DNA of 64,000 nucleotides, taken from the sequence record NC_049849.1. One strand, 5' to 3'. The notes beneath the pieces are model-generated. The model did not search any database and was not told the origin of the DNA. It worked only from the letters and a program-made list of their open reading frames with translations. Position numbers and translations under genes: made by a program. Positions 1 through 64,000 of this stretch are shown here, one piece after another. How positions within the stretch are numbered: position 1 is the first letter of the stretch; every line of letters begins with the position of its first letter.

Positions 1-1
1 G

Positions 2-667
2 CTGGTTGGTGCAGTCAATAAGATGTACAAGGAAGACGCGGGTGGTCGTTTGCTGGAGCGTGATGCTTCGCAGTTCTTGTTCAACCCGGTTGCTCGTCAG
101 TCGATCAAGATTCCTGAAGTCTATTGGCACAAGCAGTTGACCGCGGACGAGGAAGAAGGTCAAATGGAACTGCTGTCGACTCTTGATGAGCGCGGCGTTC
201 CTATCCCGTTGAAGATGTGGATTACGGCTGCAAGGCTTGATCCCGATACTCTGGTGCGTGAGCTCGAAGACGATACGGCGTTTAGAAAAGCGTTGGAAAA
301 GTACACGGGCAAAGACACCAGCCACGACATGGGCGATGACTTTGATGACGGCGGCGACTTCGGTGGTGAGGATTCGATTGAGGCCCACATCTACTCGGTC
401 AATAAAGGCCGTGGTCAGCGCAAGCCTCTGCTGGCACGTGAGTGGGGCGGTGACAAGTTGATTCACGGCTACACTCGTACTGGCAAGAAGAAGCACATCA
501 TCAACCAACGTGCTGCCAAGCAAGAACTGAATCACAAGATGGTCAAGGCTCAAACGAAACTGAAGGACCCGAATCATCGGGAAGCCATGAAGAAAAAGAA
601 TCAAGCACAGTTCGGCTTCTCCAAGATGCCGGTCGGTGTTCCTGCATCTGTAAAGGGGAAACTCTGA
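2..667 (+). CDS. C-terminal part of a large virion protein, possibly portal (5' truncated by window edge)
   Basis: Frame is open from base 2, upstream of ATG 23. PEVYWHKQLTAD...LSTLDERGVPIP...LDPDTL resembles portal C-terminal segments; followed by an acidic then basic tail; lies ahead of the tail operon. Confidence 0.4.
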   Translation: MVGAVNKMYKEDAGGRLLERDASQFLFNPVARQSIKIPEVYWHKQLTADEEEGQMELLSTLDERGVPIPLKMWITAARLDPDTLVRELEDDTAFRKALEKYTGKDTSHDMGDDFDDGGDFGGEDSIEAHIYSVNKGRGQRKPLLAREWGGDKLIHGYTRTGKKKHIINQRAAKQELNHKMVKAQTKLKDPNHREAMKKKNQAQFGFSKMPVGVPASVKGKL

Positions 668-668
668 T

Positions 669-956
669 ATGTACAGCTTCTGCGTTCAATCCGTTCAGCG
701 CTTACACGCGCAAGTTCAAGTACAAGCTCGCATCAAGGACGAAGACGAGTACGACTGGTTCCGCTATACGGGCCCGGCTACTGAGTTGGACTTCCGTGGC
801 AAGCCTGAAGCATTGAGCAAGGGTGCCGTGTTTGGTGTGCGCCCATCGTCCAATGGCAAACACATTCGACTGGTCTTCAAGGACAAGCCGACTCGAGTGT
901 TCACGCTGCCGATGGATCAAGCTCAACGAATCGCCAAGCACGTGAAAGCTGCTTGA
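669..956 (+). CDS. hypothetical protein (small beta-rich, possibly virion-associated)
   Basis: 95-aa ORF starting 1 nt after the upstream stop, same strand as neighbours. Confidence 0.6.
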   Translation: MYSFCVQSVQRLHAQVQVQARIKDEDEYDWFRYTGPATELDFRGKPEALSKGAVFGVRPSSNGKHIRLVFKDKPTRVFTLPMDQAQRIAKHVKAA

Positions 957-968
957 TCGGAGACCATC

Positions 969-1433
969 ATGGCCAAGCCTAAGATTTACAACATAGGTGT
1001 AGCCTGGGATGAGTACACGTCGGGAGTAGAAGGCAATCTCGCTCGCGACTTGATAGCGTTAAAGACTGCGGCTGAGAAATGGCCCGGCACTACGCTACAG
1101 GTCGTGAGTGAAAGCGATGAGGCTGACCGAATGCTTCGTGCACTTGGTCTTCAGCGCTCATCTATTGTCACGCTACCCGGTACGTGGATTCTGTACCAGG
1201 CTGGTGAACAGCGAGTCAATCTGCCTGAAGGCGTTGAGTACTCAGTCAAGAAAGTCGAGCGTTGCTTGTTCCAGAAGTCGAAGAAAGCTAGACTGGAAGA
1301 TTGCGATGACCAAGGCTTTGCGTTGAAGGAACAGGGTAGAGACAATACGTTCGACCCCTTTAATAGGATGCCTTCGACAAGTACCGACTGGCATATGACT
1401 GATCCTCTGATCACTCTCATTTGGTCCAGGTAA
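969..1433 (+). CDS. hypothetical protein
   Basis: 154-aa ORF with GGAG RBS, in operon. Confidence 0.65.
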   Translation: MAKPKIYNIGVAWDEYTSGVEGNLARDLIALKTAAEKWPGTTLQVVSESDEADRMLRALGLQRSSIVTLPGTWILYQAGEQRVNLPEGVEYSVKKVERCLFQKSKKARLEDCDDQGFALKEQGRDNTFDPFNRMPSTSTDWHMTDPLITLIWSR

Positions 1434-1437
1434 GATC

Positions 1438-1446
1438 AATTTAATA
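1438..1446 (+). promoter_or_regulatory. AATTT(A/C)ATA motif, putative late promoter
   Basis: AATTTAATA, intergenic, upstream of the tail/baseplate operon; one of 7 copies seen. Confidence 0.5.
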
Positions 1447-1642
1447 CTGTCACCATGTACATAGGTTTGTTGGGAAGGGAAGGGTACTATGTAGATGTTA
1501 GGGGTAGCAAGTGCGAATCGTGACTAGCGGTGGGCTACCTGTTTTTTCTTTACCGTTGGGACTTGGCAGTCTCTCCAGGAGTATTCAGCCGTTCTATTAG
1601 CCAGTGCTCCGCAGAGCAACAAGTCCGTACCAGGACTCTCTC

Positions 1643-2701
1643 ATGGCATCAAATATTCGAGACGTATTCAAATCAGTACAGAGGCAAGCCAACGCAGACA
1701 TAGCCGGTGCCAAGCAACAAGTGGTCAACGGTGTGCGTGGTCAAATCAATAACATCAAGAACTCAGCCAACGCTGCAGTACGAGGTGCCGTGAATGGAGC
1801 AGTGCAAGCTGGCGTCAAGGGAATCCTTGGTGCTACTTCGCAAGCCTTGCAGGGCAATCTCTCTGGCGCAGTCGAAGGCTTGGTCAATCTCCCGAACTCT
1901 ATTGGCAATGGCATCGCTGGAGCTGTCGGTCGGAACCTCAGTGGTCCTGGCGGCTTCGCTGGATTGTTCAATGGTGGATGGAACTCTGGTGGCTCGCAGG
2001 TCATGTACCCAGTCGGCAGAGAAGGATCGAACGCGCTGTATGGCATCATGCAACGCGCAGACCCTATGCAGTCGACTGGCTGGTATGCAATGCTACCGGT
2101 TGTCACGTCAGCATACGGCACATCGTCGTTGCCGTGGTACTACGTTGAAGAAACGAACGTGCCGCAGCGTCAGATTGAAACCCATTCGATCTTTCGTGAG
2201 GGTCGTGAGCAACACTTCCCCGATAAGTACTCGGTCGACTCGTTGCGCATGGGCATGTATATGGATGCCGGCAACGTGACGCTGAACTATCTACGCAGTT
2301 GGCAAGCCGCTGTGATTCAACCTACCTCGAGTAGCAATGCTGTGACTCAGGGTGGTGGCTACTTGCTAGCTCGTAATTTCAAGAAACCGATTTTCATCTT
2401 CTTGGTTGATGTGACCAAGAAGGCAGTTGTGGTGTACGAGTACATTGAGTGCTGGCCGACGAACCTGGATCAACTCCAGCTTGAGTCTGCCAGTAATACC
2501 CGACTGATCCAACAGGTGACGTTCTCTGTTGGTGACGTGTTCATGAACACTCTTGGTGTCAGTGAACAAATTCTGAGTGGCATTACATCGGGCGTACGTT
2601 CTACGGTTGGCACCAACCTGATGAACCTAGCGTCTTCTGTGTCGAGTAGGGCAATCTCGGGTGCGACCTCTGCCCTTGGTCGCATGACCTCTTTTACATA
2701 A
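1643..2701 (+). CDS. tail tube-fold protein / tube initiator (T4 gp19/gp54-like)
   Basis: Likely start ATG 1643 (MASNIR, AGGA RBS). Core YVEETNVP...YSVDSLRMGMYMD...LRSWQAAV...YEYIECWPTNL...QQVTFSV matches the tube fold; Gly/Ala/Asn-rich termini. Confidence 0.7.
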   Translation: MASNIRDVFKSVQRQANADIAGAKQQVVNGVRGQINNIKNSANAAVRGAVNGAVQAGVKGILGATSQALQGNLSGAVEGLVNLPNSIGNGIAGAVGRNLSGPGGFAGLFNGGWNSGGSQVMYPVGREGSNALYGIMQRADPMQSTGWYAMLPVVTSAYGTSSLPWYYVEETNVPQRQIETHSIFREGREQHFPDKYSVDSLRMGMYMDAGNVTLNYLRSWQAAVIQPTSSSNAVTQGGGYLLARNFKKPIFIFLVDVTKKAVVVYEYIECWPTNLDQLQLESASNTRLIQQVTFSVGDVFMNTLGVSEQILSGITSGVRSTVGTNLMNLASSVSSRAISGATSALGRMTSFT

Positions 2702-2710
2702 TTAGAGAAA

Positions 2711-4027
2711 ATGGAAAATCAAACCAACGAAGGAAGCTTCGGCTTCGAACGCAAAGACCTTCCCGCATCGGTCAAGCTCGGTGCTCAACCCCTTCGCGCT
2801 GAACAGACAGTGCAGCCAGGCCAGGACATTACCAGCGGAGACTCGCCGCATAACATCCATGCGCAGCTGCTGGCTGAAGCTCCCGCGAGTGCTCCGCGTA
2901 ATCTGGTCGATGAATTCCCGCAGTTCAAACCTGTGCACTTGCGCAAGCCTTTGGCTACGCCGGTCACTCCTGTAGAGAACCTTGGGCTCAGCAATGCAGC
3001 CACTGCCGCTATGGAACGCATGGCGCCTGGTATGACTGCGATGCTTGAGCAAGGCATCACTGGTGGAGTGCCTCCCGCTCCGCACGTTGAGTCTGTGGCT
3101 ACTGTGCGCGAACCTGTTGCTACTGCGCAGATAACTGGTCATCAAAGCCCCATTCCGCAGCAACAAGCCGCGTCGATCCCGCCGCAAGGTCAAGTGTTTA
3201 TTCCGCAGCTCACGACCGACCCTGTTGTTCAAGCGCCTGGCATCGTGCAACGTCCGAACCTCGGCTACATTGATGTGCCTGCTCATGCAGCCTCTGAAGC
3301 TGTGCCGGTGAACCTGCCGTCGCGTTTTGGCCTCTATGGATTCCAGGACCTGTACGTCTATCCGCTGAAGGGTAAGCACCTGGCCAAGTTCGCACGTGCT
3401 CATGCAGAATCGAGCTTGCGGTTGACTGTCGAAGCTGTGAGTGCAGCTTGCGTCACCACCAACCAAGCTTTCCGTGGTGTGAGTCTCGCGCATATGTTGT
3501 CGGTGCAAGACTTCTACTATCTCATGTACTTCATGCGCAAGGCGAACTTCCCGAAGACGGAACTGAAGCACACGGCGTACTGCTCCAACCGCGATCACCT
3601 GTTGCAAGTCGCTAAGGGTGAGCTGCCTGAAGAGTCGTTGAAGATCATGGAGACGGTGCAGCACACACAACTGATCGTCACTGAGCTTGAACGCGTGCCG
3701 GAGTACTCGAAGCAAATCATGGGCGCTGTTGCATTGCGACCTGCTACCATGATGGACACCATTGAGTGGGCTGAAGACCCGAGGTTCCAAGATGAGGATG
3801 TGAAGTGGCTCGGCCATTGTGCATCGTACATTGCGGCGCCCACGTTTGCTGAACGCATCGCTATTGCTGAGGAACTCTCGGCTGCGCAGATTCAGCACAT
3901 CATGGATTACGAACGAGCCTTCGATCACTACGGTGTTGAAGAACGAATCACTGTCAAATGTCGCGGGTGTGGCGCATCGATGAGGACTACGGTCAACATC
4001 GATGCGCACTCTTTTCTTCCCAGTTAA
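2711..4027 (+). CDS. baseplate hub / tail assembly chaperone (T4 gp26-like)
   Basis: VNLPSR...YPLKGKH N-motif, DFYYLMYFMR, C-terminal ITVKCRGCG...IDAHSFLP; long Pro/Ala/Gln-rich N-extension. Confidence 0.7.
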   Translation: MENQTNEGSFGFERKDLPASVKLGAQPLRAEQTVQPGQDITSGDSPHNIHAQLLAEAPASAPRNLVDEFPQFKPVHLRKPLATPVTPVENLGLSNAATAAMERMAPGMTAMLEQGITGGVPPAPHVESVATVREPVATAQITGHQSPIPQQQAASIPPQGQVFIPQLTTDPVVQAPGIVQRPNLGYIDVPAHAASEAVPVNLPSRFGLYGFQDLYVYPLKGKHLAKFARAHAESSLRLTVEAVSAACVTTNQAFRGVSLAHMLSVQDFYYLMYFMRKANFPKTELKHTAYCSNRDHLLQVAKGELPEESLKIMETVQHTQLIVTELERVPEYSKQIMGAVALRPATMMDTIEWAEDPRFQDEDVKWLGHCASYIAAPTFAERIAIAEELSAAQIQHIMDYERAFDHYGVEERITVKCRGCGASMRTTVNIDAHSFLPS

Positions 4028-4196
4028 TACGTTTGAGGCAATCAAGGATCGGCACCGCATCATCATGAGTGAGTATCATACGTACTTGGGTGATGAGGCG
4101 CCGGTGTGGCAGCTAATGTCGCTATCCGAAGATGCCATCGCACGAAGGGAAGCGCGGATCAAGGCAGCTCAAGAGAATAAGGTCTATATCGACTAG
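4002..4196 (+). CDS. small gp51-like assembly protein (possible +1 frameshift extension of gp26)
   Basis: 64-aa ORF overlapping the gp26 3' end and preceding the tape-measure-like gene; IMSEYH...PVWQLMSL resembles gp51. Confidence 0.5.
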   Translation: MRTLFFPVNTFEAIKDRHRIIMSEYHTYLGDEAPVWQLMSLSEDAIARREARIKAAQENKVYID

Positions 4197-4206
4197 AGGT
4201 TAGACA

Positions 4207-5838
4207 ATGCCTAGTTTCCGAACCCCATACGAGCAACAGCAATGGAACAATCTGGACAAGCAGTCGTCGCAGATGTTCGAGCGCTTGAAGAAAGGCCAAG
4301 CCACTTCTCAGGACTTGAAGGACGCACAGTCCCTGGTTGCTCAATACTCTGTACTCGCCAGCACGACGTTTGAAGAAGGCGTTAAGGCGATGTACATGAG
4401 CGCTGAGGCTGCGGCCAAGGCAGCGTCTGATGAAAGAGTAGCTAACGGCGGCGCGCCGTTCGACGAGGTTGAGTTCGCAGTCTTCATTGATGAGACTGTA
4501 ACCAAGATCGTAAAGGACGAAGGGGTTGAGCTTGCGCTGACAGTTGAGGACATTATCAAGTCCGAGCTGACAGAGCAAGACGACCGTACGTCATCGCTAC
4601 TCGAAGAAAAGATCAAGCAGTTTCAATCGGACAAGCGAGACGAGCTGCTTGATCCTGAAACCGAACAGCGCATGGCGGAGTTGCGCGAGAAGTATTCGGG
4701 GTCGACTGAGAAGGTTCCTGATGCTACTGCGTTAGAAACTACGACCACGCGTGCTTCTGCGTCTGCTCCGGTGTCTCAAGCCTTTGAAGCCGAAGTGACC
4801 GATGCTGCGCAGTCGAGCATGGAGACCGACAAGAAGCTGCGCGACTTGTTGGATGAGTACGGCAACGAGAATTGGCGCGACAAGCACGAAGAAGAAAAGG
4901 CTTCGATCTGGTGGCGCAAGTTCCAAGACTTCGGTGGCGGTAAGGTCAAGGCTGCTGGTAAGATGGGCCTTGGGTTGATCGCAGCATCGCTTGGTCTGAT
5001 TGCACGTACTGCCATGATGGAACTGTCTGGTGCTGAAATCTGGAAGAAGGTAGAGAGCTGGTTCTCGCTGGATAGCATCAAGGAAATGGGCAGCGCTGCG
5101 TGGGAGTATATCTCACGCAAAGGCCGTGAGCTTGCAGACTGGATCAGTGGTCAATTCAAGTCCGCTAGAGAAAAGCGTGACGAGAATGCAGGCGTGAAGG
5201 ATACCGATACTGAGGCCGTCAAGGAACTCAAGATCAAACTCCTGCAAGCCGAGACTCGAGCCAAAGAGGGCTACGCTCTACACGGTAACGAAGAGCTGAC
5301 CGAGATTGATAAGAAGGAAGTGACGCGACTCAAGTCTGCTCTTGAGCAAGCCATCAAGGATTCGCAAAAGGCGAAGGGTCCGTTGACCGATGAAAACGGA
5401 AACCCTATCACGCTACATGCTGACGGCTCTACCACGGCATCCTCTGGTGGTGGAGGCTCGGGCGGCGGAGGTGGTGGCGGTTCGACTGTAGGCGGAATGC
5501 CTGCTACTCCGGGCACCGCTAGTCAAACCAATCCTGTCGAGCAAGCTGCGTCGTCTACGGTTAACAACCAAGTCGATATGTCTCAGACTGCTGGGTCGAC
5601 TACGGTCAATCAAGACCAGACCGTGACTCCGGGATCGACGACGCAAGTTAGCCAAGACCAGAACATGACGCCTGCGGTATCTGTTCCTGCACCGGGGTCG
5701 GCTCCTGCCGAAAGCGCATCGCCTAGTCGAGCTGCTCCGCAAGCCGGTGGTGCTCAGACTGCTAGCCTTGCGACCATTCCTAATCAGAGTGGCATGACTG
5801 ACTTCCTCGGCATGTATAACTTTGGGATGTTCACGTAA
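4207..5838 (+). CDS. tape-measure / baseplate hub protein (gp29-like)
   Basis: 543 aa, helical and charged, with a central hydrophobic segment (LGLGLIAASLGLIA) and a low-complexity G/S/T/Q tail; position after the chaperone pair. Confidence 0.5.
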   Translation: MPSFRTPYEQQQWNNLDKQSSQMFERLKKGQATSQDLKDAQSLVAQYSVLASTTFEEGVKAMYMSAEAAAKAASDERVANGGAPFDEVEFAVFIDETVTKIVKDEGVELALTVEDIIKSELTEQDDRTSSLLEEKIKQFQSDKRDELLDPETEQRMAELREKYSGSTEKVPDATALETTTTRASASAPVSQAFEAEVTDAAQSSMETDKKLRDLLDEYGNENWRDKHEEEKASIWWRKFQDFGGGKVKAAGKMGLGLIAASLGLIARTAMMELSGAEIWKKVESWFSLDSIKEMGSAAWEYISRKGRELADWISGQFKSAREKRDENAGVKDTDTEAVKELKIKLLQAETRAKEGYALHGNEELTEIDKKEVTRLKSALEQAIKDSQKAKGPLTDENGNPITLHADGSTTASSGGGGSGGGGGGGSTVGGMPATPGTASQTNPVEQAASSTVNNQVDMSQTAGSTTVNQDQTVTPGSTTQVSQDQNMTPAVSVPAPGSAPAESASPSRAAPQAGGAQTASLATIPNQSGMTDFLGMYNFGMFT

Positions 5839-7334
5839 TGAGAAACGTTGCTGAGGTACATAGAGTATATGCCTCAGACTTGAAGGCGGGGCCGTTCAAC
5901 GACGAGCGCAACGGTGAACTCTATCAGTTCATCGTGGCAGCGGATGCGGCAGATGCGCCGCCCGAGTCTGCGCTCAAGCGTGCGGTTCAACGCAACGTAG
6001 AACAACGCGCCCGGCGTGAGGAAGAAGACGAAGAGCACAAGTCTGAGTCCAAGCGCAAGGGCGTGGGTAAGAAGATCGCAGCGAAGATTATACGCACTGC
6101 CGGTCGAGTGATTCTCCGAGCTGCTAAGGCCGGCCTGCGTATGATGTGGACCGTTACCAAGTTCCTGGGCCGCATCGTTGCGCGTTTCATCCTGCCTGGT
6201 ATCTTGCAGGGCTTAGCCGCAATGCTAACCACGCCGCTAGGCTGGGGCTTAGGTGCATTGGTTGGTGCAGGCGCACTCGGCTACTTCCTATACAAGACGA
6301 TGTTTAAGGACGAAAGCCCTGATGTGGTACGTGCGCAATCGCAAAACCTTACCGGCGATCAGCTGAATGAAAAGCTGGACGATGAGAACGTGTTTGACCA
6401 AGCTGAGTCCAACATGCTATCACGACTCGGTTTGAGTAGCGACGATATGCTGGAGCTGCGCACAACTCAACTGCAACGTACGGGCCTCGAAGCTACGCTC
6501 TACGCTGTAGATGAAATGGCAAAGCTGCAAGGTCGTCCTGCAGCTACGGGTGTTGCTGTGACTGGAACCCTAGGCACTGGAACATATGGTGCGGCTGTGC
6601 CTCAGCTTAGCCCGAACTCCGATAAGTCGTATCCTCTGAAAGGCGATGCGAAGAGTAGGCTCGACTCAGTCGTACGTGGCATGAACGCTGCAGGCATGAC
6701 GGACCCGAATGAGCGCGCAATGTTTCTTGCGCAGCTGGCACACGAGTCTGGCAACTTCCGCTACATGCGTGAAATCTGGAACCCTGCTCAGGTGCCTGCT
6801 CAAGGTCGTTATGAAGGTCGTAAGGACTTGGGCAACTTGCAGCCAGGCGACGGCTTCAGATTTCGTGGTCGTGGTTTCATTCAGGTAACGGGTAGGACCA
6901 ACTACAGACAAGCTGGGCAATACATCGGGATAGACCTCGAAGCTGATCCAGACTTGGCGAGTGATCCTGATGTTGCGGTGAAGATTGCGCTGTGGTATTG
7001 GCGCAAGGCCCGTCCAAAGATTCCGCAGCTTGCGAAGGCTGGAGATATCCGCGGCGTCACCAAGTTGATTAACGGCGGCTACAACGGCTTGCAGGATCGG
7101 GTGAACAAGTTCTATCAATACCAGAAGAAGCTAGCCTCTGGTGAGATAGGACAGACCGAAGCTACCGCAGACCTTCCGCCGGCTACTCCGCCAATGACTC
7201 AACAGCAGCAACAGCTTGTGGCAGAGAAGAAGCAGGTCGAGCAGAACGCTAGGAACCTGCACGTATCGCAGCCGCAAGCAACAAACACACAATACCTCAA
7301 GATGGGTAACAAGGTCATGGCCGTGAACCCATAG
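5838..7334 (+). CDS. virion-associated lysin with glycoside hydrolase family 19 domain
   Basis: MFLAQLAHESGNF, GDGFRFRGRGFIQVTGRTNY, VTKLINGGYNGLQDR are GH19 motifs; N-terminal basic/hydrophobic segment; coupled to upstream gene (TAATG). Confidence 0.85.
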   Translation: MRNVAEVHRVYASDLKAGPFNDERNGELYQFIVAADAADAPPESALKRAVQRNVEQRARREEEDEEHKSESKRKGVGKKIAAKIIRTAGRVILRAAKAGLRMMWTVTKFLGRIVARFILPGILQGLAAMLTTPLGWGLGALVGAGALGYFLYKTMFKDESPDVVRAQSQNLTGDQLNEKLDDENVFDQAESNMLSRLGLSSDDMLELRTTQLQRTGLEATLYAVDEMAKLQGRPAATGVAVTGTLGTGTYGAAVPQLSPNSDKSYPLKGDAKSRLDSVVRGMNAAGMTDPNERAMFLAQLAHESGNFRYMREIWNPAQVPAQGRYEGRKDLGNLQPGDGFRFRGRGFIQVTGRTNYRQAGQYIGIDLEADPDLASDPDVAVKIALWYWRKARPKIPQLAKAGDIRGVTKLINGGYNGLQDRVNKFYQYQKKLASGEIGQTEATADLPPATPPMTQQQQQLVAEKKQVEQNARNLHVSQPQATNTQYLKMGNKVMAVNP

Positions 7335-7342
7335 GAACTGAT

Positions 7343-8401
7343 ATGGCATACAATGGCAATCCATTCTACTCGGTGTTGATTCTCAGCACCAACTCGGATG
7401 ATCCGAAGAAGAGTGTGAACGTTCGAGCTCCGCTGCCGCAGTCGTTCATCTACGATACGGCCGCGCAATACGAAGCGCCGTTTGCACAAGGCTTGACTGG
7501 TCGAGGCTTTCTCGACTCGATGCTCAAGGCCGGTAACATCCGTTGGGTCAACCAGACTCTGACTGCGCAGATTTGGCAGGGCACTACCGATACCGTGCTT
7601 GGTCTGGAACTCGAGTTCCAAGCCACGTACGATGCGGACGCTGAAGTGCGGCAGCCCATCATGTCGCTGATTAATCTTACGACTCCCGATACGTTGGGTG
7701 ACAACGGAGTTCTAACTTCGCCGGGTCCTAAGCTGGACCTCAAGGTCCTGCAAGAGCTGAACGCGCAGTCAAGGGAAATCAATGCAGCTAACGAACAGCC
7801 TACGGCGTTTGGTGCTGATGCGAATCTGAAGACCACGACGGCTAGCGATCCCTCGAAGCAGGTCATCAACGGTGCGTCGACTTCGGTCAATACGCAAGCG
7901 CCTGCTGATAACTCCTCGTTCGGTTCGAAAGAGGCAGTCAAGAAATACATCAAGAACCAAATCTCGATCCAAGTTGGCAACTACGCATTCTTCGATTCGG
8001 TCGTGATTGAGTCGGTGCAGAAGACGTATGAGTCGCAGCTTGATGCCGTGACTGGTCTGCCACATTACGCAAAGGTCGCCATCCAGTTCAAGCCGCTGTT
8101 CATGATCGTACAGAAAGACCTGCCGAACATCTTTAGACCGCCGCAGGTACGGAACACCGGAGTGTCGAGTACGCCTAACACTGTCGGCGCTGCCGTTGGT
8201 GCTAATGCTCCGGGTGCTGGTGCTCTGATTGTTGGCGGTGGGTTCGGTGGTGGCATTCCTGGCGGTGCGGGCAACAACGGTGTGGCTCAAGCGTCGCCCG
8301 TGAACTTGCAGAACGCAGTGCCTGTGCCTTTGGATAATCCTGTCGCTCAGTCTGCGCCGATCAACGTTGCCGCAGGTCCTGCAGCAGTACCGTTGGCATA
8401 A
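7343..8401 (+). CDS. baseplate tube cap (T4 gp48-like / CIS tube protein)
   Basis: APLPQSFIYDTAAQYEAP, TAQIWQGT, LELEFQA, VIESVQKTY, AKVAIQF tube-fold pattern; position. Confidence 0.55.
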   Translation: MAYNGNPFYSVLILSTNSDDPKKSVNVRAPLPQSFIYDTAAQYEAPFAQGLTGRGFLDSMLKAGNIRWVNQTLTAQIWQGTTDTVLGLELEFQATYDADAEVRQPIMSLINLTTPDTLGDNGVLTSPGPKLDLKVLQELNAQSREINAANEQPTAFGADANLKTTTASDPSKQVINGASTSVNTQAPADNSSFGSKEAVKKYIKNQISIQVGNYAFFDSVVIESVQKTYESQLDAVTGLPHYAKVAIQFKPLFMIVQKDLPNIFRPPQVRNTGVSSTPNTVGAAVGANAPGAGALIVGGGFGGGIPGGAGNNGVAQASPVNLQNAVPVPLDNPVAQSAPINVAAGPAAVPLA

Positions 8402-8411
8402 GGAGTAGAGA

Positions 8412-8747
8412 ATGGCACAAGACTATTCATGGAGCAAATACACTCCAGTCGACAACACCGGCAACAATCGTTCGATCTTCAAGTCGGCATATAAGAACGT
8501 TCGGTTTGCTTTGGTTCCGAATCGCCGTATCACGTTGGACGAATCGCAGGCAGCGAACCTACCAGGCTTGAGCCATGCGGAGTACGGAGTGTGGGACTTT
8601 TGGGAAATCTTGCTGGCCTACAATGGCTTGCAAGACCCCATTCAGGATGTGGTAGCAGGCATGCCATTTCTGCTCCCAACCAAAGCGTCGATCATTTCCT
8701 ACCTGACAAGACAACAAGCAACGAACACCACAACGTTGACCATCTGA
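8412..8747 (+). CDS. baseplate wedge LysM-like protein (T4 gp53 / P2 gpX-like)
   Basis: LPGLSHAEYGVWDFWEILLAYNGLQDPIQDVVAGMPFLLP. Confidence 0.8.
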   Translation: MAQDYSWSKYTPVDNTGNNRSIFKSAYKNVRFALVPNRRITLDESQAANLPGLSHAEYGVWDFWEILLAYNGLQDPIQDVVAGMPFLLPTKASIISYLTRQQATNTTTLTI

Positions 8748-8748
8748 T

Positions 8749-9873
8749 ATGAGCTACAACATACAAGACCGACTCTCGATCAGCATTGCGTTTGAGGGTA
8801 CTGAATATCCCCTAAGCAAATTTAATGTCTTGAATTTCTTGCACATCAGTTCGAGCATCAAGATGTTGTTGCCGCAGTTTCATATGTCGATCACGGACCA
8901 GTCTGGTATGTTGAACCGTGTAGGCATTCGAGATTCGTCCCGAGTGACTATCACCATTTCTGCAATCGGTCCTGACTCGGTGAGCAAGACCTACAGGTTC
9001 CGCGTCTACTCGTTCAAGAACTCGGAGACTGGGACGGGCACTCAGTGGGAAATGGATGGCTACCTTGACTCGGTGCCGTACTGGATCACGACGGTCAACG
9101 ATGGAATGCGCGGAACCTCTAACGAAGTGCTGGAACAGATCGCACAACGCTGCGGCCTTCGTTATGATGGTACTGTGACCAACGATGCGCAGCTGTGGCT
9201 CCCGCAGAATCGCATATGGGGTGAATTCGCACGGCGCATTGTCTCGCGTGGCTATGCCAACGACAAGTCGTGCATGAAGGCTGTAGTGACCAAGGAAGGC
9301 GTGCTGCGCTACAAGGATATCAACAACCTGCCCGAGCCTCAGTACTCGCTACTGCAGGGCGAAATGAAAGATGGTTGGTTGCCAATCGTTGATCACCGGC
9401 CGGTTAGCGAATCGGGAATGCAAAACGCATTGACGGGATATCAAGCGACGAGACGGCAGCAGTCTGTAGTGGCGCCTGTCGATCAGCTCGAGTTCTCTGA
9501 GTTGGCGTTCAAGCCTGACTCTAGATCGCCGCTGTACAACCTGGAAACCAAACGCGAAGTTGGTAGAGGCCGGCAGCAGTACTCGCCGATTGATGTGGGT
9601 AACGTGCATCCTGCATACGAGCAAGCTGCGTATCAGAACGTGCGATACGGCAACCTGTACAACTTGGCGATTGAATGCCAGTCGATCTTTCCGACGCCGC
9701 TGCAAGTCCTAGACAAGTTCAACTTCAGCTCGCAGCTGCTGCAAGGTGAAGCCAACAACGTGGCTAACGGTACGTACATTCAGACCGGGCACGTGGTCTT
9801 CCTGCAAGGCATCAACTACTACGAGAAGATCATCGGCGTACGCCACGGCACAAACATTTCGGAACAGCAATAA
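8749..9873 (+). CDS. baseplate hub protein (gp27/VgrG-N-like)
   Basis: 374 aa between gp53-like and spike genes; GTSNEVLEQIAQRCGL and LWLPQN motifs. Confidence 0.65.
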   Translation: MSYNIQDRLSISIAFEGTEYPLSKFNVLNFLHISSSIKMLLPQFHMSITDQSGMLNRVGIRDSSRVTITISAIGPDSVSKTYRFRVYSFKNSETGTGTQWEMDGYLDSVPYWITTVNDGMRGTSNEVLEQIAQRCGLRYDGTVTNDAQLWLPQNRIWGEFARRIVSRGYANDKSCMKAVVTKEGVLRYKDINNLPEPQYSLLQGEMKDGWLPIVDHRPVSESGMQNALTGYQATRRQQSVVAPVDQLEFSELAFKPDSRSPLYNLETKREVGRGRQQYSPIDVGNVHPAYEQAAYQNVRYGNLYNLAIECQSIFPTPLQVLDKFNFSSQLLQGEANNVANGTYIQTGHVVFLQGINYYEKIIGVRHGTNISEQQ

Positions 9874-10691
9874 TGTCGCAGGTAAACAGCCTAAACGAAA
9901 ACATGGAGGCCTCTGGTGACGGCACTGACCGTCGTTACCTGGGCCGTGTTACCGCTTATGAAGACCCCGCTGGTCAGAATCGGTTTCAAGCGGACATTCA
10001 GGGCGAGTTCGGTGAAGGTGAGAAACCGCTGATTGGTCGAGTGCATCAGTCGCCGTTCGGCATCGGCCCTGGCTTCGGAGTCTATGGCAGCCCAGCGCCT
10101 GGCAGCTTAGCAGTCATGAGTTTTCAAGACGGCGACAAGAACTACGGTATGCTGGAAGGCTTCATGATTTCCGCATCCGATGTGAACCCCGAGTTCCGCG
10201 ATGGCAAGGTGTGGGGCTACGTCGATCCGAATGGCACGAAGCTCAAGGTCGATACGCGGAACCAAACGTATGAGTTCGTGCATGTGTCTGGCACTGAATA
10301 CCAAATCGACGCATCTGGCAATCTCACGATGCACACGGTCGGCGGCAAGACTGTTCAGATCGACCAGAACCTGAACATCCATGTGAACGGCAATGCCTCA
10401 ATCGTTAGCGATGGGCAGATGTATATCAAGGGCAGTGACGCCGTGATCGATTGCAATACGACGATCAACGGCAACTTGCAGGTCAATGGTAACGCTTCGA
10501 TCCAGCGCCGCTTGTCCTACTTCGGCGGCTTGACTGGTCGCAATACGTATGGCGGCGGCGGTGATGCTGCAGACATTCAGGGCAACGTTCTGCACTCGAA
10601 CGGCAGTATCATATCCAACAACGTGACCTTGCACACTCACCAACATGATGCACCTAACGGCAGAACCTCTTCACCAATCGTAGGAAGCTAA
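9873..10691 (+). CDS. central spike (gp5 OB-fold / P2 gpV-like) with HxH metal-binding tip
   Basis: YLGRVTAYEDPAGQNR OB-fold start, beta-helix repeats (LNIHVNGNASIVSDG), C-terminal LHTHQH. Confidence 0.85.
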   Translation: MSQVNSLNENMEASGDGTDRRYLGRVTAYEDPAGQNRFQADIQGEFGEGEKPLIGRVHQSPFGIGPGFGVYGSPAPGSLAVMSFQDGDKNYGMLEGFMISASDVNPEFRDGKVWGYVDPNGTKLKVDTRNQTYEFVHVSGTEYQIDASGNLTMHTVGGKTVQIDQNLNIHVNGNASIVSDGQMYIKGSDAVIDCNTTINGNLQVNGNASIQRRLSYFGGLTGRNTYGGGGDAADIQGNVLHSNGSIISNNVTLHTHQHDAPNGRTSSPIVGS

Positions 10692-10692
10692 G

Positions 10693-10755
10693 ATGGCAGC
10701 CCCTAGTAATTTTATGCTTCAGTTGCAGGGCGCTGACTGGATCGCGCTACCCTGA
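10693..10755 (+). pseudogene. orphaned 5' fragment of the gp25 gene (MAAPSNFMLQLQGADWIALP*)
   Basis: 12 of the first 17 residues are identical to the N-terminus of the gp25-like CDS at 11677 (MSAPTNFALNLSGADWI); starts 1 nt after the spike stop. Confidence 0.8.
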
Positions 10756-10768
10756 AAGTGTACCTTAC

Positions 10769-10777
10769 AATTTAATA
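10769..10777 (+). promoter_or_regulatory. AATTT(A/C)ATA motif, putative late promoter of the endonuclease
   Basis: AATTTAATA followed by CAGGAGG RBS and ATG 10799. Confidence 0.5.
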
Positions 10778-10798
10778 GCATTCTCAGGAGGCTATTAA

Positions 10799-11680
10799 AT
10801 GAAAGAGCACTATGTGTATGTACTGCGCATCAAACGGGCACGCGCTCCGTTCTACGTTGGTAAAGGCAAGGGTCGCCGTGCTTGGATGCACTTCACCAAG
10901 CGTGAACTGGCGATCAAGAGTCACAAAAGTCACACTATTCTGAAAGCAATGGCTGAAGGCAAAGAGGTTTTAGTTGAGTTCATCAAAGAGAATCTGACTG
11001 ATGCGCAGGCATGCAAACTCGAAATAGCGACCATTGCAAAATATGGCCGTCGACTGGATGGCAGTGGCATCCTCACCAATCAAGCAGTTGGTGGAGAGTC
11101 TCGCAGCGGATGGACACATTCGGAAGAAGCCAAGCGCAAGATTGCGAAGACAGGCAAGGGGCGTAAGCACACTGAAGAAACCAAGCAGCGCATTGCCGAC
11201 TGCTCACGTAAACAAAAACACAAGCCACACACAGAAGAAGCTAAGCGCAAAATCAGTGAGGCTGGTAAAGGCCGCTCAAACGGACCCATGTCAGAGGAAC
11301 AGAAAGCCAAGATAAGTGCGGCACTCAAAGGTCGCAAAGTTCCGCGAGAACGTGTAGAGAGAAGTGCTGCAAGCAATCGCGGCAAGAAGCGATCCGAAGA
11401 AACCAAACGAAAGATTAGCGAGTCGCGCATGGGTCTTTCTTATGGACCTATGTCAGAGGCGCACAAAAAGAAAATCAGCAAAGCCAACAAAGGTAGGACG
11501 AAATCTCCGGAGTCGATTGCGAAAACAGCAGCAGGCAATAAAGGACAGAAACGTACACCAGAACAGAGGGAACGTATGCGGCAAGCAGCACTGAATAGAA
11601 AACCATTTTCCAAAGAACATAAAGCGGCTCTGTCCGCAGCGCAGCGTAAGCGCCATGCAAAGCTTAGAGGTGAAGCATGA
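10799..11680 (+). mobile_element. free-standing GIY-YIG homing endonuclease with about 10 NUMOD3 repeats
   Basis: YVYVLR...FYVGKG...R...H catalytic motif, E in CKLEIATI, LTNQAVGG; repeated HSEEAKRKI/MSEEQKAKIS units; flanked by 15/16-identical direct repeats (10729-10744, 11713-11728). Confidence 0.9.
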
Positions 11681-12096
11681 GTGCCCCTACTAATTTCGCC
11701 CTCAATTTATCCGGCGCTGATTGGATCGACGTAAACACGTTGATGACCCAGTCGGTGTATCCTGATCGACTACCCGATGAGCTCTCAATCACCAATGCGT
11801 CGCTCATCAATCTTTTGAACTGCCCCATCGGTGCGCGTGGTCGAATCTTTGAGCCGACCTATGGCTCGATGATCTACCAATACCTTCAGGAGCCCATTGA
11901 TGAGACGACTGCTCAAGCGATTCAAGTCTCGTTCATTCAAGCAATCGCTAAATGGGAACCGCGGATTGAACTGGATTACTCTGGCACATACATTCGCCCT
12001 GACTATACCATTCCTGGTTATCACATACGTCTGGCATTCACCATAGTACTGAGTGGTGCCAAGGCTACGGTCGACTTCAATCTTGCTCAAGGCTAA
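11677..12096 (+). CDS. baseplate wedge / sheath initiator (T4 gp25-like)
   Basis: LLNCPIGARGRIFEPTYGS...LQEPID...AIAKWEPRIEL is the gp25/GPW signature. Confidence 0.9.
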   Translation: MSAPTNFALNLSGADWIDVNTLMTQSVYPDRLPDELSITNASLINLLNCPIGARGRIFEPTYGSMIYQYLQEPIDETTAQAIQVSFIQAIAKWEPRIELDYSGTYIRPDYTIPGYHIRLAFTIVLSGAKATVDFNLAQG

Positions 12097-12098
12097 TT

Positions 12099-13871
12099 AT
12101 GGCTGACGAAATTCTCCAACTATCAGACCTGACTGCTGACTTTGACGAGTTCAAAGATCAGTTCAACGAATTCCTGCGTACTCGTCCTGTATGGAAGGGC
12201 ACGCTGACGACCATGACCTCGCAGACGTTGATCGACCTGGTGTCGGCTGTGGGTGCTCATGCGCAAGCTCGACTGATGCGAGCCAGTGAAGACTCGTTCG
12301 CAGAGACGGCACAGTCCGATGATGCGATTCGAGCAATCACGCAAATGCAAGGGTTACGACTGACGCGTAAGAATCCTGCTGTGATTCCTGCAACGCTAAA
12401 CTCTGCGCAAGACGTGACTATCCCGCCATACACGCAGTTCACCGTTGGTGGTCAATACTACTTCAACCGCGATCAGCTCCCCATCGTTGCCAACGTGCCC
12501 GAAGCGGTTGAGCTCTATCAAGGTCAGCTCGTTGTCTACCAAGTCGGCATGGTCGGCACGCCGTACCAAACTTTCCTGTCGGACGAGGACGGCTTCAACG
12601 TCAGCGATACTGATACGGTAGTGCGTGTCAACGGCAACATCATTGAACAGTCGCGTGGCGGCCTGTGGAACTACAGGAACCTTCCTGCCTATTCTGACTT
12701 GACGTTGGCTGATGGCAAGCTGCTGGTGCAGTTCGGCAACGAAACCTTCGGGTCGATGCCCGGCGTCAACGATACGGTGCTCATCAGCTACGCGTTGACC
12801 GAAGGCGACTCGGGCAACAACAAGAACCTGAAAGACAAGAAAGTCAACATCGACGGCTTCCCGTTGATATCTGGTATCGTTACTGCTGATCCGACTGGCG
12901 GCTCGGATGAAAAGCCTATCGTGGTTTATAAGAACGTGGCCTCGGGCTCGTTCGGTACATACCAATCGGCGGTTACTCGTGCGCAGTATATCGCAATGGT
13001 GTCGACTTATCCTGGCATCATTGACGCAATCACGCAAGCGCAGCGTGAGATTGATCCGATGGACCTCAAGTGGATGAACGTCATTCGCGTATCGGCTTTG
13101 ACCAACAGCCCGTGGACGCAGTCAATGATTGCGGACTTCATTGAGTACATGGAGAAGACTACCATGTATTCGACGCGCTTCTACTGGCAAGACCCGATCC
13201 CTGTTGACCGCGACCTTTCGATTAATGTGTACTGCTATAACACGGCAGTGCTGTCGCAGATCAAGCAGATTTCTGAAACGGCGATCACGCAACTGTTTGC
13301 TCCGAAGCCTGGCATTTTGCTGACTGACTTCTTTGAGTCGGATTTGACTTCGACCATCAAGACTGCAACGACCGGCCAGGTCTCGCACGTTGACGTTATT
13401 AGCCCTACGGTAGCGATGACTGTCAGCCCGCCTCAAGCCGTGAGACCCGAGGTTACTCCGGTGCCGGGTGGTGGCGTGTTAGGCCCTCAAGTCTACGGCT
13501 ACTCGATTGCAGTTGAGACCGCGGATGAGATTGGCCCGCCCAACAAGTGGGTGTTCCCACAACTGAAGGGCACGTTGGCAAACAATGCTTTGTCGTTGAC
13601 GTGGAAGACTGTACCGAACGCGATCCGCTATCATATCTATGGCCGCAACAGTCAGCAAGGCTACGGCTTGATCGTTACGCTGGCTGCAGTGCCGAACGTT
13701 GACACTATGACGTATGTGGATACTGGAGCAATCACTCCGGTTGGTCCTCTGCCTCCGACCATCAGTCAAGCGCCGATTCGTTATAACCGACTGCGTAGTC
13801 TCATCATCAACGTCTACTATGCGGATCGTCAACAGAAGATGGACGGAACACCTGAACGGAAATCAGTATGA
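12099..13871 (+). CDS. baseplate wedge protein (T4 gp6 / P2 gpJ-like)
   Basis: LTADFDEFKDQF, LIDLVSAV, SFAETAQ, VQFGNETFGSMP, GGSDEKP, AVTRAQY. Confidence 0.85.
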   Translation: MADEILQLSDLTADFDEFKDQFNEFLRTRPVWKGTLTTMTSQTLIDLVSAVGAHAQARLMRASEDSFAETAQSDDAIRAITQMQGLRLTRKNPAVIPATLNSAQDVTIPPYTQFTVGGQYYFNRDQLPIVANVPEAVELYQGQLVVYQVGMVGTPYQTFLSDEDGFNVSDTDTVVRVNGNIIEQSRGGLWNYRNLPAYSDLTLADGKLLVQFGNETFGSMPGVNDTVLISYALTEGDSGNNKNLKDKKVNIDGFPLISGIVTADPTGGSDEKPIVVYKNVASGSFGTYQSAVTRAQYIAMVSTYPGIIDAITQAQREIDPMDLKWMNVIRVSALTNSPWTQSMIADFIEYMEKTTMYSTRFYWQDPIPVDRDLSINVYCYNTAVLSQIKQISETAITQLFAPKPGILLTDFFESDLTSTIKTATTGQVSHVDVISPTVAMTVSPPQAVRPEVTPVPGGGVLGPQVYGYSIAVETADEIGPPNKWVFPQLKGTLANNALSLTWKTVPNAIRYHIYGRNSQQGYGLIVTLAAVPNVDTMTYVDTGAITPVGPLPPTISQAPIRYNRLRSLIINVYYADRQQKMDGTPERKSV

Positions 13872-15088
13872 GCAATCCGTACGAGATAGATAAGCGGCTC
13901 GGTGTGAAGACTCCTCGCACCGTCTTGCTTCCACCCTATATGTTCGACGACTACTACGTCGAATACACGAACTCGATTGATGCGGTGTTCGGTCCCGAGG
14001 TGGACAACAAGATTCGAGTCATTCAGAAAATTCGGGATATGTGGGTGACCAATCCTGACCTCGAGCGTGAGGTCATGGCGCATCATGTGATTCCGTTTGA
14101 TCTATGGAGTCAGCCGGAGCGCGAGATTCTGGTCAAGCAAGTTAACATGCTGGGCATGCGGCTGAAATCCGCTGGCGTGCTGACCAACAACGACTACCAT
14201 GTGATTTCGCGTTTCCTCGGCCAGTACTGGTTTGAGAAAGGTACGTATGGCTTCATCGAGTTCATCAACTTCTGCTTGGGGACAAATTTAATTGTCCGCA
14301 ATCTGTGGAGCCGTGACGAAGGCGATGATGAGTACCACGACTTCACCGCAGAGGTTGGCGGAGTTCCACCCGGCACTCCCATTTGGGAAGGCGGTGAGTG
14401 GTTCCCTACGACTCATGTAGAGATTGAAGCGAAGGGCGGGCTTGAGCGGCTGGACCTAGAGACGCTGGTCGAGTTCTTCTATGAGATTGCAAACTACAAC
14501 CTGGTACTGCACTCGGTTGATATCTCATTCGACATGCCAGTCCTTGATACGCTGGGCAAGGCTAACCTCGAAGCAGAGATTGTCGCACTCGGCATGTATA
14601 ACGATAACGTCGTTGTCATGAGCACTGAAGGCCGCTATGGTGTTGATGCTCCGCCGACTACAGAGCTACCACAGCTGCCAACGCAGGTCCTAGTAGTTGC
14701 CGCTGGAGACGCCCCTGGCTTTGTCTTGACCAATCCGAATGCGTGGTTCGCAGATAACTCCGGCCGTAAGCTGATGGTTTACAATCCAGCGTCAGATGCG
14801 AACATCACAACGTCGGTGCGCGAGATTTTGGAGTTGCCTTCTGCTGTCATGGGCGCTTCGGTTGCGGACTTCAATGCCGCAGTCGTGCTGTGCAATCCTA
14901 CAGGTTGGGTGCGACTGCCTGGCGCGCAACGTGCTCGTGGTCGTATTCCTGTCTGGTCTGCGCAGCCCACACTGACGGTCGATAACACTTCGATCAGCAC
15001 TGAGACGCTAGGCTTTGGTCAATACTTCATCGTCAATCCGGTCGGCTGGACTCAGATCGAGCCTGGCAAGTTCACCCCTTACTGGTAA
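13868..15088 (+). CDS. baseplate wedge protein (gp7 / P2 gpI-like) with three C-terminal NP.GW repeats
   Basis: Follows gp6; YWFEKGTYGFIEFI, WFPTTHV, FFYEIANYNLVL motifs. Confidence 0.6.
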   Translation: MSNPYEIDKRLGVKTPRTVLLPPYMFDDYYVEYTNSIDAVFGPEVDNKIRVIQKIRDMWVTNPDLEREVMAHHVIPFDLWSQPEREILVKQVNMLGMRLKSAGVLTNNDYHVISRFLGQYWFEKGTYGFIEFINFCLGTNLIVRNLWSRDEGDDEYHDFTAEVGGVPPGTPIWEGGEWFPTTHVEIEAKGGLERLDLETLVEFFYEIANYNLVLHSVDISFDMPVLDTLGKANLEAEIVALGMYNDNVVVMSTEGRYGVDAPPTTELPQLPTQVLVVAAGDAPGFVLTNPNAWFADNSGRKLMVYNPASDANITTSVREILELPSAVMGASVADFNAAVVLCNPTGWVRLPGAQRARGRIPVWSAQPTLTVDNTSISTETLGFGQYFIVNPVGWTQIEPGKFTPYW

Positions 15089-15093
15089 ATCAA

Positions 15094-16173
15094 ATGGCAA
15101 ATTTTGCACCCATCAAATACGCAGGTAAGCGATTCCTGCAAATGGTTAGCGGCGACAAGGTATCGCCTACGTTCATTCCAGTTAGTGCTGGTGCTGGCAA
15201 CATGATCCAGACGCGTGCCGATGGTTTGTACAATGGTGTCGTGCTGGCGAATCCGAATGTGTACGTTGCAGCTGCTGGTGTTGATGCAGCAGGACGTGGC
15301 ACCAAGGCGGCTCCGTACAAGACGCTTGACTACGCCATCGACCAGATGCTTGCATCGGCAGGCACAATGCAGAACTACGAAGTCACGTTCTATCTGAAGG
15401 CCGGCGAGGCTTTCACTTGGAACAATCGCAGGTCTGTCACCAAGGCGGCCGTTCGCTTTGCATGGTTCGGAGACACCAAGTACGGCGACTACGGCGATCC
15501 ATATTTGAACCAAGTCACGAACTCCATGTATATGTCGGACTTGCAACGCCCGGTCATAAACCCTATGACTTCACAACCGGGCAACAGCTACTGGCAATGC
15601 GCGGGTCTGGACTTGGATGATTCAGCTGCTGCATTGCTGGGCGTGAAGATCAATCTGCCGGACAATCCTGCCAACCTGAGCGCAGCTGACTTCCCTGGCA
15701 TGGATGTGTTCGCATCGTTCAGTACGGGACGTGTGGCGATTCATGGTGCTATCGTGAACAAGCGTTCCAATGGCATGTATGCTGGACTGGTTGGAGTGAA
15801 GGCTTCGGGTAACATGACGTTGCAGCAAGAAGCTTCGCAACTGACTGTAGCAGATGTGCGCGTTGAAGCTGGAGCTGCCGTTCAGACATTGGAAATTCGC
15901 AAACACTTCTTCCACCTGTACGACTCGAACACTGCGAGCAACGAGTACTTCATCCCGATGTTTCCGAACTCGGGCAATTCGAGTCCCGGCTCTGGCCTTC
16001 TGAATTTGTTTTGGACGGACAACGCATCAGCTGCCGTGCCGAGCTATGGAACGACTCTTGCAACGTATCCGGTCCAAACCAATCCGACCTATGGCGTGCG
16101 TCAGTACTTCAATGGTCTTCGCTTAGATGCGCAGTCGCGTCCCTTGAACGTTATCTCTGGCCGCGTGCTGTAA
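15094..16173 (+). CDS. baseplate/fibre-associated protein with beta-helix-entry motif
   Basis: VYVAAAGVDAAGRGTKAAPYKTLDYAI motif, also present in the 27847-30582 fibre. Confidence 0.55.
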   Translation: MANFAPIKYAGKRFLQMVSGDKVSPTFIPVSAGAGNMIQTRADGLYNGVVLANPNVYVAAAGVDAAGRGTKAAPYKTLDYAIDQMLASAGTMQNYEVTFYLKAGEAFTWNNRRSVTKAAVRFAWFGDTKYGDYGDPYLNQVTNSMYMSDLQRPVINPMTSQPGNSYWQCAGLDLDDSAAALLGVKINLPDNPANLSAADFPGMDVFASFSTGRVAIHGAIVNKRSNGMYAGLVGVKASGNMTLQQEASQLTVADVRVEAGAAVQTLEIRKHFFHLYDSNTASNEYFIPMFPNSGNSSPGSGLLNLFWTDNASAAVPSYGTTLATYPVQTNPTYGVRQYFNGLRLDAQSRPLNVISGRVL

Positions 16174-16184
16174 TGGAGATTTAA

Positions 16185-17735
16185 ATGGCAGCTAGTCCGC
16201 AGTTTCTAATTACCAATCAGGGCTTGGCCATTGCCAGTGTGGCCCTGCCGCAAGGTCCGTACATTCACATCACTGAGTTCCGCGTGGGTGACGCGTATGG
16301 CTACCAGCCGACTCGCAACGACCCTGGCCTCAACGGCAACCTTCTGTTCTCTGCAGCACCGAAGTCCTATCAGAACGTTGGCGACAATACGATGGACATT
16401 GTTTGCCAGATTCCGCCTGATGCGGGTCCGTTTGATTTCGGCGAGGTTGGCATTTACGTTGACGATCCGCAAGGCAACAAGGTGCTGTTTGCCAAAGCCG
16501 TGTGGGACACGCCGCAAACGAAATTCTCTAGCCTCGGCACCAACGTTGCATCGTCGTATACGTTCCACTGCCTGCTGAAACTCCAACAGTCGATTGCGGT
16601 TTTCAAGATCGACACGCTAGCCGATGTGTCAGTGTTGGAACTCGACAAGTGGTCGGATGTGATTGTGCCCTCTCGCGCAGCCAACCCGGACGTGCCGGTT
16701 CTGATTGTTCGCGAGCTCGATCCCGCTTTGAATTCTTCGCTGCTGCATCAAGCCACGACGGTTGCGACGGACAAGTGGACCGTAGGTACGAACTATGAGT
16801 CGTTCACGCCGTTCAACTCTGCTGGTATCTCTACGGTGCAGACGCAAGCAGGCGGTACGTACACCACGCTGATCGTACCGCAGTCGGCGATCCCTGCATC
16901 CATGGTGGCTGCGTATCGTAATCGTCAGATCGTTGCGGAAGTGACGACTGCGATTTCTCCGTACCGCAGCGTGGCTTCGATTTCAGCAGTCGGCAGCAAC
17001 TACGTGCTGAACTTGAACCCCGATCCTCTGCAAGAGATTCCGCAACCTGGCACCCCTGTCATTCTGTACGAAAGCGTGTCGCTGAAGACGCTTGGCTTGG
17101 CCACGCGCACTCAGGCAGGTCTGGTGATTCCTGGTGATCGTATTGACTACGACGGCGCTTCTGGCGTGTTCTCTGTTCAAGGATTGCTGCATTCGGCTGA
17201 CAACAAGTCAGGTCGTCTGCTGACCAGCGCAGACAACTTGAACAACTTGGCACTTAATACGGGCCTGTATCACGTTTACGGTGCTAGCCGTCCTGCTAAT
17301 GGACCCCCTGTTACTGTGGGCGGCCATATCTATCACGTCAACACTGGCGGATTGATTACGCAAGAGTATTGGCCTCAAAAGCTAGTTGCGAGCGATCCGA
17401 TTACTCCGTACTGGCGTTTTTATGATTCTGGCGTGGCAGGTGGTACGTGGGGTCCTTGGACTGTCATTGGCGAGACTCCTTCGTCAGGTGGCTCCATTCA
17501 ATATCTCGGGCAGTTCACTGGAATGCAAACGGGGGTCTTCCCAAGCGCAGGCGCCGTTACGGTGCGTGGTCTTGGTGGCGACAATGACGTGTTTGGATAT
17601 CTGAACGGCAACGCCATTCTGCAGTCTCAGTCGGACGGCAACTCAGACTCGGGCATTACGATCCCAGGCTTCGAAGGGGCGACATGGGCTGCCAATGCTT
17701 ATGGTCAATTCCAACTGTTCTTGATTCTCTACTAG
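16185..17735 (+). CDS. tail fibre (baseplate-anchoring N-domain, knob domain)
   Basis: FLITNQGL...GPFDFGEVGIY N-domain (P2 gpH/DUF3751-like); DNLNNLALNTGLY knob motif. Confidence 0.8.
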   Translation: MAASPQFLITNQGLAIASVALPQGPYIHITEFRVGDAYGYQPTRNDPGLNGNLLFSAAPKSYQNVGDNTMDIVCQIPPDAGPFDFGEVGIYVDDPQGNKVLFAKAVWDTPQTKFSSLGTNVASSYTFHCLLKLQQSIAVFKIDTLADVSVLELDKWSDVIVPSRAANPDVPVLIVRELDPALNSSLLHQATTVATDKWTVGTNYESFTPFNSAGISTVQTQAGGTYTTLIVPQSAIPASMVAAYRNRQIVAEVTTAISPYRSVASISAVGSNYVLNLNPDPLQEIPQPGTPVILYESVSLKTLGLATRTQAGLVIPGDRIDYDGASGVFSVQGLLHSADNKSGRLLTSADNLNNLALNTGLYHVYGASRPANGPPVTVGGHIYHVNTGGLITQEYWPQKLVASDPITPYWRFYDSGVAGGTWGPWTVIGETPSSGGSIQYLGQFTGMQTGVFPSAGAVTVRGLGGDNDVFGYLNGNAILQSQSDGNSDSGITIPGFEGATWAANAYGQFQLFLILY

Positions 17736-17744
17736 GATTACGCA

Positions 17745-18275
17745 ATGACTACGTATGCAACCTACGACAAGGACGGCTACTTCAGTGGAGCCGTCGAGGC
17801 TGACGAGCAACCTGCTAACAGTTCTCCGTTCATGCCGCTTGAGTCGCCGCCTGGCTACCGTGCATGGTTTGACGGAGTTGGCTGGGTGCAGCAGCCGATT
17901 CTGAATGGCAAAGGTGCAGACCTGCAAGTTGCCAAGAGGACTGCTCTTGGTCTTCTAGCCCGGGCTGTATTCCGCGATGCCGAAAGCGATGAGTATCCTG
18001 TGGCGGAGCGTGAGTCGTTTGATGCTCAGTATGCAGAGGCGCTGGCAGTGATTCGTGGCGATGACATTGGTACGTACATCACTGCTATCGCCGATGCTAC
18101 CGGCCGCGATCCGCAAGCTTTGGCGAAGAGCATTGTACAGAAGCATGAGGCAAGTCGTGAACGTCACGCGGTCTTTGTAGCACAGCTGCAAGCGCTGCGT
18201 AGACAAATCGTGAACGCAAAGTCACCTGCGCAGATGCCAGCATACGCTGAACTGCAAAAGGTGGGAGTGCGCTAA
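17745..18275 (+). CDS. tail fibre assembly chaperone (Tfa/DUF4376-like)
   Basis: YDKDGYFSG...PANSSPFMP...WFDGVGW and ERESFDAQYAEALA; directly follows the fibre. Confidence 0.75.
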   Translation: MTTYATYDKDGYFSGAVEADEQPANSSPFMPLESPPGYRAWFDGVGWVQQPILNGKGADLQVAKRTALGLLARAVFRDAESDEYPVAERESFDAQYAEALAVIRGDDIGTYITAIADATGRDPQALAKSIVQKHEASRERHAVFVAQLQALRRQIVNAKSPAQMPAYAELQKVGVR

Positions 18276-18279
18276 AAGA

Positions 18280-18320
18280 AAAAGCCCCTAGAGAACTCAA
18301 TCTCTAGGGGCTTTTATTTT
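18280..18320. terminator. bidirectional intrinsic terminator
   Basis: 12-bp stem AGCCCCTAGAGA/TCTCTAGGGGCT (18283-18312) with A-tract before and T-tract after, between convergent genes. Confidence 0.9.
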
Positions 18321-18329
18321 ACCTACTGA

Positions 18330-19574
18330 TTACGCAATCGTGCCAGTCTGGCCCGACAGATCAAACACGCCAGCAGCCACGCACTTCAGGACAACAGTTG
18401 CGCCCTCACCTGCCGTGGTAAGCAGTCCTTCGAAAGGTGCATTGATCGTCACACCCGCGCCGGCCGTGAACGTCACGATACCAGCACCGGCTTGGCGTAC
18501 TTCGAAGACTTGACCCACCGTAGCCACGCCCGTATTGACCGTAACCGTCACTGCGGTAGCCGACGTGCAGCGATTGTACATGCCTGCAACCACGTTGGTG
18601 CCTGCGGTAGTGCCGAGTTCAAGAGCATCACCCGCCAGAGTGTTGACTGCGTCAAACTGAGCCGGGATCGTCGGCTTGTTCTTGATGAAGTCCAGGGCTG
18701 CGGTATTGGCCTGTGCCCAGTCTGCTTGAATCTGTGCAGCCGGAATCGTAGGCTTGTTCTTGATGAAGTCTGCTGCCGTAGTCGTCGCCTGTGCCCAGTC
18801 TGCTTGAATCTGTGCAGCAGGAATGGTGGGGGTGCCAGACAGTTCAGAGTACGCAATCTGCTTCCACGTACCGTTACCTGCGAGATACACAGTAGCCGAT
18901 GCAGTACCCGTGCCGAGACGTGCGGGAGCAAACGTACCGCTCGTGATCTTCGCAACGTCCAAGTTCGGGATGTCGGTAGCAACCAGAGTACGGAAACTCG
19001 GAGTCGCAGCGCCGCCGGTGGTCGGGCTAGCGAAAATCAAATTCGGCGATTGAGCAACCAGAGAGAACGCCAAGGTTCCAGAGGTCGTGACCGGAGAGCC
19101 CGCGACTGCAAGCAGGGCAGAAGGAACGGCTGCAGCAACAGAAGTCACCGTGCCAGTAGCGCCGCCACCTCCACCAGACTTCGGCGTCAGAACTGCCCAC
19201 ACCGAACCGGGATCATCAGCAGGAATCTCGGTGCTGGCTGCTTGCGCTGCTGCGTTGCGATAGACCAAAGCCGAAGCATCGGGAGTGACTGCGGTGTCCC
19301 ATTGATAGTACACGTCAATGGTGTAGTCGGTGGTATACGTTTGGCTCATGGCTTGCGCGTCGAGAACGAGCAGCCAGCGCGTACCATCCTGGGTCCAATA
19401 GAGGCCAGCCTTGGTATCGCCTTGATTCGTAGTCAGCAGTGCCCACTGCGAAGCGTTAGCGTCCAAAGCAGGCAGCGCATCAACGCTACGAACTTCCTGC
19501 GGCCAGTCGGCATCCACGACGTGAACGGTGAGGTTGGCGGCCAGCAGAGGGGTGGTTTCAGACGAAATGGTCAT
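18330..19574 (-). CDS. fibre-like protein with 26-aa tandem repeat and C-terminal adaptor domain
   Basis: VTSVAAAVP...PTFR-type segments; repeat PTIPAAQIQADWAQ...FIKNK; C-terminus homologous to that of the 33198-36047 fibre. Confidence 0.75.
   Translation of the reverse strand: MTISSETTPLLAANLTVHVVDADWPQEVRSVDALPALDANASQWALLTTNQGDTKAGLYWTQDGTRWLLVLDAQAMSQTYTTDYTIDVYYQWDTAVTPDASALVYRNAAAQAASTEIPADDPGSVWAVLTPKSGGGGGATGTVTSVAAAVPSALLAVAGSPVTTSGTLAFSLVAQSPNLIFASPTTGGAATPSFRTLVATDIPNLDVAKITSGTFAPARLGTGTASATVYLAGNGTWKQIAYSELSGTPTIPAAQIQADWAQATTTAADFIKNKPTIPAAQIQADWAQANTAALDFIKNKPTIPAQFDAVNTLAGDALELGTTAGTNVVAGMYNRCTSATAVTVTVNTGVATVGQVFEVRQAGAGIVTFTAGAGVTINAPFEGLLTTAGEGATVVLKCVAAGVFDLSGQTGTIA
18673..18828. 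repeat. 78-bp tandem repeat (2 copies)
   Basis: GGCTTGTTCTTGATGAAGTC...CCTGTGCCCAGTCTGCTTGAATCTGTGCAGC starts at 18673 and 18751. Confidence 0.9.
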
Positions 19575-19702
19575 TGGTATTCCTCAATAGATTTTTGAGG
19601 AAGGGTACGCCTGAGTGAAGAAACACCCAGGCGGTTCGAGCTTTGTATTTTGGACTGGTCTTGTTGCCAGCCTCAGACTTTCATTGCGAACGTCTACTCG
19701 AC

Positions 19703-19915
19703 TTAACGGCCTTGACGTGTGCGGATGTTCTGCTCCGCATCAAAGTCATTACGACAGTCTACATTGCAAAAGGTTTTCTTGCCCTGTACTTCCTCGCCGC
19801 AGTAATGGCAGAAGCCAGACGAGACATGACGCTTGGGTTGGTTTCGTACGTTGTTGATAGCGTCTTCAACGAACTGCAGACCGTTATCCGATCCATAGTC
19901 AACTGCTCTACTCAT
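19703..19915 (-). CDS. DksA/TraR-like C4 zinc-finger protein (DUF2116-like)
   Basis: N-terminal helix (AVDYGS...EDAINNVR) plus GFCHYCGEEV...FCNVDCRND. Confidence 0.65.
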   Translation of the reverse strand: MSRAVDYGSDNGLQFVEDAINNVRNQPKRHVSSGFCHYCGEEVQGKKTFCNVDCRNDFDAEQNIRTRQGR

Positions 19916-20260
19916 TTAGGTTCGATCCTGTTTAGGAAGCTCGCGACCGTATGCGCGATAGAGCGCTTCCTTTACGTGTTGATACTTCGCCTTCTCGTTG
20001 CGGTCCTGGTTCTTGCCAGACCGGTTAGTGAAGTACGATAGTTTGGAAATGGCTTGTTTGAATTCGGGGCACTTGGTCTTGAGTGTATTTACGATTTCCC
20101 CTACGCCTTTGGTGAACAGACCTTCCGGCAAGTCTTGTGCTGGATTGCGAGCTTTGCCTTCTTCCTTCTTTTCGGCATTGTCGATCCAGCGCTTAGGTGG
20201 CGGCTTGTTCTGGCGAGTAGGAAGCGCAGCACTCAAGCGCTGTGCAGCTAGGATTTTCAT
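19916..20260 (-). CDS. DUF3175-like protein
   Basis: DLPEGLF...IVNTLK...AISKLSYFTNRSGKN resembles the DUF3175 SAMSML.FY.NRAG.NL pattern. Confidence 0.5.
   Translation of the reverse strand: MKILAAQRLSAALPTRQNKPPPKRWIDNAEKKEEGKARNPAQDLPEGLFTKGVGEIVNTLKTKCPEFKQAISKLSYFTNRSGKNQDRNEKAKYQHVKEALYRAYGRELPKQDRT
20086..20093 (-). promoter_or_regulatory. TCGTAAATA motif copy
   Basis: Reverse-strand CGTAAATA inside the DUF3175-like gene, upstream of the TraR-like gene. Confidence 0.35.
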
Positions 20261-20352
20261 GGGCTATCCTCGGGTATATGTAACTCCTATTACCATGATG
20301 CTCGGGTCTGATAGAAGTTCAAGCGGGACACCGTAGCGCCCGCGTGTGATGC

Positions 20353-20361
20353 TATGAAATT
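20353..20361 (-). promoter_or_regulatory. AATTT(A/C)ATA motif, putative late promoter
   Basis: TATGAAATT on the + strand, upstream of the 20260 start. Confidence 0.5.
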
Positions 20362-20615
20362 TAGGTCGTGGTTTCTTCAATCTCTACGACAGGCAAGAAC
20401 ACTTGCAGCTTTCGCAAGTCAGTATGTATGACTTCCGAGCCATCCGGCAATACCGTGCGGGTCGTTATCGGGTAGCTGCGGATTTCATACGTGCGATTGA
20501 AGTCCTCTGGCATCCACTCGTCATAGAGAAAGAAGGCAGTGAGCACTACCTCCTTCTCAGGATTGTCGAACAGGAGCACCAAGATTTCATCCAAGTCAGT
20601 GCTGTTGGTTTCCAT
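20361..20615 (-). CDS. hypothetical acidic protein
   Basis: 84-aa ORF with GAGG RBS, in operon. Confidence 0.6.
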   Translation of the reverse strand: METNSTDLDEILVLLFDNPEKEVVLTAFFLYDEWMPEDFNRTYEIRSYPITTRTVLPDGSEVIHTDLRKLQVFLPVVEIEETTT

Positions 20616-20618
20616 GCT

Positions 20619-21209
20619 TTACCTCATGTTGGTGAACCAAATCACCTTCTGCGATTGGAACTTGATGCCCAAGTCGTCCATGATGAATTCAGACGTTACT
20701 CGCGCATCCGTATCAAAGGGCTCATCGCTCAAGAACTCAGCAGTCACGCTACTGGCATCGCGCTCGTCCGGGCCGTCCTCTAGGAACTCAGAGGAAACGT
20801 TGAACGACGAAATATCAGCCGGTGGCATCAAGATGTACTGCGGACTGAGAACCTTGGCCGCCACCGCCATAGTTGCGGGATACTCGTCGTCCATGACGAA
20901 GTCTGCTGCAACGTTGCGTACTTCAGGCTGTGCAGCAATGCGAACAAGAATCTGACGACCGACACTCGTGGCTGCCGTATCGGATAACGGCACGAAGCTA
21001 TCGTCGTTTTCCAAATACTCCATTGCCGCGCTGCTGATGTTAGGCAATGTCGTAACCAGAACTTGCCTACCAACCGCCGAAGCCTTCGTGTTCGCAAGAG
21101 TCGGTATCGTTAGGTCGTCACTGACAGCCTCGGACGTTACGGTGTTGACTGTTTCGTTCTCTAAGACGATGAACTGAGGACTTAGGACCTTACCATCTAT
21201 GTCGGCCAT
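20619..21209 (-). CDS. acidic protein built of short beta-strand-like repeats (virion accessory)
   Basis: Repeats KVLSPQ[FY]I x2, [AS]VGRQ[VI]LV x2, V[ST][AS][ED]F[LIV].D x4. Confidence 0.7.
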   Translation of the reverse strand: MADIDGKVLSPQFIVLENETVNTVTSEAVSDDLTIPTLANTKASAVGRQVLVTTLPNISSAAMEYLENDDSFVPLSDTAATSVGRQILVRIAAQPEVRNVAADFVMDDEYPATMAVAAKVLSPQYILMPPADISSFNVSSEFLEDGPDERDASSVTAEFLSDEPFDTDARVTSEFIMDDLGIKFQSQKVIWFTNMR

Positions 21210-21219
21210 CTAAGTCTCC

Positions 21220-23376
21220 TTACGCTGAGCGTTCGAGCGTCATGGCGACATTCGAGACAGCCCAATCAGTTCCACCAACAGGTTCAGTCAACAGCTGCTG
21301 AATCACCGTCGATTGATTCACGGGTACGTTGACTACCGTGCCTGCAGTCTGCACTTCAACGTCGTTGACCTTTGTGCCGAGTTTGACAGTCGGGGTCGTA
21401 AGACCAGAAGTACGCGTCAGGGCTACAGTGTTCACCATGCCAAGTACCCGATGCTGCGCCGGGACAACGAAGGTAGGCAACGAGTACTCATCCTTCTGAC
21501 CCACTGCCGAGGACTGCACCGACGACGTGCTGACAGACAAAGCTTGCTTGCCAATAGCCGTAGCGTTCGAAGCTTCGCTGGCAGGGGCCTTCTCCCATTG
21601 CTGCACCGGACTGGCATTTGCATTGTTGCGTACGACCTTCAAGCCGCCAAGATCACCCTTAGCTTTTCCGGCACCATCTGCAAACCAAATGTCATCGAAC
21701 ATATTGAGGCTGTAGTACGGCATCTGAAAGAAAGCATCGCTGTTGGCCGTTTCAGTCGTATTGCCGAGAACGACGCTCTTCTCAGTGTGGAGCACTACGT
21801 CATCGACCATCCACACAACGTCATAAACGAACTGCGCAGTGCGCGTGGCAATGATGCGATAGTTCGCCCACTTGTTGTCGCCAACCAACGTGGCAGGTCC
21901 TTGAACAAAGTTGCCGGTGCCGCTGTTGCGTTTAATCAGCGCATACGCAAAACCTGACGCGTAGCCGAAGGCAAAGTACTGACCAGAGTTCGTCGTGTCG
22001 ATTCTCAGATTGGGTCCCGCACTGCGACCAAAGAAAACTCCCATGTGAGGCAGCGACAAGACCACGGCTTGCTGGATCGCGCAGTTGGTTACGTAATCCC
22101 AGCCGCCGTCCACGTCAAAGGCACGACTGAAAGTACGCGTGGTGGTCGTAGACTGCCACAACCATTGCAGATGTACGAGCTTATCCTGGAACTGCCCGAT
22201 GTATGTTTGTCCACCCGCAAACAAGGATGGGTCTGTCTCACCAGTCACCCAGTTCTGGAAATCTTCCGTAACCAGCACTTGGGTTGATCCAACGTACACA
22301 GCATATTTGCCGGGCCGCAGCTCCCAAGTGCCATAAAAAATTTGGCTGGGTGTTGGCATTGCAATCGGTGTCCACGTAATCCCGCCGTCGAGGCTACTCA
22401 GGTAGAGGCCGGCTTGGCAAGCCATGACTGTGCGGCTACCGAAGACCGCAAGGTGCATCGGAGGCGAGGCGTTTGTGGTAGATACGTATTGCTGGGTCCA
22501 GGTAGCGCCGGTCGGAGAAGTCCATATCTGGCATCTGCTGTTGCTGCCGTTAGGCTCCACCCCGCCAACAATCCAAAGCTGCGAGGCTTGATTGTAGATT
22601 ACAGTACGCGCCGGGTTCGAGGTGCCCGCTGAGAAGTAGCGCCACCAACTGGACAACAGTGCGGGATTCGAACCATTAGTTGCCCAAATACACGTACCGG
22701 TGCCACCGCCTCCAGAACCGCCGACCCCAACGTACACATTGGTTACAGGATCGTAAGCAACATCCTGGAAGTTCATGGTGCTACCCGGCGAAGTTTCCGC
22801 AAAGCCTTCATACGGTCCGAGCAACGAATTCGAGAAACAGTTATACTGACCGATGCGCATGTAGTATTTGCCATCTGCCAGTTTCTTCCAATCACCGATC
22901 GTCTGACCAGCAGGAATATTGGAGGCAATTGTGATCGTTATCGGAGTATCAAAGAAGCCGCCGTCTACGGATTCAAAAATAGAATCAAGCCTTCCGCCTA
23001 GTGCAGCGATGAGGCGGCTAGAATCATCGCGCAGAAACGTAGTGTTCACCGGCAGCCCCGTGAACTGCGCAGCACGGCAGCCGAAGCTGAAGCCTCCGGT
23101 CGCATCCCAGTCGGCAGCTTTCGTCACCGACAGCTTTTTGCAGAACGTGTTACCGCCTGAGTTATCTGCCGTGAACGGAAACATACCACCTTGCGATATC
23201 GGCACGTTAGGACGAAGCAGAGTACGGCCATCAGGATACGACGCGGACTTGCCAGTGCATATTGCGTTCAGCTTCGGGTCTGTGTCGTTGCGAGCTGCCA
23301 GCCACACGTCTGGCAATGCTTTGAAGTCATCAGTGCGGCGCAGAGCCTCGCCGCCCTCTACAGAATGAATAGTCAT
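21220..23376 (-). CDS. receptor-binding/whisker protein: lectin-like domain with inserted BNR beta-propeller
   Basis: SxDGGxTW/TSPTGATW Asp-box repeats; C-domain shared with the next two genes. Confidence 0.7.
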   Translation of the reverse strand: MTIHSVEGGEALRRTDDFKALPDVWLAARNDTDPKLNAICTGKSASYPDGRTLLRPNVPISQGGMFPFTADNSGGNTFCKKLSVTKAADWDATGGFSFGCRAAQFTGLPVNTTFLRDDSSRLIAALGGRLDSIFESVDGGFFDTPITITIASNIPAGQTIGDWKKLADGKYYMRIGQYNCFSNSLLGPYEGFAETSPGSTMNFQDVAYDPVTNVYVGVGGSGGGGTGTCIWATNGSNPALLSSWWRYFSAGTSNPARTVIYNQASQLWIVGGVEPNGSNSRCQIWTSPTGATWTQQYVSTTNASPPMHLAVFGSRTVMACQAGLYLSSLDGGITWTPIAMPTPSQIFYGTWELRPGKYAVYVGSTQVLVTEDFQNWVTGETDPSLFAGGQTYIGQFQDKLVHLQWLWQSTTTTRTFSRAFDVDGGWDYVTNCAIQQAVVLSLPHMGVFFGRSAGPNLRIDTTNSGQYFAFGYASGFAYALIKRNSGTGNFVQGPATLVGDNKWANYRIIATRTAQFVYDVVWMVDDVVLHTEKSVVLGNTTETANSDAFFQMPYYSLNMFDDIWFADGAGKAKGDLGGLKVVRNNANASPVQQWEKAPASEASNATAIGKQALSVSTSSVQSSAVGQKDEYSLPTFVVPAQHRVLGMVNTVALTRTSGLTTPTVKLGTKVNDVEVQTAGTVVNVPVNQSTVIQQLLTEPVGGTDWAVSNVAMTLERSA

Positions 23377-23388
23377 TGCTGACTCCTA

Positions 23389-24567
23389 TTAAACGCTGGT
23401 CTGTCCGAACTCTGCGGCCCTGATAGATGCGTCAGTCCATGCGGTGTCATCCTTGCCCTGCTCTACGATCATCGACAACGCGCCAATGCCACGATCAACC
23501 ACACCGTTGCCGGTTTGCAGAGGATCAGCCGCGGTGTCTTTCATCGAAGGCAGGACCGACATATACTTGTTGGTCTGCAGTCTGTACTTCACGGCGTTGA
23601 CGTTCGCCAAGGTCACACCAACCGGCGGCACAAACTTGTACAGGTCCGTCTCATCTGACTGCAGAGCTTGAACGAAGTCCGTGCCGTTGGTCGCAGCAAC
23701 GTAGTTATCGACACCAGGAGCCGACGACTGCCATTGAATGATCGAGCCGTCGGCATCAGCCGTGAGCTTGCCAAACTGTTGCGGTTTCATTTCCGGCAAC
23801 GTGTTCGCGCCGCTAACCGCCGAGTTCGCCGTGCCGGTCGTGAATCCAGGCGGCCAGTCGGCATCAGCACCGGACACCGCACTCATAGTTTGCACGCTCA
23901 GCGAATAATCAAAGCTAGTCGAGCTGAACGGCAGCCACGAATCGGTAACGTTGTTCGGGCTGGTGCCTGCAATCAGAGTCACCGAAACGTTATCGGCCAC
24001 GGTAGCGCCAGAGATTCGGTACGTTGCCTTCACGCGATCAGCAGCAACTGCAGTGTTGTCGCAGTACAGGCGTACGTCGATCCAGTAGTACACGCCAAGC
24101 TGAATCGCGACCATGATAGGCGACGTGCCGATGGCAGACAGGTTGGTCGGAAACAGAAGGTTCAGGCCGTTGGTCGTGTTATTCAGAATGCCAATGATCG
24201 ACGAGAAGACCGTAGCTGCAGTTGCCGAAGAGCCAATGCCGATGACAGGCTGAGCAGCCAACGTGTTAGCCACGGTGTTGAAGCGCACCCAGCCGGCCCA
24301 CTGGAACAGGGCTTTGTTCGCATTCGCGCTACCAGAGCCGTTGTTCAGAATACCGGTCGACGGGAAACGGACACGCATAGCGGCCGCAGTAGTTGCCGAG
24401 GGTGCGCGATTGACGGACAGGCCGTAACCGGGGTACTTACCAGTCCCGGTTGTAACTTGAGGAGTACGAGTAGCATCCAGAACATAGAAAGGATGTCGCT
24501 GTTGAATGATGCCGAGGGGCAAATCGTTCCACGTTTGGAAACTTGCAATCTTCTTAGGGCGGGCCAT
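23389..24567 (-). CDS. paralogous receptor-binding/whisker protein (lectin-like, no propeller)
   Basis: C-domain QW....DNY.A...VQA...ETDLY...W shared with flanking genes. Confidence 0.65.
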   Translation of the reverse strand: MARPKKIASFQTWNDLPLGIIQQRHPFYVLDATRTPQVTTGTGKYPGYGLSVNRAPSATTAAAMRVRFPSTGILNNGSGSANANKALFQWAGWVRFNTVANTLAAQPVIGIGSSATAATVFSSIIGILNNTTNGLNLLFPTNLSAIGTSPIMVAIQLGVYYWIDVRLYCDNTAVAADRVKATYRISGATVADNVSVTLIAGTSPNNVTDSWLPFSSTSFDYSLSVQTMSAVSGADADWPPGFTTGTANSAVSGANTLPEMKPQQFGKLTADADGSIIQWQSSAPGVDNYVAATNGTDFVQALQSDETDLYKFVPPVGVTLANVNAVKYRLQTNKYMSVLPSMKDTAADPLQTGNGVVDRGIGALSMIVEQGKDDTAWTDASIRAAEFGQTSV

Positions 24568-24569
24568 AT

Positions 24570-26621
24570 TTATTCCTTGAGGATAGTTACTTGTGCGGTC
24601 TCGACTGCTTCACGCGTCCATGCTGCGCCGGTCGTCGGATTCTTGGGGAGCTTCTGCTTCACGGTGGTCCAGCTGCGCAGCGCTCCGGTCAACGTAATGC
24701 TAGAGGTCTCGGTAGTGACTCCACCGCTGACCGTGCCCAGCTTTACTTTCTGTGCAACATCCAACAGCTTAGAGAATGAAGCTTCGTGCGTCACTGACAA
24801 GACTGAGTACTGTGCGGGAATGGTTCCACCAAAGCCGTACGTATCACGCTGGCCGTTGTCTCCGGACTGTACCGAAGTGTTTGACGAGGTAGCACCATAC
24901 GTAGCCACTGCTTGATAGTTCTCAATCAAATCCGGCACTGGAATCCACTGCTGTTCACCAACGTCGGCATTCGGCACGTCACCAAGCACGCGCACGTCAC
25001 CGAAGATTGTGGGCTCTGGGAAAAACACCCAGTCGTCAACGTGTACGAACTGTGCGCTCGGACCAATCGAGAAAATCAGATTGTTGGTCGTGGTTATCGT
25101 TGACCAGCTGACCGTAGTCTCTGCCGTCTGATTGCCGTCGATGAAATACTGCAGATTGACCGAGGTCGGCGACGCTATCTCAGCTTTGATTTCGATTTGA
25201 TGCCATTCGTTGAATCCGATGGGAACGTTGGTGCTAGTAATCGCTGCAGCATTCGCTGCGATATAGAAGTACGAGTTCTGCTGAGGAGTAGACACCGAAC
25301 CGTTAGTTAGTGCAACGCCGCAGGGGGCTTGGCCAGTCGAAGCCGTACTGCCCGTAATGGTCGAGAAGAAAAAGCCCGTATGATTCGCAGTCGCGGTCAC
25401 AGTAGCTGCGGTAAGCGGGCACAATAGTTCCGGCACCCAGTTCTCACCGTTAGCATCGGAGCTGTAAATCCAGAGACCTCCGTTAGATACTGCATACGTA
25501 GCGACAAATCGACCATTGACGAACTGCAGGTCTTTGCTGAACGCATTGCTTAGCACGGTGGCGGAACTGCCAGTGTTAATCACTCTCCACGTCAAGCCCA
25601 GGTCGGTGCTAACGTACACCGTGGTCGTCGCATGACGGACAGCAACGATAGTCTCGCCGTTGTTCGCCATCGCGTAGAAGAAGTCGTTAACTGGAAGCGT
25701 CACGGCTTGCCACGTTGCACCGTTGTCTACCGAGCGCGCTGCGATCCCTTCGCCAACCGTGAGATAGCCAGTCGGAGTCGACACCACAGCACTGTACACT
25801 CCGCTACCTACAGTGGTTCTAGTCCACGTCGTGCCGAGGTCATTAGATACTCCGATGTATCCACCGTTGCCGACCATGACCCACGGCTTACCAACCGGAC
25901 ACGTTATGCCGTTGAGCTGCGTCGGCGGAGTCGCTACCACAGCATCGGTCCACGTCGTTCGGTCCGTCGAGTACTTCAAGAAACCGCCGCTCGGGCCTTG
26001 ACCAACTACGAAGAACTTGGAGTCTGCGAATTCGATAGCCTTGGCCGTCCAGACCTGAGTGCCAACTGGCATCTGAGTTCTCGTGAATCCGATATCCGGG
26101 TTGCCAGAAAACACATACCAGCCTTGATTACTGCCATTGCCCGAAGCGAACCACAGCATGTTAGTGCCGTCAGTGCCAGTCGCTTGTACCGAACCGTTAG
26201 CCGGCGTTTGCGTATTCGTTGCCGAACCGAACGCCCAGTTGCCGAGGTTAGGAGACACGCCGAAGTAGTCACCGGTGACCACACCAGAGGTCGGGACCAT
26301 CCACTGATCGCCGACATAACGCGGAACCGCCAACACCGAATTAGCGATCCAGGCGCGTACACGATAGGACATGCCGAAACCACGATTGGTTACCAGCGTG
26401 GCGTAAGACGTTCCGGTGTCAATCAACAGCGGAGTGTTGGTCGTTCCACCCGTGGGAGCGGCTGACGTATTTGTGCCGGTGACTCCGATCATGGCGCAAC
26501 GGCCAGACTGTCCAGCGTTACCTGCTGCAGTTCGTGCCGCTGTGCCTACGACGTAACCAGCGATTCGGAAGTCGTCACTGGTGGTGACGTTCTCGAATCC
26601 TTCAAAAGAATATTCACTCAT
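24570..26621 (-). CDS. paralogous receptor-binding/whisker protein with BNR beta-propeller
   Basis: FEGFE N-terminus; YSTDRTTW, VSNDLGTTW, RSVDNGATW, VSTDLGLTW Asp-boxes; GDVRV...QW...NYQAV...DTY C-domain. Confidence 0.75.
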   Translation of the reverse strand: MSEYSFEGFENVTTSDDFRIAGYVVGTAARTAAGNAGQSGRCAMIGVTGTNTSAAPTGGTTNTPLLIDTGTSYATLVTNRGFGMSYRVRAWIANSVLAVPRYVGDQWMVPTSGVVTGDYFGVSPNLGNWAFGSATNTQTPANGSVQATGTDGTNMLWFASGNGSNQGWYVFSGNPDIGFTRTQMPVGTQVWTAKAIEFADSKFFVVGQGPSGGFLKYSTDRTTWTDAVVATPPTQLNGITCPVGKPWVMVGNGGYIGVSNDLGTTWTRTTVGSGVYSAVVSTPTGYLTVGEGIAARSVDNGATWQAVTLPVNDFFYAMANNGETIVAVRHATTTVYVSTDLGLTWRVINTGSSATVLSNAFSKDLQFVNGRFVATYAVSNGGLWIYSSDANGENWVPELLCPLTAATVTATANHTGFFFSTITGSTASTGQAPCGVALTNGSVSTPQQNSYFYIAANAAAITSTNVPIGFNEWHQIEIKAEIASPTSVNLQYFIDGNQTAETTVSWSTITTTNNLIFSIGPSAQFVHVDDWVFFPEPTIFGDVRVLGDVPNADVGEQQWIPVPDLIENYQAVATYGATSSNTSVQSGDNGQRDTYGFGGTIPAQYSVLSVTHEASFSKLLDVAQKVKLGTVSGGVTTETSSITLTGALRSWTTVKQKLPKNPTTGAAWTREAVETAQVTILKE

Positions 26622-27847
26622 TGCCGTTTACCTATCAGGTTCAGTGAAATGCTTTCCAGGTTGGTAGTGGCGAATGCCCACTCCAGTACGTCACCGGAAG
26701 CAAAGCTCACGGGCAGACCGCTCGTTGACGTGAACGCAGAAGAGTTGCCAGTCATAATCAGCGTACCGACTTGGACCGGAGTGGTAGTGCCCGTCGCAAT
26801 CTTGTTCAGCGTCAAGGTAGCAGTGGTGCCTGCTGCGTAGCTCACAAAGGCTTTGGCTCCTGCAAAGTTCGCTTCGAAGTCCACCGGCTCTACAAACACG
26901 TATCGAATCGACTGCAGCAACGTCGGCTCGCCCTCTGCAAAGAAACCAACGTAAGCCGTTGCGGGATCGGGCGGCAGATTGTCGAGGTCGAGGTAGTCGT
27001 TGCTAGTCGCAACCAAGCCCAGGCCCGTGATCGACGATGCCGGTTGCGTGTGCGGAGACGGCGTAAAAGACGCTGGAATACCGGTTAATTGCGCATATGC
27101 ACCGGTTTTTCCTACGTCTGACAGTCCTGGCAGATTCGATGCGTCAATGGTCACGACGTTGGTCTGGCCGTTGACCGACACCACATCGCCAGTGATCAGC
27201 GGGATTTTATCCCAGCGCGTGCCCGAGCAAATGATCTGGTCGCCAACGTTCCAAGCACCGATGCCATCAATCACAGTGTTACCCGCGACCGAGACCGAGT
27301 AGTAATAGCCTTGCAACGAAGGATCAGCTGCCGGGATCGTCGGAGTGTTGGTCGACGCATCCCACACGCCTTGGTATCGTGGAGCACCCGTGATCGAACT
27401 CGGCAAGTATTCCGGCTTGATCGTATCGTTGCCGTCCAAGATATCAAGACCGAAGTCAGCGCGGGTAAGAACGACAACGCCAGTCTTGGCAATGCCGTTC
27501 TGCCCCTGCACCGAAATCATGGAAGCGCTGATCGTGCCATCGCCTGCAATCGTCACGCCGGACCCAGTCTTCACGCCACCAATGTCAGTAGCGTTAGCTG
27601 CAGGCAGCTCGTAGTTGATGATCGTCGGCTTGTCGTCCAGACTGTTATACGAGTTCGTAGTAGCTACCGGCGCAAGATCGGAAGCCGACAGACCACCAAC
27701 GACTACGATGGTGCCCGCCGATGACTTAGCAAAGATTTTGCCATCAGCAGTGTTGACTGCAAGCTCGCGCTCTGCAAGCTGCGAAGGCAGAGGAACTGCA
27801 CCCGGAGTGTGCGAACCTTTTATCTGAATTGGAATGTCAAGGTTCAT
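26618..27847 (-). CDS. fibre protein (Mtd_N / short-fibre-type N-terminus)
   Basis: IQIKGSHTPGAVP...LAERELAVNTADGKIF; LPAANATDIGGVKTG shaft repeat; YQGVWDASTN module. Confidence 0.75.
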   Translation of the reverse strand: MNLDIPIQIKGSHTPGAVPLPSQLAERELAVNTADGKIFAKSSAGTIVVVGGLSASDLAPVATTNSYNSLDDKPTIINYELPAANATDIGGVKTGSGVTIAGDGTISASMISVQGQNGIAKTGVVVLTRADFGLDILDGNDTIKPEYLPSSITGAPRYQGVWDASTNTPTIPAADPSLQGYYYSVSVAGNTVIDGIGAWNVGDQIICSGTRWDKIPLITGDVVSVNGQTNVVTIDASNLPGLSDVGKTGAYAQLTGIPASFTPSPHTQPASSITGLGLVATSNDYLDLDNLPPDPATAYVGFFAEGEPTLLQSIRYVFVEPVDFEANFAGAKAFVSYAAGTTATLTLNKIATGTTTPVQVGTLIMTGNSSAFTSTSGLPVSFASGDVLEWAFATTNLESISLNLIGKRQ

Positions 27848-30582
27848 TAGAATGTACCTCTATCGAAAGTCAAAGTTTGCAAGAACACTTTGGTCACTGC
27901 GTCGTCATCGTTCACCGGCTGCGCGAGATTGGTGATTGCACTGCCGCCCATGTTGATTGCGCCTTGCATCGTACCGCCCTCAATGGGCAGTGCGTCAACG
28001 TCATCAGCTGCGAGTTCGAGATTGCCCGCACCGTCAGGAGCAACACCGTTGATGGTTTGAATGCCACCGCCACCACCTGAGCCACCACCGGTAGAGCTAA
28101 CAGTGATAACGCCATCCTGTAGATCAACGAGGGTGTTGGTGCCGCCAACGATACGACGAATCAACGCAGTGTTGCCCGTACCTTGACCCGAGTCAGACAC
28201 CAGAGATACAGCACCCGTGGTAGTCGCAGCATCATTCTGAACCGCAATCACGCCCTGCTGAATTGCTGAGCTGAGAGTGATGGTGTTCGAACCCAAGTCG
28301 GTAACGAGGTCGATGCCGCCTTGTGCCTGCAGCGTCACGTCACCCTGAATTGCGTTGACTGCGTTGACACCAGAAGTAACTGTGCCAGCGAATCTGAAGA
28401 TCAACGAGTCAGAGCCCGAAGCCGTAATGTCGATGCCGTCGCCTACAAAGTTCAGAGCGCCTTGCAAAGTGTTGACCGACGCCACACCACCAACCATGTT
28501 CGACGACAGGGTGATGGTCTTCGTCACCGGGTTGTTGTTCACGGCCACGCCAGTGCCTGCTGCGACCTTCACCGAACCCGTCATCGAGTTCAAGTCCGTC
28601 ACCGAAGCTGCTGCACCGAGCGACGTAATCGTTATGTTCTGACCAGTCGTGTCAACGCCAATGCCCGTACCAGCTTGAATGGTAACAGCACCCTTCGCAG
28701 CATTGAGGCTTGTAACCGGATCGACAAGATTGCGGAACTCAAAGCCGCCGGCCACTGGTTGAATGTCGATGCCGACACCCGAGAACGTCAGCGGACCAGA
28801 CTGGCCGTTGATGCTTTCGACACCAGAAGTCGCCGTGGAGTTGAACGTCAGGATGCCTGCCGTCAAATCCATAGTGATGCCGGTGCCTGCCTTCAAAGCC
28901 GCAAGCACTCCATTCGGATTGTTCACCAACGAGAACGCATCCGTGCCCGTCACCGAGGACAACGCAAGGACTCCGCTGTTAGTGATCGTCACTTCAGTAG
29001 CATTGGCCGACATGGACATGCCAGTGCCAGCTACAATCGACTTCACGCCGCCGGCCACCGTAGTCGATACCAGAGTGTTGCCGGTCGTACCTACGTTGGT
29101 CAACGCGCCAAGCTTCGTACCCAGAGCATCATCAAGGCCTTCCAAGTGCGTGACCAGCGGAGCCTTAGCAGCGCCCGTGTAATTCACGCCTGCGCGAGTG
29201 ACCAGAGTGTCTACGTCGAACGCAGACTTAACGCCAATGTCGTCACCGTTCAGCACGTCCGAGTCAAGATTGCGCGTCGTGTTAAACAGCTGGTAGTCGC
29301 AGTCGCCCGTCTTGTTGATGTAGGACAGGCCGCCCGACGTATCAAGCGCCACGTTAGCCAGAGACAAGAAACCGCCAGCAGCCTTCGTTGCCGAACTGTT
29401 GATAGCAGCCACGCCCGGGCTGGTTCCTATCCTGGCAATCTGATCCAGGAACAGTCGACCGTTCGTATGATTCACTGCCGAGAAGGAATCACACTCCATG
29501 CCGTAGACAGTACCGCCGTTGACTTCGAGGCTGAACTGACCGCTGGTCTCTTGGAACTTGAGAGTGCCGCCATTGTGCTGCAGGCGAGGATTCAGCACAC
29601 CCATCAAGTTAAAGAATTCAATCACGCCGGTGGTTGCTACGTCACTGGTATAAGCAATCTGCGTATTGTTCGCAAACGTCGTGAAGTTTCGAAGCTGTAT
29701 GTTGCCAGTGTAACCTTGAGCGCGAATCTGTGCACCCGTGGCTTGAGCAGCCAAGTCCAAGCCATCAAGCACAACATCTTGACCGCCAGTAATCGTAACC
29801 GAGCCGTTAAGAACCGCGCCGGGAGAGAAGCGCATGTGGAACTTGATATCGCCAACGCGAATCGACTCGGCGTACGTTGCATTGGTAACCAACACCAACG
29901 TGTCGGTAGTAATCGCGGCCAGAGCTGCCGTAATCGTTTTGAACGGCTGACTCCAGCTGCCGTTACCCAATATTGCGTCGCCCTTCGGATCAACGAAGAA
30001 CGTATTGCTGGGAGTGAACGCACCGCCGACGATTGAAGGATCAACCGACAGCTGACCATTCGAGTCAACCAACAGGCCGCCGCCGGACTCAACCGACACC
30101 AAGCCTACTTCAGTGGTAGTGGCGTTGGGAATCTCAACGTTGCCTTCAGCATCAGGCAGCTGGTTGTTGACGGACTTGACCGTACCAGCGCCCGAGCCTT
30201 TCTCAGTGATGACAATCCACACATCATTAGAGCTGGCAGGCACCTCGGTAGCCGTTGCGGACACGTCGATGCCTGCGCGATATGCCATCGAGTCTTCAGG
30301 AATCGCGACCGGAGCTGCGAGCTGGAAGTACAACGAGATATCGTAGTTGCCCTTTATGACCAGCGAGATTAGCTTCTGGTCAACTGCAAACACATAGCGG
30401 GTATCATTGAAGAAGTACAGACCTTGCTGTGCCTGACCCTCATCCGCCGAAAGCACCACTGCGCTATCTAGGTTACCGTACTGCAACGGCAACGAAGTGA
30501 CGAAGGGCGCATAGAGTTGTTGTTGGCTTGTACCCCGGTAGATATCCAGGGGCAAATAAAAACGCGATTCAATCTGTGGCAT
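27847..30582 (-). CDS. long fibre protein with beta-helix domain and many V.S[LV]N...G.V repeats
   Basis: FFVDPKGD..GNGSWSQPFKTI followed by a beta-helix-like region; VESING, VTSLNA, VTDLNS, VASVNT, VNAVNA, IQTING repeats. Confidence 0.8.
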   Translation of the reverse strand: MPQIESRFYLPLDIYRGTSQQQLYAPFVTSLPLQYGNLDSAVVLSADEGQAQQGLYFFNDTRYVFAVDQKLISLVIKGNYDISLYFQLAAPVAIPEDSMAYRAGIDVSATATEVPASSNDVWIVITEKGSGAGTVKSVNNQLPDAEGNVEIPNATTTEVGLVSVESGGGLLVDSNGQLSVDPSIVGGAFTPSNTFFVDPKGDAILGNGSWSQPFKTITAALAAITTDTLVLVTNATYAESIRVGDIKFHMRFSPGAVLNGSVTITGGQDVVLDGLDLAAQATGAQIRAQGYTGNIQLRNFTTFANNTQIAYTSDVATTGVIEFFNLMGVLNPRLQHNGGTLKFQETSGQFSLEVNGGTVYGMECDSFSAVNHTNGRLFLDQIARIGTSPGVAAINSSATKAAGGFLSLANVALDTSGGLSYINKTGDCDYQLFNTTRNLDSDVLNGDDIGVKSAFDVDTLVTRAGVNYTGAAKAPLVTHLEGLDDALGTKLGALTNVGTTGNTLVSTTVAGGVKSIVAGTGMSMSANATEVTITNSGVLALSSVTGTDAFSLVNNPNGVLAALKAGTGITMDLTAGILTFNSTATSGVESINGQSGPLTFSGVGIDIQPVAGGFEFRNLVDPVTSLNAAKGAVTIQAGTGIGVDTTGQNITITSLGAAASVTDLNSMTGSVKVAAGTGVAVNNNPVTKTITLSSNMVGGVASVNTLQGALNFVGDGIDITASGSDSLIFRFAGTVTSGVNAVNAIQGDVTLQAQGGIDLVTDLGSNTITLSSAIQQGVIAVQNDAATTTGAVSLVSDSGQGTGNTALIRRIVGGTNTLVDLQDGVITVSSTGGGSGGGGGIQTINGVAPDGAGNLELAADDVDALPIEGGTMQGAINMGGSAITNLAQPVNDDDAVTKVFLQTLTFDRGTF

Positions 30583-30602
30583 AGCGCCCTCTAAACGGCA
30601 AG

Positions 30603-30630
30603 AGGGGCCATCTGGTTAAGGATGGCCCCT
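30603..30630. terminator. 10-bp GC-rich hairpin downstream of the endolysin
   Basis: AGGGGCCATC/GATGGCCCCT; U-tract is weak. Confidence 0.5.
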
Positions 30631-30635
30631 ACAAA

Positions 30636-31286
30636 TTAGAAAATGGAGTTAGCACGCTTGAGATACGGCAAGCGATCGCTCACCACATCAGCCAGGCGCT
30701 GACCAGAGGCTCCATTGATTCGTTGAGTGCACTTCGTGAACTCGTCACGGTCGGCCAACTCGTTCAAGCCGTTGTCACGCCAGAAAGCTGCAAAGGTCAA
30801 GCAGCCAATCTTGTACTCAGCAACTTGTGCGGGACTTTCCACAAGGCGCATGTCATTGAACAACTGCTTGGAGTATTTCTCGTACGCCGCTTTGCCAGTC
30901 AGATGACCAGCGCCACGACCTTTGTATTTCAGACCGTCACCGGGCTCGTTGTTGCCCATGCGACCGCCGTACACGGCTTCGGCCAGCTTCAGTTCATTCT
31001 TGACGAAGTCGGCTGCATTCTGCTTTCCAGCAACAGGAGTGCCGACATAGAAACGCGACGGCCATACTGCAACAATGCGAGCAGGCGTCGTGTAATACAG
31101 AGACTCTTCCCACTTGGTGAAGTTCTGCGTCTCGGCAGCACACTGAGCCATGAAGTAACGAATGCGGCGACGCTTCACTTGAGACTCATCGAGAATCGAG
31201 TACTCAAGCATGGCTGCGTTCAACGCATCGCACAGCTCTTGGTTCGCAGCCGTGGTAAAGCTTCGTAGTTGTTCCAGGGTAATCAT
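30636..31286 (-). CDS. endolysin, glycoside hydrolase family 19
   Basis: RYFMAQCAAETQNF, GGRMGN.EPGDGLKYKGRG, FWRDNGLNELAD, TQRING; follows the holin. Confidence 0.9.
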   Translation of the reverse strand: MITLEQLRSFTTAANQELCDALNAAMLEYSILDESQVKRRRIRYFMAQCAAETQNFTKWEESLYYTTPARIVAVWPSRFYVGTPVAGKQNAADFVKNELKLAEAVYGGRMGNNEPGDGLKYKGRGAGHLTGKAAYEKYSKQLFNDMRLVESPAQVAEYKIGCLTFAAFWRDNGLNELADRDEFTKCTQRINGASGQRLADVVSDRLPYLKRANSIF

Positions 31287-31765
31287 CGAACCTCCACGAT
31301 TCCAAAGTTAACAGGTAAGTCTGCACGCTTGATCGGATTCAAGTCGTAAGTGATCGTTCCTTTGATGTAGTAACGACCGGGTGGCAACGTCTTAGGAAAT
31401 TCCAAGGAACTTATGTAAGCCGCCTGATTGTTAAACACGATATCAGGGAAGCGGTACACAACGTTATTCTCTGCGTCCAGGACCCAGGCTTGGTACACCG
31501 ATGTACCAACGTGCCGATCGAGCATGGCAGGCGTAGGAAGGTAAGTAGTGAAACCTGACTTGACTTCCACACGACTGCCGACGTTCACGGCCTGAATCGT
31601 TGGTTGCTGAATCTGCCAGCTGCCAAAGACTCCGACCGCAGTGAACAGGGAGGCAACAGATACGATGCCTGCCAGTCTATCAACTACGTGGTACGCCGTG
31701 GACAGGAATGGTTCCGGTATCACTTGGCTGCACCACTGATAAATAACGCCCTTGTCATTTGTCAT
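31283..31765 (-). CDS. single-TM periplasmic protein of the lysis cassette (candidate antiholin)
   Basis: One hydrophobic segment (LAGIVSVASLFTAVGVFG) then a beta-rich domain (LPPGRYYIKGTITY..NP); overlaps both neighbours by 4 nt. Confidence 0.5.
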   Translation of the reverse strand: MTNDKGVIYQWCSQVIPEPFLSTAYHVVDRLAGIVSVASLFTAVGVFGSWQIQQPTIQAVNVGSRVEVKSGFTTYLPTPAMLDRHVGTSVYQAWVLDAENNVVYRFPDIVFNNQAAYISSLEFPKTLPPGRYYIKGTITYDLNPIKRADLPVNFGIVEVR

Positions 31766-32142
31766 TTGACCTCTCCCTTAGAGTTTTCCTCACTGGGTTG
31801 CGGTAAATGCGGGGTCGGTGGCGTTCCCGGCATGGGAACTCCGGCCACACGATAAACCTTGATACGCCATAGATGCTCAAGTTCTTTCCAAGCCTTGTTA
31901 CCCATGACTCCAGAAGCTGCGATGAGGATGGCGCTCATCAAACCTCCGACTTTGCCCCATTCGCACAACCAGAAAGTAACGAGCCCAGTGAAGCTGGCAG
32001 TGCAAAGATCAACAAGTAGGGCGAGTAGGTTGAACTTGTTGGTAGTGTTCAAATGACGTACTAGGCCACCAAAACATGAAATGCCGACTACGCTCAAGTA
32101 GGTCATGAGTGAGTAGACGGGCAGTGGATTTTTATCATCCAT
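31762..32142 (-). CDS. holin (LydA-like, superfamily III)
   Basis: Three TM segments; FGGLVRHL...ASFTGLVTFWLCE...AASGVMG pattern. Confidence 0.8.
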   Translation of the reverse strand: MDDKNPLPVYSLMTYLSVVGISCFGGLVRHLNTTNKFNLLALLVDLCTASFTGLVTFWLCEWGKVGGLMSAILIAASGVMGNKAWKELEHLWRIKVYRVAGVPMPGTPPTPHLPQPSEENSKGEVK

Positions 32143-32182
32143 CGTAGCCCCTAGTTAGTGATTCAGCTTGTGGCTGATATCT

Positions 32183-32191
32183 TATGAAATT
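32183..32191 (-). promoter_or_regulatory. AATTT(A/C)ATA motif, putative late promoter of the lysis cassette
   Basis: TATGAAATT on the + strand, about 40 nt upstream of the holin ATG. Confidence 0.55.
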
Positions 32192-32205
32192 GGTCCAGGC
32201 ACTAG

Positions 32206-33144
32206 TCAATACAGGATCGGCATCTTGTAGAGAACGCCTGCGGCACCGCTTCCTAGGTAGAGATTCCCGCCCATTTCTGTAGCATGAGTCACCAAGGAGC
32301 TAGGTATTGCAGGATACTCGTTGATCGTAGAGAAGTCTTTCGTGACCAGTAGAACAGTAGAGTCAACACTGCGCCCATAGATTTTTCCATTAACCGTGAA
32401 CGCACTACGGAATGGCGTGCCGGTAGCAACCAATGGCATGAAGTTCGCGCCGGGTGCTGCTCCATACACATTGCCATTGGTCGCGTCTACCATGTACATC
32501 ATGTTGGTTGTGGAACTGTATACGGGATATCCGTTGTTAGCGACGATAGATGCTTGCAGCGCGCCTTGAGTCCAAGACGAAAGATTCGCCGAGAAGTAGT
32601 AGGTGCTCGACCCGGTGCAGTGTACGTACGCATAGCCACCGCCATAGTTCGACCGGCCTGCACTGAAACCGATAGGAAAGCTACCGGCTGCAGTCCAAGT
32701 AGCTCCAGTAGGAGACGTGTAGCCGACTATTCGATTGGTACTGGTATTGGTCGCAACAAAGCCAAGCAACGTACCAGTGTTGAACATCCAGTTCGAGTTA
32801 AGGTACGGAAGGACGGGCTCTGGAGAACCAGTAGCAAACGTACCGCCTTGGGTTTTCGCTTTATACCGAGCGCGGGTTGCTGGGGGACTCAACACCACAA
32901 CGTTTGTTGCTGTGAGTGCGAAGCACGCGGCGCTGCTGGTTGTACCGAGCAAGGTACTAGTCCAGTTTTGACCCTCGTCCGAAGACTCCCATAGTGCGTA
33001 GTTGGAAGACTGAATGCCAATCACACGCAAGATGCCATCGGTATCACCTTCGATCTGAGAAACTGCAGGAAACGAACCCGTGAGTGTATCCCATACTGGA
33101 GGCGGAGCGCTGTTGTAGAATGAAGCAGTGATGCCTGTTATCAT
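32206..33144 (-). CDS. beta-propeller adhesin-like protein (BNR repeats)
   Basis: Likely start ATG 33144 (MITGITASF); ESSDEGQNW, TSPTGATW, FSANLSSW repeats; follows the long fibre. Confidence 0.7.
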   Translation of the reverse strand: MITGITASFYNSAPPPVWDTLTGSFPAVSQIEGDTDGILRVIGIQSSNYALWESSDEGQNWTSTLLGTTSSAACFALTATNVVVLSPPATRARYKAKTQGGTFATGSPEPVLPYLNSNWMFNTGTLLGFVATNTSTNRIVGYTSPTGATWTAAGSFPIGFSAGRSNYGGGYAYVHCTGSSTYYFSANLSSWTQGALQASIVANNGYPVYSSTTNMMYMVDATNGNVYGAAPGANFMPLVATGTPFRSAFTVNGKIYGRSVDSTVLLVTKDFSTINEYPAIPSSLVTHATEMGGNLYLGSGAAGVLYKMPILY

Positions 33145-33157
33145 TCGATTTCCAATA

Positions 33158-33191
33158 GAGAAAGAGGCTCCAGCTTTTACAGTGGAGCCTC
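33158..33191 (-). terminator. putative intrinsic terminator after the long fibre gene
   Basis: 9-bp stem GAGGCTCCA/TGGAGCCTC followed by UUUCUC on the minus strand. Confidence 0.5.
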
Positions 33192-33197
33192 CTTGAT

Positions 33198-36047
33198 TTA
33201 CGGAGCAGTTACACCGAACAGGTCCCAACCATCAGTGCCAACTTTCTTCAGCGTGACGGTTGCGCCTTCACCTGCCGTGACCAACGAGCCGCCAAACGGA
33301 ATGTTAACCGTCACACCGGATGCAGGAGCAAAGGTGATTGCGCCAGTGCCTCCTTGCCGGAAATGAATTTCAGTTCCAACAGGGAAACCAACCGCAGCGT
33401 TGGTGGGCACCGTGACCGTGACTGCAGAAGCCGTTCTGTAGTACACGCCAGCATCGGACAAGGCGAGTGTTCTGCTGGAAGCAAAGCCCGCCACCGGAGC
33501 GCCATCAACAGCAGTGAGCAGCTTTGCCCAAGCAGACCACACGCCATTAAGCGTTCGAGTGAATCGTCCGCCGTTTATGCCAGGCATCGTAATAAGTTGG
33601 TCAACGTTGCTAGCTGATGCTCGCGTCACCAAGAGGCTGGCCGTTGCGCCGGCGATCGGATAGTTGCGAGCAAGCGTGCTGTTCGCTGGAACAGATTGGC
33701 CGTACAAGCCAGGGACAACTACGGTGTTCAAGTCCACAGTGCCCAGCAGATTGTCAGCGCCCAGGCCGAACGCCTTACCCACGGTCAGAATACGATCTGC
33801 GATATCGTCGTTTGCTGAAGTCTGGATGTTAGCACTCAGCGTGATCGTCTTCGTTCCGGGGTTGGTGACCATGCCCATGCTATTGTTTGCAGCAATAGCA
33901 AGAATTACGTCGCCATCTATGTTGTTGAGAGACGAGACCCCACCCGTGCCGCTGCCGCCTCCGCCACTGAACTTCTTCCACTGACCATTGACCGAAACTG
34001 CAAGGTCGCCAACAGACCAGGACGTGATGCCATCCAGAGCAGTAGTGCCTGCTACCGAGACTTCGTAAACGTGCGACGGTGCCGGAGCAGTGAAGACAAC
34101 GCTGGTATCCAAGTTCGTGTCTTGAATCTCGCCATCGTCTTGCAGAGCGATAGAGTGCGACGTAATCGCACCGAACCCGTCATTCTTATCAACCAGAGCA
34201 ACGTTGGTCGAAGCGTTCCACTGACCTTGCGTGACCCAGGTGCCAGGAGCAGCAGAGTCAGGAGTGATGCGCTTGTAAACGAAATCAGACAGCGCCTCTT
34301 GGCTAGGCGTCGGAGTCGGGACAGGACTCGGGTCTCGCTGCAACGCTGCCACACCACCCTGCATGTTCTTTTCAGAAGTCGGAATGGCGCCAACGTCTGC
34401 GGCAGTCAGAATGATGAACGCATCGCTCTTGCCGTTCACTGCTTGAATCTTGGTGGACAGAACACCAGGTGCAGTGACGCTCAAGCCCGCGCCTACAATC
34501 ACTCCACCCAAGCTGGCCGTGGTTGCAATGGGCAACGAGGACTGACCCACGCGAGTCCACGGACCAAACGTTCCACCGACACGAGTACGCGTTGCCATGT
34601 TGCCTTGCTGCTGCCAACGCTGCTGAATGTCTCCGCTACCGGTTGCATCCAAAGGCGTGACTTCCAGAGTGCCACGACTCATTTCAGCAGCGACGAAAGG
34701 CGCATTCTGCAGCGACTGAGCATCCGCGTTGCTTGCAGTAGTGAACAGGCCAGTCGTAACCGAAGCGTCGAGATTGAATCCATTGGGCAACGGAGTGGGA
34801 TCAATCAAGCCAATGATTGTCACGACGCCAGAGCGACCGTTCACTGACTGCACCATGCCACCAGAGAACGTCAAGTCGCCGTTGGTAGGATTGATCGTCA
34901 AGCCACCGCCCGCAGGAATGCGGACACCGCCGAGCCGCACGTCAGATGCGATAGGCAGCACGTAGTCTTGAGTGTTGACGTTGCCGTTAGCATCAGGTGC
35001 CGTGCCGTTAACCGTGCGCACAGTGCCGGGAATGTCCGCAGCCGTAAGGTCAACGACACCCTGCTTGTCGTTGACCGAAATGACAACGCCGCCAGGAATC
35101 GTCGCAGTGTCTACCGAAGTCAGACCAGTTGCATCAACGGCGAGACCGTCACCGACAATGATGGCACCGAGTTCAGTCGTGGTAGCAATCGGCAGCTCAA
35201 GGTTCGAGTTCGAGTTCGGATTGCGACTGAACAGTCGGAACTTGTCTCCGACGATTGGCAGCAGAGCCATCGGCGTAGCGAACGTCAGAGTGGCCGTGGT
35301 CGGCGACGTGCCAATAGATTGAACGTACCGGCAGAACGAATAGGCTTGGCCGGTCGTGAACTGCAGGATGCGTTGGCCGAAGTAGCCGACAGCAACGTCA
35401 GGCGAGTACTGCGAAATATCGATGGTGACCGAAGTCGGCGTAACCGCAGTGATCGTGTACTCAGTCGTGCCCGTCGAGTATTGATAGGCATCGAAGTTCC
35501 ACAACCCATTGCGATCCGTGTAGGCAATGAACGCCGACTGGCCAGAGCTCGCGCCGCTGATGATGTACGCGTTCGGCGTCGCATCCTTCGAGCGCGGCAA
35601 GCGATCAACTGAACCGAATACGCCCATGCGCCACGGGTTGGCCGTGTCTTGCGTGTCGAACCACATAGTGTAGTTCGAGTCGGTCATGGAAAGGTAGGCG
35701 TCAATCTGGATCGAGTTGCCGAGCGTGCCGGCAATCGGTTCCTTGTGGATCGGCACGTCGGCGGCACCCAGGGCGAACAGGTCGCCATTCTGCATGTAGA
35801 GACCGACCTCGCCGAAATCAAACGGACCCAGGTTGTAGTCCAAGTACATGGAATACTTGATGGTATTCGGATCGACTTCAATAGGACTGCTCGGCACGCC
35901 ACTGTAGATTGCCGTACCGTGAATGTTGGTATCCGTAGGTTGCGGAATGTAACCTGAAGCCGAACCCAACGTGAAACTCGTCAGTAAAATCGGGCCCGTA
36001 CCCGCTGCAAGCGCAGCCTGGCCCGCATTCGTAATGGTGATCTGCAC
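33198..36047 (-). CDS. long tail fibre (baseplate-anchoring N-domain, shaft repeats, knobs, C-terminal adaptor)
   Basis: ITITNAG...GPFDFGEVGLY; LPIAT....G.V.VG.GL x3; V.SVNG repeats; knob motifs (DLNTVVVPGLY). Confidence 0.85.
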   Translation of the reverse strand: MQITITNAGQAALAAGTGPILLTSFTLGSASGYIPQPTDTNIHGTAIYSGVPSSPIEVDPNTIKYSMYLDYNLGPFDFGEVGLYMQNGDLFALGAADVPIHKEPIAGTLGNSIQIDAYLSMTDSNYTMWFDTQDTANPWRMGVFGSVDRLPRSKDATPNAYIISGASSGQSAFIAYTDRNGLWNFDAYQYSTGTTEYTITAVTPTSVTIDISQYSPDVAVGYFGQRILQFTTGQAYSFCRYVQSIGTSPTTATLTFATPMALLPIVGDKFRLFSRNPNSNSNLELPIATTTELGAIIVGDGLAVDATGLTSVDTATIPGGVVISVNDKQGVVDLTAADIPGTVRTVNGTAPDANGNVNTQDYVLPIASDVRLGGVRIPAGGGLTINPTNGDLTFSGGMVQSVNGRSGVVTIIGLIDPTPLPNGFNLDASVTTGLFTTASNADAQSLQNAPFVAAEMSRGTLEVTPLDATGSGDIQQRWQQQGNMATRTRVGGTFGPWTRVGQSSLPIATTASLGGVIVGAGLSVTAPGVLSTKIQAVNGKSDAFIILTAADVGAIPTSEKNMQGGVAALQRDPSPVPTPTPSQEALSDFVYKRITPDSAAPGTWVTQGQWNASTNVALVDKNDGFGAITSHSIALQDDGEIQDTNLDTSVVFTAPAPSHVYEVSVAGTTALDGITSWSVGDLAVSVNGQWKKFSGGGGSGTGGVSSLNNIDGDVILAIAANNSMGMVTNPGTKTITLSANIQTSANDDIADRILTVGKAFGLGADNLLGTVDLNTVVVPGLYGQSVPANSTLARNYPIAGATASLLVTRASASNVDQLITMPGINGGRFTRTLNGVWSAWAKLLTAVDGAPVAGFASSRTLALSDAGVYYRTASAVTVTVPTNAAVGFPVGTEIHFRQGGTGAITFAPASGVTVNIPFGGSLVTAGEGATVTLKKVGTDGWDLFGVTAP

Positions 36048-36071
36048 TGTAACTCTCCTTCGAGGGGATCA

Positions 36072-36080
36072 TATGAAATT
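36072..36080 (-). promoter_or_regulatory. AATTT(A/C)ATA motif, putative late promoter of the fibre operon
   Basis: TATGAAATT on the + strand, followed on the minus strand by an AGGAG RBS and the GTG start at 36047. Confidence 0.55.
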
Positions 36081-36488
36081 GCAGTTCAGCTTGTTTTTCA
36101 GTAGGTACAAAAGTAGAGTAGGAAAAGAAAAGTAGAGCGAAGCTGGGTCGCGTAGAGGTCGGCGTAGCGAAGCGGAGACGAACCTCAAGGCATGTTGAGC
36201 GGATACCTTCACACACGCCCACGCTGAGTACCGCAGGGAAGATTGCTGTCTGCCTACGTCTTACCAGTTTGTGTGGGTTCTGCTCCTCTTACTTTTGAAG
36301 AAAGAATACCTCGCTTCGCTTCGGTATTCGTTTGTCTACTTTTTCTTTGACTTCGGATTTTGTTTGTCATCGAGATTAGACTGAATTCCATAATAGATAG
36401 ATTTTCTATGGGTGCTGGCTTTTCGTGATGACAAACAAAATTCCGTAAATACACGGTGTGCAAATCCTGATTTCACCTACAGACTACA
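36081..36488. other. structured divergent intergenic region, candidate replication origin/control region
   Basis: Perfect 14-bp inverted repeat (36358-36371 / 36427-36440); near-perfect inverted repeat (36124-36136 / 36335-36348); AGCGAAGC x2 plus one inverted copy; 7-bp hairpin 36304-36329. Confidence 0.45.
36444..36451 (+). promoter_or_regulatory. CGTAAATA motif, putative middle/early promoter
   Basis: 37 nt upstream of ATG 36489. Confidence 0.5.
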
Positions 36489-38405
36489 ATGAGCAATATC
36501 CACATAGACTACATTTCCGGGCCTCCTGGGCTAGGTAAGACGGAGTGGGCTATTCATCAGATGGTAGCGCGATCCCAAAATAACGAAGGGCCTACACTCT
36601 ATGTGTGCCCTACTTTCGCATTGGCTAAGCAGGTACAGAAACGGCTGGAGCGTCACTTCCTGAAAGCTGACCCCAGTCTGAGTCGTGATGATGTGCGGCG
36701 CCGCATGCTCAACCTATTCGTCAAAGGTTCGTTCAAGGGGTCGAACGTTTCCGACTTGGTACGCGATGCGTTTTCTGATTTCCTGGTTCGAAGCAAGCCC
36801 AAGTCAAACCGCATTGGCAACAACAGCATCGGTTTCATCAGCCACGCGGGATTCTACAAACTGCGCTCAGAGATTACGCCGGAGCAACGGCTGTCTACTG
36901 AAGTCTATTTCGATGAGGCCAAGAAGTCGACGTTCGCCAGGTCGCGTCTGATCCTGAACGAAAAGCAGAACGAGCTCTTTGAGTCGCTGTTCAAGAAAGT
37001 GCAGTACGACAAGACGAACTTCTATCGGCTACGACCGAAAAAGAAAGTGAATGCCAAGACCATCGAAGCACTGCAAGCATCGCTGAGTCCAAAGAAGTAC
37101 TCGGTCTTCTGCTCTATTCAAGAGGACGTGTCGAACGAGCTGGTCGAAGTGTTTGTGCGATCTAAGCCATTGAACGAAGACTCGAACCGCATCAAGGTCC
37201 ACGGCGTGACGTTGCCTGCCAAAGTTTTCTACGGCTACAAGCGCGTGGTCATCATGAGTGCGTACTTCGAGCATTCGGAAATGTACCACCTGCTGAAGAA
37301 TGGCTCGAGCATTACGTTGACCGATGTAACCAGTTCGATCAAGGGCTACAAGAAAGAGCTGGCGAAGATTGAACGTCGCTTCGCTAACGTGGTGCTACAG
37401 CCCTTGCTTAAAGACGACAAAGGCATCAGTACTCAGAAGCTATCGGGCACGCTGGTCAAGACCAAGAAGCTGAACACTGCATTGTTAAACGCTGAAGCCT
37501 CTGGTATCACGCCGGATCAGTTCGGCACGTTGATGGAGTTGCTGCGCAACGGAGTTCGGCCTCAAGTTCATGATGGGGTGATCTACCACTTCTACAAGCT
37601 GCTGTACAAACACATGATGCCGCATCCGCTGCGGTGGATGGTGAACAAGACCGCGCAGCTTGTACGCGCACAAACGGACGTGCAAGGCCCGCCGCTAATG
37701 GTTCTGAATAAGGACTTCACGGACTTGGTGCCCAACGATTGGACCTACGTTAGCCCATCGAGTCACGGTCTCAACTCGTACTCGAGCAGCAACGTCGTAG
37801 CCTACATATGCTCAGTCAGGCCGAAGCCAGAAATGTCCACGTTCCTGCAAGCACGGCTGAAGGGCTACTCGACCTACATGGGTTACATGGTCGACTCGTG
37901 CATCCAAGCGATTGCGCGTTCAGCCATGCGCGACAAGACTTCGAAGTCTAAGGTGTACGTGTATCTGTCTGACACCAAGCTGGCCAAGGATATCTTTGAC
38001 CTGCTCGGCGGGCATCCGGTGTTGCTCGAGTCGTATCCTGAGTCCTTGGGCGATTACACGTTCCTGACCAAGTCGACGATACGCAGCATGCGCAGTAGTT
38101 CGACGAAAGTAACGAAGAAGCAAAAGAAGGAAACCAAGAAAGCAGTCAAGCGCGCTGAGACGTTGAAGAAGTTTGGGCTGCCGCAGAACGCTACCGATGC
38201 TCAGTTAAAGGAAGCTCAAGCGAAAGCTCGACGCAAACAGAACTCCGAGATACAGCAAGCAAAACGCAAAGACCCGAAAGTGGCTCGCATCAATACTTTG
38301 AAGACTGGCATACGTCGATATGAGAAGCTGGAGACTATGACCGACAAGCAGAAAGCAAAGCTCAAGCAACTGAAGCAAGAACTCAAACAACTAACGAAAT
38401 CGTAA
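36489..38405 (+). CDS. helicase-like P-loop NTPase, putative origin-binding protein
   Basis: Walker A GPPGLGKT, LYVCPT (motif Ia), Walker B VYFDEA, IMSA (III), HGLNSY, QAIARSAMR (VI); very basic C-terminal tail. Confidence 0.65.
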   Translation: MSNIHIDYISGPPGLGKTEWAIHQMVARSQNNEGPTLYVCPTFALAKQVQKRLERHFLKADPSLSRDDVRRRMLNLFVKGSFKGSNVSDLVRDAFSDFLVRSKPKSNRIGNNSIGFISHAGFYKLRSEITPEQRLSTEVYFDEAKKSTFARSRLILNEKQNELFESLFKKVQYDKTNFYRLRPKKKVNAKTIEALQASLSPKKYSVFCSIQEDVSNELVEVFVRSKPLNEDSNRIKVHGVTLPAKVFYGYKRVVIMSAYFEHSEMYHLLKNGSSITLTDVTSSIKGYKKELAKIERRFANVVLQPLLKDDKGISTQKLSGTLVKTKKLNTALLNAEASGITPDQFGTLMELLRNGVRPQVHDGVIYHFYKLLYKHMMPHPLRWMVNKTAQLVRAQTDVQGPPLMVLNKDFTDLVPNDWTYVSPSSHGLNSYSSSNVVAYICSVRPKPEMSTFLQARLKGYSTYMGYMVDSCIQAIARSAMRDKTSKSKVYVYLSDTKLAKDIFDLLGGHPVLLESYPESLGDYTFLTKSTIRSMRSSSTKVTKKQKKETKKAVKRAETLKKFGLPQNATDAQLKEAQAKARRKQNSEIQQAKRKDPKVARINTLKTGIRRYEKLETMTDKQKAKLKQLKQELKQLTKS

Positions 38406-38408
38406 ATA
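38401..38408 (+). promoter_or_regulatory. TCGTAAATA motif
   Basis: Overlaps the helicase stop, 4 nt before ATG 38413. Confidence 0.5.
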
Positions 38409-38412
38409 ACAC

Positions 38413-38640
38413 ATGAAATACACGATAGTGATTGCTCTGGTATTGCTGTCAGGATGCACCGAGCCTGATGATGTGACTTGCACGACAACAGGCGAGTTGG
38501 TGCTACGCGATGTTTGCATCAGCCGCGGACTCAAAGGCTTTTGTGCGCAGCGCAGCTGGGTTGAGCAAGTCAAGCTTGAGTGCAGCGACGGCAAGAACCG
38601 ATACACCGAACCCAACAAAATCATGAGGGTAAATCAATGA
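38413..38640 (+). CDS. small lipoprotein
   Basis: MKYTIVIALVLLSGC lipobox; several further Cys. Confidence 0.7.
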   Translation: MKYTIVIALVLLSGCTEPDDVTCTTTGELVLRDVCISRGLKGFCAQRSWVEQVKLECSDGKNRYTEPNKIMRVNQ

Positions 38641-38828
38641 TTGTTCATCCCGAAGGCCGAGAGCCCGTGAACCTCGGCTTCAACCCAACAGCTTTTGTGG
38701 CACCGACCACGCGTGGCGAGTACGTGGCCTTATTGCAAGAAGCGGTTCGAGTCATGGAAGAAGTCGGAGAAATGTTGGACCAGCGTGGTCGGCAACTAGC
38801 GCGGCTACGCAATCAAGGAAAAATCTAA
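38637..38828 (+). CDS. hypothetical protein
   Basis: ATGA overlap; 63 aa with coiled-coil C-half. Confidence 0.55.
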   Translation: MIVHPEGREPVNLGFNPTAFVAPTTRGEYVALLQEAVRVMEEVGEMLDQRGRQLARLRNQGKI

Positions 38829-38829
38829 T

Positions 38830-39429
38830 ATGAGTAACGTGAGCTTTATTGAACCCGTCGAAGTGTGGGTCTTGCTATACGGCCGCTGGAAGAAACTGTA
38901 CACGGCCGCCGGACTTGGTACGGAAGCCAAGAACACTGTGATGCTAAGCATGAGCACCAACGTTTCAGACTTGATGTTTGAACAAGCTGAAGGCATATGG
39001 TTGCCCAGGCAGCAGAAGTGGTTGAAGCAACCAGAGGACGGCGACTTCACTCCACCTACGTCAGAATTGCTGACCGGCGAGTGGAAGTATTTGGACGCCA
39101 ACGCTCTGACCGACGGCAACTACAACTACTGGGGCGCCTACAAAGAAATCGAGTACTACACGGCACGCATTCACAGCACCGAAAACAGCGGGCCTGCTAC
39201 GCTTCGTGGTTTCGTTCAGCACACGACTTACACAACCGTGTTCGGTATCACGCTGACCAAAGGCAGAGACACAGTCCAGATGTACCATCGTGAAATCAAA
39301 AACGGACCACCCGTAGTTGGATTCTTGGACGAATCGCCGTACGACTGGAACAGGATGCTCAAGGACATGCGGCAGCAGTTCATGCAGATTGAGGCAACGA
39401 TGAACAAGCCGCCCGCGAGGTTCGAGTAA
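38830..39429 (+). CDS. hypothetical protein
   Basis: 199-aa ORF in a tightly packed operon. Confidence 0.7.
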   Translation: MSNVSFIEPVEVWVLLYGRWKKLYTAAGLGTEAKNTVMLSMSTNVSDLMFEQAEGIWLPRQQKWLKQPEDGDFTPPTSELLTGEWKYLDANALTDGNYNYWGAYKEIEYYTARIHSTENSGPATLRGFVQHTTYTTVFGITLTKGRDTVQMYHREIKNGPPVVGFLDESPYDWNRMLKDMRQQFMQIEATMNKPPARFE

Positions 39430-39755
39430 TGTACCCACCCGCAATGTATGACTCGTTTCTCAAACGCATCTGGCTTGGCATCGCCGACAAGGAGCATTAC
39501 GACGAGTCGATGATCCCGAATCTGCAAGAGTATCTCGAAGCCAAGCTGCAAGAGGCACTCGACTGGGAGTACTCGTACATCAAAGACTTCTACGTGAAGT
39601 GCGAAATCAAAACTGCGCTGTACGTCACCATCGGCCTGCAGTTCTATAAAGAAGCCCACATCACTTTCCTGGATGCCTCGGGGTACCGTGATCTTCAAAT
39701 GCTCCCCGCTAACTGTTCAATCACCCGTCAAGGAATGCAATGTCCGGCAACGTAA
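39429..39755 (+). CDS. hypothetical protein
   Basis: TAATG coupling. Confidence 0.65.
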   Translation: MYPPAMYDSFLKRIWLGIADKEHYDESMIPNLQEYLEAKLQEALDWEYSYIKDFYVKCEIKTALYVTIGLQFYKEAHITFLDASGYRDLQMLPANCSITRQGMQCPAT

Positions 39756-40090
39756 ACCACATCATGCTGCTCAAGCTGGTTGAGCGCCTGATGAAACAAG
39801 ACCTCATCAACGCATACATGAATGCGTACACCAGCGGCAGCTACTCGCACGAAGGTGCAGTATCGAAAGCATGTGAAATTCTCACTGAGCTGGGAATCGA
39901 GTACACGGTAACGCTAGAGGCGAAGACGCTGCCGGTACCTGACTACAACCAAAACTCGTACCCAAAGTTCACCGAGCGCTTTGCACGGATCAGTGTAACC
40001 TTGGAAACGAAAACAACGCCCGGTATCGACATACAGACTCGCGAAACCTTCCACTGCTTGCTTGGATGCCCTGACAATGCTGACAGCTAA
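39740..40090 (+). CDS. hypothetical protein
   Basis: AAGGA RBS; 116 aa. Confidence 0.6.
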   Translation: MSGNVNHIMLLKLVERLMKQDLINAYMNAYTSGSYSHEGAVSKACEILTELGIEYTVTLEAKTLPVPDYNQNSYPKFTERFARISVTLETKTTPGIDIQTRETFHCLLGCPDNADS

Positions 40091-40349
40091 ACAAGCCGGC
40101 GACCTCTACGACGACAAGAACGACGACAAGCAGTTGTGGGATTCGGTCAATCATCATCTGGCATTGATTGAAGGCCAAATCCGTTCGGTCTGCAAGTTCC
40201 ATCATCAACTGCAGTACAACATGCCAGCCGACAACGAGACGAAGAAGCAACTGATCTTCGAACTCATCGAGCACGGCTACCTCGTCACCGAAGTGCCCGC
40301 TACCGTCCCTTCCCATTTTAGACTTCAAATCATCTGGCCCCGCACATGA
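40077..40349 (+). CDS. hypothetical protein (L...GY.V...I.W phage family)
   Basis: ELIEHGYLVTE...IIW, similar to the 41534-41848 product. Confidence 0.6.
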   Translation: MLTAKQAGDLYDDKNDDKQLWDSVNHHLALIEGQIRSVCKFHHQLQYNMPADNETKKQLIFELIEHGYLVTEVPATVPSHFRLQIIWPRT

Positions 40350-40783
40350 CCTACCTCGCAACTGAACTCGCTATCACCGCAGCCATTTCTGCTAATCTCG
40401 CAAACCGTGAACGACTGAAGGGTACAAGCTCGATCATGATGGATCAGTCCAGCCCAGCTACGCTGCGGGACTTCTACGTCGCAAGTATCAGTATCGGCCG
40501 TCGCGCAGGCACCACCAGCTGGGCAGTCAATCGCGTGAAGACTGGCACCGCTATCGCCATCGTGTCGAATCCCGGCCTGGCTGAAGTGTACAAAGAGCAG
40601 GGCGCCAAGGAAGTCTACTCCGATCACTTTGTGCGTCAAGGCGGATTGTCCGGCAAGCAACTGCCTGAGTACATCATTCTCGATCCGGCCTCCTACTGGC
40701 CCACTCAGTCGCTGACCGAGCTGTACTCGGCCCTTGCCCCTCTGGTCCTCGGCACCGACCGCGTCATCGTCAATCTGAGCTGA
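40346..40783 (+). CDS. minimal degenerate P-loop ATPase, terminase-ATPase-like
   Basis: ISIGRRAGTT (Walker A-like, K>T), LSG...YIILDPAS (Walker B-like, E>P), final strand RVIVNLS. Confidence 0.5.
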   Translation: MTYLATELAITAAISANLANRERLKGTSSIMMDQSSPATLRDFYVASISIGRRAGTTSWAVNRVKTGTAIAIVSNPGLAEVYKEQGAKEVYSDHFVRQGGLSGKQLPEYIILDPASYWPTQSLTELYSALAPLVLGTDRVIVNLS

Positions 40784-40785
40784 AC

Positions 40786-40965
40786 ATGGAATACAAGATC
40801 GTTACCTCGCACACGCAGCAAGGCCTGGAGACTCAGGTCACGAATTTGATGCGCACTGGCTGGGAGCCGAAGGGCGGCTTCGCCATGATATCGACAGGCA
40901 CCTCCGTGTACTGGGGTCAAGCAATGGTGAGATATGAGTCACGTTCCACTGCAGTCTACGATTGA
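40786..40965 (+). CDS. DUF1737-like small protein (not in the ORF track)
   Basis: Own translation: MEYKIVTSHTQQGLETQVTNLMRTGWEPKGG...YWGQAMVR, 59 aa. Confidence 0.65.
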   Translation: MEYKIVTSHTQQGLETQVTNLMRTGWEPKGGFAMISTGTSVYWGQAMVRYESRSTAVYD

Positions 40966-41254
40966 TTGGACGAAGATTCCGCAGGCAACCATAGACTCGT
41001 ACATCGACGCGTTCATGGATGACACGCAGAACACCTTCTGGCGCAAGCTTGTGCATGATCGGCCATCTGCTCCTTGGCATGAGCGCGAGACACGACGCCT
41101 GCAACGAACCATCGTACCCTACGTCGATAATTCCACCGCCTCTGTTCACCTACAGGAAATGAGAGAAGCACATGAGCGCCGAGCTGAAAAGCTTGCAAGT
41201 CAGGTTGCACGAGAAAACCAAAGAGCTGCAGGCCCTCGAGCGAAACATCGCTGA
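40934..41254 (+). CDS. hypothetical protein
   Basis: 106-aa ORF that overlaps both neighbours; the 3' end is uncertain. Confidence 0.45.
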   Translation: MSHVPLQSTIDWTKIPQATIDSYIDAFMDDTQNTFWRKLVHDRPSAPWHERETRRLQRTIVPYVDNSTASVHLQEMREAHERRAEKLASQVARENQRAAGPRAKHR

Positions 41255-41537
41255 GTACAACTCGAAGCGTGGCAAGATATTCAAGGACATTGCGCAGCTG
41301 CAATTCCAGATTCAAGACCTGACCAAGAAAGACCTCGTGGTATCGGAGCATGCTGTACTTCGATATCTCGAGCGTATGTATAAGTTCGACCTCAACGAAA
41401 TCAAGAGTCAAATCCTGACACCGCAACTCATCAAGACCGCAGACACTCTAGGCAACGGCAAGTTCCCAACCGGTGCAGGCTTCAAGGCGGTAGTGCGTGA
41501 TCGCGTCATCGTTTCAATCATTGGAGATTCAGAGTGA
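41172..41537 (+). CDS. coiled-coil plus DUF4258/RelE-like domain protein
   Basis: VSEHAVLRYLER...KAVVRDRVIVSII. Confidence 0.6.
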   Translation: MSAELKSLQVRLHEKTKELQALERNIAEYNSKRGKIFKDIAQLQFQIQDLTKKDLVVSEHAVLRYLERMYKFDLNEIKSQILTPQLIKTADTLGNGKFPTGAGFKAVVRDRVIVSIIGDSE

Positions 41538-41848
41538 ATTCCGTACTCAGTCAAGTTGACTGCAACCTACCCACCGCGGAAGAGTCGCGCTTCGTATCGA
41601 AGAATCAAACGCCGTGGCCTGACGTGCCCATTTACGGCCCTGACGCAGACACGCTGCGCGCACTGTTCCTGATTATCAACGCAGGTCTGGTCCACGCTCG
41701 GAACAAAACCTACACCGGAGTTTCAAAAGACCTGATGCCTCCATACATGCAGCAGTGGTGGCCCAAGATTATTGAGCATCTGCAAAGCAAGGGCTACACC
41801 GTGACCGAGGAGCGCGATGTGGTTTTCATCGACTGGGCAACGGCATGA
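41534..41848 (+). CDS. hypothetical protein (LPTA...L..KGY.V...I.W family)
   Basis: GTGA overlap; HLQSKGYTVT...FIDW. Confidence 0.65.
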   Translation: MNSVLSQVDCNLPTAEESRFVSKNQTPWPDVPIYGPDADTLRALFLIINAGLVHARNKTYTGVSKDLMPPYMQQWWPKIIEHLQSKGYTVTEERDVVFIDWATA

Positions 41849-42072
41849 AAGTCCGGCATCTGAAGCCGTCCAGTATGTACCGGTCGTATGCCCGCAGTCT
41901 TACACGTCACGGCTGGACGCATGACACCAGCATCACTCGACTGTCGGACCAGGCTATGGAACACTTGCATGCCATGAATGATATTCTCCGCACCGTCGGT
42001 GAATCTCCGACGTTCACGTTTGAGAACTCGTTCCGCATGTTGCAGACTTCGCTTGGAGCAGAGAATGGATGA
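41845..42072 (+). CDS. hypothetical protein
   Basis: ATGA overlap; 75 aa. Confidence 0.55.
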   Translation: MKVRHLKPSSMYRSYARSLTRHGWTHDTSITRLSDQAMEHLHAMNDILRTVGESPTFTFENSFRMLQTSLGAENG

Positions 42073-42613
42073 CATAACAAAGTACATGAGCCAAGAGTTC
42101 AGCCACGGCATGAACCGTACGCAGTTGTTGTGCCATGGCCTGGATTTGATTGCGAAGTTCCCAGTCGGTGTCTCGCAAGTGCTGGCAGAACTGCAGAGCA
42201 GGGATGCAATCATTGCCGAGCAACAGCGCACGATTGACGCACTCAAGGCCAAGGTTTCAAGCAAGGAATGGGTGCTGCTCCCGCGCAATCCAACTCGCAT
42301 GATGACGCTGCGCGGCCTGCAAGGCGACAAGGTGTTCACCGACTCCAAGTTCGACTTGGCTCAAGACTACTTCGAGTTCTGCGACCTGCCGACCAAGTAT
42401 GAGAATGTGAAAGATCGCAGCGATATCATGTGTCACGATGACGACCGCGAGTACTATGTCATCAAGTCGATCTACCAAGGCTGCATTGAAGGCTTTGAGG
42501 AGCAACAACGTCGTAATGCAAACCCTGATCGTTCGGAGCGCGACAAGCAGGTTGATGCTCATTGGAGCGAGCATTGGCCCACGCCGGTAGAGCGCAATGA
42601 AGGCACCGAGTGA
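42065..42613 (+). CDS. hypothetical protein
   Basis: Likely start ATG 42065 with GGAG RBS; WVLLPRNPT..M motif. Confidence 0.65.
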   Translation: MDDITKYMSQEFSHGMNRTQLLCHGLDLIAKFPVGVSQVLAELQSRDAIIAEQQRTIDALKAKVSSKEWVLLPRNPTRMMTLRGLQGDKVFTDSKFDLAQDYFEFCDLPTKYENVKDRSDIMCHDDDREYYVIKSIYQGCIEGFEEQQRRNANPDRSERDKQVDAHWSEHWPTPVERNEGTE

Positions 42614-42932
42614 AACCAAAGCGAAGCCTTCGGTGCGTAGCTTCACTGTTCCGATCTATCGCTGCCGTGTCTACTACAGCGATAGCACCGAAGAGTCTGC
42701 GAAGCTGTGGCCGGAAGCTCGAGGCTATCTCGGCGTGTGTGGATCGACAGCCAAAGGTCTCTACATCGCAATACACGACCGCACGTTGAACACTCTGGTG
42801 CATGAGTGTGTGCATCTTTGTAATCACGTACTGGCGCGCGCAGGTGTTCCAATCAGTCAAGAGGCAGACGAAGCTGCCGCGTATCTAACCGAGTGGTTGT
42901 TCAAGCGACTACGAAAGGAGTTAAAGCTATGA
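42597..42932 (+). CDS. small HExxH zinc-metalloprotease-like protein
   Basis: TLVHECVHLCNHV...DEAAAYL. Confidence 0.65.
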   Translation: MKAPSETKAKPSVRSFTVPIYRCRVYYSDSTEESAKLWPEARGYLGVCGSTAKGLYIAIHDRTLNTLVHECVHLCNHVLARAGVPISQEADEAAAYLTEWLFKRLRKELKL

Positions 42933-43261
42933 CATTCAACCTGCAGCATTGGATGGACGATAAAGTCGAGTGGCATGACGGCATCAGCGACCGCGAAACC
43001 TCAAAGCTGTCCTACCTGTGCTTCCTGAACTATGCCAGCGGTGGCAGTGAAGACCCTGATGATTGGGGTCCGGTCAGAATGGAGCGCGGCCATCAACGCG
43101 GACTGACAAAGTGGCAGGGCGTACGCCTGCTGACCTACATCGGATATCTCGACGGCTTGGAAGATGCGGGAGTTAACGTGGACGCAGTATGGAATGAGGT
43201 GAAGGCTTACAGCGCACGTCAAGAGTGGGTAGAATCCCAAGATGGAGAATGCAATGTTTAA
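42929..43261 (+). CDS. hypothetical protein, paralog A
   Basis: ATG 42929 with AAGGAG RBS; FNLQHWMD...GHQRGL...GLEDAGVN. Confidence 0.7.
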   Translation: MTFNLQHWMDDKVEWHDGISDRETSKLSYLCFLNYASGGSEDPDDWGPVRMERGHQRGLTKWQGVRLLTYIGYLDGLEDAGVNVDAVWNEVKAYSARQEWVESQDGECNV

Positions 43262-43682
43262 TCTGCAGCAGTGGATGGACGAGACGGTATCGGTCTCGAC
43301 TTGGAACGGTACGGTACAGCAACGCCGCGCCGATTACTTGTACTTCCTGATCTACGCTAACGGCAGTGCAATCGTGCGTGGCTGGGGCTGCATCAGCAAT
43401 CGCAACGGCCATCAGTCGGGCCTTGAGCAGAACCAAGCACTGGCGCTCCTCGAGTACTCGGCGTTCCTATCTGGCCTCGAATGCGCGGGCGTCAACACCG
43501 CAGCCTTCTGGCACGGCATGAACGAATACGCCAAGCGCTTTGATGGTGAACTCGTGATCGAGCCACCCTCCGATGATCGCATTGAGCAAGCTGCTCAAGA
43601 CTTGGAAGCTCGACTGATGACGGACATTGCCAAGGAGGTAGCCGGACCCTCTGATTTTGAAAAGGACTTCTTGAAGCCATGA
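43254..43682 (+). CDS. hypothetical protein, paralog B
   Basis: ATG 43254 with GGAG RBS; FNLQQWMD...GHQSGL...GLECAGVN. Confidence 0.7.
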   Translation: MFNLQQWMDETVSVSTWNGTVQQRRADYLYFLIYANGSAIVRGWGCISNRNGHQSGLEQNQALALLEYSAFLSGLECAGVNTAAFWHGMNEYAKRFDGELVIEPPSDDRIEQAAQDLEARLMTDIAKEVAGPSDFEKDFLKP

Positions 43683-44053
43683 ATCACATACACTTCCAAT
43701 CTTTTGGCAAGCCGCATTTCCTTCGACCGCTGGGCAATACCGTAGAGCTCTCCACCAAATGGAGCGGCCTATCAATCAAGTATCAAGACTTATGCGAGCA
43801 AGTGATCGGCTCCGATGTATGGTTCGACAGTATGATCCTGAAGGTTCGCGGCATACTGTGCATCGCTTCGCCTGCTGCAATCATTGAACCCGGGCGCGCT
43901 CTATCTATCATCGTGTCTCGTGGTGAGTGGCTGATGGAAGTCTATGAGACTACGATCCGCGCACATGAAAACCTTGGCGCTTCGTCAGAGGAATTGAATG
44001 CGGCTCGCAAGAATCTGCTGAACTACATCAACGCACTGGAGCAACCTCAATGA
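43679..44053 (+). CDS. hypothetical protein
   Basis: ATGA overlap. Confidence 0.65.
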   Translation: MNHIHFQSFGKPHFLRPLGNTVELSTKWSGLSIKYQDLCEQVIGSDVWFDSMILKVRGILCIASPAAIIEPGRALSIIVSRGEWLMEVYETTIRAHENLGASSEELNAARKNLLNYINALEQPQ

Positions 44054-44583
44054 TTACCGAAGGACCCTTACGTTGCTACGGTGAAGACGTAGAAGCGTGG
44101 CACGCTGCGTTCAAAGCTGCATACCTGCAATACTGCCAGAACGACTGGTACAGCAGTACGACGTTGGACCCCAAAGACTGGTCGAACAGAGCAGGCTTCA
44201 TGGTGGAGCGCATCATGAACCTCACGACCTACGGCAGTGGTGACGAAGACATTGCCCGGAAGATGATTGAAGTGCTCGACCACCTGTGGATGAAAACGCC
44301 CGGCAGTCGACTGTGCGAGACGACCGACTACATCTTGATGTGCAACGTGCCGTGGCTCTACCGCTTCCTCGAGTGGGGTACGTCGATCCGTGGCGCCTGG
44401 CTGCAACTCAACCCGCCGAAGCCCGCAGTCGACAATAAACGCCAGAGCAATCCCTACGTTGTGTTCAACACTGGTGAGAGCTTCAGCGAGCAGGACGGTC
44501 AGTACGACCTGCTGGTACACACCACAGAAGAACTCATCGCCGCCATCAAAGGGATGCTGCGATTTATGACGGAGCCGCAATGA
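44050..44583 (+). CDS. hypothetical protein
   Basis: ATGA overlap. Confidence 0.7.
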   Translation: MITEGPLRCYGEDVEAWHAAFKAAYLQYCQNDWYSSTTLDPKDWSNRAGFMVERIMNLTTYGSGDEDIARKMIEVLDHLWMKTPGSRLCETTDYILMCNVPWLYRFLEWGTSIRGAWLQLNPPKPAVDNKRQSNPYVVFNTGESFSEQDGQYDLLVHTTEELIAAIKGMLRFMTEPQ

Positions 44584-44915
44584 ACGACAACACCGCACAT
44601 CAGCTACTCCGAAATCAAATCACGCTGGAAGTTCTGAACGTATGGCGTAAGTACATGGTGCCTACGCTTGTCGGCGAACCCAGTGATGCTATATCCCGGC
44701 AGTTGGTCTATGACGCTTGGCATTCTTTACTGCCTGCGATGTTGCCGCCGCACGTCAAGTTTGAAGTCATATGCGATGAGTCGAACAATCCAACGTCAGT
44801 CATTGCAGTCAACGACATTTGCGTACACTTGGCGTTCATGGTAACGCCAAATGACGTGTTCGCAATGGACCTCAGCTTGCAGAAGACACTCATCGAAAAC
44901 GGAATGAACCAATGA
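44580..44915 (+). CDS. stand-alone tail-sheath C-terminal-domain-like protein
   Basis: LVGEPSDAISRQLV...FEVICDESNNPTSVIAVNDICVHL matches the sheath C-terminal FEPND..TR / F.V.CD..NN.P..I pattern. Confidence 0.7.
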   Translation: MNDNTAHQLLRNQITLEVLNVWRKYMVPTLVGEPSDAISRQLVYDAWHSLLPAMLPPHVKFEVICDESNNPTSVIAVNDICVHLAFMVTPNDVFAMDLSLQKTLIENGMNQ

Positions 44916-45175
44916 CAATCGACACTAAACGAATCCTCGAAATCGCGGCCAATCCCAACACCTGCCCGATTAGTCCGTTCTGGTTGAACGACGAAGTCCG
45001 CATTACTGACGTACGCATCGCCACTATTGCATTCGCCAGGGCTATCGAAGCAGAGGTCAGAGCGAACATGCTGAAGACGATGAACGCCACAGCAAAGTTA
45101 ACTAGCGCGCTGCGGGAGCAACGCCTAGAAGAAAGCCTGCAGGCTGAGCGCGATGGACACCAATCAAAGACCTGA
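44912..45175 (+). CDS. hypothetical protein
   Basis: ATGA overlap; IAFARAIEAEV motif. Confidence 0.6.
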   Translation: MTIDTKRILEIAANPNTCPISPFWLNDEVRITDVRIATIAFARAIEAEVRANMLKTMNATAKLTSALREQRLEESLQAERDGHQSKT

Positions 45176-45338
45176 CAGTCCATGCGTCGGAGTCTGCTCA
45201 ACTCTCTACACTGAAATCTGCAATGGTTGCGGTCGTACCTACATGGAAGCAGCCAACTGGGTGTTCATGGATGAGGAAGAAAAAGACAAGGTATGGATTC
45301 GCATTACTGCCGAGGGATTCCCTAAGCGGAAAATTTAA
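45153..45338 (+). CDS. DUF1289 family Cys-rich protein
   Basis: PDSPCVGVCST...ICNGCGRT..EAANW.FMDEEEK..VW.RI. Confidence 0.85.
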   Translation: MDTNQRPDSPCVGVCSTLYTEICNGCGRTYMEAANWVFMDEEEKDKVWIRITAEGFPKRKI

Positions 45339-45340
45339 TA
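45332..45340 (+). promoter_or_regulatory. AATTT(A/C)ATA motif
   Basis: Overlaps the DUF1289 stop; upstream of 45397. Confidence 0.45.
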
Positions 45341-45345
45341 CCAAT

Positions 45346-45380
45346 GGGAAGTCCTAGAGATAGGGCTTCCCTATTCTCGT
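45346..45380 (+). terminator. hairpin with GAGA tetraloop, probable terminator
   Basis: GGGAAGTCCTA-GAGA-TAGGGCTTCCC followed by a T-rich tract. Confidence 0.65.
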
Positions 45381-45396
45381 TTCTAGGAGTTCCACA

Positions 45397-45624
45397 ATGC
45401 TTGTCGCTTCAATTCATTTGAACATCACCGGTACGGTGTACTCGGTCTTCACCACTGAGGATGGCGCGACCACGACTACGGTCTTGTCAGACGAGGATCA
45501 CTTTGTAGAATGGGTGGCGCTGGTCGTGCCGTTCCTGAATCGTTGGTCCGGCGCTCAGTACACTTGTACGGCTACGATGATCGATCAAGAGAACTACAAG
45601 ATCGAAGTCGATGATGGTACGTGA
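45397..45624 (+). CDS. hypothetical protein
   Basis: AGGAG RBS; 75 aa. Confidence 0.65.
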   Translation: MLVASIHLNITGTVYSVFTTEDGATTTTVLSDEDHFVEWVALVVPFLNRWSGAQYTCTATMIDQENYKIEVDDGT

Positions 45625-45628
45625 AAAT

Positions 45629-45636
45629 CGTAAATA
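45629..45636 (+). promoter_or_regulatory. TCGTAAATA motif
   Basis: Intergenic, before 45645. Confidence 0.5.
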
Positions 45637-45644
45637 GAGATTGA

Positions 45645-46157
45645 ATGCGTCATGCAGACTTGCAGGCGCCAACGTTGTTCAAATCAACAGTACAACAAAT
45701 GAAAACACTGACTCGTCCCTACCACGTTGTAGATCAGCTCAAGACGCTTCAAGAGTGTGGTGAGTATCTGCTGGCCATGAGCGAGCACAACGACCTTGAC
45801 GCTATGGAACGCGCACTCGGCGATGTGTACAGCGTCATCAAGCGCTTGCGCGAAGGCCCGACCAACGCGCTGGAGTTTCAAAAAGAATCGGGCAACGATC
45901 TGACGTGGACAGCATGCACTGCATTCGGCGATCACACCAACGTTGAAGTCGTGCCGATCTACATGGGTCCCGGTGCAGGCTACGTGCTGGCGCATCCGCA
46001 ACGCCTGCGCTATGCTGACACCAAGCAGCTGGTCTATCACAACCGTGAGCGTCTCCGCAGGTATTTCCTGTACACGCCACCGTCTATGTTCCAGTCGCTG
46101 ACCAACACCACTACCAGCACTTCCATCTTCAAAGGACCAGGAGGTCCCAATGTTTAA
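45645..46157 (+). CDS. hypothetical protein
   Basis: 170-aa ORF; start could be later. Confidence 0.6.
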   Translation: MRHADLQAPTLFKSTVQQMKTLTRPYHVVDQLKTLQECGEYLLAMSEHNDLDAMERALGDVYSVIKRLREGPTNALEFQKESGNDLTWTACTAFGDHTNVEVVPIYMGPGAGYVLAHPQRLRYADTKQLVYHNRERLRRYFLYTPPSMFQSLTNTTTSTSIFKGPGGPNV

Positions 46158-46527
46158 CCCGATCGAAGAAGCAGTCGAGAAGCTCAACGCTGCGAGCGGC
46201 TTAGCTGAAACCAAATTCCACAATCTGTCGGAGAACGAGACTTACGAGGAACGTTATCTCTGGAATCACAGCATTGGCGAACTTGTGCGAGAGCTCAGTG
46301 TGCCGCCGACCAAAGACCAAGTGTCTGACCGTGCCGAAATCAACGATGCGCTATGGCAGGAGTTTAAAGCCACCGACTTGTGCAAGCATTTGTTGGCTGT
46401 GACCGAGCGCGCCTTTAAGTACGAAGGCTTCAAAGAAAACCCGCCCGAGCGATACAAGCCTCAAGCGCTGGCTGAGGTCATGGGCTACTATATCAGGGAA
46501 CTCAAAAATGCCACAAGCATCAGCTGA
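46150..46527 (+). CDS. hypothetical protein
   Basis: AGGAGG RBS. Confidence 0.7.
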   Translation: MFNPIEEAVEKLNAASGLAETKFHNLSENETYEERYLWNHSIGELVRELSVPPTKDQVSDRAEINDALWQEFKATDLCKHLLAVTERAFKYEGFKENPPERYKPQALAEVMGYYIRELKNATSIS

Positions 46528-46714
46528 ACTCGCCGCGAAGTTCAAGGACGACGGCGACGCATTCGAAGTCTTGGCCGACCGTTTCCATGTTGGCACCAAT
46601 GGGTACATTCAACCGAAGCAAGGCACTGAAGTCACCGATGACGATATGGATGCCATCGAGTATCTCGTTGACGAGTGGGACTACGGCTATGACAACACCC
46701 CGCTCGTATCATGA
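46508..46714 (+). CDS. hypothetical protein
   Basis: MPQAS...AIEYLVDEWDYGY, a recurrent phage family pattern. Confidence 0.65.
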   Translation: MPQASAELAAKFKDDGDAFEVLADRFHVGTNGYIQPKQGTEVTDDDMDAIEYLVDEWDYGYDNTPLVS

Positions 46715-46937
46715 TCTATTCATCACCACGCCGGACATTGAGCGCACGTCTATTTCGGATTTGCCGTTTCCGTTGATGGTGACTTGCTCACGCCTTGGTG
46801 GCTGGGAACTATGGAGTGGCTGCAGTGCTGACTCCAAACTCCTGGCCGGCGAGTATCACTCGAAGGGAATCAAGCTCGAATGTCAGGGCGTGGTTCTCGT
46901 AAATACATTGGAGAAGCCTGAATGCGCATCGCAGTAA
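46689..46937 (+). CDS. hypothetical protein (uncertain)
   Basis: Only ORF that fills the gap; weak RBS. Confidence 0.3.
   Translation: MTTPRSYHDLFITTPDIERTSISDLPFPLMVTCSRLGGWELWSGCSADSKLLAGEYHSKGIKLECQGVVLVNTLEKPECASQ
46898..46905 (+). promoter_or_regulatory. TCGTAAATA motif
   Basis: 16 nt before ATG 46922. Confidence 0.5.
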
Positions 46938-47206
46938 CGCCGATCGCTCTTGCCCTTGCGGGCTGTCATCAGCCGATACCACAAGACGAAACCAAAGCAG
47001 GCTCGTACACTGTACAAGACTTGTTCACCGACAAGGATGGTTGCACGGTTCGCCGCTACTCAATGGATACAAGCCCAGGCATGTCCAACTGGCGCCACTA
47101 CGTTGTGTGCCCGAAGCATGACTCGGTGACGATTACGCAGCATACCGACCAGACTGGTAAGTCCACTACGACCTCGACCACTTCCATCCCGACGGTGACC
47201 AAATGA
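46922..47206 (+). CDS. small lipoprotein
   Basis: IALALAGC lipobox; LFTDKDGCTVRR...HYVVC. Confidence 0.7.
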   Translation: MRIAVTPIALALAGCHQPIPQDETKAGSYTVQDLFTDKDGCTVRRYSMDTSPGMSNWRHYVVCPKHDSVTITQHTDQTGKSTTTSTTSIPTVTK

Positions 47207-47622
47207 CGCTACAAGGGGCCTCAATGGTAGTGCTACTGCTCTGTGCACTGCAAGTTAAACACTTCTTCGTTGACTTCGTGTTTCAGACAGACACGATGGT
47301 CCGCGAAAAGGGAATCTACGGAGCACCGGGCGGCCTCGTTCATTCGCTGCAGCACGCAGTGGCGACCGGCTTGATCGTACCCTACTTCCTAGTCGGTCCT
47401 GAGGTGTGGCGCGTCGTGACCATGACTCTGTTCATCGTGGTCTTGGAGTTCATGTGGCATTATCACACGGACTTCTACAAGATGTGGCATGGCAAGAAGC
47501 ACGGCTTGAATCCGAGCCATAAGGCGTTTTGGGTTTCGCTCGGCTTGGATCAACTCAGTCATCAACTCAACTACGTGGTGATCATATGGCTTGTACTTGC
47601 GTTCAACGCATTGCTGAACTAG
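47203..47622 (+). CDS. DUF3307 membrane protein
   Basis: KHFFVDFVFQT..M...KG.YG..GG..HS..H...HY.TD...GLDQL.H. Confidence 0.85.
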   Translation: MTLQGASMVVLLLCALQVKHFFVDFVFQTDTMVREKGIYGAPGGLVHSLQHAVATGLIVPYFLVGPEVWRVVTMTLFIVVLEFMWHYHTDFYKMWHGKKHGLNPSHKAFWVSLGLDQLSHQLNYVVIIWLVLAFNALLN

Positions 47623-47753
47623 ATAGTCAGCTCAAGACCCTTCAGCGTGAGCTTCAGGCGCTGAAGGATCAAATGCGACTGGTCATTCATCATAACGAAG
47701 GGACGCCAAGCGCACCCGTCATGTACAACCCGAACTCGAAGCTTGGTCAATGA
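47586..47753 (+). CDS. hypothetical coiled-coil protein (uncertain)
   Basis: Fills the gap; heptad pattern. Confidence 0.35.
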   Translation: MACTCVQRIAELDSQLKTLQRELQALKDQMRLVIHHNEGTPSAPVMYNPNSKLGQ

Positions 47754-48130
47754 AAGAACGCTCAGTCTTATTTATCGGCGGCCCGAAGCATGGGCGCGTC
47801 ATTTGGATGAATCAGGACCTACACGAGTTCCGCATGGAGCTCTGCCACGCAATGACTTCGATCAACGAGGGCTTTTATGCACCTGTGAAGTCGGCAACGA
47901 CCGTGATTCAATATCGCGACTCCGGCTTTCGTAGTTCCGAAGGTCACAAAATCTATACGCAAGACCTACCGGTAATCAAGATCGACGGTCGAGCTTTGCA
48001 GTTGGCAGGCGACGTTACCGAAGTACAGATTCACTTGCAGTACCTAGAGCAGCAGCTCGAAGCAACGCGTAAAGAGCGCGACCACTACAAACAGAAGTTC
48101 CAGGCAATCAAGGAAATCGCAAATGAGTAG
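47750..48130 (+). CDS. hypothetical protein
   Basis: LFIGGPKHG N-motif; C-terminal coiled coil. Confidence 0.7.
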   Translation: MKERSVLFIGGPKHGRVIWMNQDLHEFRMELCHAMTSINEGFYAPVKSATTVIQYRDSGFRSSEGHKIYTQDLPVIKIDGRALQLAGDVTEVQIHLQYLEQQLEATRKERDHYKQKFQAIKEIANE

Positions 48131-48470
48131 AAAAGTTAAAGCCCCTTCGCAGAACCTCAAGTCCGCCATGACCGCGCTGGCTAACAGTGCCGGTAGCCTG
48201 CGTCATGATAGCGAGCAGCCGAAGGGACTGACCCCGCAAGGTCTGATTGCGGAGCTCAACGGCCAGCTCGACTCGGTCTTTGCTCATCTGAGTTCGCTCC
48301 GCAGCAAGCTGCATCCTGTGATTCAGGTCAGCGCAGAGGAAGCCGGTGGCCAAATTGGCTATGCCAGCCCGACCAACGCGCCGTTGTCTATCGAACTGAA
48401 CGATCTGCGCAATCGCATGACTTCTCTTATCAACAGCATCACTTCCCTGACCGACGAGGTAGACCTGTAA
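48123..48470 (+). CDS. hypothetical helical protein, paralog A
   Basis: LNGQLD...LSIELNDL..R...TDEVDL. Confidence 0.7.
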   Translation: MSRKVKAPSQNLKSAMTALANSAGSLRHDSEQPKGLTPQGLIAELNGQLDSVFAHLSSLRSKLHPVIQVSAEEAGGQIGYASPTNAPLSIELNDLRNRMTSLINSITSLTDEVDL

Positions 48471-48829
48471 TGGCAACGCCCAACAAAGCACGCAAGATCA
48501 AAACCGCATCTGCACGTTCGCGCTCGGACGAACTCAACTATGATCCCGCTCCTATGGACCTGGCTGAGGGTGAGTCCCCGATGGGTGAGATCGAAGACCT
48601 GACCAATCAGCTCGACTACGCACTGATTACGCTTTCTCTTTCTGTGGAAGCCATGGAAAAGAGACTCCAGTTGGTGTTGACTCACCGAGTCGATGCGACG
48701 GACAAGACTGACCCGGAACTCCGGCGTTCCTACGACTCGCGTCTTGCAATCAGCCTAGACGCACTGCTTGCTCGTGTACAGCATGTGAACGATCACGTTC
48801 GCCGTATCACCGATGACGTGCGCCTCTAA
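48470..48829 (+). CDS. hypothetical helical protein, paralog B
   Basis: LTNQLD...LAISLDAL..R...TDDVRL. Confidence 0.7.
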   Translation: MATPNKARKIKTASARSRSDELNYDPAPMDLAEGESPMGEIEDLTNQLDYALITLSLSVEAMEKRLQLVLTHRVDATDKTDPELRRSYDSRLAISLDALLARVQHVNDHVRRITDDVRL

Positions 48830-49178
48830 CCCTCCTGAATGGGTTAAGCTCGGTCCGCTGTGGATTCTGTCCGGGATGGCTACCATTGCTCAGACCGGAC
48901 ATTGCGAGTATGACGTTTCGTGCATCAAGACTTCCATGCACGAATGCTATCTCGCTACGGCTTATAAGCTGCTGGACTTGTTCGAGGAATCGAATGAGCC
49001 GGCAGCTGTTGCCGTATTCAAATCCTTTGCCATGCAAGTTATACCTGCGTTGCAAGCACACGCCGGACCGCGCATCGACCTACAGGTCACCGAAGAATAT
49101 GGAACCGTCGTAGTCAACAACGGCAAGGAAGTCCAGCGTCACGTTCAGACTACGGTACGTCTCACGCGCAAAATTTAA
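48813..49178 (+). CDS. hypothetical protein
   Basis: 121-aa ORF in operon. Confidence 0.55.
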   Translation: MTCASNPPEWVKLGPLWILSGMATIAQTGHCEYDVSCIKTSMHECYLATAYKLLDLFEESNEPAAVAVFKSFAMQVIPALQAHAGPRIDLQVTEEYGTVVVNNGKEVQRHVQTTVRLTRKI

Positions 49179-49180
49179 TA
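49172..49180 (+). promoter_or_regulatory. AATTT(A/C)ATA motif
   Basis: Followed by AGGAG RBS and ATG 49200. Confidence 0.5.
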
Positions 49181-49199
49181 GTTTGCATAGGAGCACACA

Positions 49200-49571
49200 A
49201 TGGCAACATATGATTTTCGCAGTAACAAAGTTGGGGACCTCAAGATCGGCATCATGCTCGAATGGGAAACCCAGCGCATCGTCGTTGCCAGTACCTTGAA
49301 CGTGAATACGCAAGAGCGAATTCTGATTGTGAAGGCAGCCAAGCCCGAGGACCGCGAAGACGTACAGCGCTTCATCAACGCGGCCTCTGGCGAGTTCACG
49401 GTCAAGAACAATCAGAAGTTCCTAGACACTCTTGCTGCGTACGTGGACGCCAAGTACACCGTGAAGTCGAAGAAGAACTCTATAGAATTCGACAGCGCAT
49501 CGAAGGCTCAAGCCTTCGCCAAAGCTAACGGTGCGACAATCACCAAGATCGTGGTAAAGGCAAATGGCTGA
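49200..49571 (+). CDS. hypothetical basic protein (possibly late/virion)
   Basis: Strong RBS; preceded by the late-type motif. Confidence 0.75.
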   Translation: MATYDFRSNKVGDLKIGIMLEWETQRIVVASTLNVNTQERILIVKAAKPEDREDVQRFINAASGEFTVKNNQKFLDTLAAYVDAKYTVKSKKNSIEFDSASKAQAFAKANGATITKIVVKANG

Positions 49572-50430
49572 CCATGTAATGATCTTCGACGGCAACTGGT
49601 ATCTGCATCGCGCATATTCCATTGCCGGAGAAGCTTCGCCGAAGGAAGGCGTGGCTCGGCTGTTCCTATCGTTGATTGCGCGGGACGCGTTGATGAATCG
49701 CTGCAACAAGATCGCTGTAGCCTTCGACGGCGACAACGTATTCCGCTATGCGATCTACCCCGAGTACAAAGCTAACCGCGACAAGAAAAAGAAAGAGTCG
49801 AAGAAGGACGGCAAGCAGAAGTCGACCGATGGCATCTACACCATCAGCTTGCCGTTCCTGCAATCGGTGTTGACCACGCTAGAGATTCCCTGGGTGCAGC
49901 CGCCGAAGCATGAAGCCGACGACGTGCTGGCCTCTACTGCTGTGTTCTATCACAGTCAGGGCATACAGGTTACGCTTGGTGCGAAGGACAAAGACATTCA
50001 CCAGGTGCTGCGCAAAGGCATCCGGCTGTATATCTCTGACGCGAAGCCTGAACCGAAGCTGGTCAAGCATACGACGCCGAACAAGAAATTCCAAGTGCCG
50101 TATCGAAAGATGCCGCTGTATCAAACGCTGGTCGGTGATGCAATCGACAACATCAAAGGCGTGTTTGGTCCGGCTAAGGCCAAGGCGCTGGCCTTGAAGT
50201 ACAAGTCTTTGAAAGAGATTGTGGCAGGTGAGCCAGACCTCAAGAAAACGTTGATCGTAAATATGGAGAGACTGAAGCTCAACAAGCGATTGGTGACACT
50301 CATACGTGACCAACCGTGCGAAGCTGCGAAGCTTCCGAAGAATGCGCATCGCCGCATCGCCTTCAGTCCGCAATCTCTGATCGACTATTGCCAGTACCTC
50401 TATCCAAAACAGAAAGGACTATTCGGATGA
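49564..50430 (+). CDS. 5'-3' exonuclease / flap endonuclease (PolI N-terminal, T4 RNase H-like)
   Basis: IFDGNWYLHRAY, VAFDG, RYAIYPEYKANR, EADDVLAS, DKDIHQ, LVGDAIDNIKG. Confidence 0.92.
   Translation: MADHVMIFDGNWYLHRAYSIAGEASPKEGVARLFLSLIARDALMNRCNKIAVAFDGDNVFRYAIYPEYKANRDKKKKESKKDGKQKSTDGIYTISLPFLQSVLTTLEIPWVQPPKHEADDVLASTAVFYHSQGIQVTLGAKDKDIHQVLRKGIRLYISDAKPEPKLVKHTTPNKKFQVPYRKMPLYQTLVGDAIDNIKGVFGPAKAKALALKYKSLKEIVAGEPDLKKTLIVNMERLKLNKRLVTLIRDQPCEAAKLPKNAHRRIAFSPQSLIDYCQYLYPKQKGLFG
50256..50263 (+). promoter_or_regulatory. TCGTAAATA motif (intragenic)
   Basis: Inside the exonuclease 3' end, upstream of 50427. Confidence 0.35.
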
Positions 50431-50681
50431 CCACGCAAACCGTTATGATCTACGACCAGTTCGGCGTAGAGCCTTTGCAGTTCTTGGTGCTGAACGGCGA
50501 CTACACGCATCTTGACCAGGTCTTCATCAACTCAACCGAATGCACTGATGAGCAAATGGATGAGTTGTCGTCGCTGATCTACGATGGCGACGGCAACGTC
50601 ATTGCCAAGTTCAAGAAGAAGTTCCCACGCAAGGCAGTGGTCAACGGCGCCAAGGTTATTGTTGCTGGCTTCTTGCCATGA
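50427..50681 (+). CDS. hypothetical protein
   Basis: ATGA overlap; ends VIVAGFLP. Confidence 0.7.
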   Translation: MTTQTVMIYDQFGVEPLQFLVLNGDYTHLDQVFINSTECTDEQMDELSSLIYDGDGNVIAKFKKKFPRKAVVNGAKVIVAGFLP

Positions 50682-50947
50682 GGACCAACAGCGCAGTAAC
50701 TTCGGTCGAGTACAACATTCGACCCAGCGATGATCCCTTTACGCTGTACCTTTTGTATATGACCATTCGGCACGGGCCCGAAGAGCTTGTGTTTGAAATC
50801 CGAGTTGGCCATCACTGGATGCCGGCTGACGTTGATGCAGCCATCAATCGCAACATCGCCACGTACTTTTCAGCCATCATGTATCATGCCGATATCCGAT
50901 CCTGGATCAAGGAACAGCACCTGAAGCAACAGGACGAGCAATGCTGA
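50678..50947 (+). CDS. hypothetical protein
   Basis: ATGA overlap. Confidence 0.6.
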   Translation: MRTNSAVTSVEYNIRPSDDPFTLYLLYMTIRHGPEELVFEIRVGHHWMPADVDAAINRNIATYFSAIMYHADIRSWIKEQHLKQQDEQC

Positions 50948-51024
50948 AGAAAATTTTGAATGCCGCGCTGATCGTTATCGTTTGCGCGCTTGCTTTCTAC
51001 TACGGATGGAACTTCCATGCTTGA
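50941..51024 (+). CDS. 27-aa membrane peptide (not in the ORF track)
   Basis: MLKKILNAALIVIVCALAFYYGWNFHA*; fills the gap. Confidence 0.4.
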   Translation: MLKKILNAALIVIVCALAFYYGWNFHA

Positions 51025-51421
51025 CAGCTATAACTACCGTACGACTCAAAACACCAGCGTCAACGTTCAAGTCGAGCAAGCCAACGTGCATGACGCTGCA
51101 CGTCTCTATGGCGAAGTAGAGGAAAAAGTACGTAAGTCTTTCTTGGGTACGCTCAAAGCCGAGGGCCTTGCAATGTCGCTGTACGTCTCGGTCTTCTTTG
51201 ATGTGTCTGCTGACAGCATGTACGCGGTATTCGGTACGGTCGAAGTCAACGGTAGGCGCATCTATGCGAAGGTGCCGGTCAAACAATTCGACAACATACA
51301 AGACGTGGTACTGCGCTTGCGCGATGAAGTCGCCACGCAAATCGCAAACCAACTGATGGGGCAGATTCCTAACTCTGTCGGTGTAGAGGTTCATCGAATT
51401 CTGGAGCAACATAGAAAATGA
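51017..51421 (+). CDS. hypothetical protein
   Basis: Likely start ATG 51017. Confidence 0.65.
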   Translation: MLDSYNYRTTQNTSVNVQVEQANVHDAARLYGEVEEKVRKSFLGTLKAEGLAMSLYVSVFFDVSADSMYAVFGTVEVNGRRIYAKVPVKQFDNIQDVVLRLRDEVATQIANQLMGQIPNSVGVEVHRILEQHRK

Positions 51422-51648
51422 CTGAAATCAAAATCAATGCAAGCATAGAACGTCTCAAGCGCATCATCGACTGTGAGCCGGAGATTCGTCGCCGTCTCAT
51501 CGCAAGTGAGAAAGACAACGCAGCTTGCAGTGGTGTACCCTACACGGAACCCGAAGCTCTGAGCCTCGAGTACGTCGTAGACTTCCTGCTGTCGATCGGT
51601 ATCTCGCAAATCGAGTATGCCGGACTTCAGCGTCAACTGGGCAAGTAA
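51418..51648 (+). CDS. hypothetical protein
   Basis: ATGA overlap. Confidence 0.6.
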   Translation: MTEIKINASIERLKRIIDCEPEIRRRLIASEKDNAACSGVPYTEPEALSLEYVVDFLLSIGISQIEYAGLQRQLGK

Positions 51649-52032
51649 ATGGAAAAACACACTCCTGAAACCCTTCAACGTTTGATCGACATTTCGGCTA
51701 AGTTTGAAGACCTCGGCCTCATCACTCTGACTCCGAGTGAGTTCGCTCGCATTCGCGGCCAGGTCTCGGCTGATAGATTCCGAGTACCCTACGTGCTGGC
51801 TGGTGCGGCTTTCATGAACGTAATGGTCAATGATCCTGACTGGCACTCGCTCGTCGATCCGACCACGCGCCATGAGTTCCTGATGCAAGGCCACATCTGC
51901 AACTGCTTCGGCACTTCGATCTACTCGGATGCTTATTGCCTTGAGCGCCAAGTAGCGGACAATGCCCTCTTTCTGTTCTCCGAGCGCGATGGCAATCTCG
52001 TTGCTCACAAAGTAACTTTCGTCGTAGAGTAA
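51649..52032 (+). CDS. stand-alone major-capsid-protein A-domain-like protein
   Basis: LTP..FA....V......P.VL...DPTTRHEFLMQG.....G..I.SDAY matches my recollection of the axial domain of jumbo-phage HK97-fold capsid proteins. Confidence 0.6.
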   Translation: MEKHTPETLQRLIDISAKFEDLGLITLTPSEFARIRGQVSADRFRVPYVLAGAAFMNVMVNDPDWHSLVDPTTRHEFLMQGHICNCFGTSIYSDAYCLERQVADNALFLFSERDGNLVAHKVTFVVE

Positions 52033-52035
52033 CAC

Positions 52036-52839
52036 ATGAGCAAAGGCGCCAAGAAGCAAAAGGTCGCAACCGATAACCCAAAGAAGGGAAAGACTGCAAA
52101 GGACAAACGCATTGCAGAACTAGAGGCGTTGCTCGCAGGTGGCGCAGCGCCTACTCCACCACGAAAGAAAACGTGGAACATTCTGGATATGAAGGCATTG
52201 AAACCTCTGAACGAAAATCAGAGCGCAGCCTTCGATGCTTATCGAAACGGCAAGCAAGTGATTCTTGGCGGCTCGGCTGGTGCGGGTAAGTCCACACTGG
52301 CCGCCTACTTCGCCCTACACTCAGTGCTCAATGGGGATCAGAAACAGGTCATCATTGTGCGCACTACAGTGGAAGCTCGTGGTATGGGCTTCCTACCTGG
52401 CACTGAAGAAGAAAAGCTGAGTCCGTATGAACGACCCTACAGAGAAGCTCTGGGTTTCCTGTTTGGTCGCAGCTCGACGTATGACGACATGAAGGAAGCA
52501 GGGCTCGTTGCATTTGAGTCTACCGCTTTCCTTCGCTCGGTCACGCACAACGACTCTGTCGTAATTTTTGATGAGTGTCAGAACTCAACGTTTGAAGAAC
52601 TCTATACTGTAGCGACTCGACTCGGCAAAAACTCGCGGGTGATATTCATCGGCGACATTATGCAGAACGACTTGTACATGAAGAAAGAGAAGTCTGGCTT
52701 TCCTGAATTTTTGGAAATCATGGCACTGATCCCCGAGGACTTCGAGCACATCAAGTTTACTTCCGACGACGTAGTACGGTCTGGTCTGGTAAAGCGGATC
52801 ATCAAGGCCGTCGAACGACATAGAGGTATTGGCAGATGA
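52036..52839 (+). CDS. phoH: PhoH-like ATPase
   Basis: GSAGAGKS, RGMGFLPGTEEEKLSPY, TAFLRSVT, IFDECQN, TRLGKNSR, GDIMQND, DVVRSGLVK. Confidence 0.95.
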   Translation: MSKGAKKQKVATDNPKKGKTAKDKRIAELEALLAGGAAPTPPRKKTWNILDMKALKPLNENQSAAFDAYRNGKQVILGGSAGAGKSTLAAYFALHSVLNGDQKQVIIVRTTVEARGMGFLPGTEEEKLSPYERPYREALGFLFGRSSTYDDMKEAGLVAFESTAFLRSVTHNDSVVIFDECQNSTFEELYTVATRLGKNSRVIFIGDIMQNDLYMKKEKSGFPEFLEIMALIPEDFEHIKFTSDDVVRSGLVKRIIKAVERHRGIGR

Positions 52840-52955
52840 CAAAGAACAAAACCCTACTCTTCCTACTCGGCTTGAGCGTGGCCGTTGCGGCCGCGACCAA
52901 CTCGCCACCCGTCGTGGCACTGTATTTGCAAATCGCAATGACAGGAGCACTCTGA
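52836..52955 (+). CDS. 39-aa hydrophobic peptide (not in the ORF track)
   Basis: MTKNKTLLFLLGLSVAVAAA...; ATGA overlap with phoH. Confidence 0.35.
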   Translation: MTKNKTLLFLLGLSVAVAAATNSPPVVALYLQIAMTGAL

Positions 52956-53158
52956 TGTTTTGGGCACTGAGCAGTACCGCTAAAGCTATTTACCTTCTTG
53001 TGTACCTAGCCGCGTGTACGTGGCTCGGTGCCCTTTTGCTCACTCTAGTTCCGGAGTCTCCGGTTCTGAAGTGGTCGCTGAGGCTACTGGTGGGCATCAT
53101 GGTCAGCGTAATCTTTGCTGTACTGATCGTAGTGGTCGGTACAGTCATGAAGCAGTAA
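52955..53158 (+). CDS. small two-TM membrane protein
   Basis: ATG 52955 with AGGAG RBS; two hydrophobic helices. Confidence 0.65.
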   Translation: MFWALSSTAKAIYLLVYLAACTWLGALLLTLVPESPVLKWSLRLLVGIMVSVIFAVLIVVVGTVMKQ

Positions 53159-53160
53159 TT

Positions 53161-53168
53161 CGTAAATA
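53161..53168 (+). promoter_or_regulatory. TCGTAAATA motif
   Basis: Intergenic, before the Cas4-like gene. Confidence 0.55.
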
Positions 53169-53201
53169 CACATCATAATAGAGGACAAGGTATGGCAGGC
53201 A

Positions 53202-54110
53202 ATGCTTCTTAAACCACAAAAAGATTTCAGCAGAGACTTCCTGCAAATCTACAACCGAGCACTGGTGGACACCTCAGTAGTAAGCAGACGCGATCCGAAG
53301 CGCTTGTTGAACCTGCGGTGTTCTCAACTCCCGTTCTGCCCTCTAGGTTTCTTCGTTGACGTGTCCCGCAATCCAGCGCTGCAAGCCTTGGACTTTATGG
53401 GTACGTTCTACACGCGAGTGGGCACGGCAGTTCACGAAGTGATGCAAACGGTGCTGATGCAAACGTCAGCAAAGATCGTTGGCGACTGGACGTGCGGTGA
53501 GTGCGGTCAGGTGCACAAGTTCACGAATCAACCGGAGTGCTGTGGCGCTCCGATGACCTACGAAGAAATCTGTTTCGACTACAAGGGTATCCAAGGTCAC
53601 TTGGATACCCTATTCCTCGTTTCAGGGACGATCAAGAAAGGTGAGTTTTGGGTCGTTGACTACAAGACCACATCTGAAAAAGCGAAGTCGAAGAAAGCGA
53701 AGAATCCAGGTGATGCGTACGTTGAGCAGATCATCACCTATGCGTATCTGTTGCGCAAGCAGTACGGCATCAAGGTCACGGGTGTCATGTTGGTATTCAT
53801 TCCCCGAGACAATCCGAAGTCGCCGGTCACGTACTCACGACCGATCACCGACAAGGACTTAAAGAAGCAAGCCGCGAAGCTCAAGATTTACAAGCAAGCC
53901 CACAAGGCAGTGCTGAGCGCCGAGTCGAAGTCCGATGTACTGGGCTTGCTCGACACGTTCGGTACCTGCAGCAATCCCTTCTGCGAAGTTTGCCCTAGCA
54001 GAAACCCGCGTGAGATTTTGAAGACAGCGTACAAAGCCGCCAAGGCTAAGAAGACGCTGCCTCTGCTCGACGCAATCACTAAAGCATCCACGAAAAAGAG
54101 GACGAAGTGA
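53202..54110 (+). CDS. Cas4/RecB-like PD-(D/E)xK exonuclease with probable Fe-S staple and Zn ribbon
   Basis: CSQLPFCP, GTAVHE, CGECG...CCG, GHLD, VVDYKT, QIITY, CSNPFCEVC. Confidence 0.85.
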   Translation: MLLKPQKDFSRDFLQIYNRALVDTSVVSRRDPKRLLNLRCSQLPFCPLGFFVDVSRNPALQALDFMGTFYTRVGTAVHEVMQTVLMQTSAKIVGDWTCGECGQVHKFTNQPECCGAPMTYEEICFDYKGIQGHLDTLFLVSGTIKKGEFWVVDYKTTSEKAKSKKAKNPGDAYVEQIITYAYLLRKQYGIKVTGVMLVFIPRDNPKSPVTYSRPITDKDLKKQAAKLKIYKQAHKAVLSAESKSDVLGLLDTFGTCSNPFCEVCPSRNPREILKTAYKAAKAKKTLPLLDAITKASTKKRTK

Positions 54111-54514
54111 CTATTTATTCAGGACCCGCTCCCATCCTACTCGACTCCTGGCAACGCGCTGTTGTCGGTCGTATTCGCGCACGTACTGCACCCGATGGTT
54201 ATCCGACCAATCGCGCAGTTTCGATTCGCCAGATCGTTCAGTTCGACAACTTGCTTGAGTATCAGCAGCGTCGGCAGATCAATACGTTTGTGCGTGACCT
54301 CGTACGCTATCAAGTGCTCGAGCGTCGCACGAATCCTGGTGGCCACAATGCGTTCTACTACAGCTTCACCAACAAAGGGCTGCACTGGTGCGACCGAGTG
54401 GTGACAGTGAAGAATCGGTTTACGTTTATGGAAGTCATGGACTACATGCACGACCTGTTGGGTGTTGTCAATGACGCACGCCTCCGCCAAGCCATTGACC
54501 ACATGAAGCCCTGA
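54107..54514 (+). CDS. putative winged-helix DNA-binding protein
   Basis: SIRQI...INTFVRDLVRYQVLERR...YYSFTNKG. Confidence 0.5.
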   Translation: MTIYSGPAPILLDSWQRAVVGRIRARTAPDGYPTNRAVSIRQIVQFDNLLEYQQRRQINTFVRDLVRYQVLERRTNPGGHNAFYYSFTNKGLHWCDRVVTVKNRFTFMEVMDYMHDLLGVVNDARLRQAIDHMKP

Positions 54515-54515
54515 C

Positions 54516-54923
54516 ATGAAGCTCACCAAACTCCAGATCATTGCCGCAGCGCGACTCATCAACGAAGAAACGGATAAAACGTTCCAGGAGCGCGAAGACC
54601 TGCTACACAACGTGGTACTCGAAGAAACCGAGGACGGCGGCATTACCATGAACGGAGTGGCGCTCCCGAACCATGCAAGCAACTACAAGTTCCAGCGTGA
54701 GCTCCTTCAGCTAGAACGTAAATACAGCCAAGCGGATCATGTGAACTTCATGACCGCTACGGCAGCAGCCACGACTGTATCCGAACTCGTACACAAGTAT
54801 ACACTGGTATCGACCAACGGCGATGTGGTGACTTCTGCCAAGACCCACCTTCAAGTCACGCCCACGGGTGTGAGCTTGATCGTGACCCTCTACTCCATGA
54901 CCAAACCCGTGACTCTCAAATGA
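54516..54923 (+). CDS. hypothetical protein
   Basis: 135-aa ORF in operon. Confidence 0.65.
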   Translation: MKLTKLQIIAAARLINEETDKTFQEREDLLHNVVLEETEDGGITMNGVALPNHASNYKFQRELLQLERKYSQADHVNFMTATAAATTVSELVHKYTLVSTNGDVVTSAKTHLQVTPTGVSLIVTLYSMTKPVTLK

Positions 54924-56017
54924 CAGCATTTCATCTTGCACATCGACCCCGCACACTCGACAAGCTCATCGGCCATTCCGAAGTCGTGACTCGTCTCCAG
55001 GGTATGGTGAAGACCGGGAAAATTCCCAACGCTATCCTGTTCACCGGTCCCAGTTCCGCAGGCAAGACTACGTTGGCTCGCGCATTCGCTGCAGCGATCA
55101 ACGGCGTTGACTCTGTTGACGAGCTGACCGACTACAAGGAAATGAATGGCACCGATCAGAAAACGATTGAGGACATTCGCCAAGCAGTAACGTTGTCGCG
55201 CTATGCGCCGACGAAGAAGAAGCGCGTGATCGTCATTGACGAAGCGCAGGGTATCATTAGCAATCCGCAGGCAGCAGCCGCGTTGCTCAAGCCTCTGGAA
55301 GAGCCGGCAAAGAATACCGTTTGGATTCTCTGCTCGATGGACCCGCAAAAATTTACGTCGGGTAACGGCAAGGCTCTGGCCAACCGTTGCTCGCAGTTCG
55401 TATTGCAAGCACATACGATCAATGACCTGACCAAGCAAGCCAAGCGCATCATCAAGCGCGAAAAGATGGACTACGCTGAGCCGATCATTGACACCGTGGT
55501 GCAGAACTGCAATATGGAAATGCGCACTCTGGCGAATCTGCTGGAAGGCGTACAGCAGTATTATGATGGGCTGGACAAGAAAGACCGCCCGAAGAAGATG
55601 AAAGAGTCCGATGTAGCTCAGGTTCTTTCAACCGTGGTTTCGAGTGACGAGAAGCTGGCCGTCGAAGTGATGGTTGCTCTATATGCAGGCCAATACGCAA
55701 AGGTGCAACGTGCATTACTCGACGTACAGAACGGCTTCCAGTTCGTTACGCTACTTCTTCAAGCGAACCAGTTCCTTCTCAATTCCGCAATCCTCAAAGG
55801 CGAACGGCACCCCAAGCTCGCCTGGTGGAGCGCAACAAACAAAGAGCTACAAGCCAGAACCAAAAAGATGGAGATTACACTCGGGCAGCTCGCAGCCGTA
55901 AACGAGCGCCTGGTCGAGTGCAAGTCTCAAGCCCAACAATTCCTGGTTAGCCCGGAAGACCTGCTTTCCGCAAAACTTTATCGCGCTATCAAGGATATCT
56001 TTGCTAAGTCGAAGTGA
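54920..56017 (+). CDS. dnaX: DNA polymerase III gamma/tau-like clamp loader subunit
   Basis: HRPRTLDKLIGH, LFTGPSSAGKTTLAR, VIVIDEAQ, ALLKPLEEP, NRC arginine finger. Confidence 0.9.
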   Translation: MTAFHLAHRPRTLDKLIGHSEVVTRLQGMVKTGKIPNAILFTGPSSAGKTTLARAFAAAINGVDSVDELTDYKEMNGTDQKTIEDIRQAVTLSRYAPTKKKRVIVIDEAQGIISNPQAAAALLKPLEEPAKNTVWILCSMDPQKFTSGNGKALANRCSQFVLQAHTINDLTKQAKRIIKREKMDYAEPIIDTVVQNCNMEMRTLANLLEGVQQYYDGLDKKDRPKKMKESDVAQVLSTVVSSDEKLAVEVMVALYAGQYAKVQRALLDVQNGFQFVTLLLQANQFLLNSAILKGERHPKLAWWSATNKELQARTKKMEITLGQLAAVNERLVECKSQAQQFLVSPEDLLSAKLYRAIKDIFAKSK

Positions 56018-56039
56018 CCTAGCATAAGGAGTCCCAGCA

Positions 56040-56840
56040 ATGGACATTTATGTAATCGTTAACAAACGCAAGTCCGTGAGTACGTTGGAAGTCAGCGTAC
56101 CCGCATACAACCACACGATGTATGTGCATCGAGAGTCGCTTCCCCTTTCTCGGCAAGTCGCGTCTATGCAAACCAGTCGTGGTGAACCGCAAGCGCTCAC
56201 GCTGGATACTGTTGAGCGCATCCGCGACATGCAGTATCCAGATGGTCACATCATGACTCTGGAGCAGCTGCTGGCAGATGACTCGAACGACGAAGATGAC
56301 TTCGAAGACCCGGTAGCCGAGGAAGCAGAAGCCGAGTGTGCTTCTGCTAATCCGCCGCTCTGGTATTGCCGAGGCTTCAAGTCAGAAGAAGAGTACGAAG
56401 AGCATCAACGCTCTCTGCAACATCGCCTGGATCGCAGTCACGCGCAAGCCTGGCTCGACCATGTAAGCCCGAAGATGGACCGGCCGATCAAGAGTGTGTA
56501 CGACGTGCAAGAGGAAGTCTTTGCGTCTACTATGCAGATGGCCTTGGAGCGTCCGCTGGTTGACGTGCAGTGCATCATCCGTCCGGTCGTCACTTACGAA
56601 GTCGAAGTTCAAAAGTACACGACGACTCTGGCAGATGATTCGGCCAGCGCTGAGACTTCAACGGTCACATTCAGTGAATTGAAACTCGCGCACAAGTTCG
56701 CCCGTGAGAACTCCAACCTGGACGCGTACGGCAGAGACCACACGCTGAACGAAAGCTACAAAAAGACTCTGCTCGCAGTAGCAGCACTTAACAACATCAT
56801 GAACCCGAGGACGAATGACGATGGCGAAGAAACTGCATAG
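56040..56840 (+). CDS. hypothetical protein
   Basis: AAGGAG RBS; 266 aa. Confidence 0.7.
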   Translation: MDIYVIVNKRKSVSTLEVSVPAYNHTMYVHRESLPLSRQVASMQTSRGEPQALTLDTVERIRDMQYPDGHIMTLEQLLADDSNDEDDFEDPVAEEAEAECASANPPLWYCRGFKSEEEYEEHQRSLQHRLDRSHAQAWLDHVSPKMDRPIKSVYDVQEEVFASTMQMALERPLVDVQCIIRPVVTYEVEVQKYTTTLADDSASAETSTVTFSELKLAHKFARENSNLDAYGRDHTLNESYKKTLLAVAALNNIMNPRTNDDGEETA

Positions 56841-57408
56841 ACCGCGTTGGTCTGCAAGCACCGAACTGCTGCAACGTATTGAAGAATACACGAAGCCGCG
56901 CAACATGAAGCTGTCGTCGTTCCTTCGTGCTGCGGCCATTGCGTATCTGGATTCAGCAGCGTCGAAGGCCGAAGCCAATGTCAATCATGATGAAATGCGC
57001 ATGGCTGAAATGGGAGTGCCGGCAGAGAAGCGCGGCCAGTCGCCGGTCTTTGTTCACATGGACGAAGCAGGCTACTATCGACATGACCAGGTAGAGTCTT
57101 CGAGCAATGACTTGATGGCACTCATGGCAGCCTCAAAGCTACCGGAAGGGTACATCGACTTGCTGGAAGTCTTCGAGACACGCAACGTTAGCGTGCCTCT
57201 GCATACGTGGCTGAAAGCAGCGGGTTTCGAAACCACTGAAGAATTCGATCCGCCGACCGACACCTGCCGTATCGTTAGCAACAACGTGCTGCAAAATATT
57301 CTGGTGACTGGTTTGAAGATTCCGCCTGAAGCTGCGCACGACCCGCTGAAGAGCGGCCTGAAGACTTATGGCGTCTACCTCAACTCCGTCAAAACGGATG
57401 AAGCATGA
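56815..57408 (+). CDS. ribbon-helix-helix domain protein
   Basis: RWSASTELLQRIEEY...MKLSSFLRAAAIAYL. Confidence 0.6.
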   Translation: MTMAKKLHRPRWSASTELLQRIEEYTKPRNMKLSSFLRAAAIAYLDSAASKAEANVNHDEMRMAEMGVPAEKRGQSPVFVHMDEAGYYRHDQVESSSNDLMALMAASKLPEGYIDLLEVFETRNVSVPLHTWLKAAGFETTEEFDPPTDTCRIVSNNVLQNILVTGLKIPPEAAHDPLKSGLKTYGVYLNSVKTDEA

Positions 57409-57989
57409 TTCTCGGCTACTGCGGTACTCATCGCTCTGGTAAGACCACGTTGGCGAAGGCTATGGCTGATCGACTCGGCCTGCCATTCGTGGGCACTTCT
57501 GTGTCCAAGTGCTTTGCAGACCTCGGCTTGCATCCAGCTAACGTGAACAACGCCATCGACCGTCAGCGTGTTCAGGATCACATTCTGATTACGCTTGAAG
57601 ATCAGTGGAACGAACATTCGGACTTCGTGACCGATCGTACTCCTCTGGACTTGATGGCGTACACGTTGACCTCCGGGCATCTGCTGGTTGACGATCAGTG
57701 GCTTGAAGACTACATGGAGTTGTGCGGCCAGTTGATGCGTAAGTTCCACGTCATCGGCTACGTGCCTCCGGGTCTTCCCATCGTGGAAGCTGAACTCAAA
57801 GCAGCATTGACCCAAGTGTCCATTCGCCAAGTCGCGTTTTTGATTCGTGGCTTACTCGACACCTACACAAACACAGAAAGCCGTTTCATCATTCCGTCTT
57901 TGAACATCTACCACTCGCTGGAAAGACGAATCAATTACTCGCTTGCATCGATTGACAGCTACCGGCAAGCAATCAACGAGAAAATCTAA
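57405..57989 (+). CDS. P-loop nucleotide kinase (AAA_28 / NadR-like)
   Basis: ILGYCGTHRSGKTTLA, VTDRTPLDLMAY. Confidence 0.85.
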   Translation: MILGYCGTHRSGKTTLAKAMADRLGLPFVGTSVSKCFADLGLHPANVNNAIDRQRVQDHILITLEDQWNEHSDFVTDRTPLDLMAYTLTSGHLLVDDQWLEDYMELCGQLMRKFHVIGYVPPGLPIVEAELKAALTQVSIRQVAFLIRGLLDTYTNTESRFIIPSLNIYHSLERRINYSLASIDSYRQAINEKI

Positions 57990-58387
57990 TGAACCTGCAA
58001 TTCATGCCTGTACCCGGTATCGGTATCACTCCCGTCTCGCTCCCTCAGTCGAACCGTTCGCTGTTTGTCTACAAGGCCCGCGATCACGCAGCCTTCAGGG
58101 ACTATGCGCGGGAACTGATGGAGTTCACCAATCTCAGCGAGCAGCATCGTGGTGGTGTGCAACTCATCGCGCTGAACAACGACGCGACTGACGAGGAAGT
58201 AGCACACGCTGCATTCTCGCTGCGTGGTCAAACCAACAAGCTGGTCATCATTGTGTGGCGCAACTGGAACATCTGCACGCTCGACGTTCCGGTCTGCCCG
58301 AAGGCCCAAGAGTTGCATGAGGAGCTGGTTCACACGGCACTCAACACCGTGACGACCTCTACGGGTGCAGTGCTGGTGTTGATCTAA
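57989..58387 (+). CDS. hypothetical protein
   Basis: TAATG coupling. Confidence 0.65.
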   Translation: MNLQFMPVPGIGITPVSLPQSNRSLFVYKARDHAAFRDYARELMEFTNLSEQHRGGVQLIALNNDATDEEVAHAAFSLRGQTNKLVIIVWRNWNICTLDVPVCPKAQELHEELVHTALNTVTTSTGAVLVLI

Positions 58388-58830
58388 TGGCATCCGCGCT
58401 TGAAGCCAAGGCGGTAGTCGCCAAGTACTTCACCAAGAAGCGCATGTGTGCCAATGCAGAAATCGGATTGCGCAGTCGTCGTGAAGGCGCAATCCGAGCT
58501 GACATTCTTGCAATGTCGATGAGTCAGGAAATCATCGTGGTGGAAATCAAAAGCAGCGTGGCTGATTTCCGCAGCGACAAAAAGATGCACCTCTATCTCG
58601 ACTACTGCAACAAGGCATACTTGGCGTGCAGTCTCGAAGTGTACAAGAAGATTAAAGCCGACATTCATCCCGGCTTCGGGGTCATGATTATCGGAGAGAA
58701 GTCAGTGCGGGTCATAAAGAATGCCAAGCGGCGGGACATGGACCCCGAGATTCGTATGGGCGTCATCATGCGCCTAGTATTCAGAAATGCAGAATACAAC
58801 CGATTCAAGAAACGGAGAAAGGCACTATGA
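58387..58830 (+). CDS. MmcB-family PD-(D/E)xK nuclease
   Basis: RADILA...VVEIKSSVADFRSDKK...YLDYC..YLA...GFGV. Confidence 0.85.
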   Translation: MASALEAKAVVAKYFTKKRMCANAEIGLRSRREGAIRADILAMSMSQEIIVVEIKSSVADFRSDKKMHLYLDYCNKAYLACSLEVYKKIKADIHPGFGVMIIGEKSVRVIKNAKRRDMDPEIRMGVIMRLVFRNAEYNRFKKRRKAL

Positions 58831-59123
58831 ATGAACGTCTGCAAAACACGCTGGCAGTCTACAATCCCGTTGAAGAAAGCTGGTCTGACATTCCATTCGT
58901 TGATGTGCGGAAAGGCTGGCTGATTAGCGTCACTCATGCGACCGAAGGCAAGCCTGGCTACTATGCAATCACTGCCGAGGACGCGTACTACGAAACCGAG
59001 AGCGACTCCTACAACGTGCAGCATACTGGCGTCTGGTACGACAACGAAGAAGAAGCCGTCGCAGCATACAACGTGTGGCTGAACGATAACGCCTTCGTAG
59101 TTGGAGGTATGATATGCACATAG
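58827..59123 (+). CDS. hypothetical acidic protein
   Basis: ATGA overlap. Confidence 0.65.
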   Translation: MNERLQNTLAVYNPVEESWSDIPFVDVRKGWLISVTHATEGKPGYYAITAEDAYYETESDSYNVQHTGVWYDNEEEAVAAYNVWLNDNAFVVGGMICT

Positions 59124-59308
59124 AGTTCAGCGAGAGTCCGTACAAGTCAGCTACCGAGTCGATATCGCAGCTACGCGAACGACTCAAAGCTTATCGAATT
59201 CAAACCAGCGCTGAAGCCAAGGCTCGAGTCAAGTTGATCGAGAACCTTGACCTCAACGCCTTCACCGTCTACTTGGGCCCAGTAGAAAATGCACAACATC
59301 GTAACTAA
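59114..59308 (+). CDS. hypothetical protein
   Basis: GGAGG RBS. Confidence 0.55.
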   Translation: MHIEFSESPYKSATESISQLRERLKAYRIQTSAEAKARVKLIENLDLNAFTVYLGPVENAQHRN

Positions 59309-59537
59309 CGCCGGCGCGTATGCAGTCGTGAAGCATGCCTTAAACAGCCTGCCGCACGACCTGCCGGGTCTGATTGATTTCGTAAATACCTACAGTGCAC
59401 ATCACAAGGTCCCGGTTGACCTGAAGCACAATGGCTTGGACGTTACCATTACCGTGGGAGGCGTCCAAGCCTCTTTGACTTTGCATCAACCCAAACCGTA
59501 CTACACGGTCACGTATAAGAGCGCCGCTAACACTTGA
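59289..59537 (+). CDS. hypothetical protein
   Basis: 82-aa ORF in operon. Confidence 0.55.
   Translation: MHNIVTNAGAYAVVKHALNSLPHDLPGLIDFVNTYSAHHKVPVDLKHNGLDVTITVGGVQASLTLHQPKPYYTVTYKSAANT
59381..59388 (+). promoter_or_regulatory. TCGTAAATA motif (intragenic)
   Basis: Upstream of 59545 and sbcC. Confidence 0.4.
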
Positions 59538-59544
59538 GGCCATA

Positions 59545-59748
59545 ATGCTTAAAGAATTCACGATCACTGTATCCAAGACGATCCAGACCAAACAGTTCGA
59601 ACCGTTGACGATCACCATCAGCGAGGTCCACACTCACAAGGGCGAAGACCGCAACGAACTCAAGAAGGTTCGCATCAAGTATGCCAAGACGCTGAGTCGC
59701 CAAATCAAGAAACTGATCGAAGGCGAAGCGGAAGAGTATCGTGAGTAA
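59545..59748 (+). CDS. hypothetical protein
   Basis: GAGG RBS; TIQTKQFEPLTI motif. Confidence 0.7.
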   Translation: MLKEFTITVSKTIQTKQFEPLTITISEVHTHKGEDRNELKKVRIKYAKTLSRQIKKLIEGEAEEYRE

Positions 59749-61936
59749 CCTGGTCTGCAATCACTACGACTCGCTTGAGCTAGAGGACTGCTTCCCGTAC
59801 CGTAAGGTGAAGCTTGACATACACCCCGGCATCACGGCGGTGTACGGATTGAACAAAGTCAATCCCAAGTCGAAGAACTCGAACGGCGCCGGGAAGTCGT
59901 ACCTCTTTGGTCAGATTTTTGAAACGCAGTTCCACGAGTCGCTCGGCGGCAAGAACGAAGACCGCATCAAGCGCGGCCAACGTACGCTGCACATGACGAA
60001 CTATCGTGGTCAGAAGATCAAGATCGCTAAAGGCGGCAGCAAGATCGACGTGACCGCTGATGGCGTGTCGCAAGCCCGCACGGCTCCGCTGGCCAAGAAA
60101 GCCATTGCCAATCTGATTCCGATCACGGCAGAGGATTACGAAGCATACGTATTCATCAACTGTCGCCTTGGCCATCCCTTGGTCAGCAGTGGTGACTCGG
60201 AGCGCAAGAAATTCTTTACCAAGTTCTTTCAGATCGACCGCATCGACGAAGAAAAGAAACGCATTGGTAAGCTGCTGCGAGACCTCAAGTCCGTACGCGC
60301 AGCCTACAAAGAAGCGCAGCGGTCGTACGATGAGCTGAAGTCGTCGTTGGCCGAGAAGAAAAGCAAAGACGAGTTGCAGGAAGAGTACGACGAACTCGAG
60401 CAGAAGCTCGAACGTCTGCAACGCAAGCAGGAAGCTCGGCAGGACTATGAGCGCTACACGCTATTCCTGGAGAGCGCACAGTCGCACATCAAGCGCCTGA
60501 AGAAGAAGTGCGAGCTGACCGAAGAAGGCTTGGAGCAGTATCAAGAGTTCATGCGCAATCAAGCTCGTGACCTCAAGCGTGACCTCGAGCAGGCTCATGA
60601 GTATCAAGACTATCTGCGAGCCGCCAAGAAGTACAAAGAAGCTGTGTCGAAGATTCCGGCAGACGTGTACGAAGCATTCAAGGACGCCAAGCTAGAGAAG
60701 CTGGAACGTCAACACTCAAAGGCCACTGAGCTGTCCGATGAGATTGAGTCGAAGGCACGCAAGCTCGAACGCTTGGACTTGGAAGAACCCGAGCGGGTCA
60801 AGAATCCGAAGGTCGACCTCGGTGCGTTGCACACTGAGATTTCCAAGATCGAGCACCAGCTGAAGCACGCCATGAAGTTTGGGTCTGGCGTGTGCGAGAC
60901 TTGCGGTCAGGATGTGAAGACTGCAGACCCGAAGAAGCTCAAGGCCAAACTGCTGGACTACACCGAGCAGGTAAAGAAGGCCAAGCGCTACAAGCAGTAC
61001 GTTGAAGACTTGCAGCAGTATGCAGAGCAGCAGAAGTCCGCAATCAAGCTGAAGTCTGAACTCAAGACGCTGCGCCTAGAACTGAAAGACGTAATCAAGG
61101 CCGCCAACGCCTATACGCATTTCCGCAAGCTGCCGGAGAAACCCGCAAAATTTAATGGGGAAGCCGTAGACGCCAAGGACGTGCAAGACAAGCTCGACCG
61201 AGTGCAGGACGTGCTTGAGTCCATTCGATTCCTACAGCCTTCTATTGACTTGCTGGCTAAAGCTCCGAAGGAAGCCCCGGACTACTCGAAAGAAATTCGC
61301 AAGCTGACTGATCGACTCTCTACGCTCCGAGCAGACCTTGAGGTGGTGAAGACCTACCGCAAGAAACTCAAGCCGCTGAAGGAGCGCCTGGCTGAGTACA
61401 AAGAGAAGTTAGAAGCCGAAGCCGATCTAAAGATCATCTATGAAGGCTACGGCGACAAGGCAATGAAGAAAATGGTGGTCGAGCAAATCTCAGCACTGCT
61501 GATTGCTCAGATCAACAAGTACGCATATGTATTCCCTGAGAAGTACACGTTTGAAATCGTGTGGGACACCAAGCTCCGATTCCTCTGCCATCGCAAGTAC
61601 GGCAAGCGCGTAGAGACTTCGGACGTGCGGAAGCTTTCAGGCGCCGAGTCGACCTTGTTCTCACTCATCCTGGTCAAAGCTCTTCTGACCTTTGTGCCTC
61701 CGCAGAAACGCGCCAACGTATTGATTCTGGATGAGCCTTCGGGTTCTATGCACGAGGAAACTCGACAGTCCACAATCGACTTCTTGAAAATCTTGAACGC
61801 GGTAATCCCGTCAATCGTACTCATCACTCCGAAGACCGAAGAGCTATATCCGAATGCTCGAGCGTACACGGTCATCAAAGAGAGTGGCAGGTCGCGATTG
61901 GTAGAGGGTCACCCATCAACCGTGAGCGCTGCATGA
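59741..61936 (+). CDS. sbcC: SbcC/Rad50/gp46-like SMC ATPase
   Basis: G.N...NGAGKS Walker A, long coiled coils, CETC zinc hook, LSGAE signature, LILDEP Walker B. Confidence 0.92.
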   Translation: MSNLVCNHYDSLELEDCFPYRKVKLDIHPGITAVYGLNKVNPKSKNSNGAGKSYLFGQIFETQFHESLGGKNEDRIKRGQRTLHMTNYRGQKIKIAKGGSKIDVTADGVSQARTAPLAKKAIANLIPITAEDYEAYVFINCRLGHPLVSSGDSERKKFFTKFFQIDRIDEEKKRIGKLLRDLKSVRAAYKEAQRSYDELKSSLAEKKSKDELQEEYDELEQKLERLQRKQEARQDYERYTLFLESAQSHIKRLKKKCELTEEGLEQYQEFMRNQARDLKRDLEQAHEYQDYLRAAKKYKEAVSKIPADVYEAFKDAKLEKLERQHSKATELSDEIESKARKLERLDLEEPERVKNPKVDLGALHTEISKIEHQLKHAMKFGSGVCETCGQDVKTADPKKLKAKLLDYTEQVKKAKRYKQYVEDLQQYAEQQKSAIKLKSELKTLRLELKDVIKAANAYTHFRKLPEKPAKFNGEAVDAKDVQDKLDRVQDVLESIRFLQPSIDLLAKAPKEAPDYSKEIRKLTDRLSTLRADLEVVKTYRKKLKPLKERLAEYKEKLEAEADLKIIYEGYGDKAMKKMVVEQISALLIAQINKYAYVFPEKYTFEIVWDTKLRFLCHRKYGKRVETSDVRKLSGAESTLFSLILVKALLTFVPPQKRANVLILDEPSGSMHEETRQSTIDFLKILNAVIPSIVLITPKTEELYPNARAYTVIKESGRSRLVEGHPSTVSAA

Positions 61937-62640
61937 TCCTCAAAGCATGGGGTGTCTTATCCCATTCCCCGCTAGTACTCAGTAACGCGCTTCGCAGTCT
62001 AGGCGTTTCTCATTCTGTTATCGACACCGAGCAAAAGATTCCTGTTGAGCGCCGTTACGACGGGCTGTGCGCGGTACAGCCTGCGTGGCCTGTCATCGTT
62101 GACTCGATCACCAAAGTCTCTAAGCTGTCGATCATTCCCGATGATCCAAAGATTCTGTTTGTCTTTGACTCACGTGCTGCGTTGCTGCAAACGAATCTGA
62201 AGCCTCTGGTACTCAACGACTTGATGCCTGATGTACAGCGCGCACTGCATATCAACGGGTCGCATGAATTCAAGCTGGTGAAGCGCGAGCCTTCGCTACT
62301 CGAATTCATTGACATGGCTACCAAGCCTTCGGTGTTGCGCACGCTGCAGACTGCCTGGTGCAAGATCAATCCATATGCTTACCGCAAGGAAGTGCAGGAA
62401 GCGATCATCCTCTACATCGAAGGCTCGCGTAGCTTCAAAGCTACCAAAGCTGTGCTGGAAAAGAATCTCCGCGCAGAGGCCATGCTGCCGACCTTGAAGT
62501 CCGATGAATGCGCAGCACTCATTGAGGCCGTACGTTTGTACAAGGCCGGAGCCAATCTAGATCAGATATGCGAGCACTTTAATATGGAGAGCTTCGACAT
62601 AACCTACATTGTCTCCGCAAGGAAGAAGTATGCCAACTAG
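61933..62640 (+). CDS. hypothetical protein
   Basis: ATGA overlap; 235 aa. Confidence 0.7.
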   Translation: MILKAWGVLSHSPLVLSNALRSLGVSHSVIDTEQKIPVERRYDGLCAVQPAWPVIVDSITKVSKLSIIPDDPKILFVFDSRAALLQTNLKPLVLNDLMPDVQRALHINGSHEFKLVKREPSLLEFIDMATKPSVLRTLQTAWCKINPYAYRKEVQEAIILYIEGSRSFKATKAVLEKNLRAEAMLPTLKSDECAALIEAVRLYKAGANLDQICEHFNMESFDITYIVSARKKYAN

Positions 62641-63001
62641 ACTTACGCTGATTGATCCAGCGCGCACTCTATTCTTCGTAGACGTGCCCGATGGTGAATT
62701 CATCATGAACTGCAACGGTGACTTCGTTGACCCCACCAAGGTCGTGAGTGTGCGCACCGTCTCTGTTAACCGCGAACATTTGTTCACGCCGTTTGTGCGT
62801 GACGCGCTTCCAAAACTATTACAGACCGCCGAGTATTGGTGCTACGGCGTCGTAGGTCACGAGCCCGTGGCCGCTGTTGAATACCCAAACCCAACTCTTA
62901 TCTACGCACCCGATCCTACGGGTGGGCAGTGCATCTGCGGCGTAACCTGCCTGGGTGATAACCTGTCCTTCGTACGAATCATTCAAAAGGAAACATCATG
63001 A
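62630..63001 (+). CDS. hypothetical protein
   Basis: Likely start ATG 62630 (AAGGA RBS). Confidence 0.6.
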   Translation: MPTRLTLIDPARTLFFVDVPDGEFIMNCNGDFVDPTKVVSVRTVSVNREHLFTPFVRDALPKLLQTAEYWCYGVVGHEPVAAVEYPNPTLIYAPDPTGGQCICGVTCLGDNLSFVRIIQKETS

Positions 63002-63876
63002 CCTCTAGCACTATGACCATCGGTCAGAAATTCAAAGAGCCGGTCAAGCAAACCATCATTCCGATCATGGAGTATGCTGGTAGCACTGGCATCCTGCATG
63101 GCTTCTTTCCGATTGCCGAAACCACGTTTGAAGGAACCGAAACCACGTTCGAGGTTGAGCCTGGCGCTTCGGTTCCGCTGATGGCAATTCGTCAACCGGA
63201 CATTGAAGAGTCGCCCAATGGCTACGGTGCTCCCGAGCTGATGGTCGCGTTCTACAACTACGAGCAGTCGCGAGAAGAACCCTGGCGTGGTTATGCCAAC
63301 TGGGTCACGCTGGATCGTATGGGCTACGTCTCGCGTTGGGTCGCACCTGCCGGCGGTATCTCGTACCGAAACATTTTCTTCCCTGGTTACCTGGTGGCTT
63401 CCATGCGCGAAGCAATGAATCGCTACAACTTCACGAACCCTGGCCCGGCTCCGACGCCGCCCGATGGCGAAGATGGTGCGCTGCAATGGATCAACACCGT
63501 TGCTCTGAGCCCCACCAATGGTGAGTGCGCCTTCTTCGACTTCAACTGGGTGCAGCTGTTCAAGTCGACTCCGATCCCTGGCATTGTTCCCGGTTCGGTT
63601 GTTCCGACCAACATCCGCATCAACAGCAATCCGGCCGGTGGCGAGTTCAAGGCCGTCGTGGTTCAGTCTGCGCAGTCTGTTGCTCCTGGTGGCGGCATCG
63701 TGTTTGACACCATCCGCGTCATCAAGCTTGCTCACGACGTGGAGCCCGGCGACTATCTGTTCACCTTCACCATCTTCGCCAACGTGTTTGCCTCGGGCAG
63801 CCTGACGAATGCAGTGCAAGTGACCAAGGATGTTACCCTGACTCTGACGGTCAAGTCACCCGCAGGCAATTCGTAA
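62998..63876 (+). CDS. two-domain beta-rich protein with Pro linker and Ig-like C-terminus (possible virion decoration)
   Basis: PGPAPTPPDG linker; VEPGDYLFTFTI...VTLTLTVK. Confidence 0.6.
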   Translation: MTSSTMTIGQKFKEPVKQTIIPIMEYAGSTGILHGFFPIAETTFEGTETTFEVEPGASVPLMAIRQPDIEESPNGYGAPELMVAFYNYEQSREEPWRGYANWVTLDRMGYVSRWVAPAGGISYRNIFFPGYLVASMREAMNRYNFTNPGPAPTPPDGEDGALQWINTVALSPTNGECAFFDFNWVQLFKSTPIPGIVPGSVVPTNIRINSNPAGGEFKAVVVQSAQSVAPGGGIVFDTIRVIKLAHDVEPGDYLFTFTIFANVFASGSLTNAVQVTKDVTLTLTVKSPAGNS

Positions 63877-63879
63877 ATA
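63872..63879 (+). promoter_or_regulatory. TCGTAAATA motif
   Basis: Overlaps the stop; upstream of ATG 63917. Confidence 0.5.
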
Positions 63880-63916
63880 ACATACGTACCCTTCCCGTTT
63901 AAGGATTCACATAATC

Positions 63917-64000
63917 ATGCAAGCAAAGATTGAATCGGCTTCGATTCAGGATGCGCTCAAGACGGTTCTCCGTCTAGCGGCCCCGGCTTCCGAGATCGGA
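63917..64000 (+). CDS. N-terminus of a protein, possibly a sliding clamp (Pol III beta-like); truncated
   Basis: AAGGA RBS; MQAKIESASIQDALKTVLRLA resembles the beta-clamp start M...I....L..AL..V; only 28 codons visible. Confidence 0.4.
   Translation, partial: MQAKIESASIQDALKTVLRLAAPASEIG

Follow-up and report, generated by a model that had tools for sequence, protein, structure and literature searches.

Free-standing homing endonuclease genes (HEGs) play a major part in driving exchange between phages. Their invasions are usually either tidy or lethal and imperfect products are rarely seen. In T4-like phages the DNA flanking a HEG is co-converted along with the gene (PMC2988022). HEGs have also been described within split phage genes, as in Aeh1 nrdA with mobE, the T4 topoisomerase genes 39/60 with mobA and gene 43 of phage 25 (PMC2988022). 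In mitochondria, endonuclease ORFs have produced gene hybrids in which a foreign gene end becomes the working end of a gene and the native end persists as an adjoining remnant, examples being atp6 of Allomyces macrogynus and atp6, atp9, cox2 and nad3 of Glomus (PMC3630166).

Here we describe a locus of Achromobacter phage Motura in which a HEG separates a displaced fragment of the baseplate gene gp25 from a complete copy of that gene, such that a second, working-type gp25 5' end adjoins the HEG. Like the Motura HEG, SegA-G and I-TevI have a GIY-YIG nuclease at the N-terminus and modular DNA-binding repeats after it, and SegA-G also lie beside or between conserved essential genes with a presence that varies among relatives (PMC2988022). 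The sequence similarity of these proteins to the Motura HEG is only distant however, and the latter differs from the Seg genes in its phiRSL1-like jumbo phage host and in its site between the spike gene and gp25. It also leaves behind a displaced fragment of its neighbouring gene, which we did not find described for the Seg genes.

The spike-gp25 junction of Motura

The DNA analysed, hereafter the window, is a 64-kb stretch of the genome of Achromobacter phage Motura (MN094788, 221,431 bp), a phage of Achromobacter animicus in the genus Moturavirus. Positions 9800-12600 match that record at 100% identity. The features assigned at the junction are as follows, with coordinates given as positions in the window.

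9873..10691, + strand, baseplate hub/spike gene, 272 aa (PHROG baseplate assembly and hub matches; synteny)
10693..10755, + strand, displaced 5' fragment of gp25, a 20-codon ORF (12/17 aa and 35/51 nt identical to 11677-11727)
10729..10744, + strand, upstream 16-nt near-repeat, where the homology between both gp25 starts ends
10745..10798, + strand, AT-rich 54-nt leader of the HEG (aligns with the leader of the homologue in the metagenomic relative L011)
10768..10779, + strand, promoter-like motif of putative function, conserved in the group, core AATTT[AC]ATAG (enrichment and position)
10768..10801, + strand, predicted RNA hairpin over the SD and start of the HEG, its 5' arm being the motif
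10799..11680, + strand, predicted free-standing GIY-YIG/NUMOD3 HEG, 293 aa, intact (Pfam, PHROG, conserved columns, model)
11677..12096, + strand, full-length gp25 (139 aa), the working baseplate wedge gene (PF04965; PHROG baseplate wedge match; alignment with 43 relatives)
11713..11728, + strand, downstream 16-nt near-repeat, coding for the G-A-x-W-I-D stretch
12099..13871, + strand, gp6-like baseplate wedge gene (PHROG 219 at 6e-50; syntenic in all relatives)

The spike gene shows synteny with its counterparts in phiRSL1, BcepSauron and metagenomic relatives. The ATG of the 20-codon ORF lies 1 base past the spike stop (10691), the HEG has the SD AGGAGG at 10786-10791, and its stop overlaps the gp25 start (11677) as ATGA with the gp25 SD lying within the final HEG codons. 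The two 16-nt copies differ by 1 mismatch and are spaced 984 nt apart. In the GenBank record, which lacks an annotation for the 20-codon ORF, five genes around the locus, including those for the spike, the HEG, gp25 and gp6, are each given as "hypothetical protein". The assignments above correct the public annotation, in that the spike, endonuclease, gp25 and gp6 are no longer merely "hypothetical".

The first 52 nt of the 20-codon ORF (10693-10744) are homologous to the start of gp25 and the homology stops after the 16-nt repeat. The fragment corresponds to a single truncation and its homologous part contains neither a frameshift nor an internal stop. In a six-frame scan of the 64-kb window (~128,000 positions) with the first 17 residues of gp25, the second-best score was 7/17 compared with 12/17 for the fragment. 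Chance similarity of the two gp25 starts is ruled out by this gap and the 12/17 match therefore reflects homology. An earlier note on this DNA, made from the letters alone, had listed the ORFs, their overlap, the near-repeats and the 12/17 N-terminal identity, and we recovered all of them where it had placed them. It had also called the N-terminus of the working gene recoded, a term that does not fit the differences observed: the two starts differ at 16/51 bases and 5/17 residues, with 12 of the 16 base differences held by non-synonymous codons. This divergence is about that of Motura gp25 as a whole from the gp25 of its nearest relative (70% identity).

Alignment with 43 relatives (133-144 aa) shows that the downstream gp25 is complete from residue 1, with its own SD and ATG. 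Residues A14, W16 and D18, in the G-A-x-W-I-D region, and residue N20 are invariant or almost so in the family, and it is inside this most conserved coding stretch of the 5' third of gp25 that the upstream fragment ends. All 17 residues of the fragment (17/17) occur in other family members and its 7 conserved positions are kept. Under 16 random substitutions the simulated chance of such an outcome is ~1e-4 for the family-compatible residues and 5e-4 for the conserved positions. Both 5' ends look like working alleles, and the continued compatibility of the remnant with its family implies that both starts diverged in use and in different phages.

Occupied and empty sites among relatives

The relatives used for comparison were phiRSL1 (Ralstonia), BcepSauron and BcepSaruman (Burkholderia) and a set of metagenomic loci designated by L-numbers. 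The spike gene, HEG, gp25 and gp6 were mapped on every fetched locus, giving 92 distinct gp25 loci, and in 82 of these there was no GIY-YIG/NUMOD3 gene nearby. A HEG lies between the spike gene and gp25 in 4 lineages (Motura, L011-13, L033 and L042), between gp25 and gp6 in 2 loci (L031 and L032) and close by in 3. The spike/gp25/gp6 block of phiRSL1-like jumbo phages is thereby shown to be a repeated landing place for HEGs. The site occupied in Motura is polymorphic, being also occupied in L011-13 and empty in L010, phiRSL1, BcepSauron, BcepSaruman and most of the 92 loci.

In phiRSL1, BcepSauron and BcepSaruman the spike gene is followed directly by gp25. The nearest relative of Motura, L010, is a metagenomic contig of only 533 bp with a gp25 81% identical to that of Motura and with the last 22 spike codons 73% identical. 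Here the spike stop is followed by 1 base and then by the gp25 ATG, with neither a HEG nor a duplicate. HEG-free relatives with an undivided gp25 directly after the spike, as the earlier note had predicted, are therefore seen in all four of these cases. The upstream fragment of Motura has the same empty-allele layout as L010 (stop, 1 nt and ATG) and it lies exactly where an empty allele begins its gp25, as had also been proposed.

A scan of 79 distinct loci found a duplicate of the locus's own gp25 N-terminus in Motura alone (12/20), with the 78 others scoring at most 9/20. No HEG-free relative among them carries the duplicated N-terminus, a result that is in line with the earlier proposal. 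No remnants were found beside the other HEGs or inserts at this junction, either by the scan of the 79 distinct loci or by a targeted check.

The only close homologue of the Motura HEG is a colinear protein of 293 aa with 49% identity, encoded at the spike/gp25 junction of L011-13. In L011 it is carried on a 254-kb metagenomic phage contig and it is also present on two shorter contigs. The order in L011 is spike stop, 55 nt, HEG, 3 nt and a full gp25, and the displaced fragment is absent. The 80 more distant homologues found in IMG/VR (at most 41% identity) had no gp25, spike or gp6 gene within 2.5 kb. With the close homologue at the same junction and the distant ones elsewhere, this HEG subfamily is therefore tied to the site directly upstream of gp25.

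Searches for a donor or for closer relatives, by tblastn against phages, in 5.8 billion proteins and in scans of IMG/VR, metagenomes and GTDB, found none, and no donor was found in IMG/VR with back-translated patterns of each gp25 5' end. Besides the 533-bp contig, the closest sequences found had 61-68% identity in gp25 and 49% in the HEG.

Motura is closer to L014, L016 and L023 than to L011 and BcepSauron on both sides of the locus, with identities of 40-42% versus 31-33% for the spike and of 56-61% versus 50-54% for gp25 and gp6, and the similarity of L010 to Motura likewise extends to both sides of the junction. As both sides rank the relatives alike, the imported tract is likely to be short.

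The endonuclease gene and its leader

The 293-aa protein matches PF22945 (LEM-3-like GIY-YIG) at 27.2 bits, where the cut-off is 27, NUMOD3 (PF07460) at 1e-21 over three scored stretches, and a PHROG homing endonuclease family. In an alignment with 46 homologues Y7, G21 and E75 do not vary and Y19, G23, R27 and N94 hardly do, and all of these are present in Motura. The AlphaFold model (pLDDT 88.8) has an alpha/beta N-terminal part of ~100 aa resembling the GIY-YIG folds of a 5hmC-specific enzyme, UvrC, T4 EndoII and I-TevI. Residues 109-289 are modelled as a string of short helices, a predicted modular C-terminal DNA-binding region. The best PDB sequence match has an E of 0.018 and the I-TevI fold is matched with a TM of ~0.6 over the nuclease domain. 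Judging from these domain and family matches, the catalytic columns and the predicted fold, 10799-11680 is an intact homing-type GIY-YIG/NUMOD3 endonuclease and a new member of the free-standing HEGs, which agrees with the identity that had been read from the letters.

The gene is single copy, tblastn having found no second HEG copy in Motura as a possible source. Its GC3 of 0.466 is the lowest among the 74 ORFs of at least 100 codons in the window (mean 0.615, sd 0.052), and we count this odd composition toward a foreign origin.

The HEG is preceded by a leader of which the part at 10756-10798 (43 nt) has a GC of 0.33, and the whole 54 nt aligns with the L011 leader around the common core CAATTT[AC]ATAGC. 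The window contains the motif AATTT[AC]ATAG 3 times, where 0.07 occurrences would be expected. It is located 5' of the HEG in L011-13 and in the spike-gp25 spacer just 5' of gp25 in the HEG-less BcepSauron and BcepSaruman and also in L031 and L044, with variants in L018, L019, L020, L022, L034 and L042. Neither motif nor leader was found in L010 or L028, the nearest HEG-less relatives of Motura and L011 respectively. The motif and leader therefore probably travel with the HEG, and the 54-nt leader of Motura was probably imported along with it. The promoter-like motif that had been noted before the HEG is not upheld in that wording: a consensus scan of 9800-12600 found no sigma-70 promoter, and the HEG is preceded instead by AATTT[AC]ATAG, another motif, which this phage group conserves. 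No intrinsic terminator was found near the HEG.

Folding of 10756-10815 predicts a hairpin of -17.1 kcal/mol (MFE; z -3.4) that pairs the whole HEG start codon and most of the SD. At the corresponding position L011 has a predicted hairpin whose stem sequence differs (-20.1 kcal/mol, z -5.0). In both of these HEG-positive phages the motif makes up the 5' arm and the 3' arm lies over the HEG SD and/or start. In the control of T4-type HEGs a hairpin likewise covers the SD or start beside a promoter-like element (PMC2988022). For I-TevI, I-TevII, I-TevIII, segB and Aeh1 mobE the read-through RNA folds and is left untranslated while RNA from the late promoter is translated (PMC2988022). By analogy with T4, the hairpin and motif of Motura may restrict translation of the HEG to those transcripts that start inside the hairpin.

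Origin of the second gp25 start and comparison with known systems

The best explanation of the locus, and in our view probably the correct one, is that the HEG entered from another phage with the donor flank copied in and with one irregular joint. In phiRSL1-like jumbo phages the HEG would normally sit directly upstream of gp25, and it would have reached the Motura lineage from another phage. A break in the 5' region of gp25 in the recipient would have been repaired from a HEG-positive phage, with copying of the donor running leftwards from inside gp25 through the donor gp25 start, the HEG and a short leader carrying the motif and hairpin. The right joint would be homologous and would lie within or past the G-A-x-W-I-D coding stretch. 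On the left, usable homology would have been lacking, as the 3' ends of the spike genes diverge strongly (protein identity of 31-42% from one subgroup to another), and the imported DNA would have been fused irregularly to the recipient gp25 at nucleotide 52. The outcome would be the order seen in Motura, namely the first 17 recipient codons left after the spike stop, followed by the leader, the HEG and a complete gp25 with a donor-type 5' end, the resulting gp25 being translationally coupled to the HEG.

Conserved coding sequence is the usual kind of target of homing endonucleases. Since the fragment ends in a highly conserved coding stretch, the left joint may mark or adjoin the cut site. The resident allele may be immune to the HEG. 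The resident gp25 retains the G-A-x-W-I-D coding stretch almost unchanged and destruction of the target is therefore not evident from its sequence.

We attempted to settle which of the two gp25 starts is native and which foreign by similarity and by family trees and found no signal. In the first 36 nt, the variable part, L010 shares 19/36 bases with the upstream copy and 16/36 with the downstream copy, the two Motura copies match each other at 21/36 and are closer to each other than either is to L010, and in the 16-nt repeat the displaced copy matches L010 at 14/16 and the working copy at 15/16. Across the family, similarity over the 17 residues shows no trend with core identity (Spearman 0.04 and -0.08). 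Position favours the upstream copy as the native one, given its empty-site layout against the spike stop, and it is the downstream copy that adjoins the HEG, the arrangement also seen in L011. A rare Asp15 is common to both copies and L010 only, which suggests that the donor was probably also of this subgroup; alternatively the right joint lies before codon 13. The HEG is 49% identical to its L011 homologue at the protein level, about the same as the flanking genes (50-53%). Divergence like that of the flanks would also be compatible with vertical inheritance over a long time and numerous losses, and it counts against the explanation that we favour.

Read strictly, the earlier note makes the locus a dedicated cassette of leader, HEG and replacement gp25 5' end. 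Such a cassette, inserting regularly at codon 17/18 and thereby splitting its own target and rescuing the gene, is an explanation that we regard as unlikely. It fits the layout of Motura, and a left joint placed where the 5' third of gp25 is most conserved is what would be expected of a target site. Against it are the only other member of the subfamily (L011-13), which occupies the space between spike and gp25 without any displaced fragment, and the lack of any further duplicate among the 79 distinct loci. A 5' end downstream of a HEG that is adjacent to gp25 is mere flank, and as the L011 HEG has no remnant the second gp25 5' end of Motura is most simply the donor's own start, copied as flank.

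Duplication in place of the first 52 nt upon arrival of the HEG, followed by decay of the unused copy, would explain why the two copies are mutually closest in the first 36 nt (21/36), why they share the rare Asp15 codon and why they agree at 15/16 bases of the repeat. We nevertheless consider it quite unlikely, as an unused copy with 16 differences in 51 nt would here have acquired neither a stop nor an indel, with every residue still compatible with the family and the conserved positions intact (P ~1e-4), and as the HEG itself is still intact.

Nuclease genes have been reported at the edges of exchange between phages (PMC10448857), and the locus could in principle be such a boundary, with the HEG genome as the resident and with the spike side and 52-nt fragment derived from a cut HEG-less phage. 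The product of such an exchange would look identical. This is very unlikely in our view, given that the genes on either side rank the relatives alike, that L010 is similar on both sides and that the foreign tract looks short.

An intron-encoded endonuclease, with 10745-11728 as a self-splicing intron and the upstream fragment as gp25 exon 1, would have precedent in the many intron-encoded GIY-YIG endonucleases such as I-TevI (PMC2988022) and joining at the repeat would preserve the frame, but it can be dismissed as extremely improbable, since Rfam at up to E = 10 returned no intron or other family in 10400-12200 save one chance miRNA match, just 54 nt lie outside ORFs, which is insufficient for a ribozyme core, and gp25 downstream is a full-length gene that starts from an SD and ATG of its own. 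Insertion without splicing, as the earlier note had proposed, accords with this lack of an intron signature. Taken as a whole that interpretation stands as regards the HEG, the empty relatives, the missing intron and the full gp25, and is not supported in its original wording as regards the built-in replacement end, the recoding and the destroyed target.

Returning to the entry of the HEG from another phage with a copied donor flank, the stranded 52 nt would in a wider reading record the position of the break in a case of one-sided homing across a deep phage boundary, combining homologous and irregular repair. This we put forward as a tentative possibility. If true, it would show that HEGs can enter genomes with homology on one side only. 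On the explanation favoured here, the Motura locus is a tidy natural record of the invasion of a baseplate cluster by a selfish endonuclease gene, with the old and new gp25 starts side by side as a natural marker of the joint of the incoming DNA and perhaps of the cut.

A non-exhaustive search of the literature found no phage precedent for a duplicated gene start beside a HEG, and the titles and abstracts of Motura papers revealed none that discusses this locus. As in the HEG-split phage genes, the HEG of Motura lies inside what relatives have as one gene (PMC2988022). In those genes the pieces are complementary and both are needed, whereas Motura has a complete gp25 and an upstream piece that redundantly repeats residues 1-17. 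A gene in pieces of the nrdA/mobE type is ruled out by the downstream gp25 being complete from residue 1.

The closest architectural parallel of the Motura locus is the mitochondrial gene hybrids formed by endonuclease ORFs. As in Motura, the two ends in the Allomyces and Glomus hybrids are divergent in DNA and compatible in protein (PMC3630166). The native end in Allomyces and Glomus is near-identical to that of a close relative, in contrast to Motura where the two copies match L010 at 19/36 and 16/36. Motura is also the mirror image of these hybrids, with the 5' end affected instead of the 3' end and in a phage structural gene instead of an organelle. The invasion proposed here is a variant of a known process and, if one-sided homing is true, the Motura locus would be the first phage, 5'-end counterpart of the mitochondrial endonuclease "gene hybrids".

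Genes at the borders of the baseplate block

In the Motura record (MN094788 167304-171302, window 9873-13871), each of the genes for the spike, the endonuclease, gp25 and the gp6-like protein is entered as "hypothetical protein", and there is no annotation for the 20-codon fragment, the displaced copy of the gp25 5' end. Within gp25 loci from related phages and metagenomic contigs (L-numbers) a second GIY-YIG/NUMOD3 subfamily, distinguished by an N-terminal extension of approximately 60-70 aa, was observed at further boundaries of this block, namely gp25/gp6, spike/gp25 and 5' of the spike, indicating that such genes land in the baseplate block repeatedly.

Genes of the second subfamily
L031 3471-4469
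L032 3199-4224
L033 2009-3013
L042 1927-2889
L038 1290-2204

The spike-gp25 gap of several relatives is occupied by a different ORF of approximately 340-360 aa, which yielded only weak zinc-ribbon or treble-clef matches (E 0.001-0.006, below cut-offs) and may represent another mobile nuclease.

ORF of 340-360 aa in the gap
L014 1956-2990
L057 591-1616
L039 1910-2989
also in L082 and L128

Some relatives have a spike ORF of approximately 200 aa, after which come small Gly/His-rich ORFs and then a further ORF of 200-390 aa before gp25; the module is thus built differently at its spike end in these phages. Burkholderia phage BCSR5 (L003 2047-3491) has three annotated ORFs before gp25, a hub subunit (2047-2547) and two hypotheticals, where other phages have one spike gene.

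Loci with the spike ORF of about 200 aa
L020 1772-2035
L022 1782-2042
L021 2034-2333

A candidate promoter motif

The motif AATTT[AC]ATAG is enriched in the window (3 copies against 0.07 expected), and a looser form, AATTTNATNG, is found 5 times where 1.2 copies would be expected. Start codons lie approximately 12-25 nt downstream at window 49201 and at gp25 in several relatives, and we consider the motif a candidate promoter element in phages of the phiRSL1-like group.

Copies of AATTT[AC]ATAG
window 10769-10778, plus strand
window 49172-49181, plus strand
window 20352-20361, minus strand
L004/L005 3479-3488
L031 2967-2976
L044 1626-1635
L011 4967-4976

Translation of the endonuclease gene and gp25

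In both Motura and L011, the contig with the homologous endonuclease gene, the gp25 Shine-Dalgarno sequence (SD) lies within the final endonuclease codons (Arg-Gly-Glu/Gln), and in Motura the endonuclease stop overlaps the gp25 start (ATGA), which ties gp25 translation to the endonuclease reading frame. Each of the two endonuclease genes has a hairpin over its SD and/or start codon, with the same position kept and unlike stem sequences.

Endonuclease ends supplying the gp25 SD
window 11640-11680
L011 5860-5888

Hairpins at endonuclease starts
window 10768-10801
L011 4969-5006

These two hairpins resemble the control of homing endonuclease translation in T4.

What the first reader, a model, noticed from the sequence alone, without database searches (positions are those of the whole stretch)
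40346..52032. Candidate decoy suite: three isolated fragments of virion-assembly proteins in the non-structural arm
Seen: three small complete ORFs (111-145 aa) among early/middle hypothetical genes, far from the morphogenesis operon. They resemble single domains of the terminase ATPase (40346-40783), the tail sheath (44580-44915) and the major capsid protein (51649-52032). Established: several bacterial defence sensors detect these protein classes (Avs STAND NTPases bind terminase and portal; CapRel binds capsid protein; DSR2 binds tail tube). Inference: the phage may make non-assembling mimics before the real structural proteins, to occupy sensors without triggering them. An alternative is that they are assembly regulators or chaperones. 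I know of no description of such a suite, but cannot check the literature here.
Basis: partly seen in the sequence, partly recalled or inferred. Interest (0 to 1): 0.82.

Follow-up and report, generated by a model that had tools for sequence, protein, structure and literature searches.

The report
Stand-alone capsid and sheath domain genes
Two of the three small genes really are very diverged, stand-alone copies of one domain of this jumbo phage's own capsid and tail-sheath proteins (a fourth, portal-derived one lies outside the window), the "terminase" one is not, and nothing yet shows whether they are decoys, assembly modulators or leftovers.

Summary
The window is the last 64 kb of Achromobacter phage Motura (221 kb, phiRSL1-like jumbo myophage). 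All three ORFs exist and are annotated as hypothetical proteins.

- **ORF3 (51649-52032):** a genuine, highly diverged copy of about residues 215-332 of the phage's 361-residue major capsid protein (BLASTP E=6e-14; Motura-free profile E=4e-13; hhalign 97%).
- **ORF2 (44580-44915):** a stand-alone tail-sheath C-terminal domain, matching sheath residues 499-641 of 652. It is the only other ORF in the genome hit by a Motura-free sheath profile (E=4e-4 to 2e-3; hhalign 81% against at most 0.9% for 41 control genes). Its model resembles T4 gp25, the sheath initiator.
- **ORF1 (40346-40783):** shows no terminase similarity in any test.
- **Fourth case:** a genome-wide scan found a portal-derived small ORF outside the window.

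All are intact, codon-adapted singletons with no orthologue in any relative or metagenome searched, so conservation and selection cannot be measured.

The decoy idea is neither supported nor refuted. I favour, weakly, interface-only paralogues that bind their parent proteins. Interest is moderate.

The parts
51649..52032 (+). ORF3 (127 aa; QDH83390.1, which GenBank starts at 51682): a stand-alone, very diverged copy of part of the HK97-fold major capsid protein
   Evidence: It is 30-32.5% identical to all five clade MCPs and has genome-typical codon usage (LLR 0.39 per codon).
51706..52029 (+). Capsid-homologous block of ORF3 (residues about 20-127, matching MCP residues about 215-332 of 361). 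By its position in the fold this is mainly the A (axial) domain plus the following strands; that domain assignment is an inference.
   Evidence: alignment; 19 of 39 MCP-invariant columns kept. (profile positions 189-267 of 318 and 149-232 of 280).
44580..44915 (+). ORF2 (111 aa; QDH83656.1): a stand-alone tail-sheath C-terminal domain. It matches sheath residues 499-641 of 652 with one internal deletion of about 35 residues, and lacks the sheath's last 11 residues and everything N-terminal of residue 499.
   Evidence: AF2 model: pLDDT 65. Foldseek: T4 gp25 sheath initiator, probability 0.97, TM 0.54-0.59. A GGAG ribosome-binding site lies 5 nt upstream.
44670..44834 (+). Best-conserved core of ORF2 (residues 31-85), carrying the sheath C-terminal-domain hallmark motifs (ND-FTR-like and VxCDxxNN)
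40346..40783 (+). ORF1 (145 aa; QDH83721.1): an intact, codon-adapted orphan gene that is not detectably related to the terminase. It is listed because the finding includes it, but it is not part of the fragment set.
   Evidence: Its only hit, phrog_2586 (unknown function, E=1e-3), lies within the PHROG noise range shown.
36489..53158 (+). Co-directional array of about 45 tightly packed small genes, mostly orphans, that holds all three ORFs. It is followed by replication genes (exonucleases, PhoH-like ATPase, clamp-loader subunit).
   Evidence: Only PhoH is conserved in distant relatives.
1..667 (+). 3' end of the portal gene (record 156254-158098). This is the parent of the fourth, portal-derived small ORF, which lies outside the window at record 14732-15301.

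Best explanation
Shown: ORF3, ORF2 and a fourth ORF outside the window (record 14732-15301) are real, intact genes. Each encodes only one interaction module of a virion protein of the same phage.
- ORF3 matches capsid protein residues about 215-332.
- ORF2 matches the sheath C-terminal domain.
- The fourth ORF carries a portal segment, present twice.

ORF1 is an unrelated orphan. All are extremely diverged from their parents (18-32% identity, as far from Motura's own proteins as from those of distant phages), lineage-specific, and embedded in accessory gene arrays.

Inferred (my preferred mechanism, low confidence): they are exapted 'interface-only' paralogues that still bind the partner surfaces of their parent proteins.

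For ORF2 the logic is concrete. In contractile tails, the sheath C-terminal domain of one ring is the platform onto which the N- and C-terminal 'handshake' strands of the next ring dock. The gp25-type initiator is a small protein with that same platform fold. ORF2 keeps the platform but lacks the sheath's N-terminal part and its last 11 residues. It could therefore accept strands but not donate them, acting as a cap or holdase for sheath subunits.

By analogy, ORF3 and the portal-derived protein would bind unassembled capsid or portal subunits. That would delay or regulate polymerisation, either of the phage's own proteins or of a co-infecting relative's.
For: Homology:
- ORF3.
- ORF2.
- Portal-derived ORF.

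Real genes rather than chance ORFs:
- In-frame codon-usage LLR is 0.15-0.53 per codon, against 0 or below for overlapping antisense ORFs.
- Starts overlap or abut the upstream stops.
- Alignments over more than 100 codons at about 20-30% identity contain only in-frame indels.
- ORF3 keeps 49% of MCP-invariant columns against 24% of variable ones.
- ORF2 keeps 11 of 17 highly conserved sheath columns.

Fold:
- The ORF2 model has pLDDT 65 and agrees with the BFVD model of the same protein (TM 0.78).
- Its best meaningful PDB match is the T4 gp25 sheath polymerization initiator.

Role of the sheath C-terminal domain as handshake platform, and structural equivalence of the initiator: PMC10457771.

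An unbiased genome-wide scan recovered fragments only of virion polymer proteins, none of replication proteins.
Against: - No binding, expression or virion data exist.
- All four genes are singletons, so purifying selection cannot be measured.
- The ORF2 model comes from a single sequence and is only moderately confident, and the gp25 match has a Foldseek E-value of 0.087.
- A phiRSL1-clade-only sheath profile (4 sequences) does not detect ORF2 (E=9.3).
- The 49% versus 24% contrast for ORF3 is partly expected even under neutrality.
- Recognisable fragments can only come from slowly evolving proteins, so the enrichment for structural proteins may be a detection bias.
- A free interface fragment could poison the phage's own assembly.
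Confidence: 0.35

Rival explanations
1. Relics. The fragments are leftovers of old partial duplications or illegitimate recombination involving conserved structural genes. They are carried along in a roomy jumbo genome with little or no function of their own.
For: - They are strictly lineage-specific. Only Motura has a second MCP-like place among 98 records, and the other 29 IMG/VR loci carrying the portal motif are full-length portals.
- No small homologue exists among 5.8 billion proteins.
- Each covers an arbitrary-looking part of its parent, and ORF2 carries an internal deletion of about 35 residues.
- The surrounding arm is hypervariable.
Against: - At 18-32% identity, neutral decay should have produced frameshifts and stops, yet all four are intact with only in-frame indels.
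- They keep genome-typical codon usage.
- They retain family-invariant residues preferentially.
- They are packed without spacers between neighbouring genes.
- No closer 'donor' gene that would allow a recent capture was found in IMG/VR or in 185,579 genomes, although those searches need exact 8-residue matches.
Confidence: 0.27
2. Decoy suite. The fragments are made before the virion proteins and occupy host sensors of capsid, portal or sheath without activating them.
For: - MCP and portal are direct triggers of Avs and CapRel-type sensors (PMC13728456).
- A phage protein that counteracts a tail-tube-sensing system exists: DSAD1 against DSR2 (PMC11087589, abstract seen).
- The genes lie in accessory arms, where anti-defence genes are typically found (general knowledge).
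- An independent scan added a portal-derived member.
Against: - ORF1 is not terminase-like.
- The sheath is not a known trigger.
- Avs sensors are reported to envelop the whole target core and to be activated by binding. A one-third capsid fragment would either not bind or would risk triggering.
- No conservation in any relative.
- No precedent was found in the literature searched.
- Timing is unknown.
Confidence: 0.12
3. ORF2 is an ordinary virion or assembly component, such as a second gp25-like sheath initiator or a tail-completion factor, that is merely encoded away from the tail module.
For: Foldseek gives T4 gp25 (probability 0.97) and 'baseplate assembly protein W' (probability 0.8). 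Its size (111 aa) is typical of initiators.
Against: - No GPW_gp25 Pfam match.
- Its sequence motifs are those of the sheath C-terminal domain itself.
- It lies in the small-gene arm, not the baseplate block.
- It is absent from all relatives that share the tail genes.
- It has no similarity to the 111-aa ORF at 8412-8747 next to the baseplate genes.
Confidence: 0.1
4. The resemblances of ORF2 and ORF3 are chance, or result from convergence of short motifs.
For: - PHROG hits in the E=1e-3 to 1e-2 range are common among unrelated small genes of this arm: about 10 among 39 genes.
- ORF2 is at the noise floor in plain BLAST scans.
Against: - ORF3 scores E=4e-13 with a profile that excludes Motura.
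- ORF2 is the only non-sheath ORF out of 1769 above noise with three different sheath profiles.
- ORF2 is a clear outlier against 41 control genes in hhalign.
- The matches are in register across PHROG, BLASTP and custom profiles.
Confidence: 0.04

Closest known systems
gp25 / TssE-type sheath polymerization initiators (T4 gp25, PDB 5iw9; XM1 gp15)
   Same: A small stand-alone protein of about 110-130 aa whose fold matches the sheath C-terminal domain. It offers the beta-sheet platform that accepts the handshake strands of sheath subunits.
   Different: - ORF2 carries the sequence hallmarks of the sheath domain itself, not of the GPW_gp25 family.
- It sits outside the baseplate module.
- It is not conserved among relatives with the same tail.
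Full-length tail sheath proteins (T4 gp18 type; Pfam Phage_sheath_1 and Phage_sheath_1C; phrog_23)
   Same: ORF2 is homologous to the C-terminal domain, matching Motura sheath residues 499-641. Motura's sheath aligns with T4 gp18 residues 335-654.
   Different: ORF2 lacks the other domains and both terminal strands, and carries an internal deletion of about 35 residues. It is only 18-24% identical to any sheath.
Capsid-protein paralogues within one genome (for example the T4 vertex protein gp24 relative to gp23; from general knowledge)
   Same: A second gene in the same genome descended from the HK97-fold major capsid protein.
   Different: Those paralogues are full-length, sit in the head module and are virion components. 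ORF3 is about a third of the fold, in an accessory arm, and unique to one phage.
Satellite-encoded capsid homologues and other assembly-redirecting proteins (PICI Ccm, P4 Sid; from general knowledge)
   Same: Proteins that act by engaging capsid-protein interfaces to alter assembly. This is the type of mechanism I favour.
   Different: They are encoded by satellites rather than by the phage itself. They are full-length or unrelated folds, and have experimentally shown effects.
DSAD1, the phage inhibitor of the tail-tube sensor DSR2 (PMC11087589)
   Same: A phage protein that blocks a sensor of a structural protein.
   Different: To my knowledge DSAD1 is not derived from the trigger protein. 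No structural-protein-derived decoy was found in the literature searched.

Membership tests
HK97-fold major capsid protein (phrog_2522 / NCBIfam NF042927) - ORF3 | Significant sequence or profile similarity to the family | tested here: met
   E=6e-14, E=4e-13 and 97% probability. The match covers only ORF3 residues about 20-127.
HK97-fold major capsid protein - ORF3 | Complete fold (N-arm, E-loop, P-domain with spine helix, A-domain) in a protein of about 280-400 aa | tested here: not met
   ORF3 is 127 aa and matches only MCP residues about 215-332 of 361. Flanking ORFs show no MCP similarity.
HK97-fold major capsid protein - ORF3 | Encoded in the head module beside the protease and scaffold genes; conserved in relatives | tested here: not met
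   ORF3 lies next to the PhoH and exonuclease genes. It is unique to Motura among 98 records with this MCP family.
Tail sheath (Pfam Phage_sheath_1 and Phage_sheath_1C; phrog_23) - ORF2 | Similarity to the sheath C-terminal domain | tested here: met
   profile E=4e-4 to 2e-3, hhalign 81%, and 11 of 17 conserved columns kept. Pfam's own model gave no hit.
Tail sheath - ORF2 | N-terminal and middle domains plus the terminal handshake strands needed to polymerise | tested here: not met
   ORF2 spans only sheath residues 499-641 of 652. The last 11 residues and everything before residue 499 are absent.
gp25-like sheath initiator (Pfam GPW_gp25) - ORF2 | gp25-like fold | tested here: inconclusive
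   Foldseek hit to 5iw9_B: probability 0.97, TM 0.54-0.59, E=0.087. The query was a single-sequence model with pLDDT 65.
gp25-like sheath initiator - ORF2 | Sequence match to GPW_gp25 and location in the baseplate gene block | tested here: not met
   No Pfam hit. ORF2 is at 44.6 kb, in the small-gene arm; the baseplate genes are at about 8.7-17.7 kb.
Terminase large subunit ATPase domain - ORF1 | Profile or sequence similarity to TerL ATPase domains | tested here: not met
   E=7-9 with an unfiltered clade profile; hhalign 2.8%.
Terminase large subunit ATPase domain - ORF1 | Walker A motif with the catalytic lysine (GxxxxGK[ST]) | tested here: not met
   The only P-loop-like stretch in ORF1 has no lysine at that position (translation; aligned to the TerL Walker A region at E=0.74).
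Portal protein (phrog_16240) - fourth ORF, record 14732-15301 | Similarity to the family / full-length portal of about 500-650 aa | tested here: inconclusive
   The segment similarity is met (E=1.3e-10; 64% identity over 36 aa). The full-length criterion is not met: the ORF is 189 aa and holds two copies of one portal segment.
Phage anti-defence decoy or sensor inhibitor | Binds a host sensor and blocks its activation | not testable with these tools
   There are no PADLOC hits, but that is a library of defence proteins, not anti-defence proteins. No binding or phenotype data exist.

The most novel reading that the evidence does not exclude
Motura has repeatedly turned single interface modules of its own virion polymers (capsid A-domain region, portal segment, sheath handshake platform) into separate small genes. 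These act as molecular mimics, either occupying host sensors of conserved virion proteins or capping the assembly of competing contractile or capsid structures. That would be a previously undescribed class of 'self-derived' mimic proteins.
Probability: 0.12. Interest if true: 0.85.

Novelty: new variant of a known kind. Interest (0 to 1): 0.5.

Why it matters
Conserved virion proteins are now known to be the main protein patterns that bacterial immune sensors recognise. Virion polymers also assemble through a few modular interfaces.

A phage that keeps intact, separately encoded copies of just those modules, from three different virion proteins, offers a natural test case for how new small phage genes arise from pieces of old ones. 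If they prove functional, they would also show how interface mimicry is used in assembly control or in conflict.

If they are relics, they set a useful baseline. Recognisable fragments of structural genes can persist as intact ORFs in jumbo-phage accessory regions, and should not be over-interpreted.

Tried and rejected
- **ORF1 as a terminase fragment: rejected.** Every sequence and profile test was negative. Its two database 'hits' were repeat proteins matched several times over short stretches. The single-sequence AlphaFold model was unusable (pLDDT 33), so it was not fold-searched.
- **ORF3 as the surviving piece of a decayed full-length capsid gene: rejected.** Flanking ORFs and other frames show no MCP similarity.
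- **QDH83593.1 (the gene next to the tube gene) as the sheath: wrong.** The true sheath is QDH83596.1.
- **ORF2 as a paralogue of the 111-aa ORF beside the baseplate genes:** no similarity.
- **Homing-endonuclease or other mobile-element context for the fragments:** neighbouring ORFs have no Pfam domains.
- **Search for orthologues through synteny** (PhoH, exonuclease and thymidylate synthase neighbours; viral and metagenome collections): only distant relatives without the fragments were found.
- **Search for close 'donor' genes:** none found.
- **Promoter and terminator scan:** at chance level overall.
- **PHROG hits alone are unreliable at E=1e-3 to 1e-2**.

Full report
**Identity of the window**

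The 12.5 kb around the finding is 100% identical to Achromobacter phage Motura (MN094788.1 / NC_049849.1, 221,431 bp, genus Moturavirus). Window position equals record position minus 157,431, so the window is the last 64 kb of the record.

Motura belongs to the phiRSL1-like jumbo myophages. Window 1-36 kb carries the end of the portal gene, baseplate, tail-fibre and lysis genes. From 36.5 to 53 kb runs a co-directional array of about 45 tightly packed small genes, nearly all annotated as hypothetical. Replication genes follow.

The parent structural genes lie elsewhere in the genome:
- TerL at record 30079-32145.
- MCP at record 120209-121294.
- Portal at record 156254-158098.
- Sheath at record 116647-118605. 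GenBank calls it 'tail connector protein', but it matches Pfam Phage_sheath_1 and Phage_sheath_1C and phrog_23 at E=5e-72, and RefSeq calls it tail sheath.

**The observation**

The three ORFs exist exactly as described and are annotated CDSs. Generic libraries gave only weak signals:
- ORF1: phrog_2586, unknown function, E=1e-3.
- ORF2: two tail-sheath PHROGs, E=7e-3 and 0.17.
- ORF3: a major-head PHROG at E=2.7e-3 and an HK97 capsid NCBIfam model at E=2.6e-3.

A control scan of the other 39 small genes of the arm showed that about 10 of them also give PHROG hits between E=4e-4 and 8e-3, to assorted families. Such hits prove nothing on their own. I therefore tested each claim directly against the phage's own proteins and against purpose-built profiles.

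**ORF3 is capsid-derived**

- BLASTP against Motura's MCP gives 31% identity over 70 residues, E=6e-14.
- The MCP as a tblastn query finds ORF3 in the six-frame window at E=3e-10.
- In an unbiased scan of all ORFs of 60-199 aa against all ORFs of 250 aa or more, the pair scores E=9e-12.
- A profile built from the MCPs of phiRSL1, BcepSauron, BCSR5 and PhiXhv-12, with Motura excluded, was searched without filters against all 1769 six-frame ORFs of the genome. It returns the MCP and then ORF3 at E=4e-13; the next ORF scores 0.19.
- hhalign gives 97% probability, against 2.3% or less for the other small genes.

The alignment places ORF3 residues about 20-127 on MCP residues about 215-332 of 361. 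Only in-frame gaps occur, and 19 of the 39 columns invariant among the five MCPs are kept. From the order of elements in the HK97 fold, this is mainly the A-domain region; that assignment is an inference. The family has a solved relative, 6wkk_A.

ORF3 is 30-32.5% identical to every MCP of the clade, Motura's included. Those MCPs are 48-82% identical to each other. The flanking ORFs have no MCP similarity, so ORF3 is not one piece of a broken full-length copy.

**ORF2 is a stand-alone sheath C-terminal domain**

- Against the true sheath, BLASTP gives pairwise E=2e-4 (ORF2 30-75 on sheath 561-608) with a shared VICD-SNNP motif. In genome-wide BLAST this sits at the noise floor.
- Profiles of sheath C-terminal domains settle it. 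With Motura excluded, ORF2 is the only ORF after the real sheath above noise, at E=2.3e-3. With six T4-like sheaths only, E=4.4e-4. With all sequences, E=5.9e-4. Noise starts at E of about 1 or above.
- A profile of only the four phiRSL1-clade sheaths misses it (E=9.3). This is a caveat, and a sign that ORF2 is not a recent copy of the resident sheath.
- hhalign gives 81% and E=1e-5, against at most 0.9% for 41 control genes.
- Added to the sheath alignment, ORF2 aligns along its whole length to Motura sheath residues 499-641 of 652, with one deletion of about 35 residues. It keeps 11 of the 17 columns that are at least 10/12 identical. It is 18-24% identical to every sheath, about as far as Motura's sheath is from T4-type sheaths.
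- Motura's sheath aligns to T4 gp18 residues 335-654.
- A single-sequence AlphaFold model of ORF2 is moderately confident (pLDDT 65, pTM 0.55): two helices followed by a three-stranded sheet. It agrees with the BFVD model of the same protein (TM 0.78). Its best meaningful PDB match is T4 gp25, the sheath polymerization initiator (probability 0.97, TM 0.54-0.59, E=0.087). BFVD also returns several unnamed phage proteins of about 100 aa, a 'baseplate assembly protein W' and a DUF7355 protein of a Yersinia phage.

**ORF1 is not terminase-like**

- No family library gives a terminase hit.
- BLASTP to Motura's TerL gives E of 0.26 or worse. The P-loop-like stretch aligns to the TerL Walker A region only at E=0.74 and lacks the lysine.
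- An unfiltered profile of TerL ATPase domains from six relatives ranks ORF1 12th to 20th, at E=7-9. hhalign gives 2.8%.
- Exhaustive phmmer against 1.84 billion representatives finds only the protein itself and two repeat proteins matched repeatedly over short stretches.
- The structure prediction failed (pLDDT 33).

ORF1 is an intact, codon-adapted orphan gene of unknown nature.

**A fourth fragment**

The unbiased scan found that QDH83427.1 is portal-derived. This 189-aa protein is encoded at record 14732-15301, outside the window and just upstream of thymidylate synthase.
- Residues 140-175 match portal residues 278-313 at 64% identity, with pairwise E=3e-13 and E=2e-11 in the genome-wide scan.
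- Residues 16-105 match portal residues 234-325 at 28% identity. The same portal segment is therefore present twice.
- The portal PHROG phrog_16240 matches at E=1.3e-10 with two stretches.
- No fragment of any replication protein was found at comparable significance.

**Are they genes?**

- All four ORFs have in-frame codon usage typical of Motura genes. The LLR per codon is 0.45, 0.15, 0.39 and 0.53, against a median of 0.32 for the other small genes and 0 or below for the long antisense ORFs that overlap them.
- Their starts overlap or abut the preceding stops.
- ORF2 and the portal-derived ORF have good Shine-Dalgarno sites.
- At this level of divergence, neutral decay would be expected to have broken the frames. 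That is an inference, and it fails if the pieces were captured recently from a very divergent donor.
- No such donor was found in IMG/VR or in 185,579 prokaryotic genomes, but those searches need exact 8-residue matches.

**Distribution**

- None of the ORFs has a homologue among small proteins in 5.8 billion sequences or in GenBank phages.
- With the full MCP as query, only Motura has two places among 98 records.
- The portal motif occurs in 29 other IMG/VR loci, all of them full-length portals.
- BcepSauron, BcepSaruman and BCSR5 do show a second portal-like place each. I could not locate these.
- Syntenic loci from distant relatives share only PhoH with this arm.
- A closer relative exists in metagenome 3300017540 (sheath 85% identical, TerL 76%). 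Its contigs do not cover these regions.
- Conservation and dN/dS therefore cannot be assessed.

**Mechanism**

What is shown is homology, intactness and context. Everything else is inference.

In contractile tails, the sheath C-terminal domain of one ring is the platform on which the N- and C-terminal handshake strands of two subunits of the next ring dock. The baseplate's initiator protein superimposes on that domain and makes the same sheet augmentation (PMC10457771). ORF2 keeps the platform but lacks the sheath's N-terminal part and last 11 residues. It could accept strands without donating any, which is the logic of an initiator or cap.

I therefore favour, at low confidence (0.35), that these genes are interface-only paralogues that bind unassembled subunits of their parent proteins.

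The decoy reading (0.12) fits the fact that MCP and portal are sensor triggers. It is weakened by several points: the failure of ORF1; the sheath not being a known trigger; the reported whole-fold, activating mode of Avs recognition; and the lack of any conservation or precedent.

The relic reading (0.27) fits the singleton distribution but not the intact frames and codon adaptation.

The descriptive layer is more secure. My confidence that each is a true fragment paralogue is about 0.95 for ORF3, 0.8 for ORF2 and 0.95 for the portal-derived ORF.

Consensus lines printed by the alignment tool were not used.

Noticed in passing
Outside the window: MN094788.1 14732-15301 (L004:14732-15301:+): QDH83427.1 (189 aa, hypothetical, just upstream of thymidylate synthase) contains two copies of a segment of the phage's own portal protein. 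One copy is 64% identical to portal residues 278-313. The portal PHROG matches at E=1.3e-10.
   Followed up: yes
Outside the window: MN094788.1 116647-118605: The GenBank record names the tail sheath 'tail connector protein'. It matches Pfam Phage_sheath_1 and Phage_sheath_1C, phrog_23 (E=5e-72) and T4 gp18, and RefSeq calls it tail sheath.
   Followed up: yes
BcepSauron, BcepSaruman and BCSR5 records; L057-L059, L067, L076: With Motura's portal as query, these three Burkholderia phages each show two portal-like places. Several IMG/VR relatives have portal reading frames of only 499-519 aa instead of about 620. These could be split portals or further fragments.
   Followed up: no
window 45346-45511: The only real intergenic gap of the small-gene arm holds an 11-bp-stem terminator-like hairpin (45346-45371) and the best promoter-like site of the region (45484-45511, 10 of 12 matches). 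It may be a transcription-unit boundary between ORF2 and ORF3. Overall site counts are at chance level.
   Followed up: no
window 10799-11680: An ORF matching homing-endonuclease PHROGs (phrog_314, E=1e-27) sits inside the baseplate gene block.
   Followed up: no
window 38413-53000 (39 other small genes, alignment A3): One of these genes gives a weak 'tail protein' PHROG hit (phrog_446, E=2.9e-3). The gene at 38413-38640 weakly matches the Cor superinfection-exclusion family (E=1e-3 over 26 aa). Four others have solid hits to PHROGs of unknown function or 'membrane protein'. The member behind the tail-protein hit was not identified.
   Followed up: no
IMGVR_UViG_3300017540_000009 and _000016 (L007, L034, L048): A moderately close relative of Motura is present in metagenome 3300017540: sheath 85% identical, TerL C-terminus 76%, and the 60-aa portal segment 100%. 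Its contigs do not cover the fragment-bearing regions.
   Followed up: partly
window 18800-19150, 26700-27850, 33200-33750 (minus strand): Tail-fibre and minor-tail genes outside the window (record 149316-154468) have paralogous segments in three window genes, with up to 49-60% identity over 60-120 aa. Tail-fibre modules are therefore duplicated within the genome.
   Followed up: no
window 51391-52059 (-), 40325-40660 (-), 44068-44598 (-): Long antisense ORFs (111-222 aa) overlap the three genes but have no coding signal (codon LLR of 0 or below). They are shadow ORFs.
   Followed up: yes
window 51649 vs 51682: GenBank starts ORF3 at a TTG (51682) with no ribosome-binding site. The ATG at 51649 directly follows the upstream stop codon. 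The capsid-homologous block begins after both candidate starts.
   Followed up: partly
window 1604-2701: The annotated 'baseplate protein' has a weak tail-tube-like region (BLASTP E=0.004 to the tube protein over about 170 aa). That would be expected for a tube-initiator or hub-type protein.
   Followed up: no

Follow-up and report, generated by a model that had tools for sequence, protein, structure and literature searches.

The gene gp073 of Achromobacter phage Motura encodes a copy of the central alpha/beta domain of a phiRSL1/PaBG-type HK97-fold capsid protein, and this copy folds on its own. The gene is a genuine native protein-coding gene and belongs to an old, rare and sporadic family of small proteins. 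Motura is a jumbo myophage of 221,431 bp; "the window" refers to the stretch analysed here, the final 64 kb of its genome (NC_049849.1). Coordinates are those of the window (record coordinate minus 157431) unless the record is named.

The gp073 gene and its neighbourhood

The gene (51649..52032, + strand) starts with the ATG at 51649, ends with the TAA at 52030-52032 and has 127 intact codons. An earlier reading made from the sequence alone (the sequence-only reading) had described an intact 127-aa ORF located directly before phoH; the ORF is exact and the strings quoted from it are present in the translation. The next gene encodes a PhoH-like ATPase (52036..52839, + strand; Pfam PF02562, E 1.4e-45; phrog_170, E 4e-76) and starts 3 nt beyond the gp073 stop. 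In the annotation of NC_049849.1, gp073 is a "hypothetical protein" of 116 aa, called from an internal TTG at 51682. The description used here, a 127-aa capsid A-domain-like stand-alone protein, is based on the ORF, the capsid homology, the AlphaFold model and the GC, GC3 and codon bias. The two genes upstream are of unknown function: gp075 (50990..51421, + strand; 143 aa; weak match to phrog_37058, a family of unknown function) overlaps the start of gp074 (51418..51648, + strand; 76 aa) by 4 nt, and the TAA of gp074 directly abuts the gp073 ATG (TAA/ATG). No sigma-70-like promoter and no intrinsic terminator were found on the + strand from gp075 to phoH (50990-52036), and gp073 and phoH probably form one transcription unit. 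The whole region is a tightly packed co-directional array of replication and nucleotide-metabolism genes: 5'-3' exonuclease (49564..50430, + strand; 1.2 kb upstream of gp073, given as context only), PhoH, Cas4-like PD-(D/E)XK nuclease, clamp loader and thymidylate kinase. The structural module of Motura is ~88 kb away. The composition of gp073 (GC 0.526, GC3 0.609) matches that of the neighbouring genes; its codon index is 0.69 in frame versus 0.49-0.51 in the other two frames, and the in-frame bias is like that of the neighbours.

A decayed full-length copy of the capsid gene was considered as an origin, the products of gp075, gp074 and gp073 amounting together to 346 aa (capsid protein, 361 aa), but no capsid similarity is found in gp075 or gp074. 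The three were searched piece by piece, without reading through stops. Against the capsid protein, gp075 gave a BLASTP E value of 4.9 and a hhalign probability of 0.3%; gp074 gave no BLASTP hit and a hhalign probability of 0.2%.

Homology to the major capsid protein

The major head protein of Motura, gp188 (361 aa, HK97-fold), is encoded at record positions 120209-121294, outside the window, as the sequence-only reading had supposed. Its module is canonical: protease, ATPase, virion protein, major head protein, sheath. An HMM built from 36 capsid proteins has gp073 as its sole match in the window (E 3.4e-14). By BLASTP, gp073 and gp188 share 31% identity without gaps (E 6e-14) over residues 27-96 of the former (51727..51936, + strand) and 222-291 of the latter; identity to the capsid protein of phiRSL1 is 34% (E 3e-13). 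A tblastn search with gp073 of 2.3 Gb of phage genomes returned, besides gp073 itself, only major capsid genes (E about 1e-6), namely those of phiRSL1, PhiXhv, BcepSauron, and Dickeya and Erwinia jumbo phages. The profile of the small-protein family to which gp073 belongs (see below) was aligned to that of the capsid family by hhalign with a probability of 99.5% (E 2.3e-22, 117 columns), residues 3-117 of gp073 corresponding to capsid residues 196-314. The capsid similarity of gp073 is far beyond chance. The earlier claim, that a homologue of the middle of this jumbo group's HK97-fold capsid proteins stands alone here, is borne out by BLASTP, HMM and hhalign matches.

Only two library families are matched by gp073: phrog_2522 "major head protein" (E 0.0027) and NCBIfam NF042927 "HK97-fold major capsid protein" (E 0.0026; 16.7 bits, under the 80-bit cut-off). 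Both matches are weak, in line with a fragment: gp073 residues 26-111 correspond to positions 149-232 of 280 in NF042927, i.e. 53-83% of the mature-length capsid model. No match for gp073 was found in Pfam, in PADLOC or in PDB sequence searches; no Pfam family was found at E values up to 10 for any of 6 members of the small-protein family, and a PDB sequence search with the family profile gave no hit. The HK97-fold assignment of the parent proteins comes from the gp188-type capsid family, which matches gp27 of phage G (PDB 6wkk, E 1e-23), and from the PaBG capsid protein, which matches HK97 in HHpred with a probability of 99.9% (PMC7412058).

A complete HK97 fold comprises N-arm, E-loop, P-domain with spine helix, and A-domain, and is not present in gp073, which covers capsid residues ~196-314 only, possibly up to ~335-350. 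The first ~195 residues of the capsid protein and its last ~30-45 are missing. By the order of elements in the HK97 fold, the missing N-terminal residues would hold the propeptide, the N-arm, the E-loop and most of the spine helix; gp073 is without everything that a shell subunit needs for tiling. The sequence-only reading had given N-arm, E-loop and P-domain as absent. This stands for the part that precedes residue ~195, but the tail of the spine helix seems to be included: the gp073 helix at residues 7-15 aligns to capsid residues ~200-208 and would be the end of that helix.

Residues retained and residues lost

The most conserved block (51856..51936, + strand), D70-P71..R74-H75-E76..G81..G88..D94-A95-Y96, is common to the small proteins and the capsid proteins. 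The motif that the sequence-only reading had given for this group of capsids (LTP..FA...DP..RHELL..G..G...DAY) agrees with the consensus of the capsid family. Across the alignment of 42 sequences, D70, G81, G88 and D94 never vary. Capsid conservation was defined by a threshold of at least 90% across 22 diverse capsid proteins: of the positions that reach it, T28, D70, P71, G81, G88 and D94 are retained in gp073, and the equivalents of W237, D249, D253, G279, R292, V298, G302 and E303 are replaced. Judged from this alignment, gp073 has kept the turn, Gly and Pro positions that define the fold, together with part of the charged block, while the constraints acting on a shell subunit are gone. The full-length capsid proteins of the phiRSL1/Motura and PaBG/Lu11 jumbo-phage groups (phrog_2522; NF042927) are homologous to gp073 over ~115 residues and share with it the DP..RHE..G..G..DAY block and the predicted fold; unlike them, gp073 is encoded outside the structural module and has lost invariant positions.

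Predicted structure and domain assignment

AlphaFold run on the single sequence of gp073 gave an unusable model (pLDDT 36). Run with an alignment of gp073, its small relatives and 35 capsid proteins, from which the row of the Motura capsid protein was left out, it gave a compact alpha/beta domain (mean pLDDT 92, pTM 0.85); since capsid proteins dominate this alignment, the model partly inherits the capsid fold. Its elements are, in order (H, helix; E, strand): H7-15, E19-26, H29-40, E48-51, H53-61, H63-66, E69-71, H75-79, E82-86, E89-93, E106-113 and E116-125. The capsid strand equivalent to the final strand (G115-E127) varies between alignments. In the BFVD database, the top Foldseek match is BFVD's own independent model of gp073 (TM 0.78), and the best non-self match is the capsid protein of Motura (E 1.1e-6; TM 0.69, query-normalised); lower matches are other major capsid proteins, including gp27 of phage G. 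Against the PDB, the two top high-probability matches are HK97-fold capsids, those of NF5 (0.98, TM 0.61) and of the CFT073 prophage (0.97), with the capsids of T5, LME-1 and Pa223 ranked below them; no match of gp073 to the PDB reaches E 1e-3. The absence of any profile or structure match to capsid proteins had been named as what would refute the capsid relationship; the claim survived, with the hhalign match given above and the Foldseek match to the Motura capsid protein. Foldseek also returned more small uncharacterised jumbo-phage proteins (from Y3 and Noxifer), which have a similar fold and no detectable sequence relation.

The A-domain of the HK97 fold is made of two main helices round a central beta-sheet and of ~100 contiguous mid-chain residues (PMC8346489). 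The model and the mapping to 53-83% of the capsid model agree with this description, and on this basis gp073 is assigned to the A-domain module, as a compact alpha/beta unit that would derive from the contiguous middle of the chain; the assignment is made by model fit and not by a domain-labelled superposition. The profile of the capsid family gave no signal against HK97 gp5 itself, so that the label "A-domain", which the sequence-only reading had used, is based on the order of secondary-structure elements and on proportional mapping.

Small relatives and their distribution

A phmmer search of 1.84 billion representative proteins returned five further small proteins that carry the conserved block: P0002 (124 aa), P0004 (233 aa), P0005 (163 aa), P0006 (152 aa) and P0007 (146 aa). 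All five are matched by the capsid HMM (E from 1e-10 to 4e-24), and so is a shorter tandem copy located downstream of P0005 (L005:2515-2802; E 1.8e-9). They are encoded on short metagenomic contigs, except P0006, which is on the 286-kb viral contig IMGVR_UViG_3300045974_000132; the capsid locus of this contig was not among the best 80 capsid loci. P0004 is longer: its residues 61-207 correspond to capsid residues 184-338 and continue to the capsid C-terminus, and its N-terminus consists of 60 unrelated residues. Three other candidates were rejected. P0003, a protein of 772 aa with five matching stretches, has Ig-like repeats and a biased composition, and its matches are spurious; L012, taken as a possible stand-alone copy, is a full-length capsid gene; and among the look-alikes given by Foldseek in Erwinia phage Y3 (first 52 kb scanned), only Y3_016 shows a motif-level resemblance, which is non-significant (E 0.07-0.12; hhalign 1.6%).

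None of 5.8 billion protein clusters, and neither the JGI metagenome contigs nor bacterial genomes, yielded a close orthologue of gp073. By tblastn, a gp073-type gene is absent from phiRSL1, BcepSauron, BCSR5 and the other sequenced relatives of Motura, and a pattern-limited scan of IMG/VR gave no other contig carrying gp073, though near-complete relatives of 215-245 kb were included. Across the loci of the small proteins, no neighbour is conserved except a 5'-3' exonuclease at two loci; the exonuclease of Motura and the one beside P0006 (L007) share 25% identity over 255 aa. The family has the signature of accessory genes: small, sporadic, fast-evolving and duplicated.

Lu11 gp106 and the origins of the segment

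A second capsid-like place in the genome of Pseudomonas phage Lu11, found by tblastn, corresponds to gp106 (YP_006382636.1). This protein of 287 aa is labelled "major head protein" in RefSeq and consists of two tandem copies of the capsid segment: residues 73-128 and 193-276 both match positions ~234-313 of the capsid profile, and the small-family HMM matches the protein with an E value of 1.5e-21. No orthologue was found in other sequenced phages. Its gene adjoins that of a head-tail connector (phrog_17327, E 5e-199), and middle/late promoters are annotated in this block. Maximum-likelihood trees were built from the ~90 shared columns of 22 capsid proteins, the small proteins and the two Lu11 domains. 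The two gp106 domains are sisters (100/98) and lie inside the capsid clade of Lu11, PaBG, NCTB and Yoloswag (99/100), whereas gp073 clusters separately with the six metagenomic proteins, branching outside the whole set of 22 capsid proteins (96/94). A single clade for all nine small-protein domains is rejected (p-AU 0.019). The motif signatures differ in the same way: DPIT(R/K)YDL in gp106 is that of the capsid proteins of its clade, and DP..RHE in gp073 is that of the phiRSL1 clade. As tree and motifs agree, the same capsid segment of ~125 residues has become a gene of its own on at least two occasions. How deep the gp073 group branches is uncertain, because the small proteins are on long branches; the Lu11 branches are equally long, yet are not attracted to this group. 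An origin of gp073 as a recent duplicate of gp188 was rejected: gp073 does not group with the capsid protein of Motura, which sits deep in the well-supported clade of the phiRSL1 group.

Since the same piece was excised at least twice in jumbo phages, gp073 probably has a use. A non-functional relic, i.e. a partial duplication of the capsid gene kept open by chance, would account for a singleton among sequenced phages, for which the searches of protein clusters, metagenomes and bacterial genomes gave no close orthologue on which dN/dS could be computed. At ~31% identity, however, a neutral remnant would have lost its native codon bias or its open frame of 127 codons. No remainder of a capsid gene is seen in the flanking ORFs, and the trees place gp073 apart from gp188. 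Other small proteins have similar boundaries, and in Lu11 the segment was cut out independently. With an undamaged native ORF, with a family of relatives and with a second excision, a relic is highly improbable.

Gp106 resembles gp073 in having the capsid segment only and in its sporadic occurrence; it differs in its two fused copies, in its independent origin within the Lu11/PaBG group and in the adjacent connector gene. In phage T4, gp24 is a vertex protein derived from gp23. Like gp073, T4 gp24 is the product of a second gene that arose from the major capsid gene within one genome; paralogues of this type keep the full HK97 fold as shell subunits, whereas gp073 is one domain and cannot tile a shell.

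A role in the capsid itself is conceivable: gp073 could be a morphogenesis factor or a minor virion protein, which caps, delays or steers capsomers or occupies special positions in a T=27-class jumbo capsid. Such a role would suit a protein stemming from the domain of penton and hexon contacts (PMC8346489; preprint 10.64898/2026.01.04.697583), and the place of gp106 beside a connector gene, in a block with middle/late promoters, points the same way. A core assembly factor should nevertheless be conserved, and relatives with the same kind of capsid have no gp073; the gene lies among replication and nucleotide genes, far from the structural module, and the residues invariant in the shell are lost. 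A function in morphogenesis is fairly unlikely.

Comparison with A-domain encapsulins

Family 4 "A-domain encapsulins" (PF08967/DUF1884; PDB 2PK8) are proteins of ~100 aa that consist of an A-domain only, are paired with enzymes and have no known function (Andreas & Giessen 2021, PMC8346489). Their hosts are hyperthermophilic archaea and a few Bacteroidetes (PMC8346489). Like them, gp073 is an A-domain of about 100-130 aa that has lost the N- and C-terminal parts, with two helices round a beta-sheet, and its gene is tightly beside an enzyme gene. It differs from these cellular proteins in being phage-encoded. In sequence, Family 4 proteins hardly resemble any capsid protein, whereas the homology of gp073 to gp188 is plain. 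The genes stand in opposite order, with the enzyme upstream in Family 4 and phoH downstream of gp073, and the partners of the small proteins vary between loci. No match of the gp073 family to DUF1884 (Pfam) or to 2PK8 (PDB profile search; top 50 of Foldseek) was found. Of the kinds described so far, Family 4 comes closest to gp073, which is likewise A-domain-only but, by sequence, is not a member of it. Unlike in the archaeal A-domain encapsulins, the clear homology to the parent capsid gene makes the route to a single-domain protein traceable. If the A-domain lives alone and arose repeatedly, it is an autonomous evolutionary module.

By analogy with Family 4, rings or facets of A-domains might serve as a scaffold that binds and stabilises the adjacent enzyme, here PhoH. 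The 3-nt junction of gp073 and phoH is consistent with this, as are the enzyme genes that directly follow P0002 (a SLOG-family protein and an acyl carrier protein) and P0007 (a GT2 glycosyltransferase). There is, however, no recurrent partner, the neighbours being different at every locus, and some enzyme neighbour is expected by chance in gene-dense phage arrays; the order is the reverse of that in Family 4, and no sequence relation to DUF1884 supports the analogy. A scaffold of this type seems quite unlikely.

Possible function

The A-domain forms the penton and hexon faces of capsomers (PMC8346489; 10.64898/2026.01.04.697583). Avs7, Avs8 and Avs10, three STAND receptor families of bacteria, are all reported to bind the capsomer-forming face of the monomeric capsid A-domain (2026 preprint 10.64898/2026.01.04.697583), and a major capsid protein is also sensed by CapRel SJ46, as reviewed in PMC13728456. 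In the Avs7, Avs8 and Avs10 systems, which are host sensors and their triggers, the sensed face belongs to the domain from which gp073 derives. The following function is proposed. The product of gp073 would be a soluble A-domain using the faces that normally make capsomer (penton/hexon) contacts, and via these faces its partners may be other copies of itself, capsid monomers or proteins that recognise the faces. As an accessory factor of phage-host conflict, it could interfere with host sensing of the capsid protein, either as a decoy (the sensor is occupied) or as a shield (the sensed face of capsid monomers is covered). Expression would be from the operon of replication genes and not from the late structural module, a timing that is deduced from gene position.

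This reading is favoured because the A-domain bears the penton and hexon faces and because Avs7, Avs8 and Avs10 bind that face. Signs of a conflict gene are the long branches, a tandem duplication (in L005) and a fusion (in Lu11), and the profile of gp073 (old, rare, sporadic, fast-evolving, duplication-prone, in the company of early/middle-type genes) is typical of accessory conflict genes and not of core morphogenesis. Two points weigh most heavily against it. For several other Avs targets, a minimal core fragment suffices to activate the receptor (10.64898/2026.01.04.697583), so that a free A-domain could be a liability and not a decoy. The loss of the equivalents of W237, D249, D253, R292, G302 and E303 argues against a faithful capsid mimic and against native-like docking. 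A soluble A-domain acting via capsomer-type contacts against host capsid sensing, as decoy or shield, is a conjecture, possible rather than probable. The broader statement, that jumbo phages repeatedly excise the axial domain of the capsid protein and that the product blunts receptors (Avs7/8/10-like or others) as a non-activating decoy or monomer shield, is doubtful. No match of gp073 was found among families of defence and anti-defence proteins, including those of PADLOC. In the literature covered (most subscription journals are outside this scope), no stand-alone phage A-domain gene, no counter-defence by a capsid fragment and no phage-encoded free A-domain modulating capsid sensors was found described. 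If the A-domain can exist alone in phages and arose there repeatedly, gp073 is a testable candidate for phage interference with newly described immune receptors that read the capsid A-domain; if the broader statement is true, a counter-defence would have been built from the trigger itself.

Finally, a stable alpha/beta scaffold may have been reused in a role unrelated to capsids or sensors. Such an exaptation would be in keeping with the deep divergence, with the loss of surface residues invariant in capsids while turn, Gly and Pro positions are retained, with contexts that vary between loci and with the fold-alikes that Foldseek gives in Y3 and Noxifer in spite of the lack of sequence relation. 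Most members nevertheless retain the charged block D70..R74-H75-E76..D94, where the capsid protein is most conserved; a preserved capsid-type interaction or salt-bridge network would explain this more easily, and an unrelated role is rather improbable. Should the function of gp073 be mundane or absent, the gene is a tidy case of domain-level gene birth from a structural gene. Two annotations can be corrected: in Lu11, gp106 is a protein of two A-domains instead of a major head protein, and in Motura, gp073 is more than a featureless hypothetical protein.

Capsid A-domain-like proteins outside Motura

Pseudomonas phage Lu11 gp106 (287 aa; L103:27480-28340, minus strand, corresponding to NC_017972.1 77477-78340) consists of the capsid A-domain segment repeated twice in tandem, the remainder of the fold being absent. 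Its RefSeq label, 'major head protein', is at odds with this double A-domain content. The gene is adjoined by a head-tail connector gene. Lu11 gp106 and gp073, the 127-aa stand-alone A-domain-like protein of Motura (window 51649-52032, plus strand), have separate origins.

Among the small metagenomic relatives of gp073, P0004 (233 aa; L006:1487-2188) is longer and comprises an unrelated N-terminus of 60 residues followed by the equivalent of capsid residues ~184 to the C-terminus. In the first tree, no other small protein lies as near to the capsid clade as P0004, which looks intermediate between capsid proteins and proteins made up of the A-domain only. On another metagenomic contig, a second, shorter A-domain-like copy (L005:2515-2802, plus strand; small-family HMM, E 1.8e-9) lies in tandem just 3′ of the relative P0005 (L005:1956-2447). 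This copy may be truncated or degenerating, since the gene called there encodes only 63 aa.

Several further small uncharacterised jumbo-phage proteins (106-154 aa) match the gp073 model over their own full length (Foldseek against BFVD, E 4.5e-5 to 1e-2), including A0A2H4IBH4 and A0A2H4IAS8 of Erwinia phage Y3 and A0A1Y0SV83 of Pseudomonas phage Noxifer. Among these look-alikes, a sequence-level match was found only for Y3_016 of phage Y3 (L016:10201-10587), at the motif position, and was non-significant. The A-domain-like small proteins may form a wider and more divergent set.

Start codon and cysteines of gp073

The deposited start of gp073 is an internal TTG (window 51682), at which no Shine-Dalgarno-like sequence was found. 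An ATG located 33 nt 5′ of it (window 51649) abuts the stop codon of gp074, the 76-aa gene immediately upstream (TAA|ATG). Use of this ATG gives gp073 11 more residues, which are located just before and within the first helix (7-15) of the model. Three cysteines (C84, C86 and C97; window 51898-51939) are clustered around the conserved hairpin. Capsid proteins have no cysteine at these positions, and only that of C86 recurs, in the metagenomic relative P0002.

Genomic neighbourhoods

On the 286-kb contig IMGVR_UViG_3300045974_000132, which encodes another small relative, P0006, the gene convergent with that of P0006 (L007:10549-11400, minus strand) has a weak DnaJ-domain match (E 8e-5; 23.1 bits, below the Pfam cut-off of 27.8). 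The next gene along encodes a 5′-3′ exonuclease; Motura likewise has a 5′-3′ exonuclease, 1.2 kb upstream of gp073, which may be a coincidence.

In Motura PhoH (window 52036-52839), a Lys-rich N-terminal extension of ~50 residues precedes the Pfam domain. The protein is most closely related to homologues from Stenotrophomonas jumbo phages CM1 and RAS14 (~51% identity) and from cyanophages, rather than to any from the phiRSL1 group, within which the Motura capsid protein falls. Motura and its capsid-level relatives therefore do not have this gene block in common. The gene gp070 (window 53202-54110) carries the annotation 'exonuclease', and its product is a nuclease of the PD-(D/E)XK type (Pfam, E 2e-10). 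This protein scores best against phrog_1706 (E 5e-25), a family that bears the label 'CRISPR/Cas system associated'; it also contains a Cys-rich stretch and matches Cas4 weakly (E 0.033).
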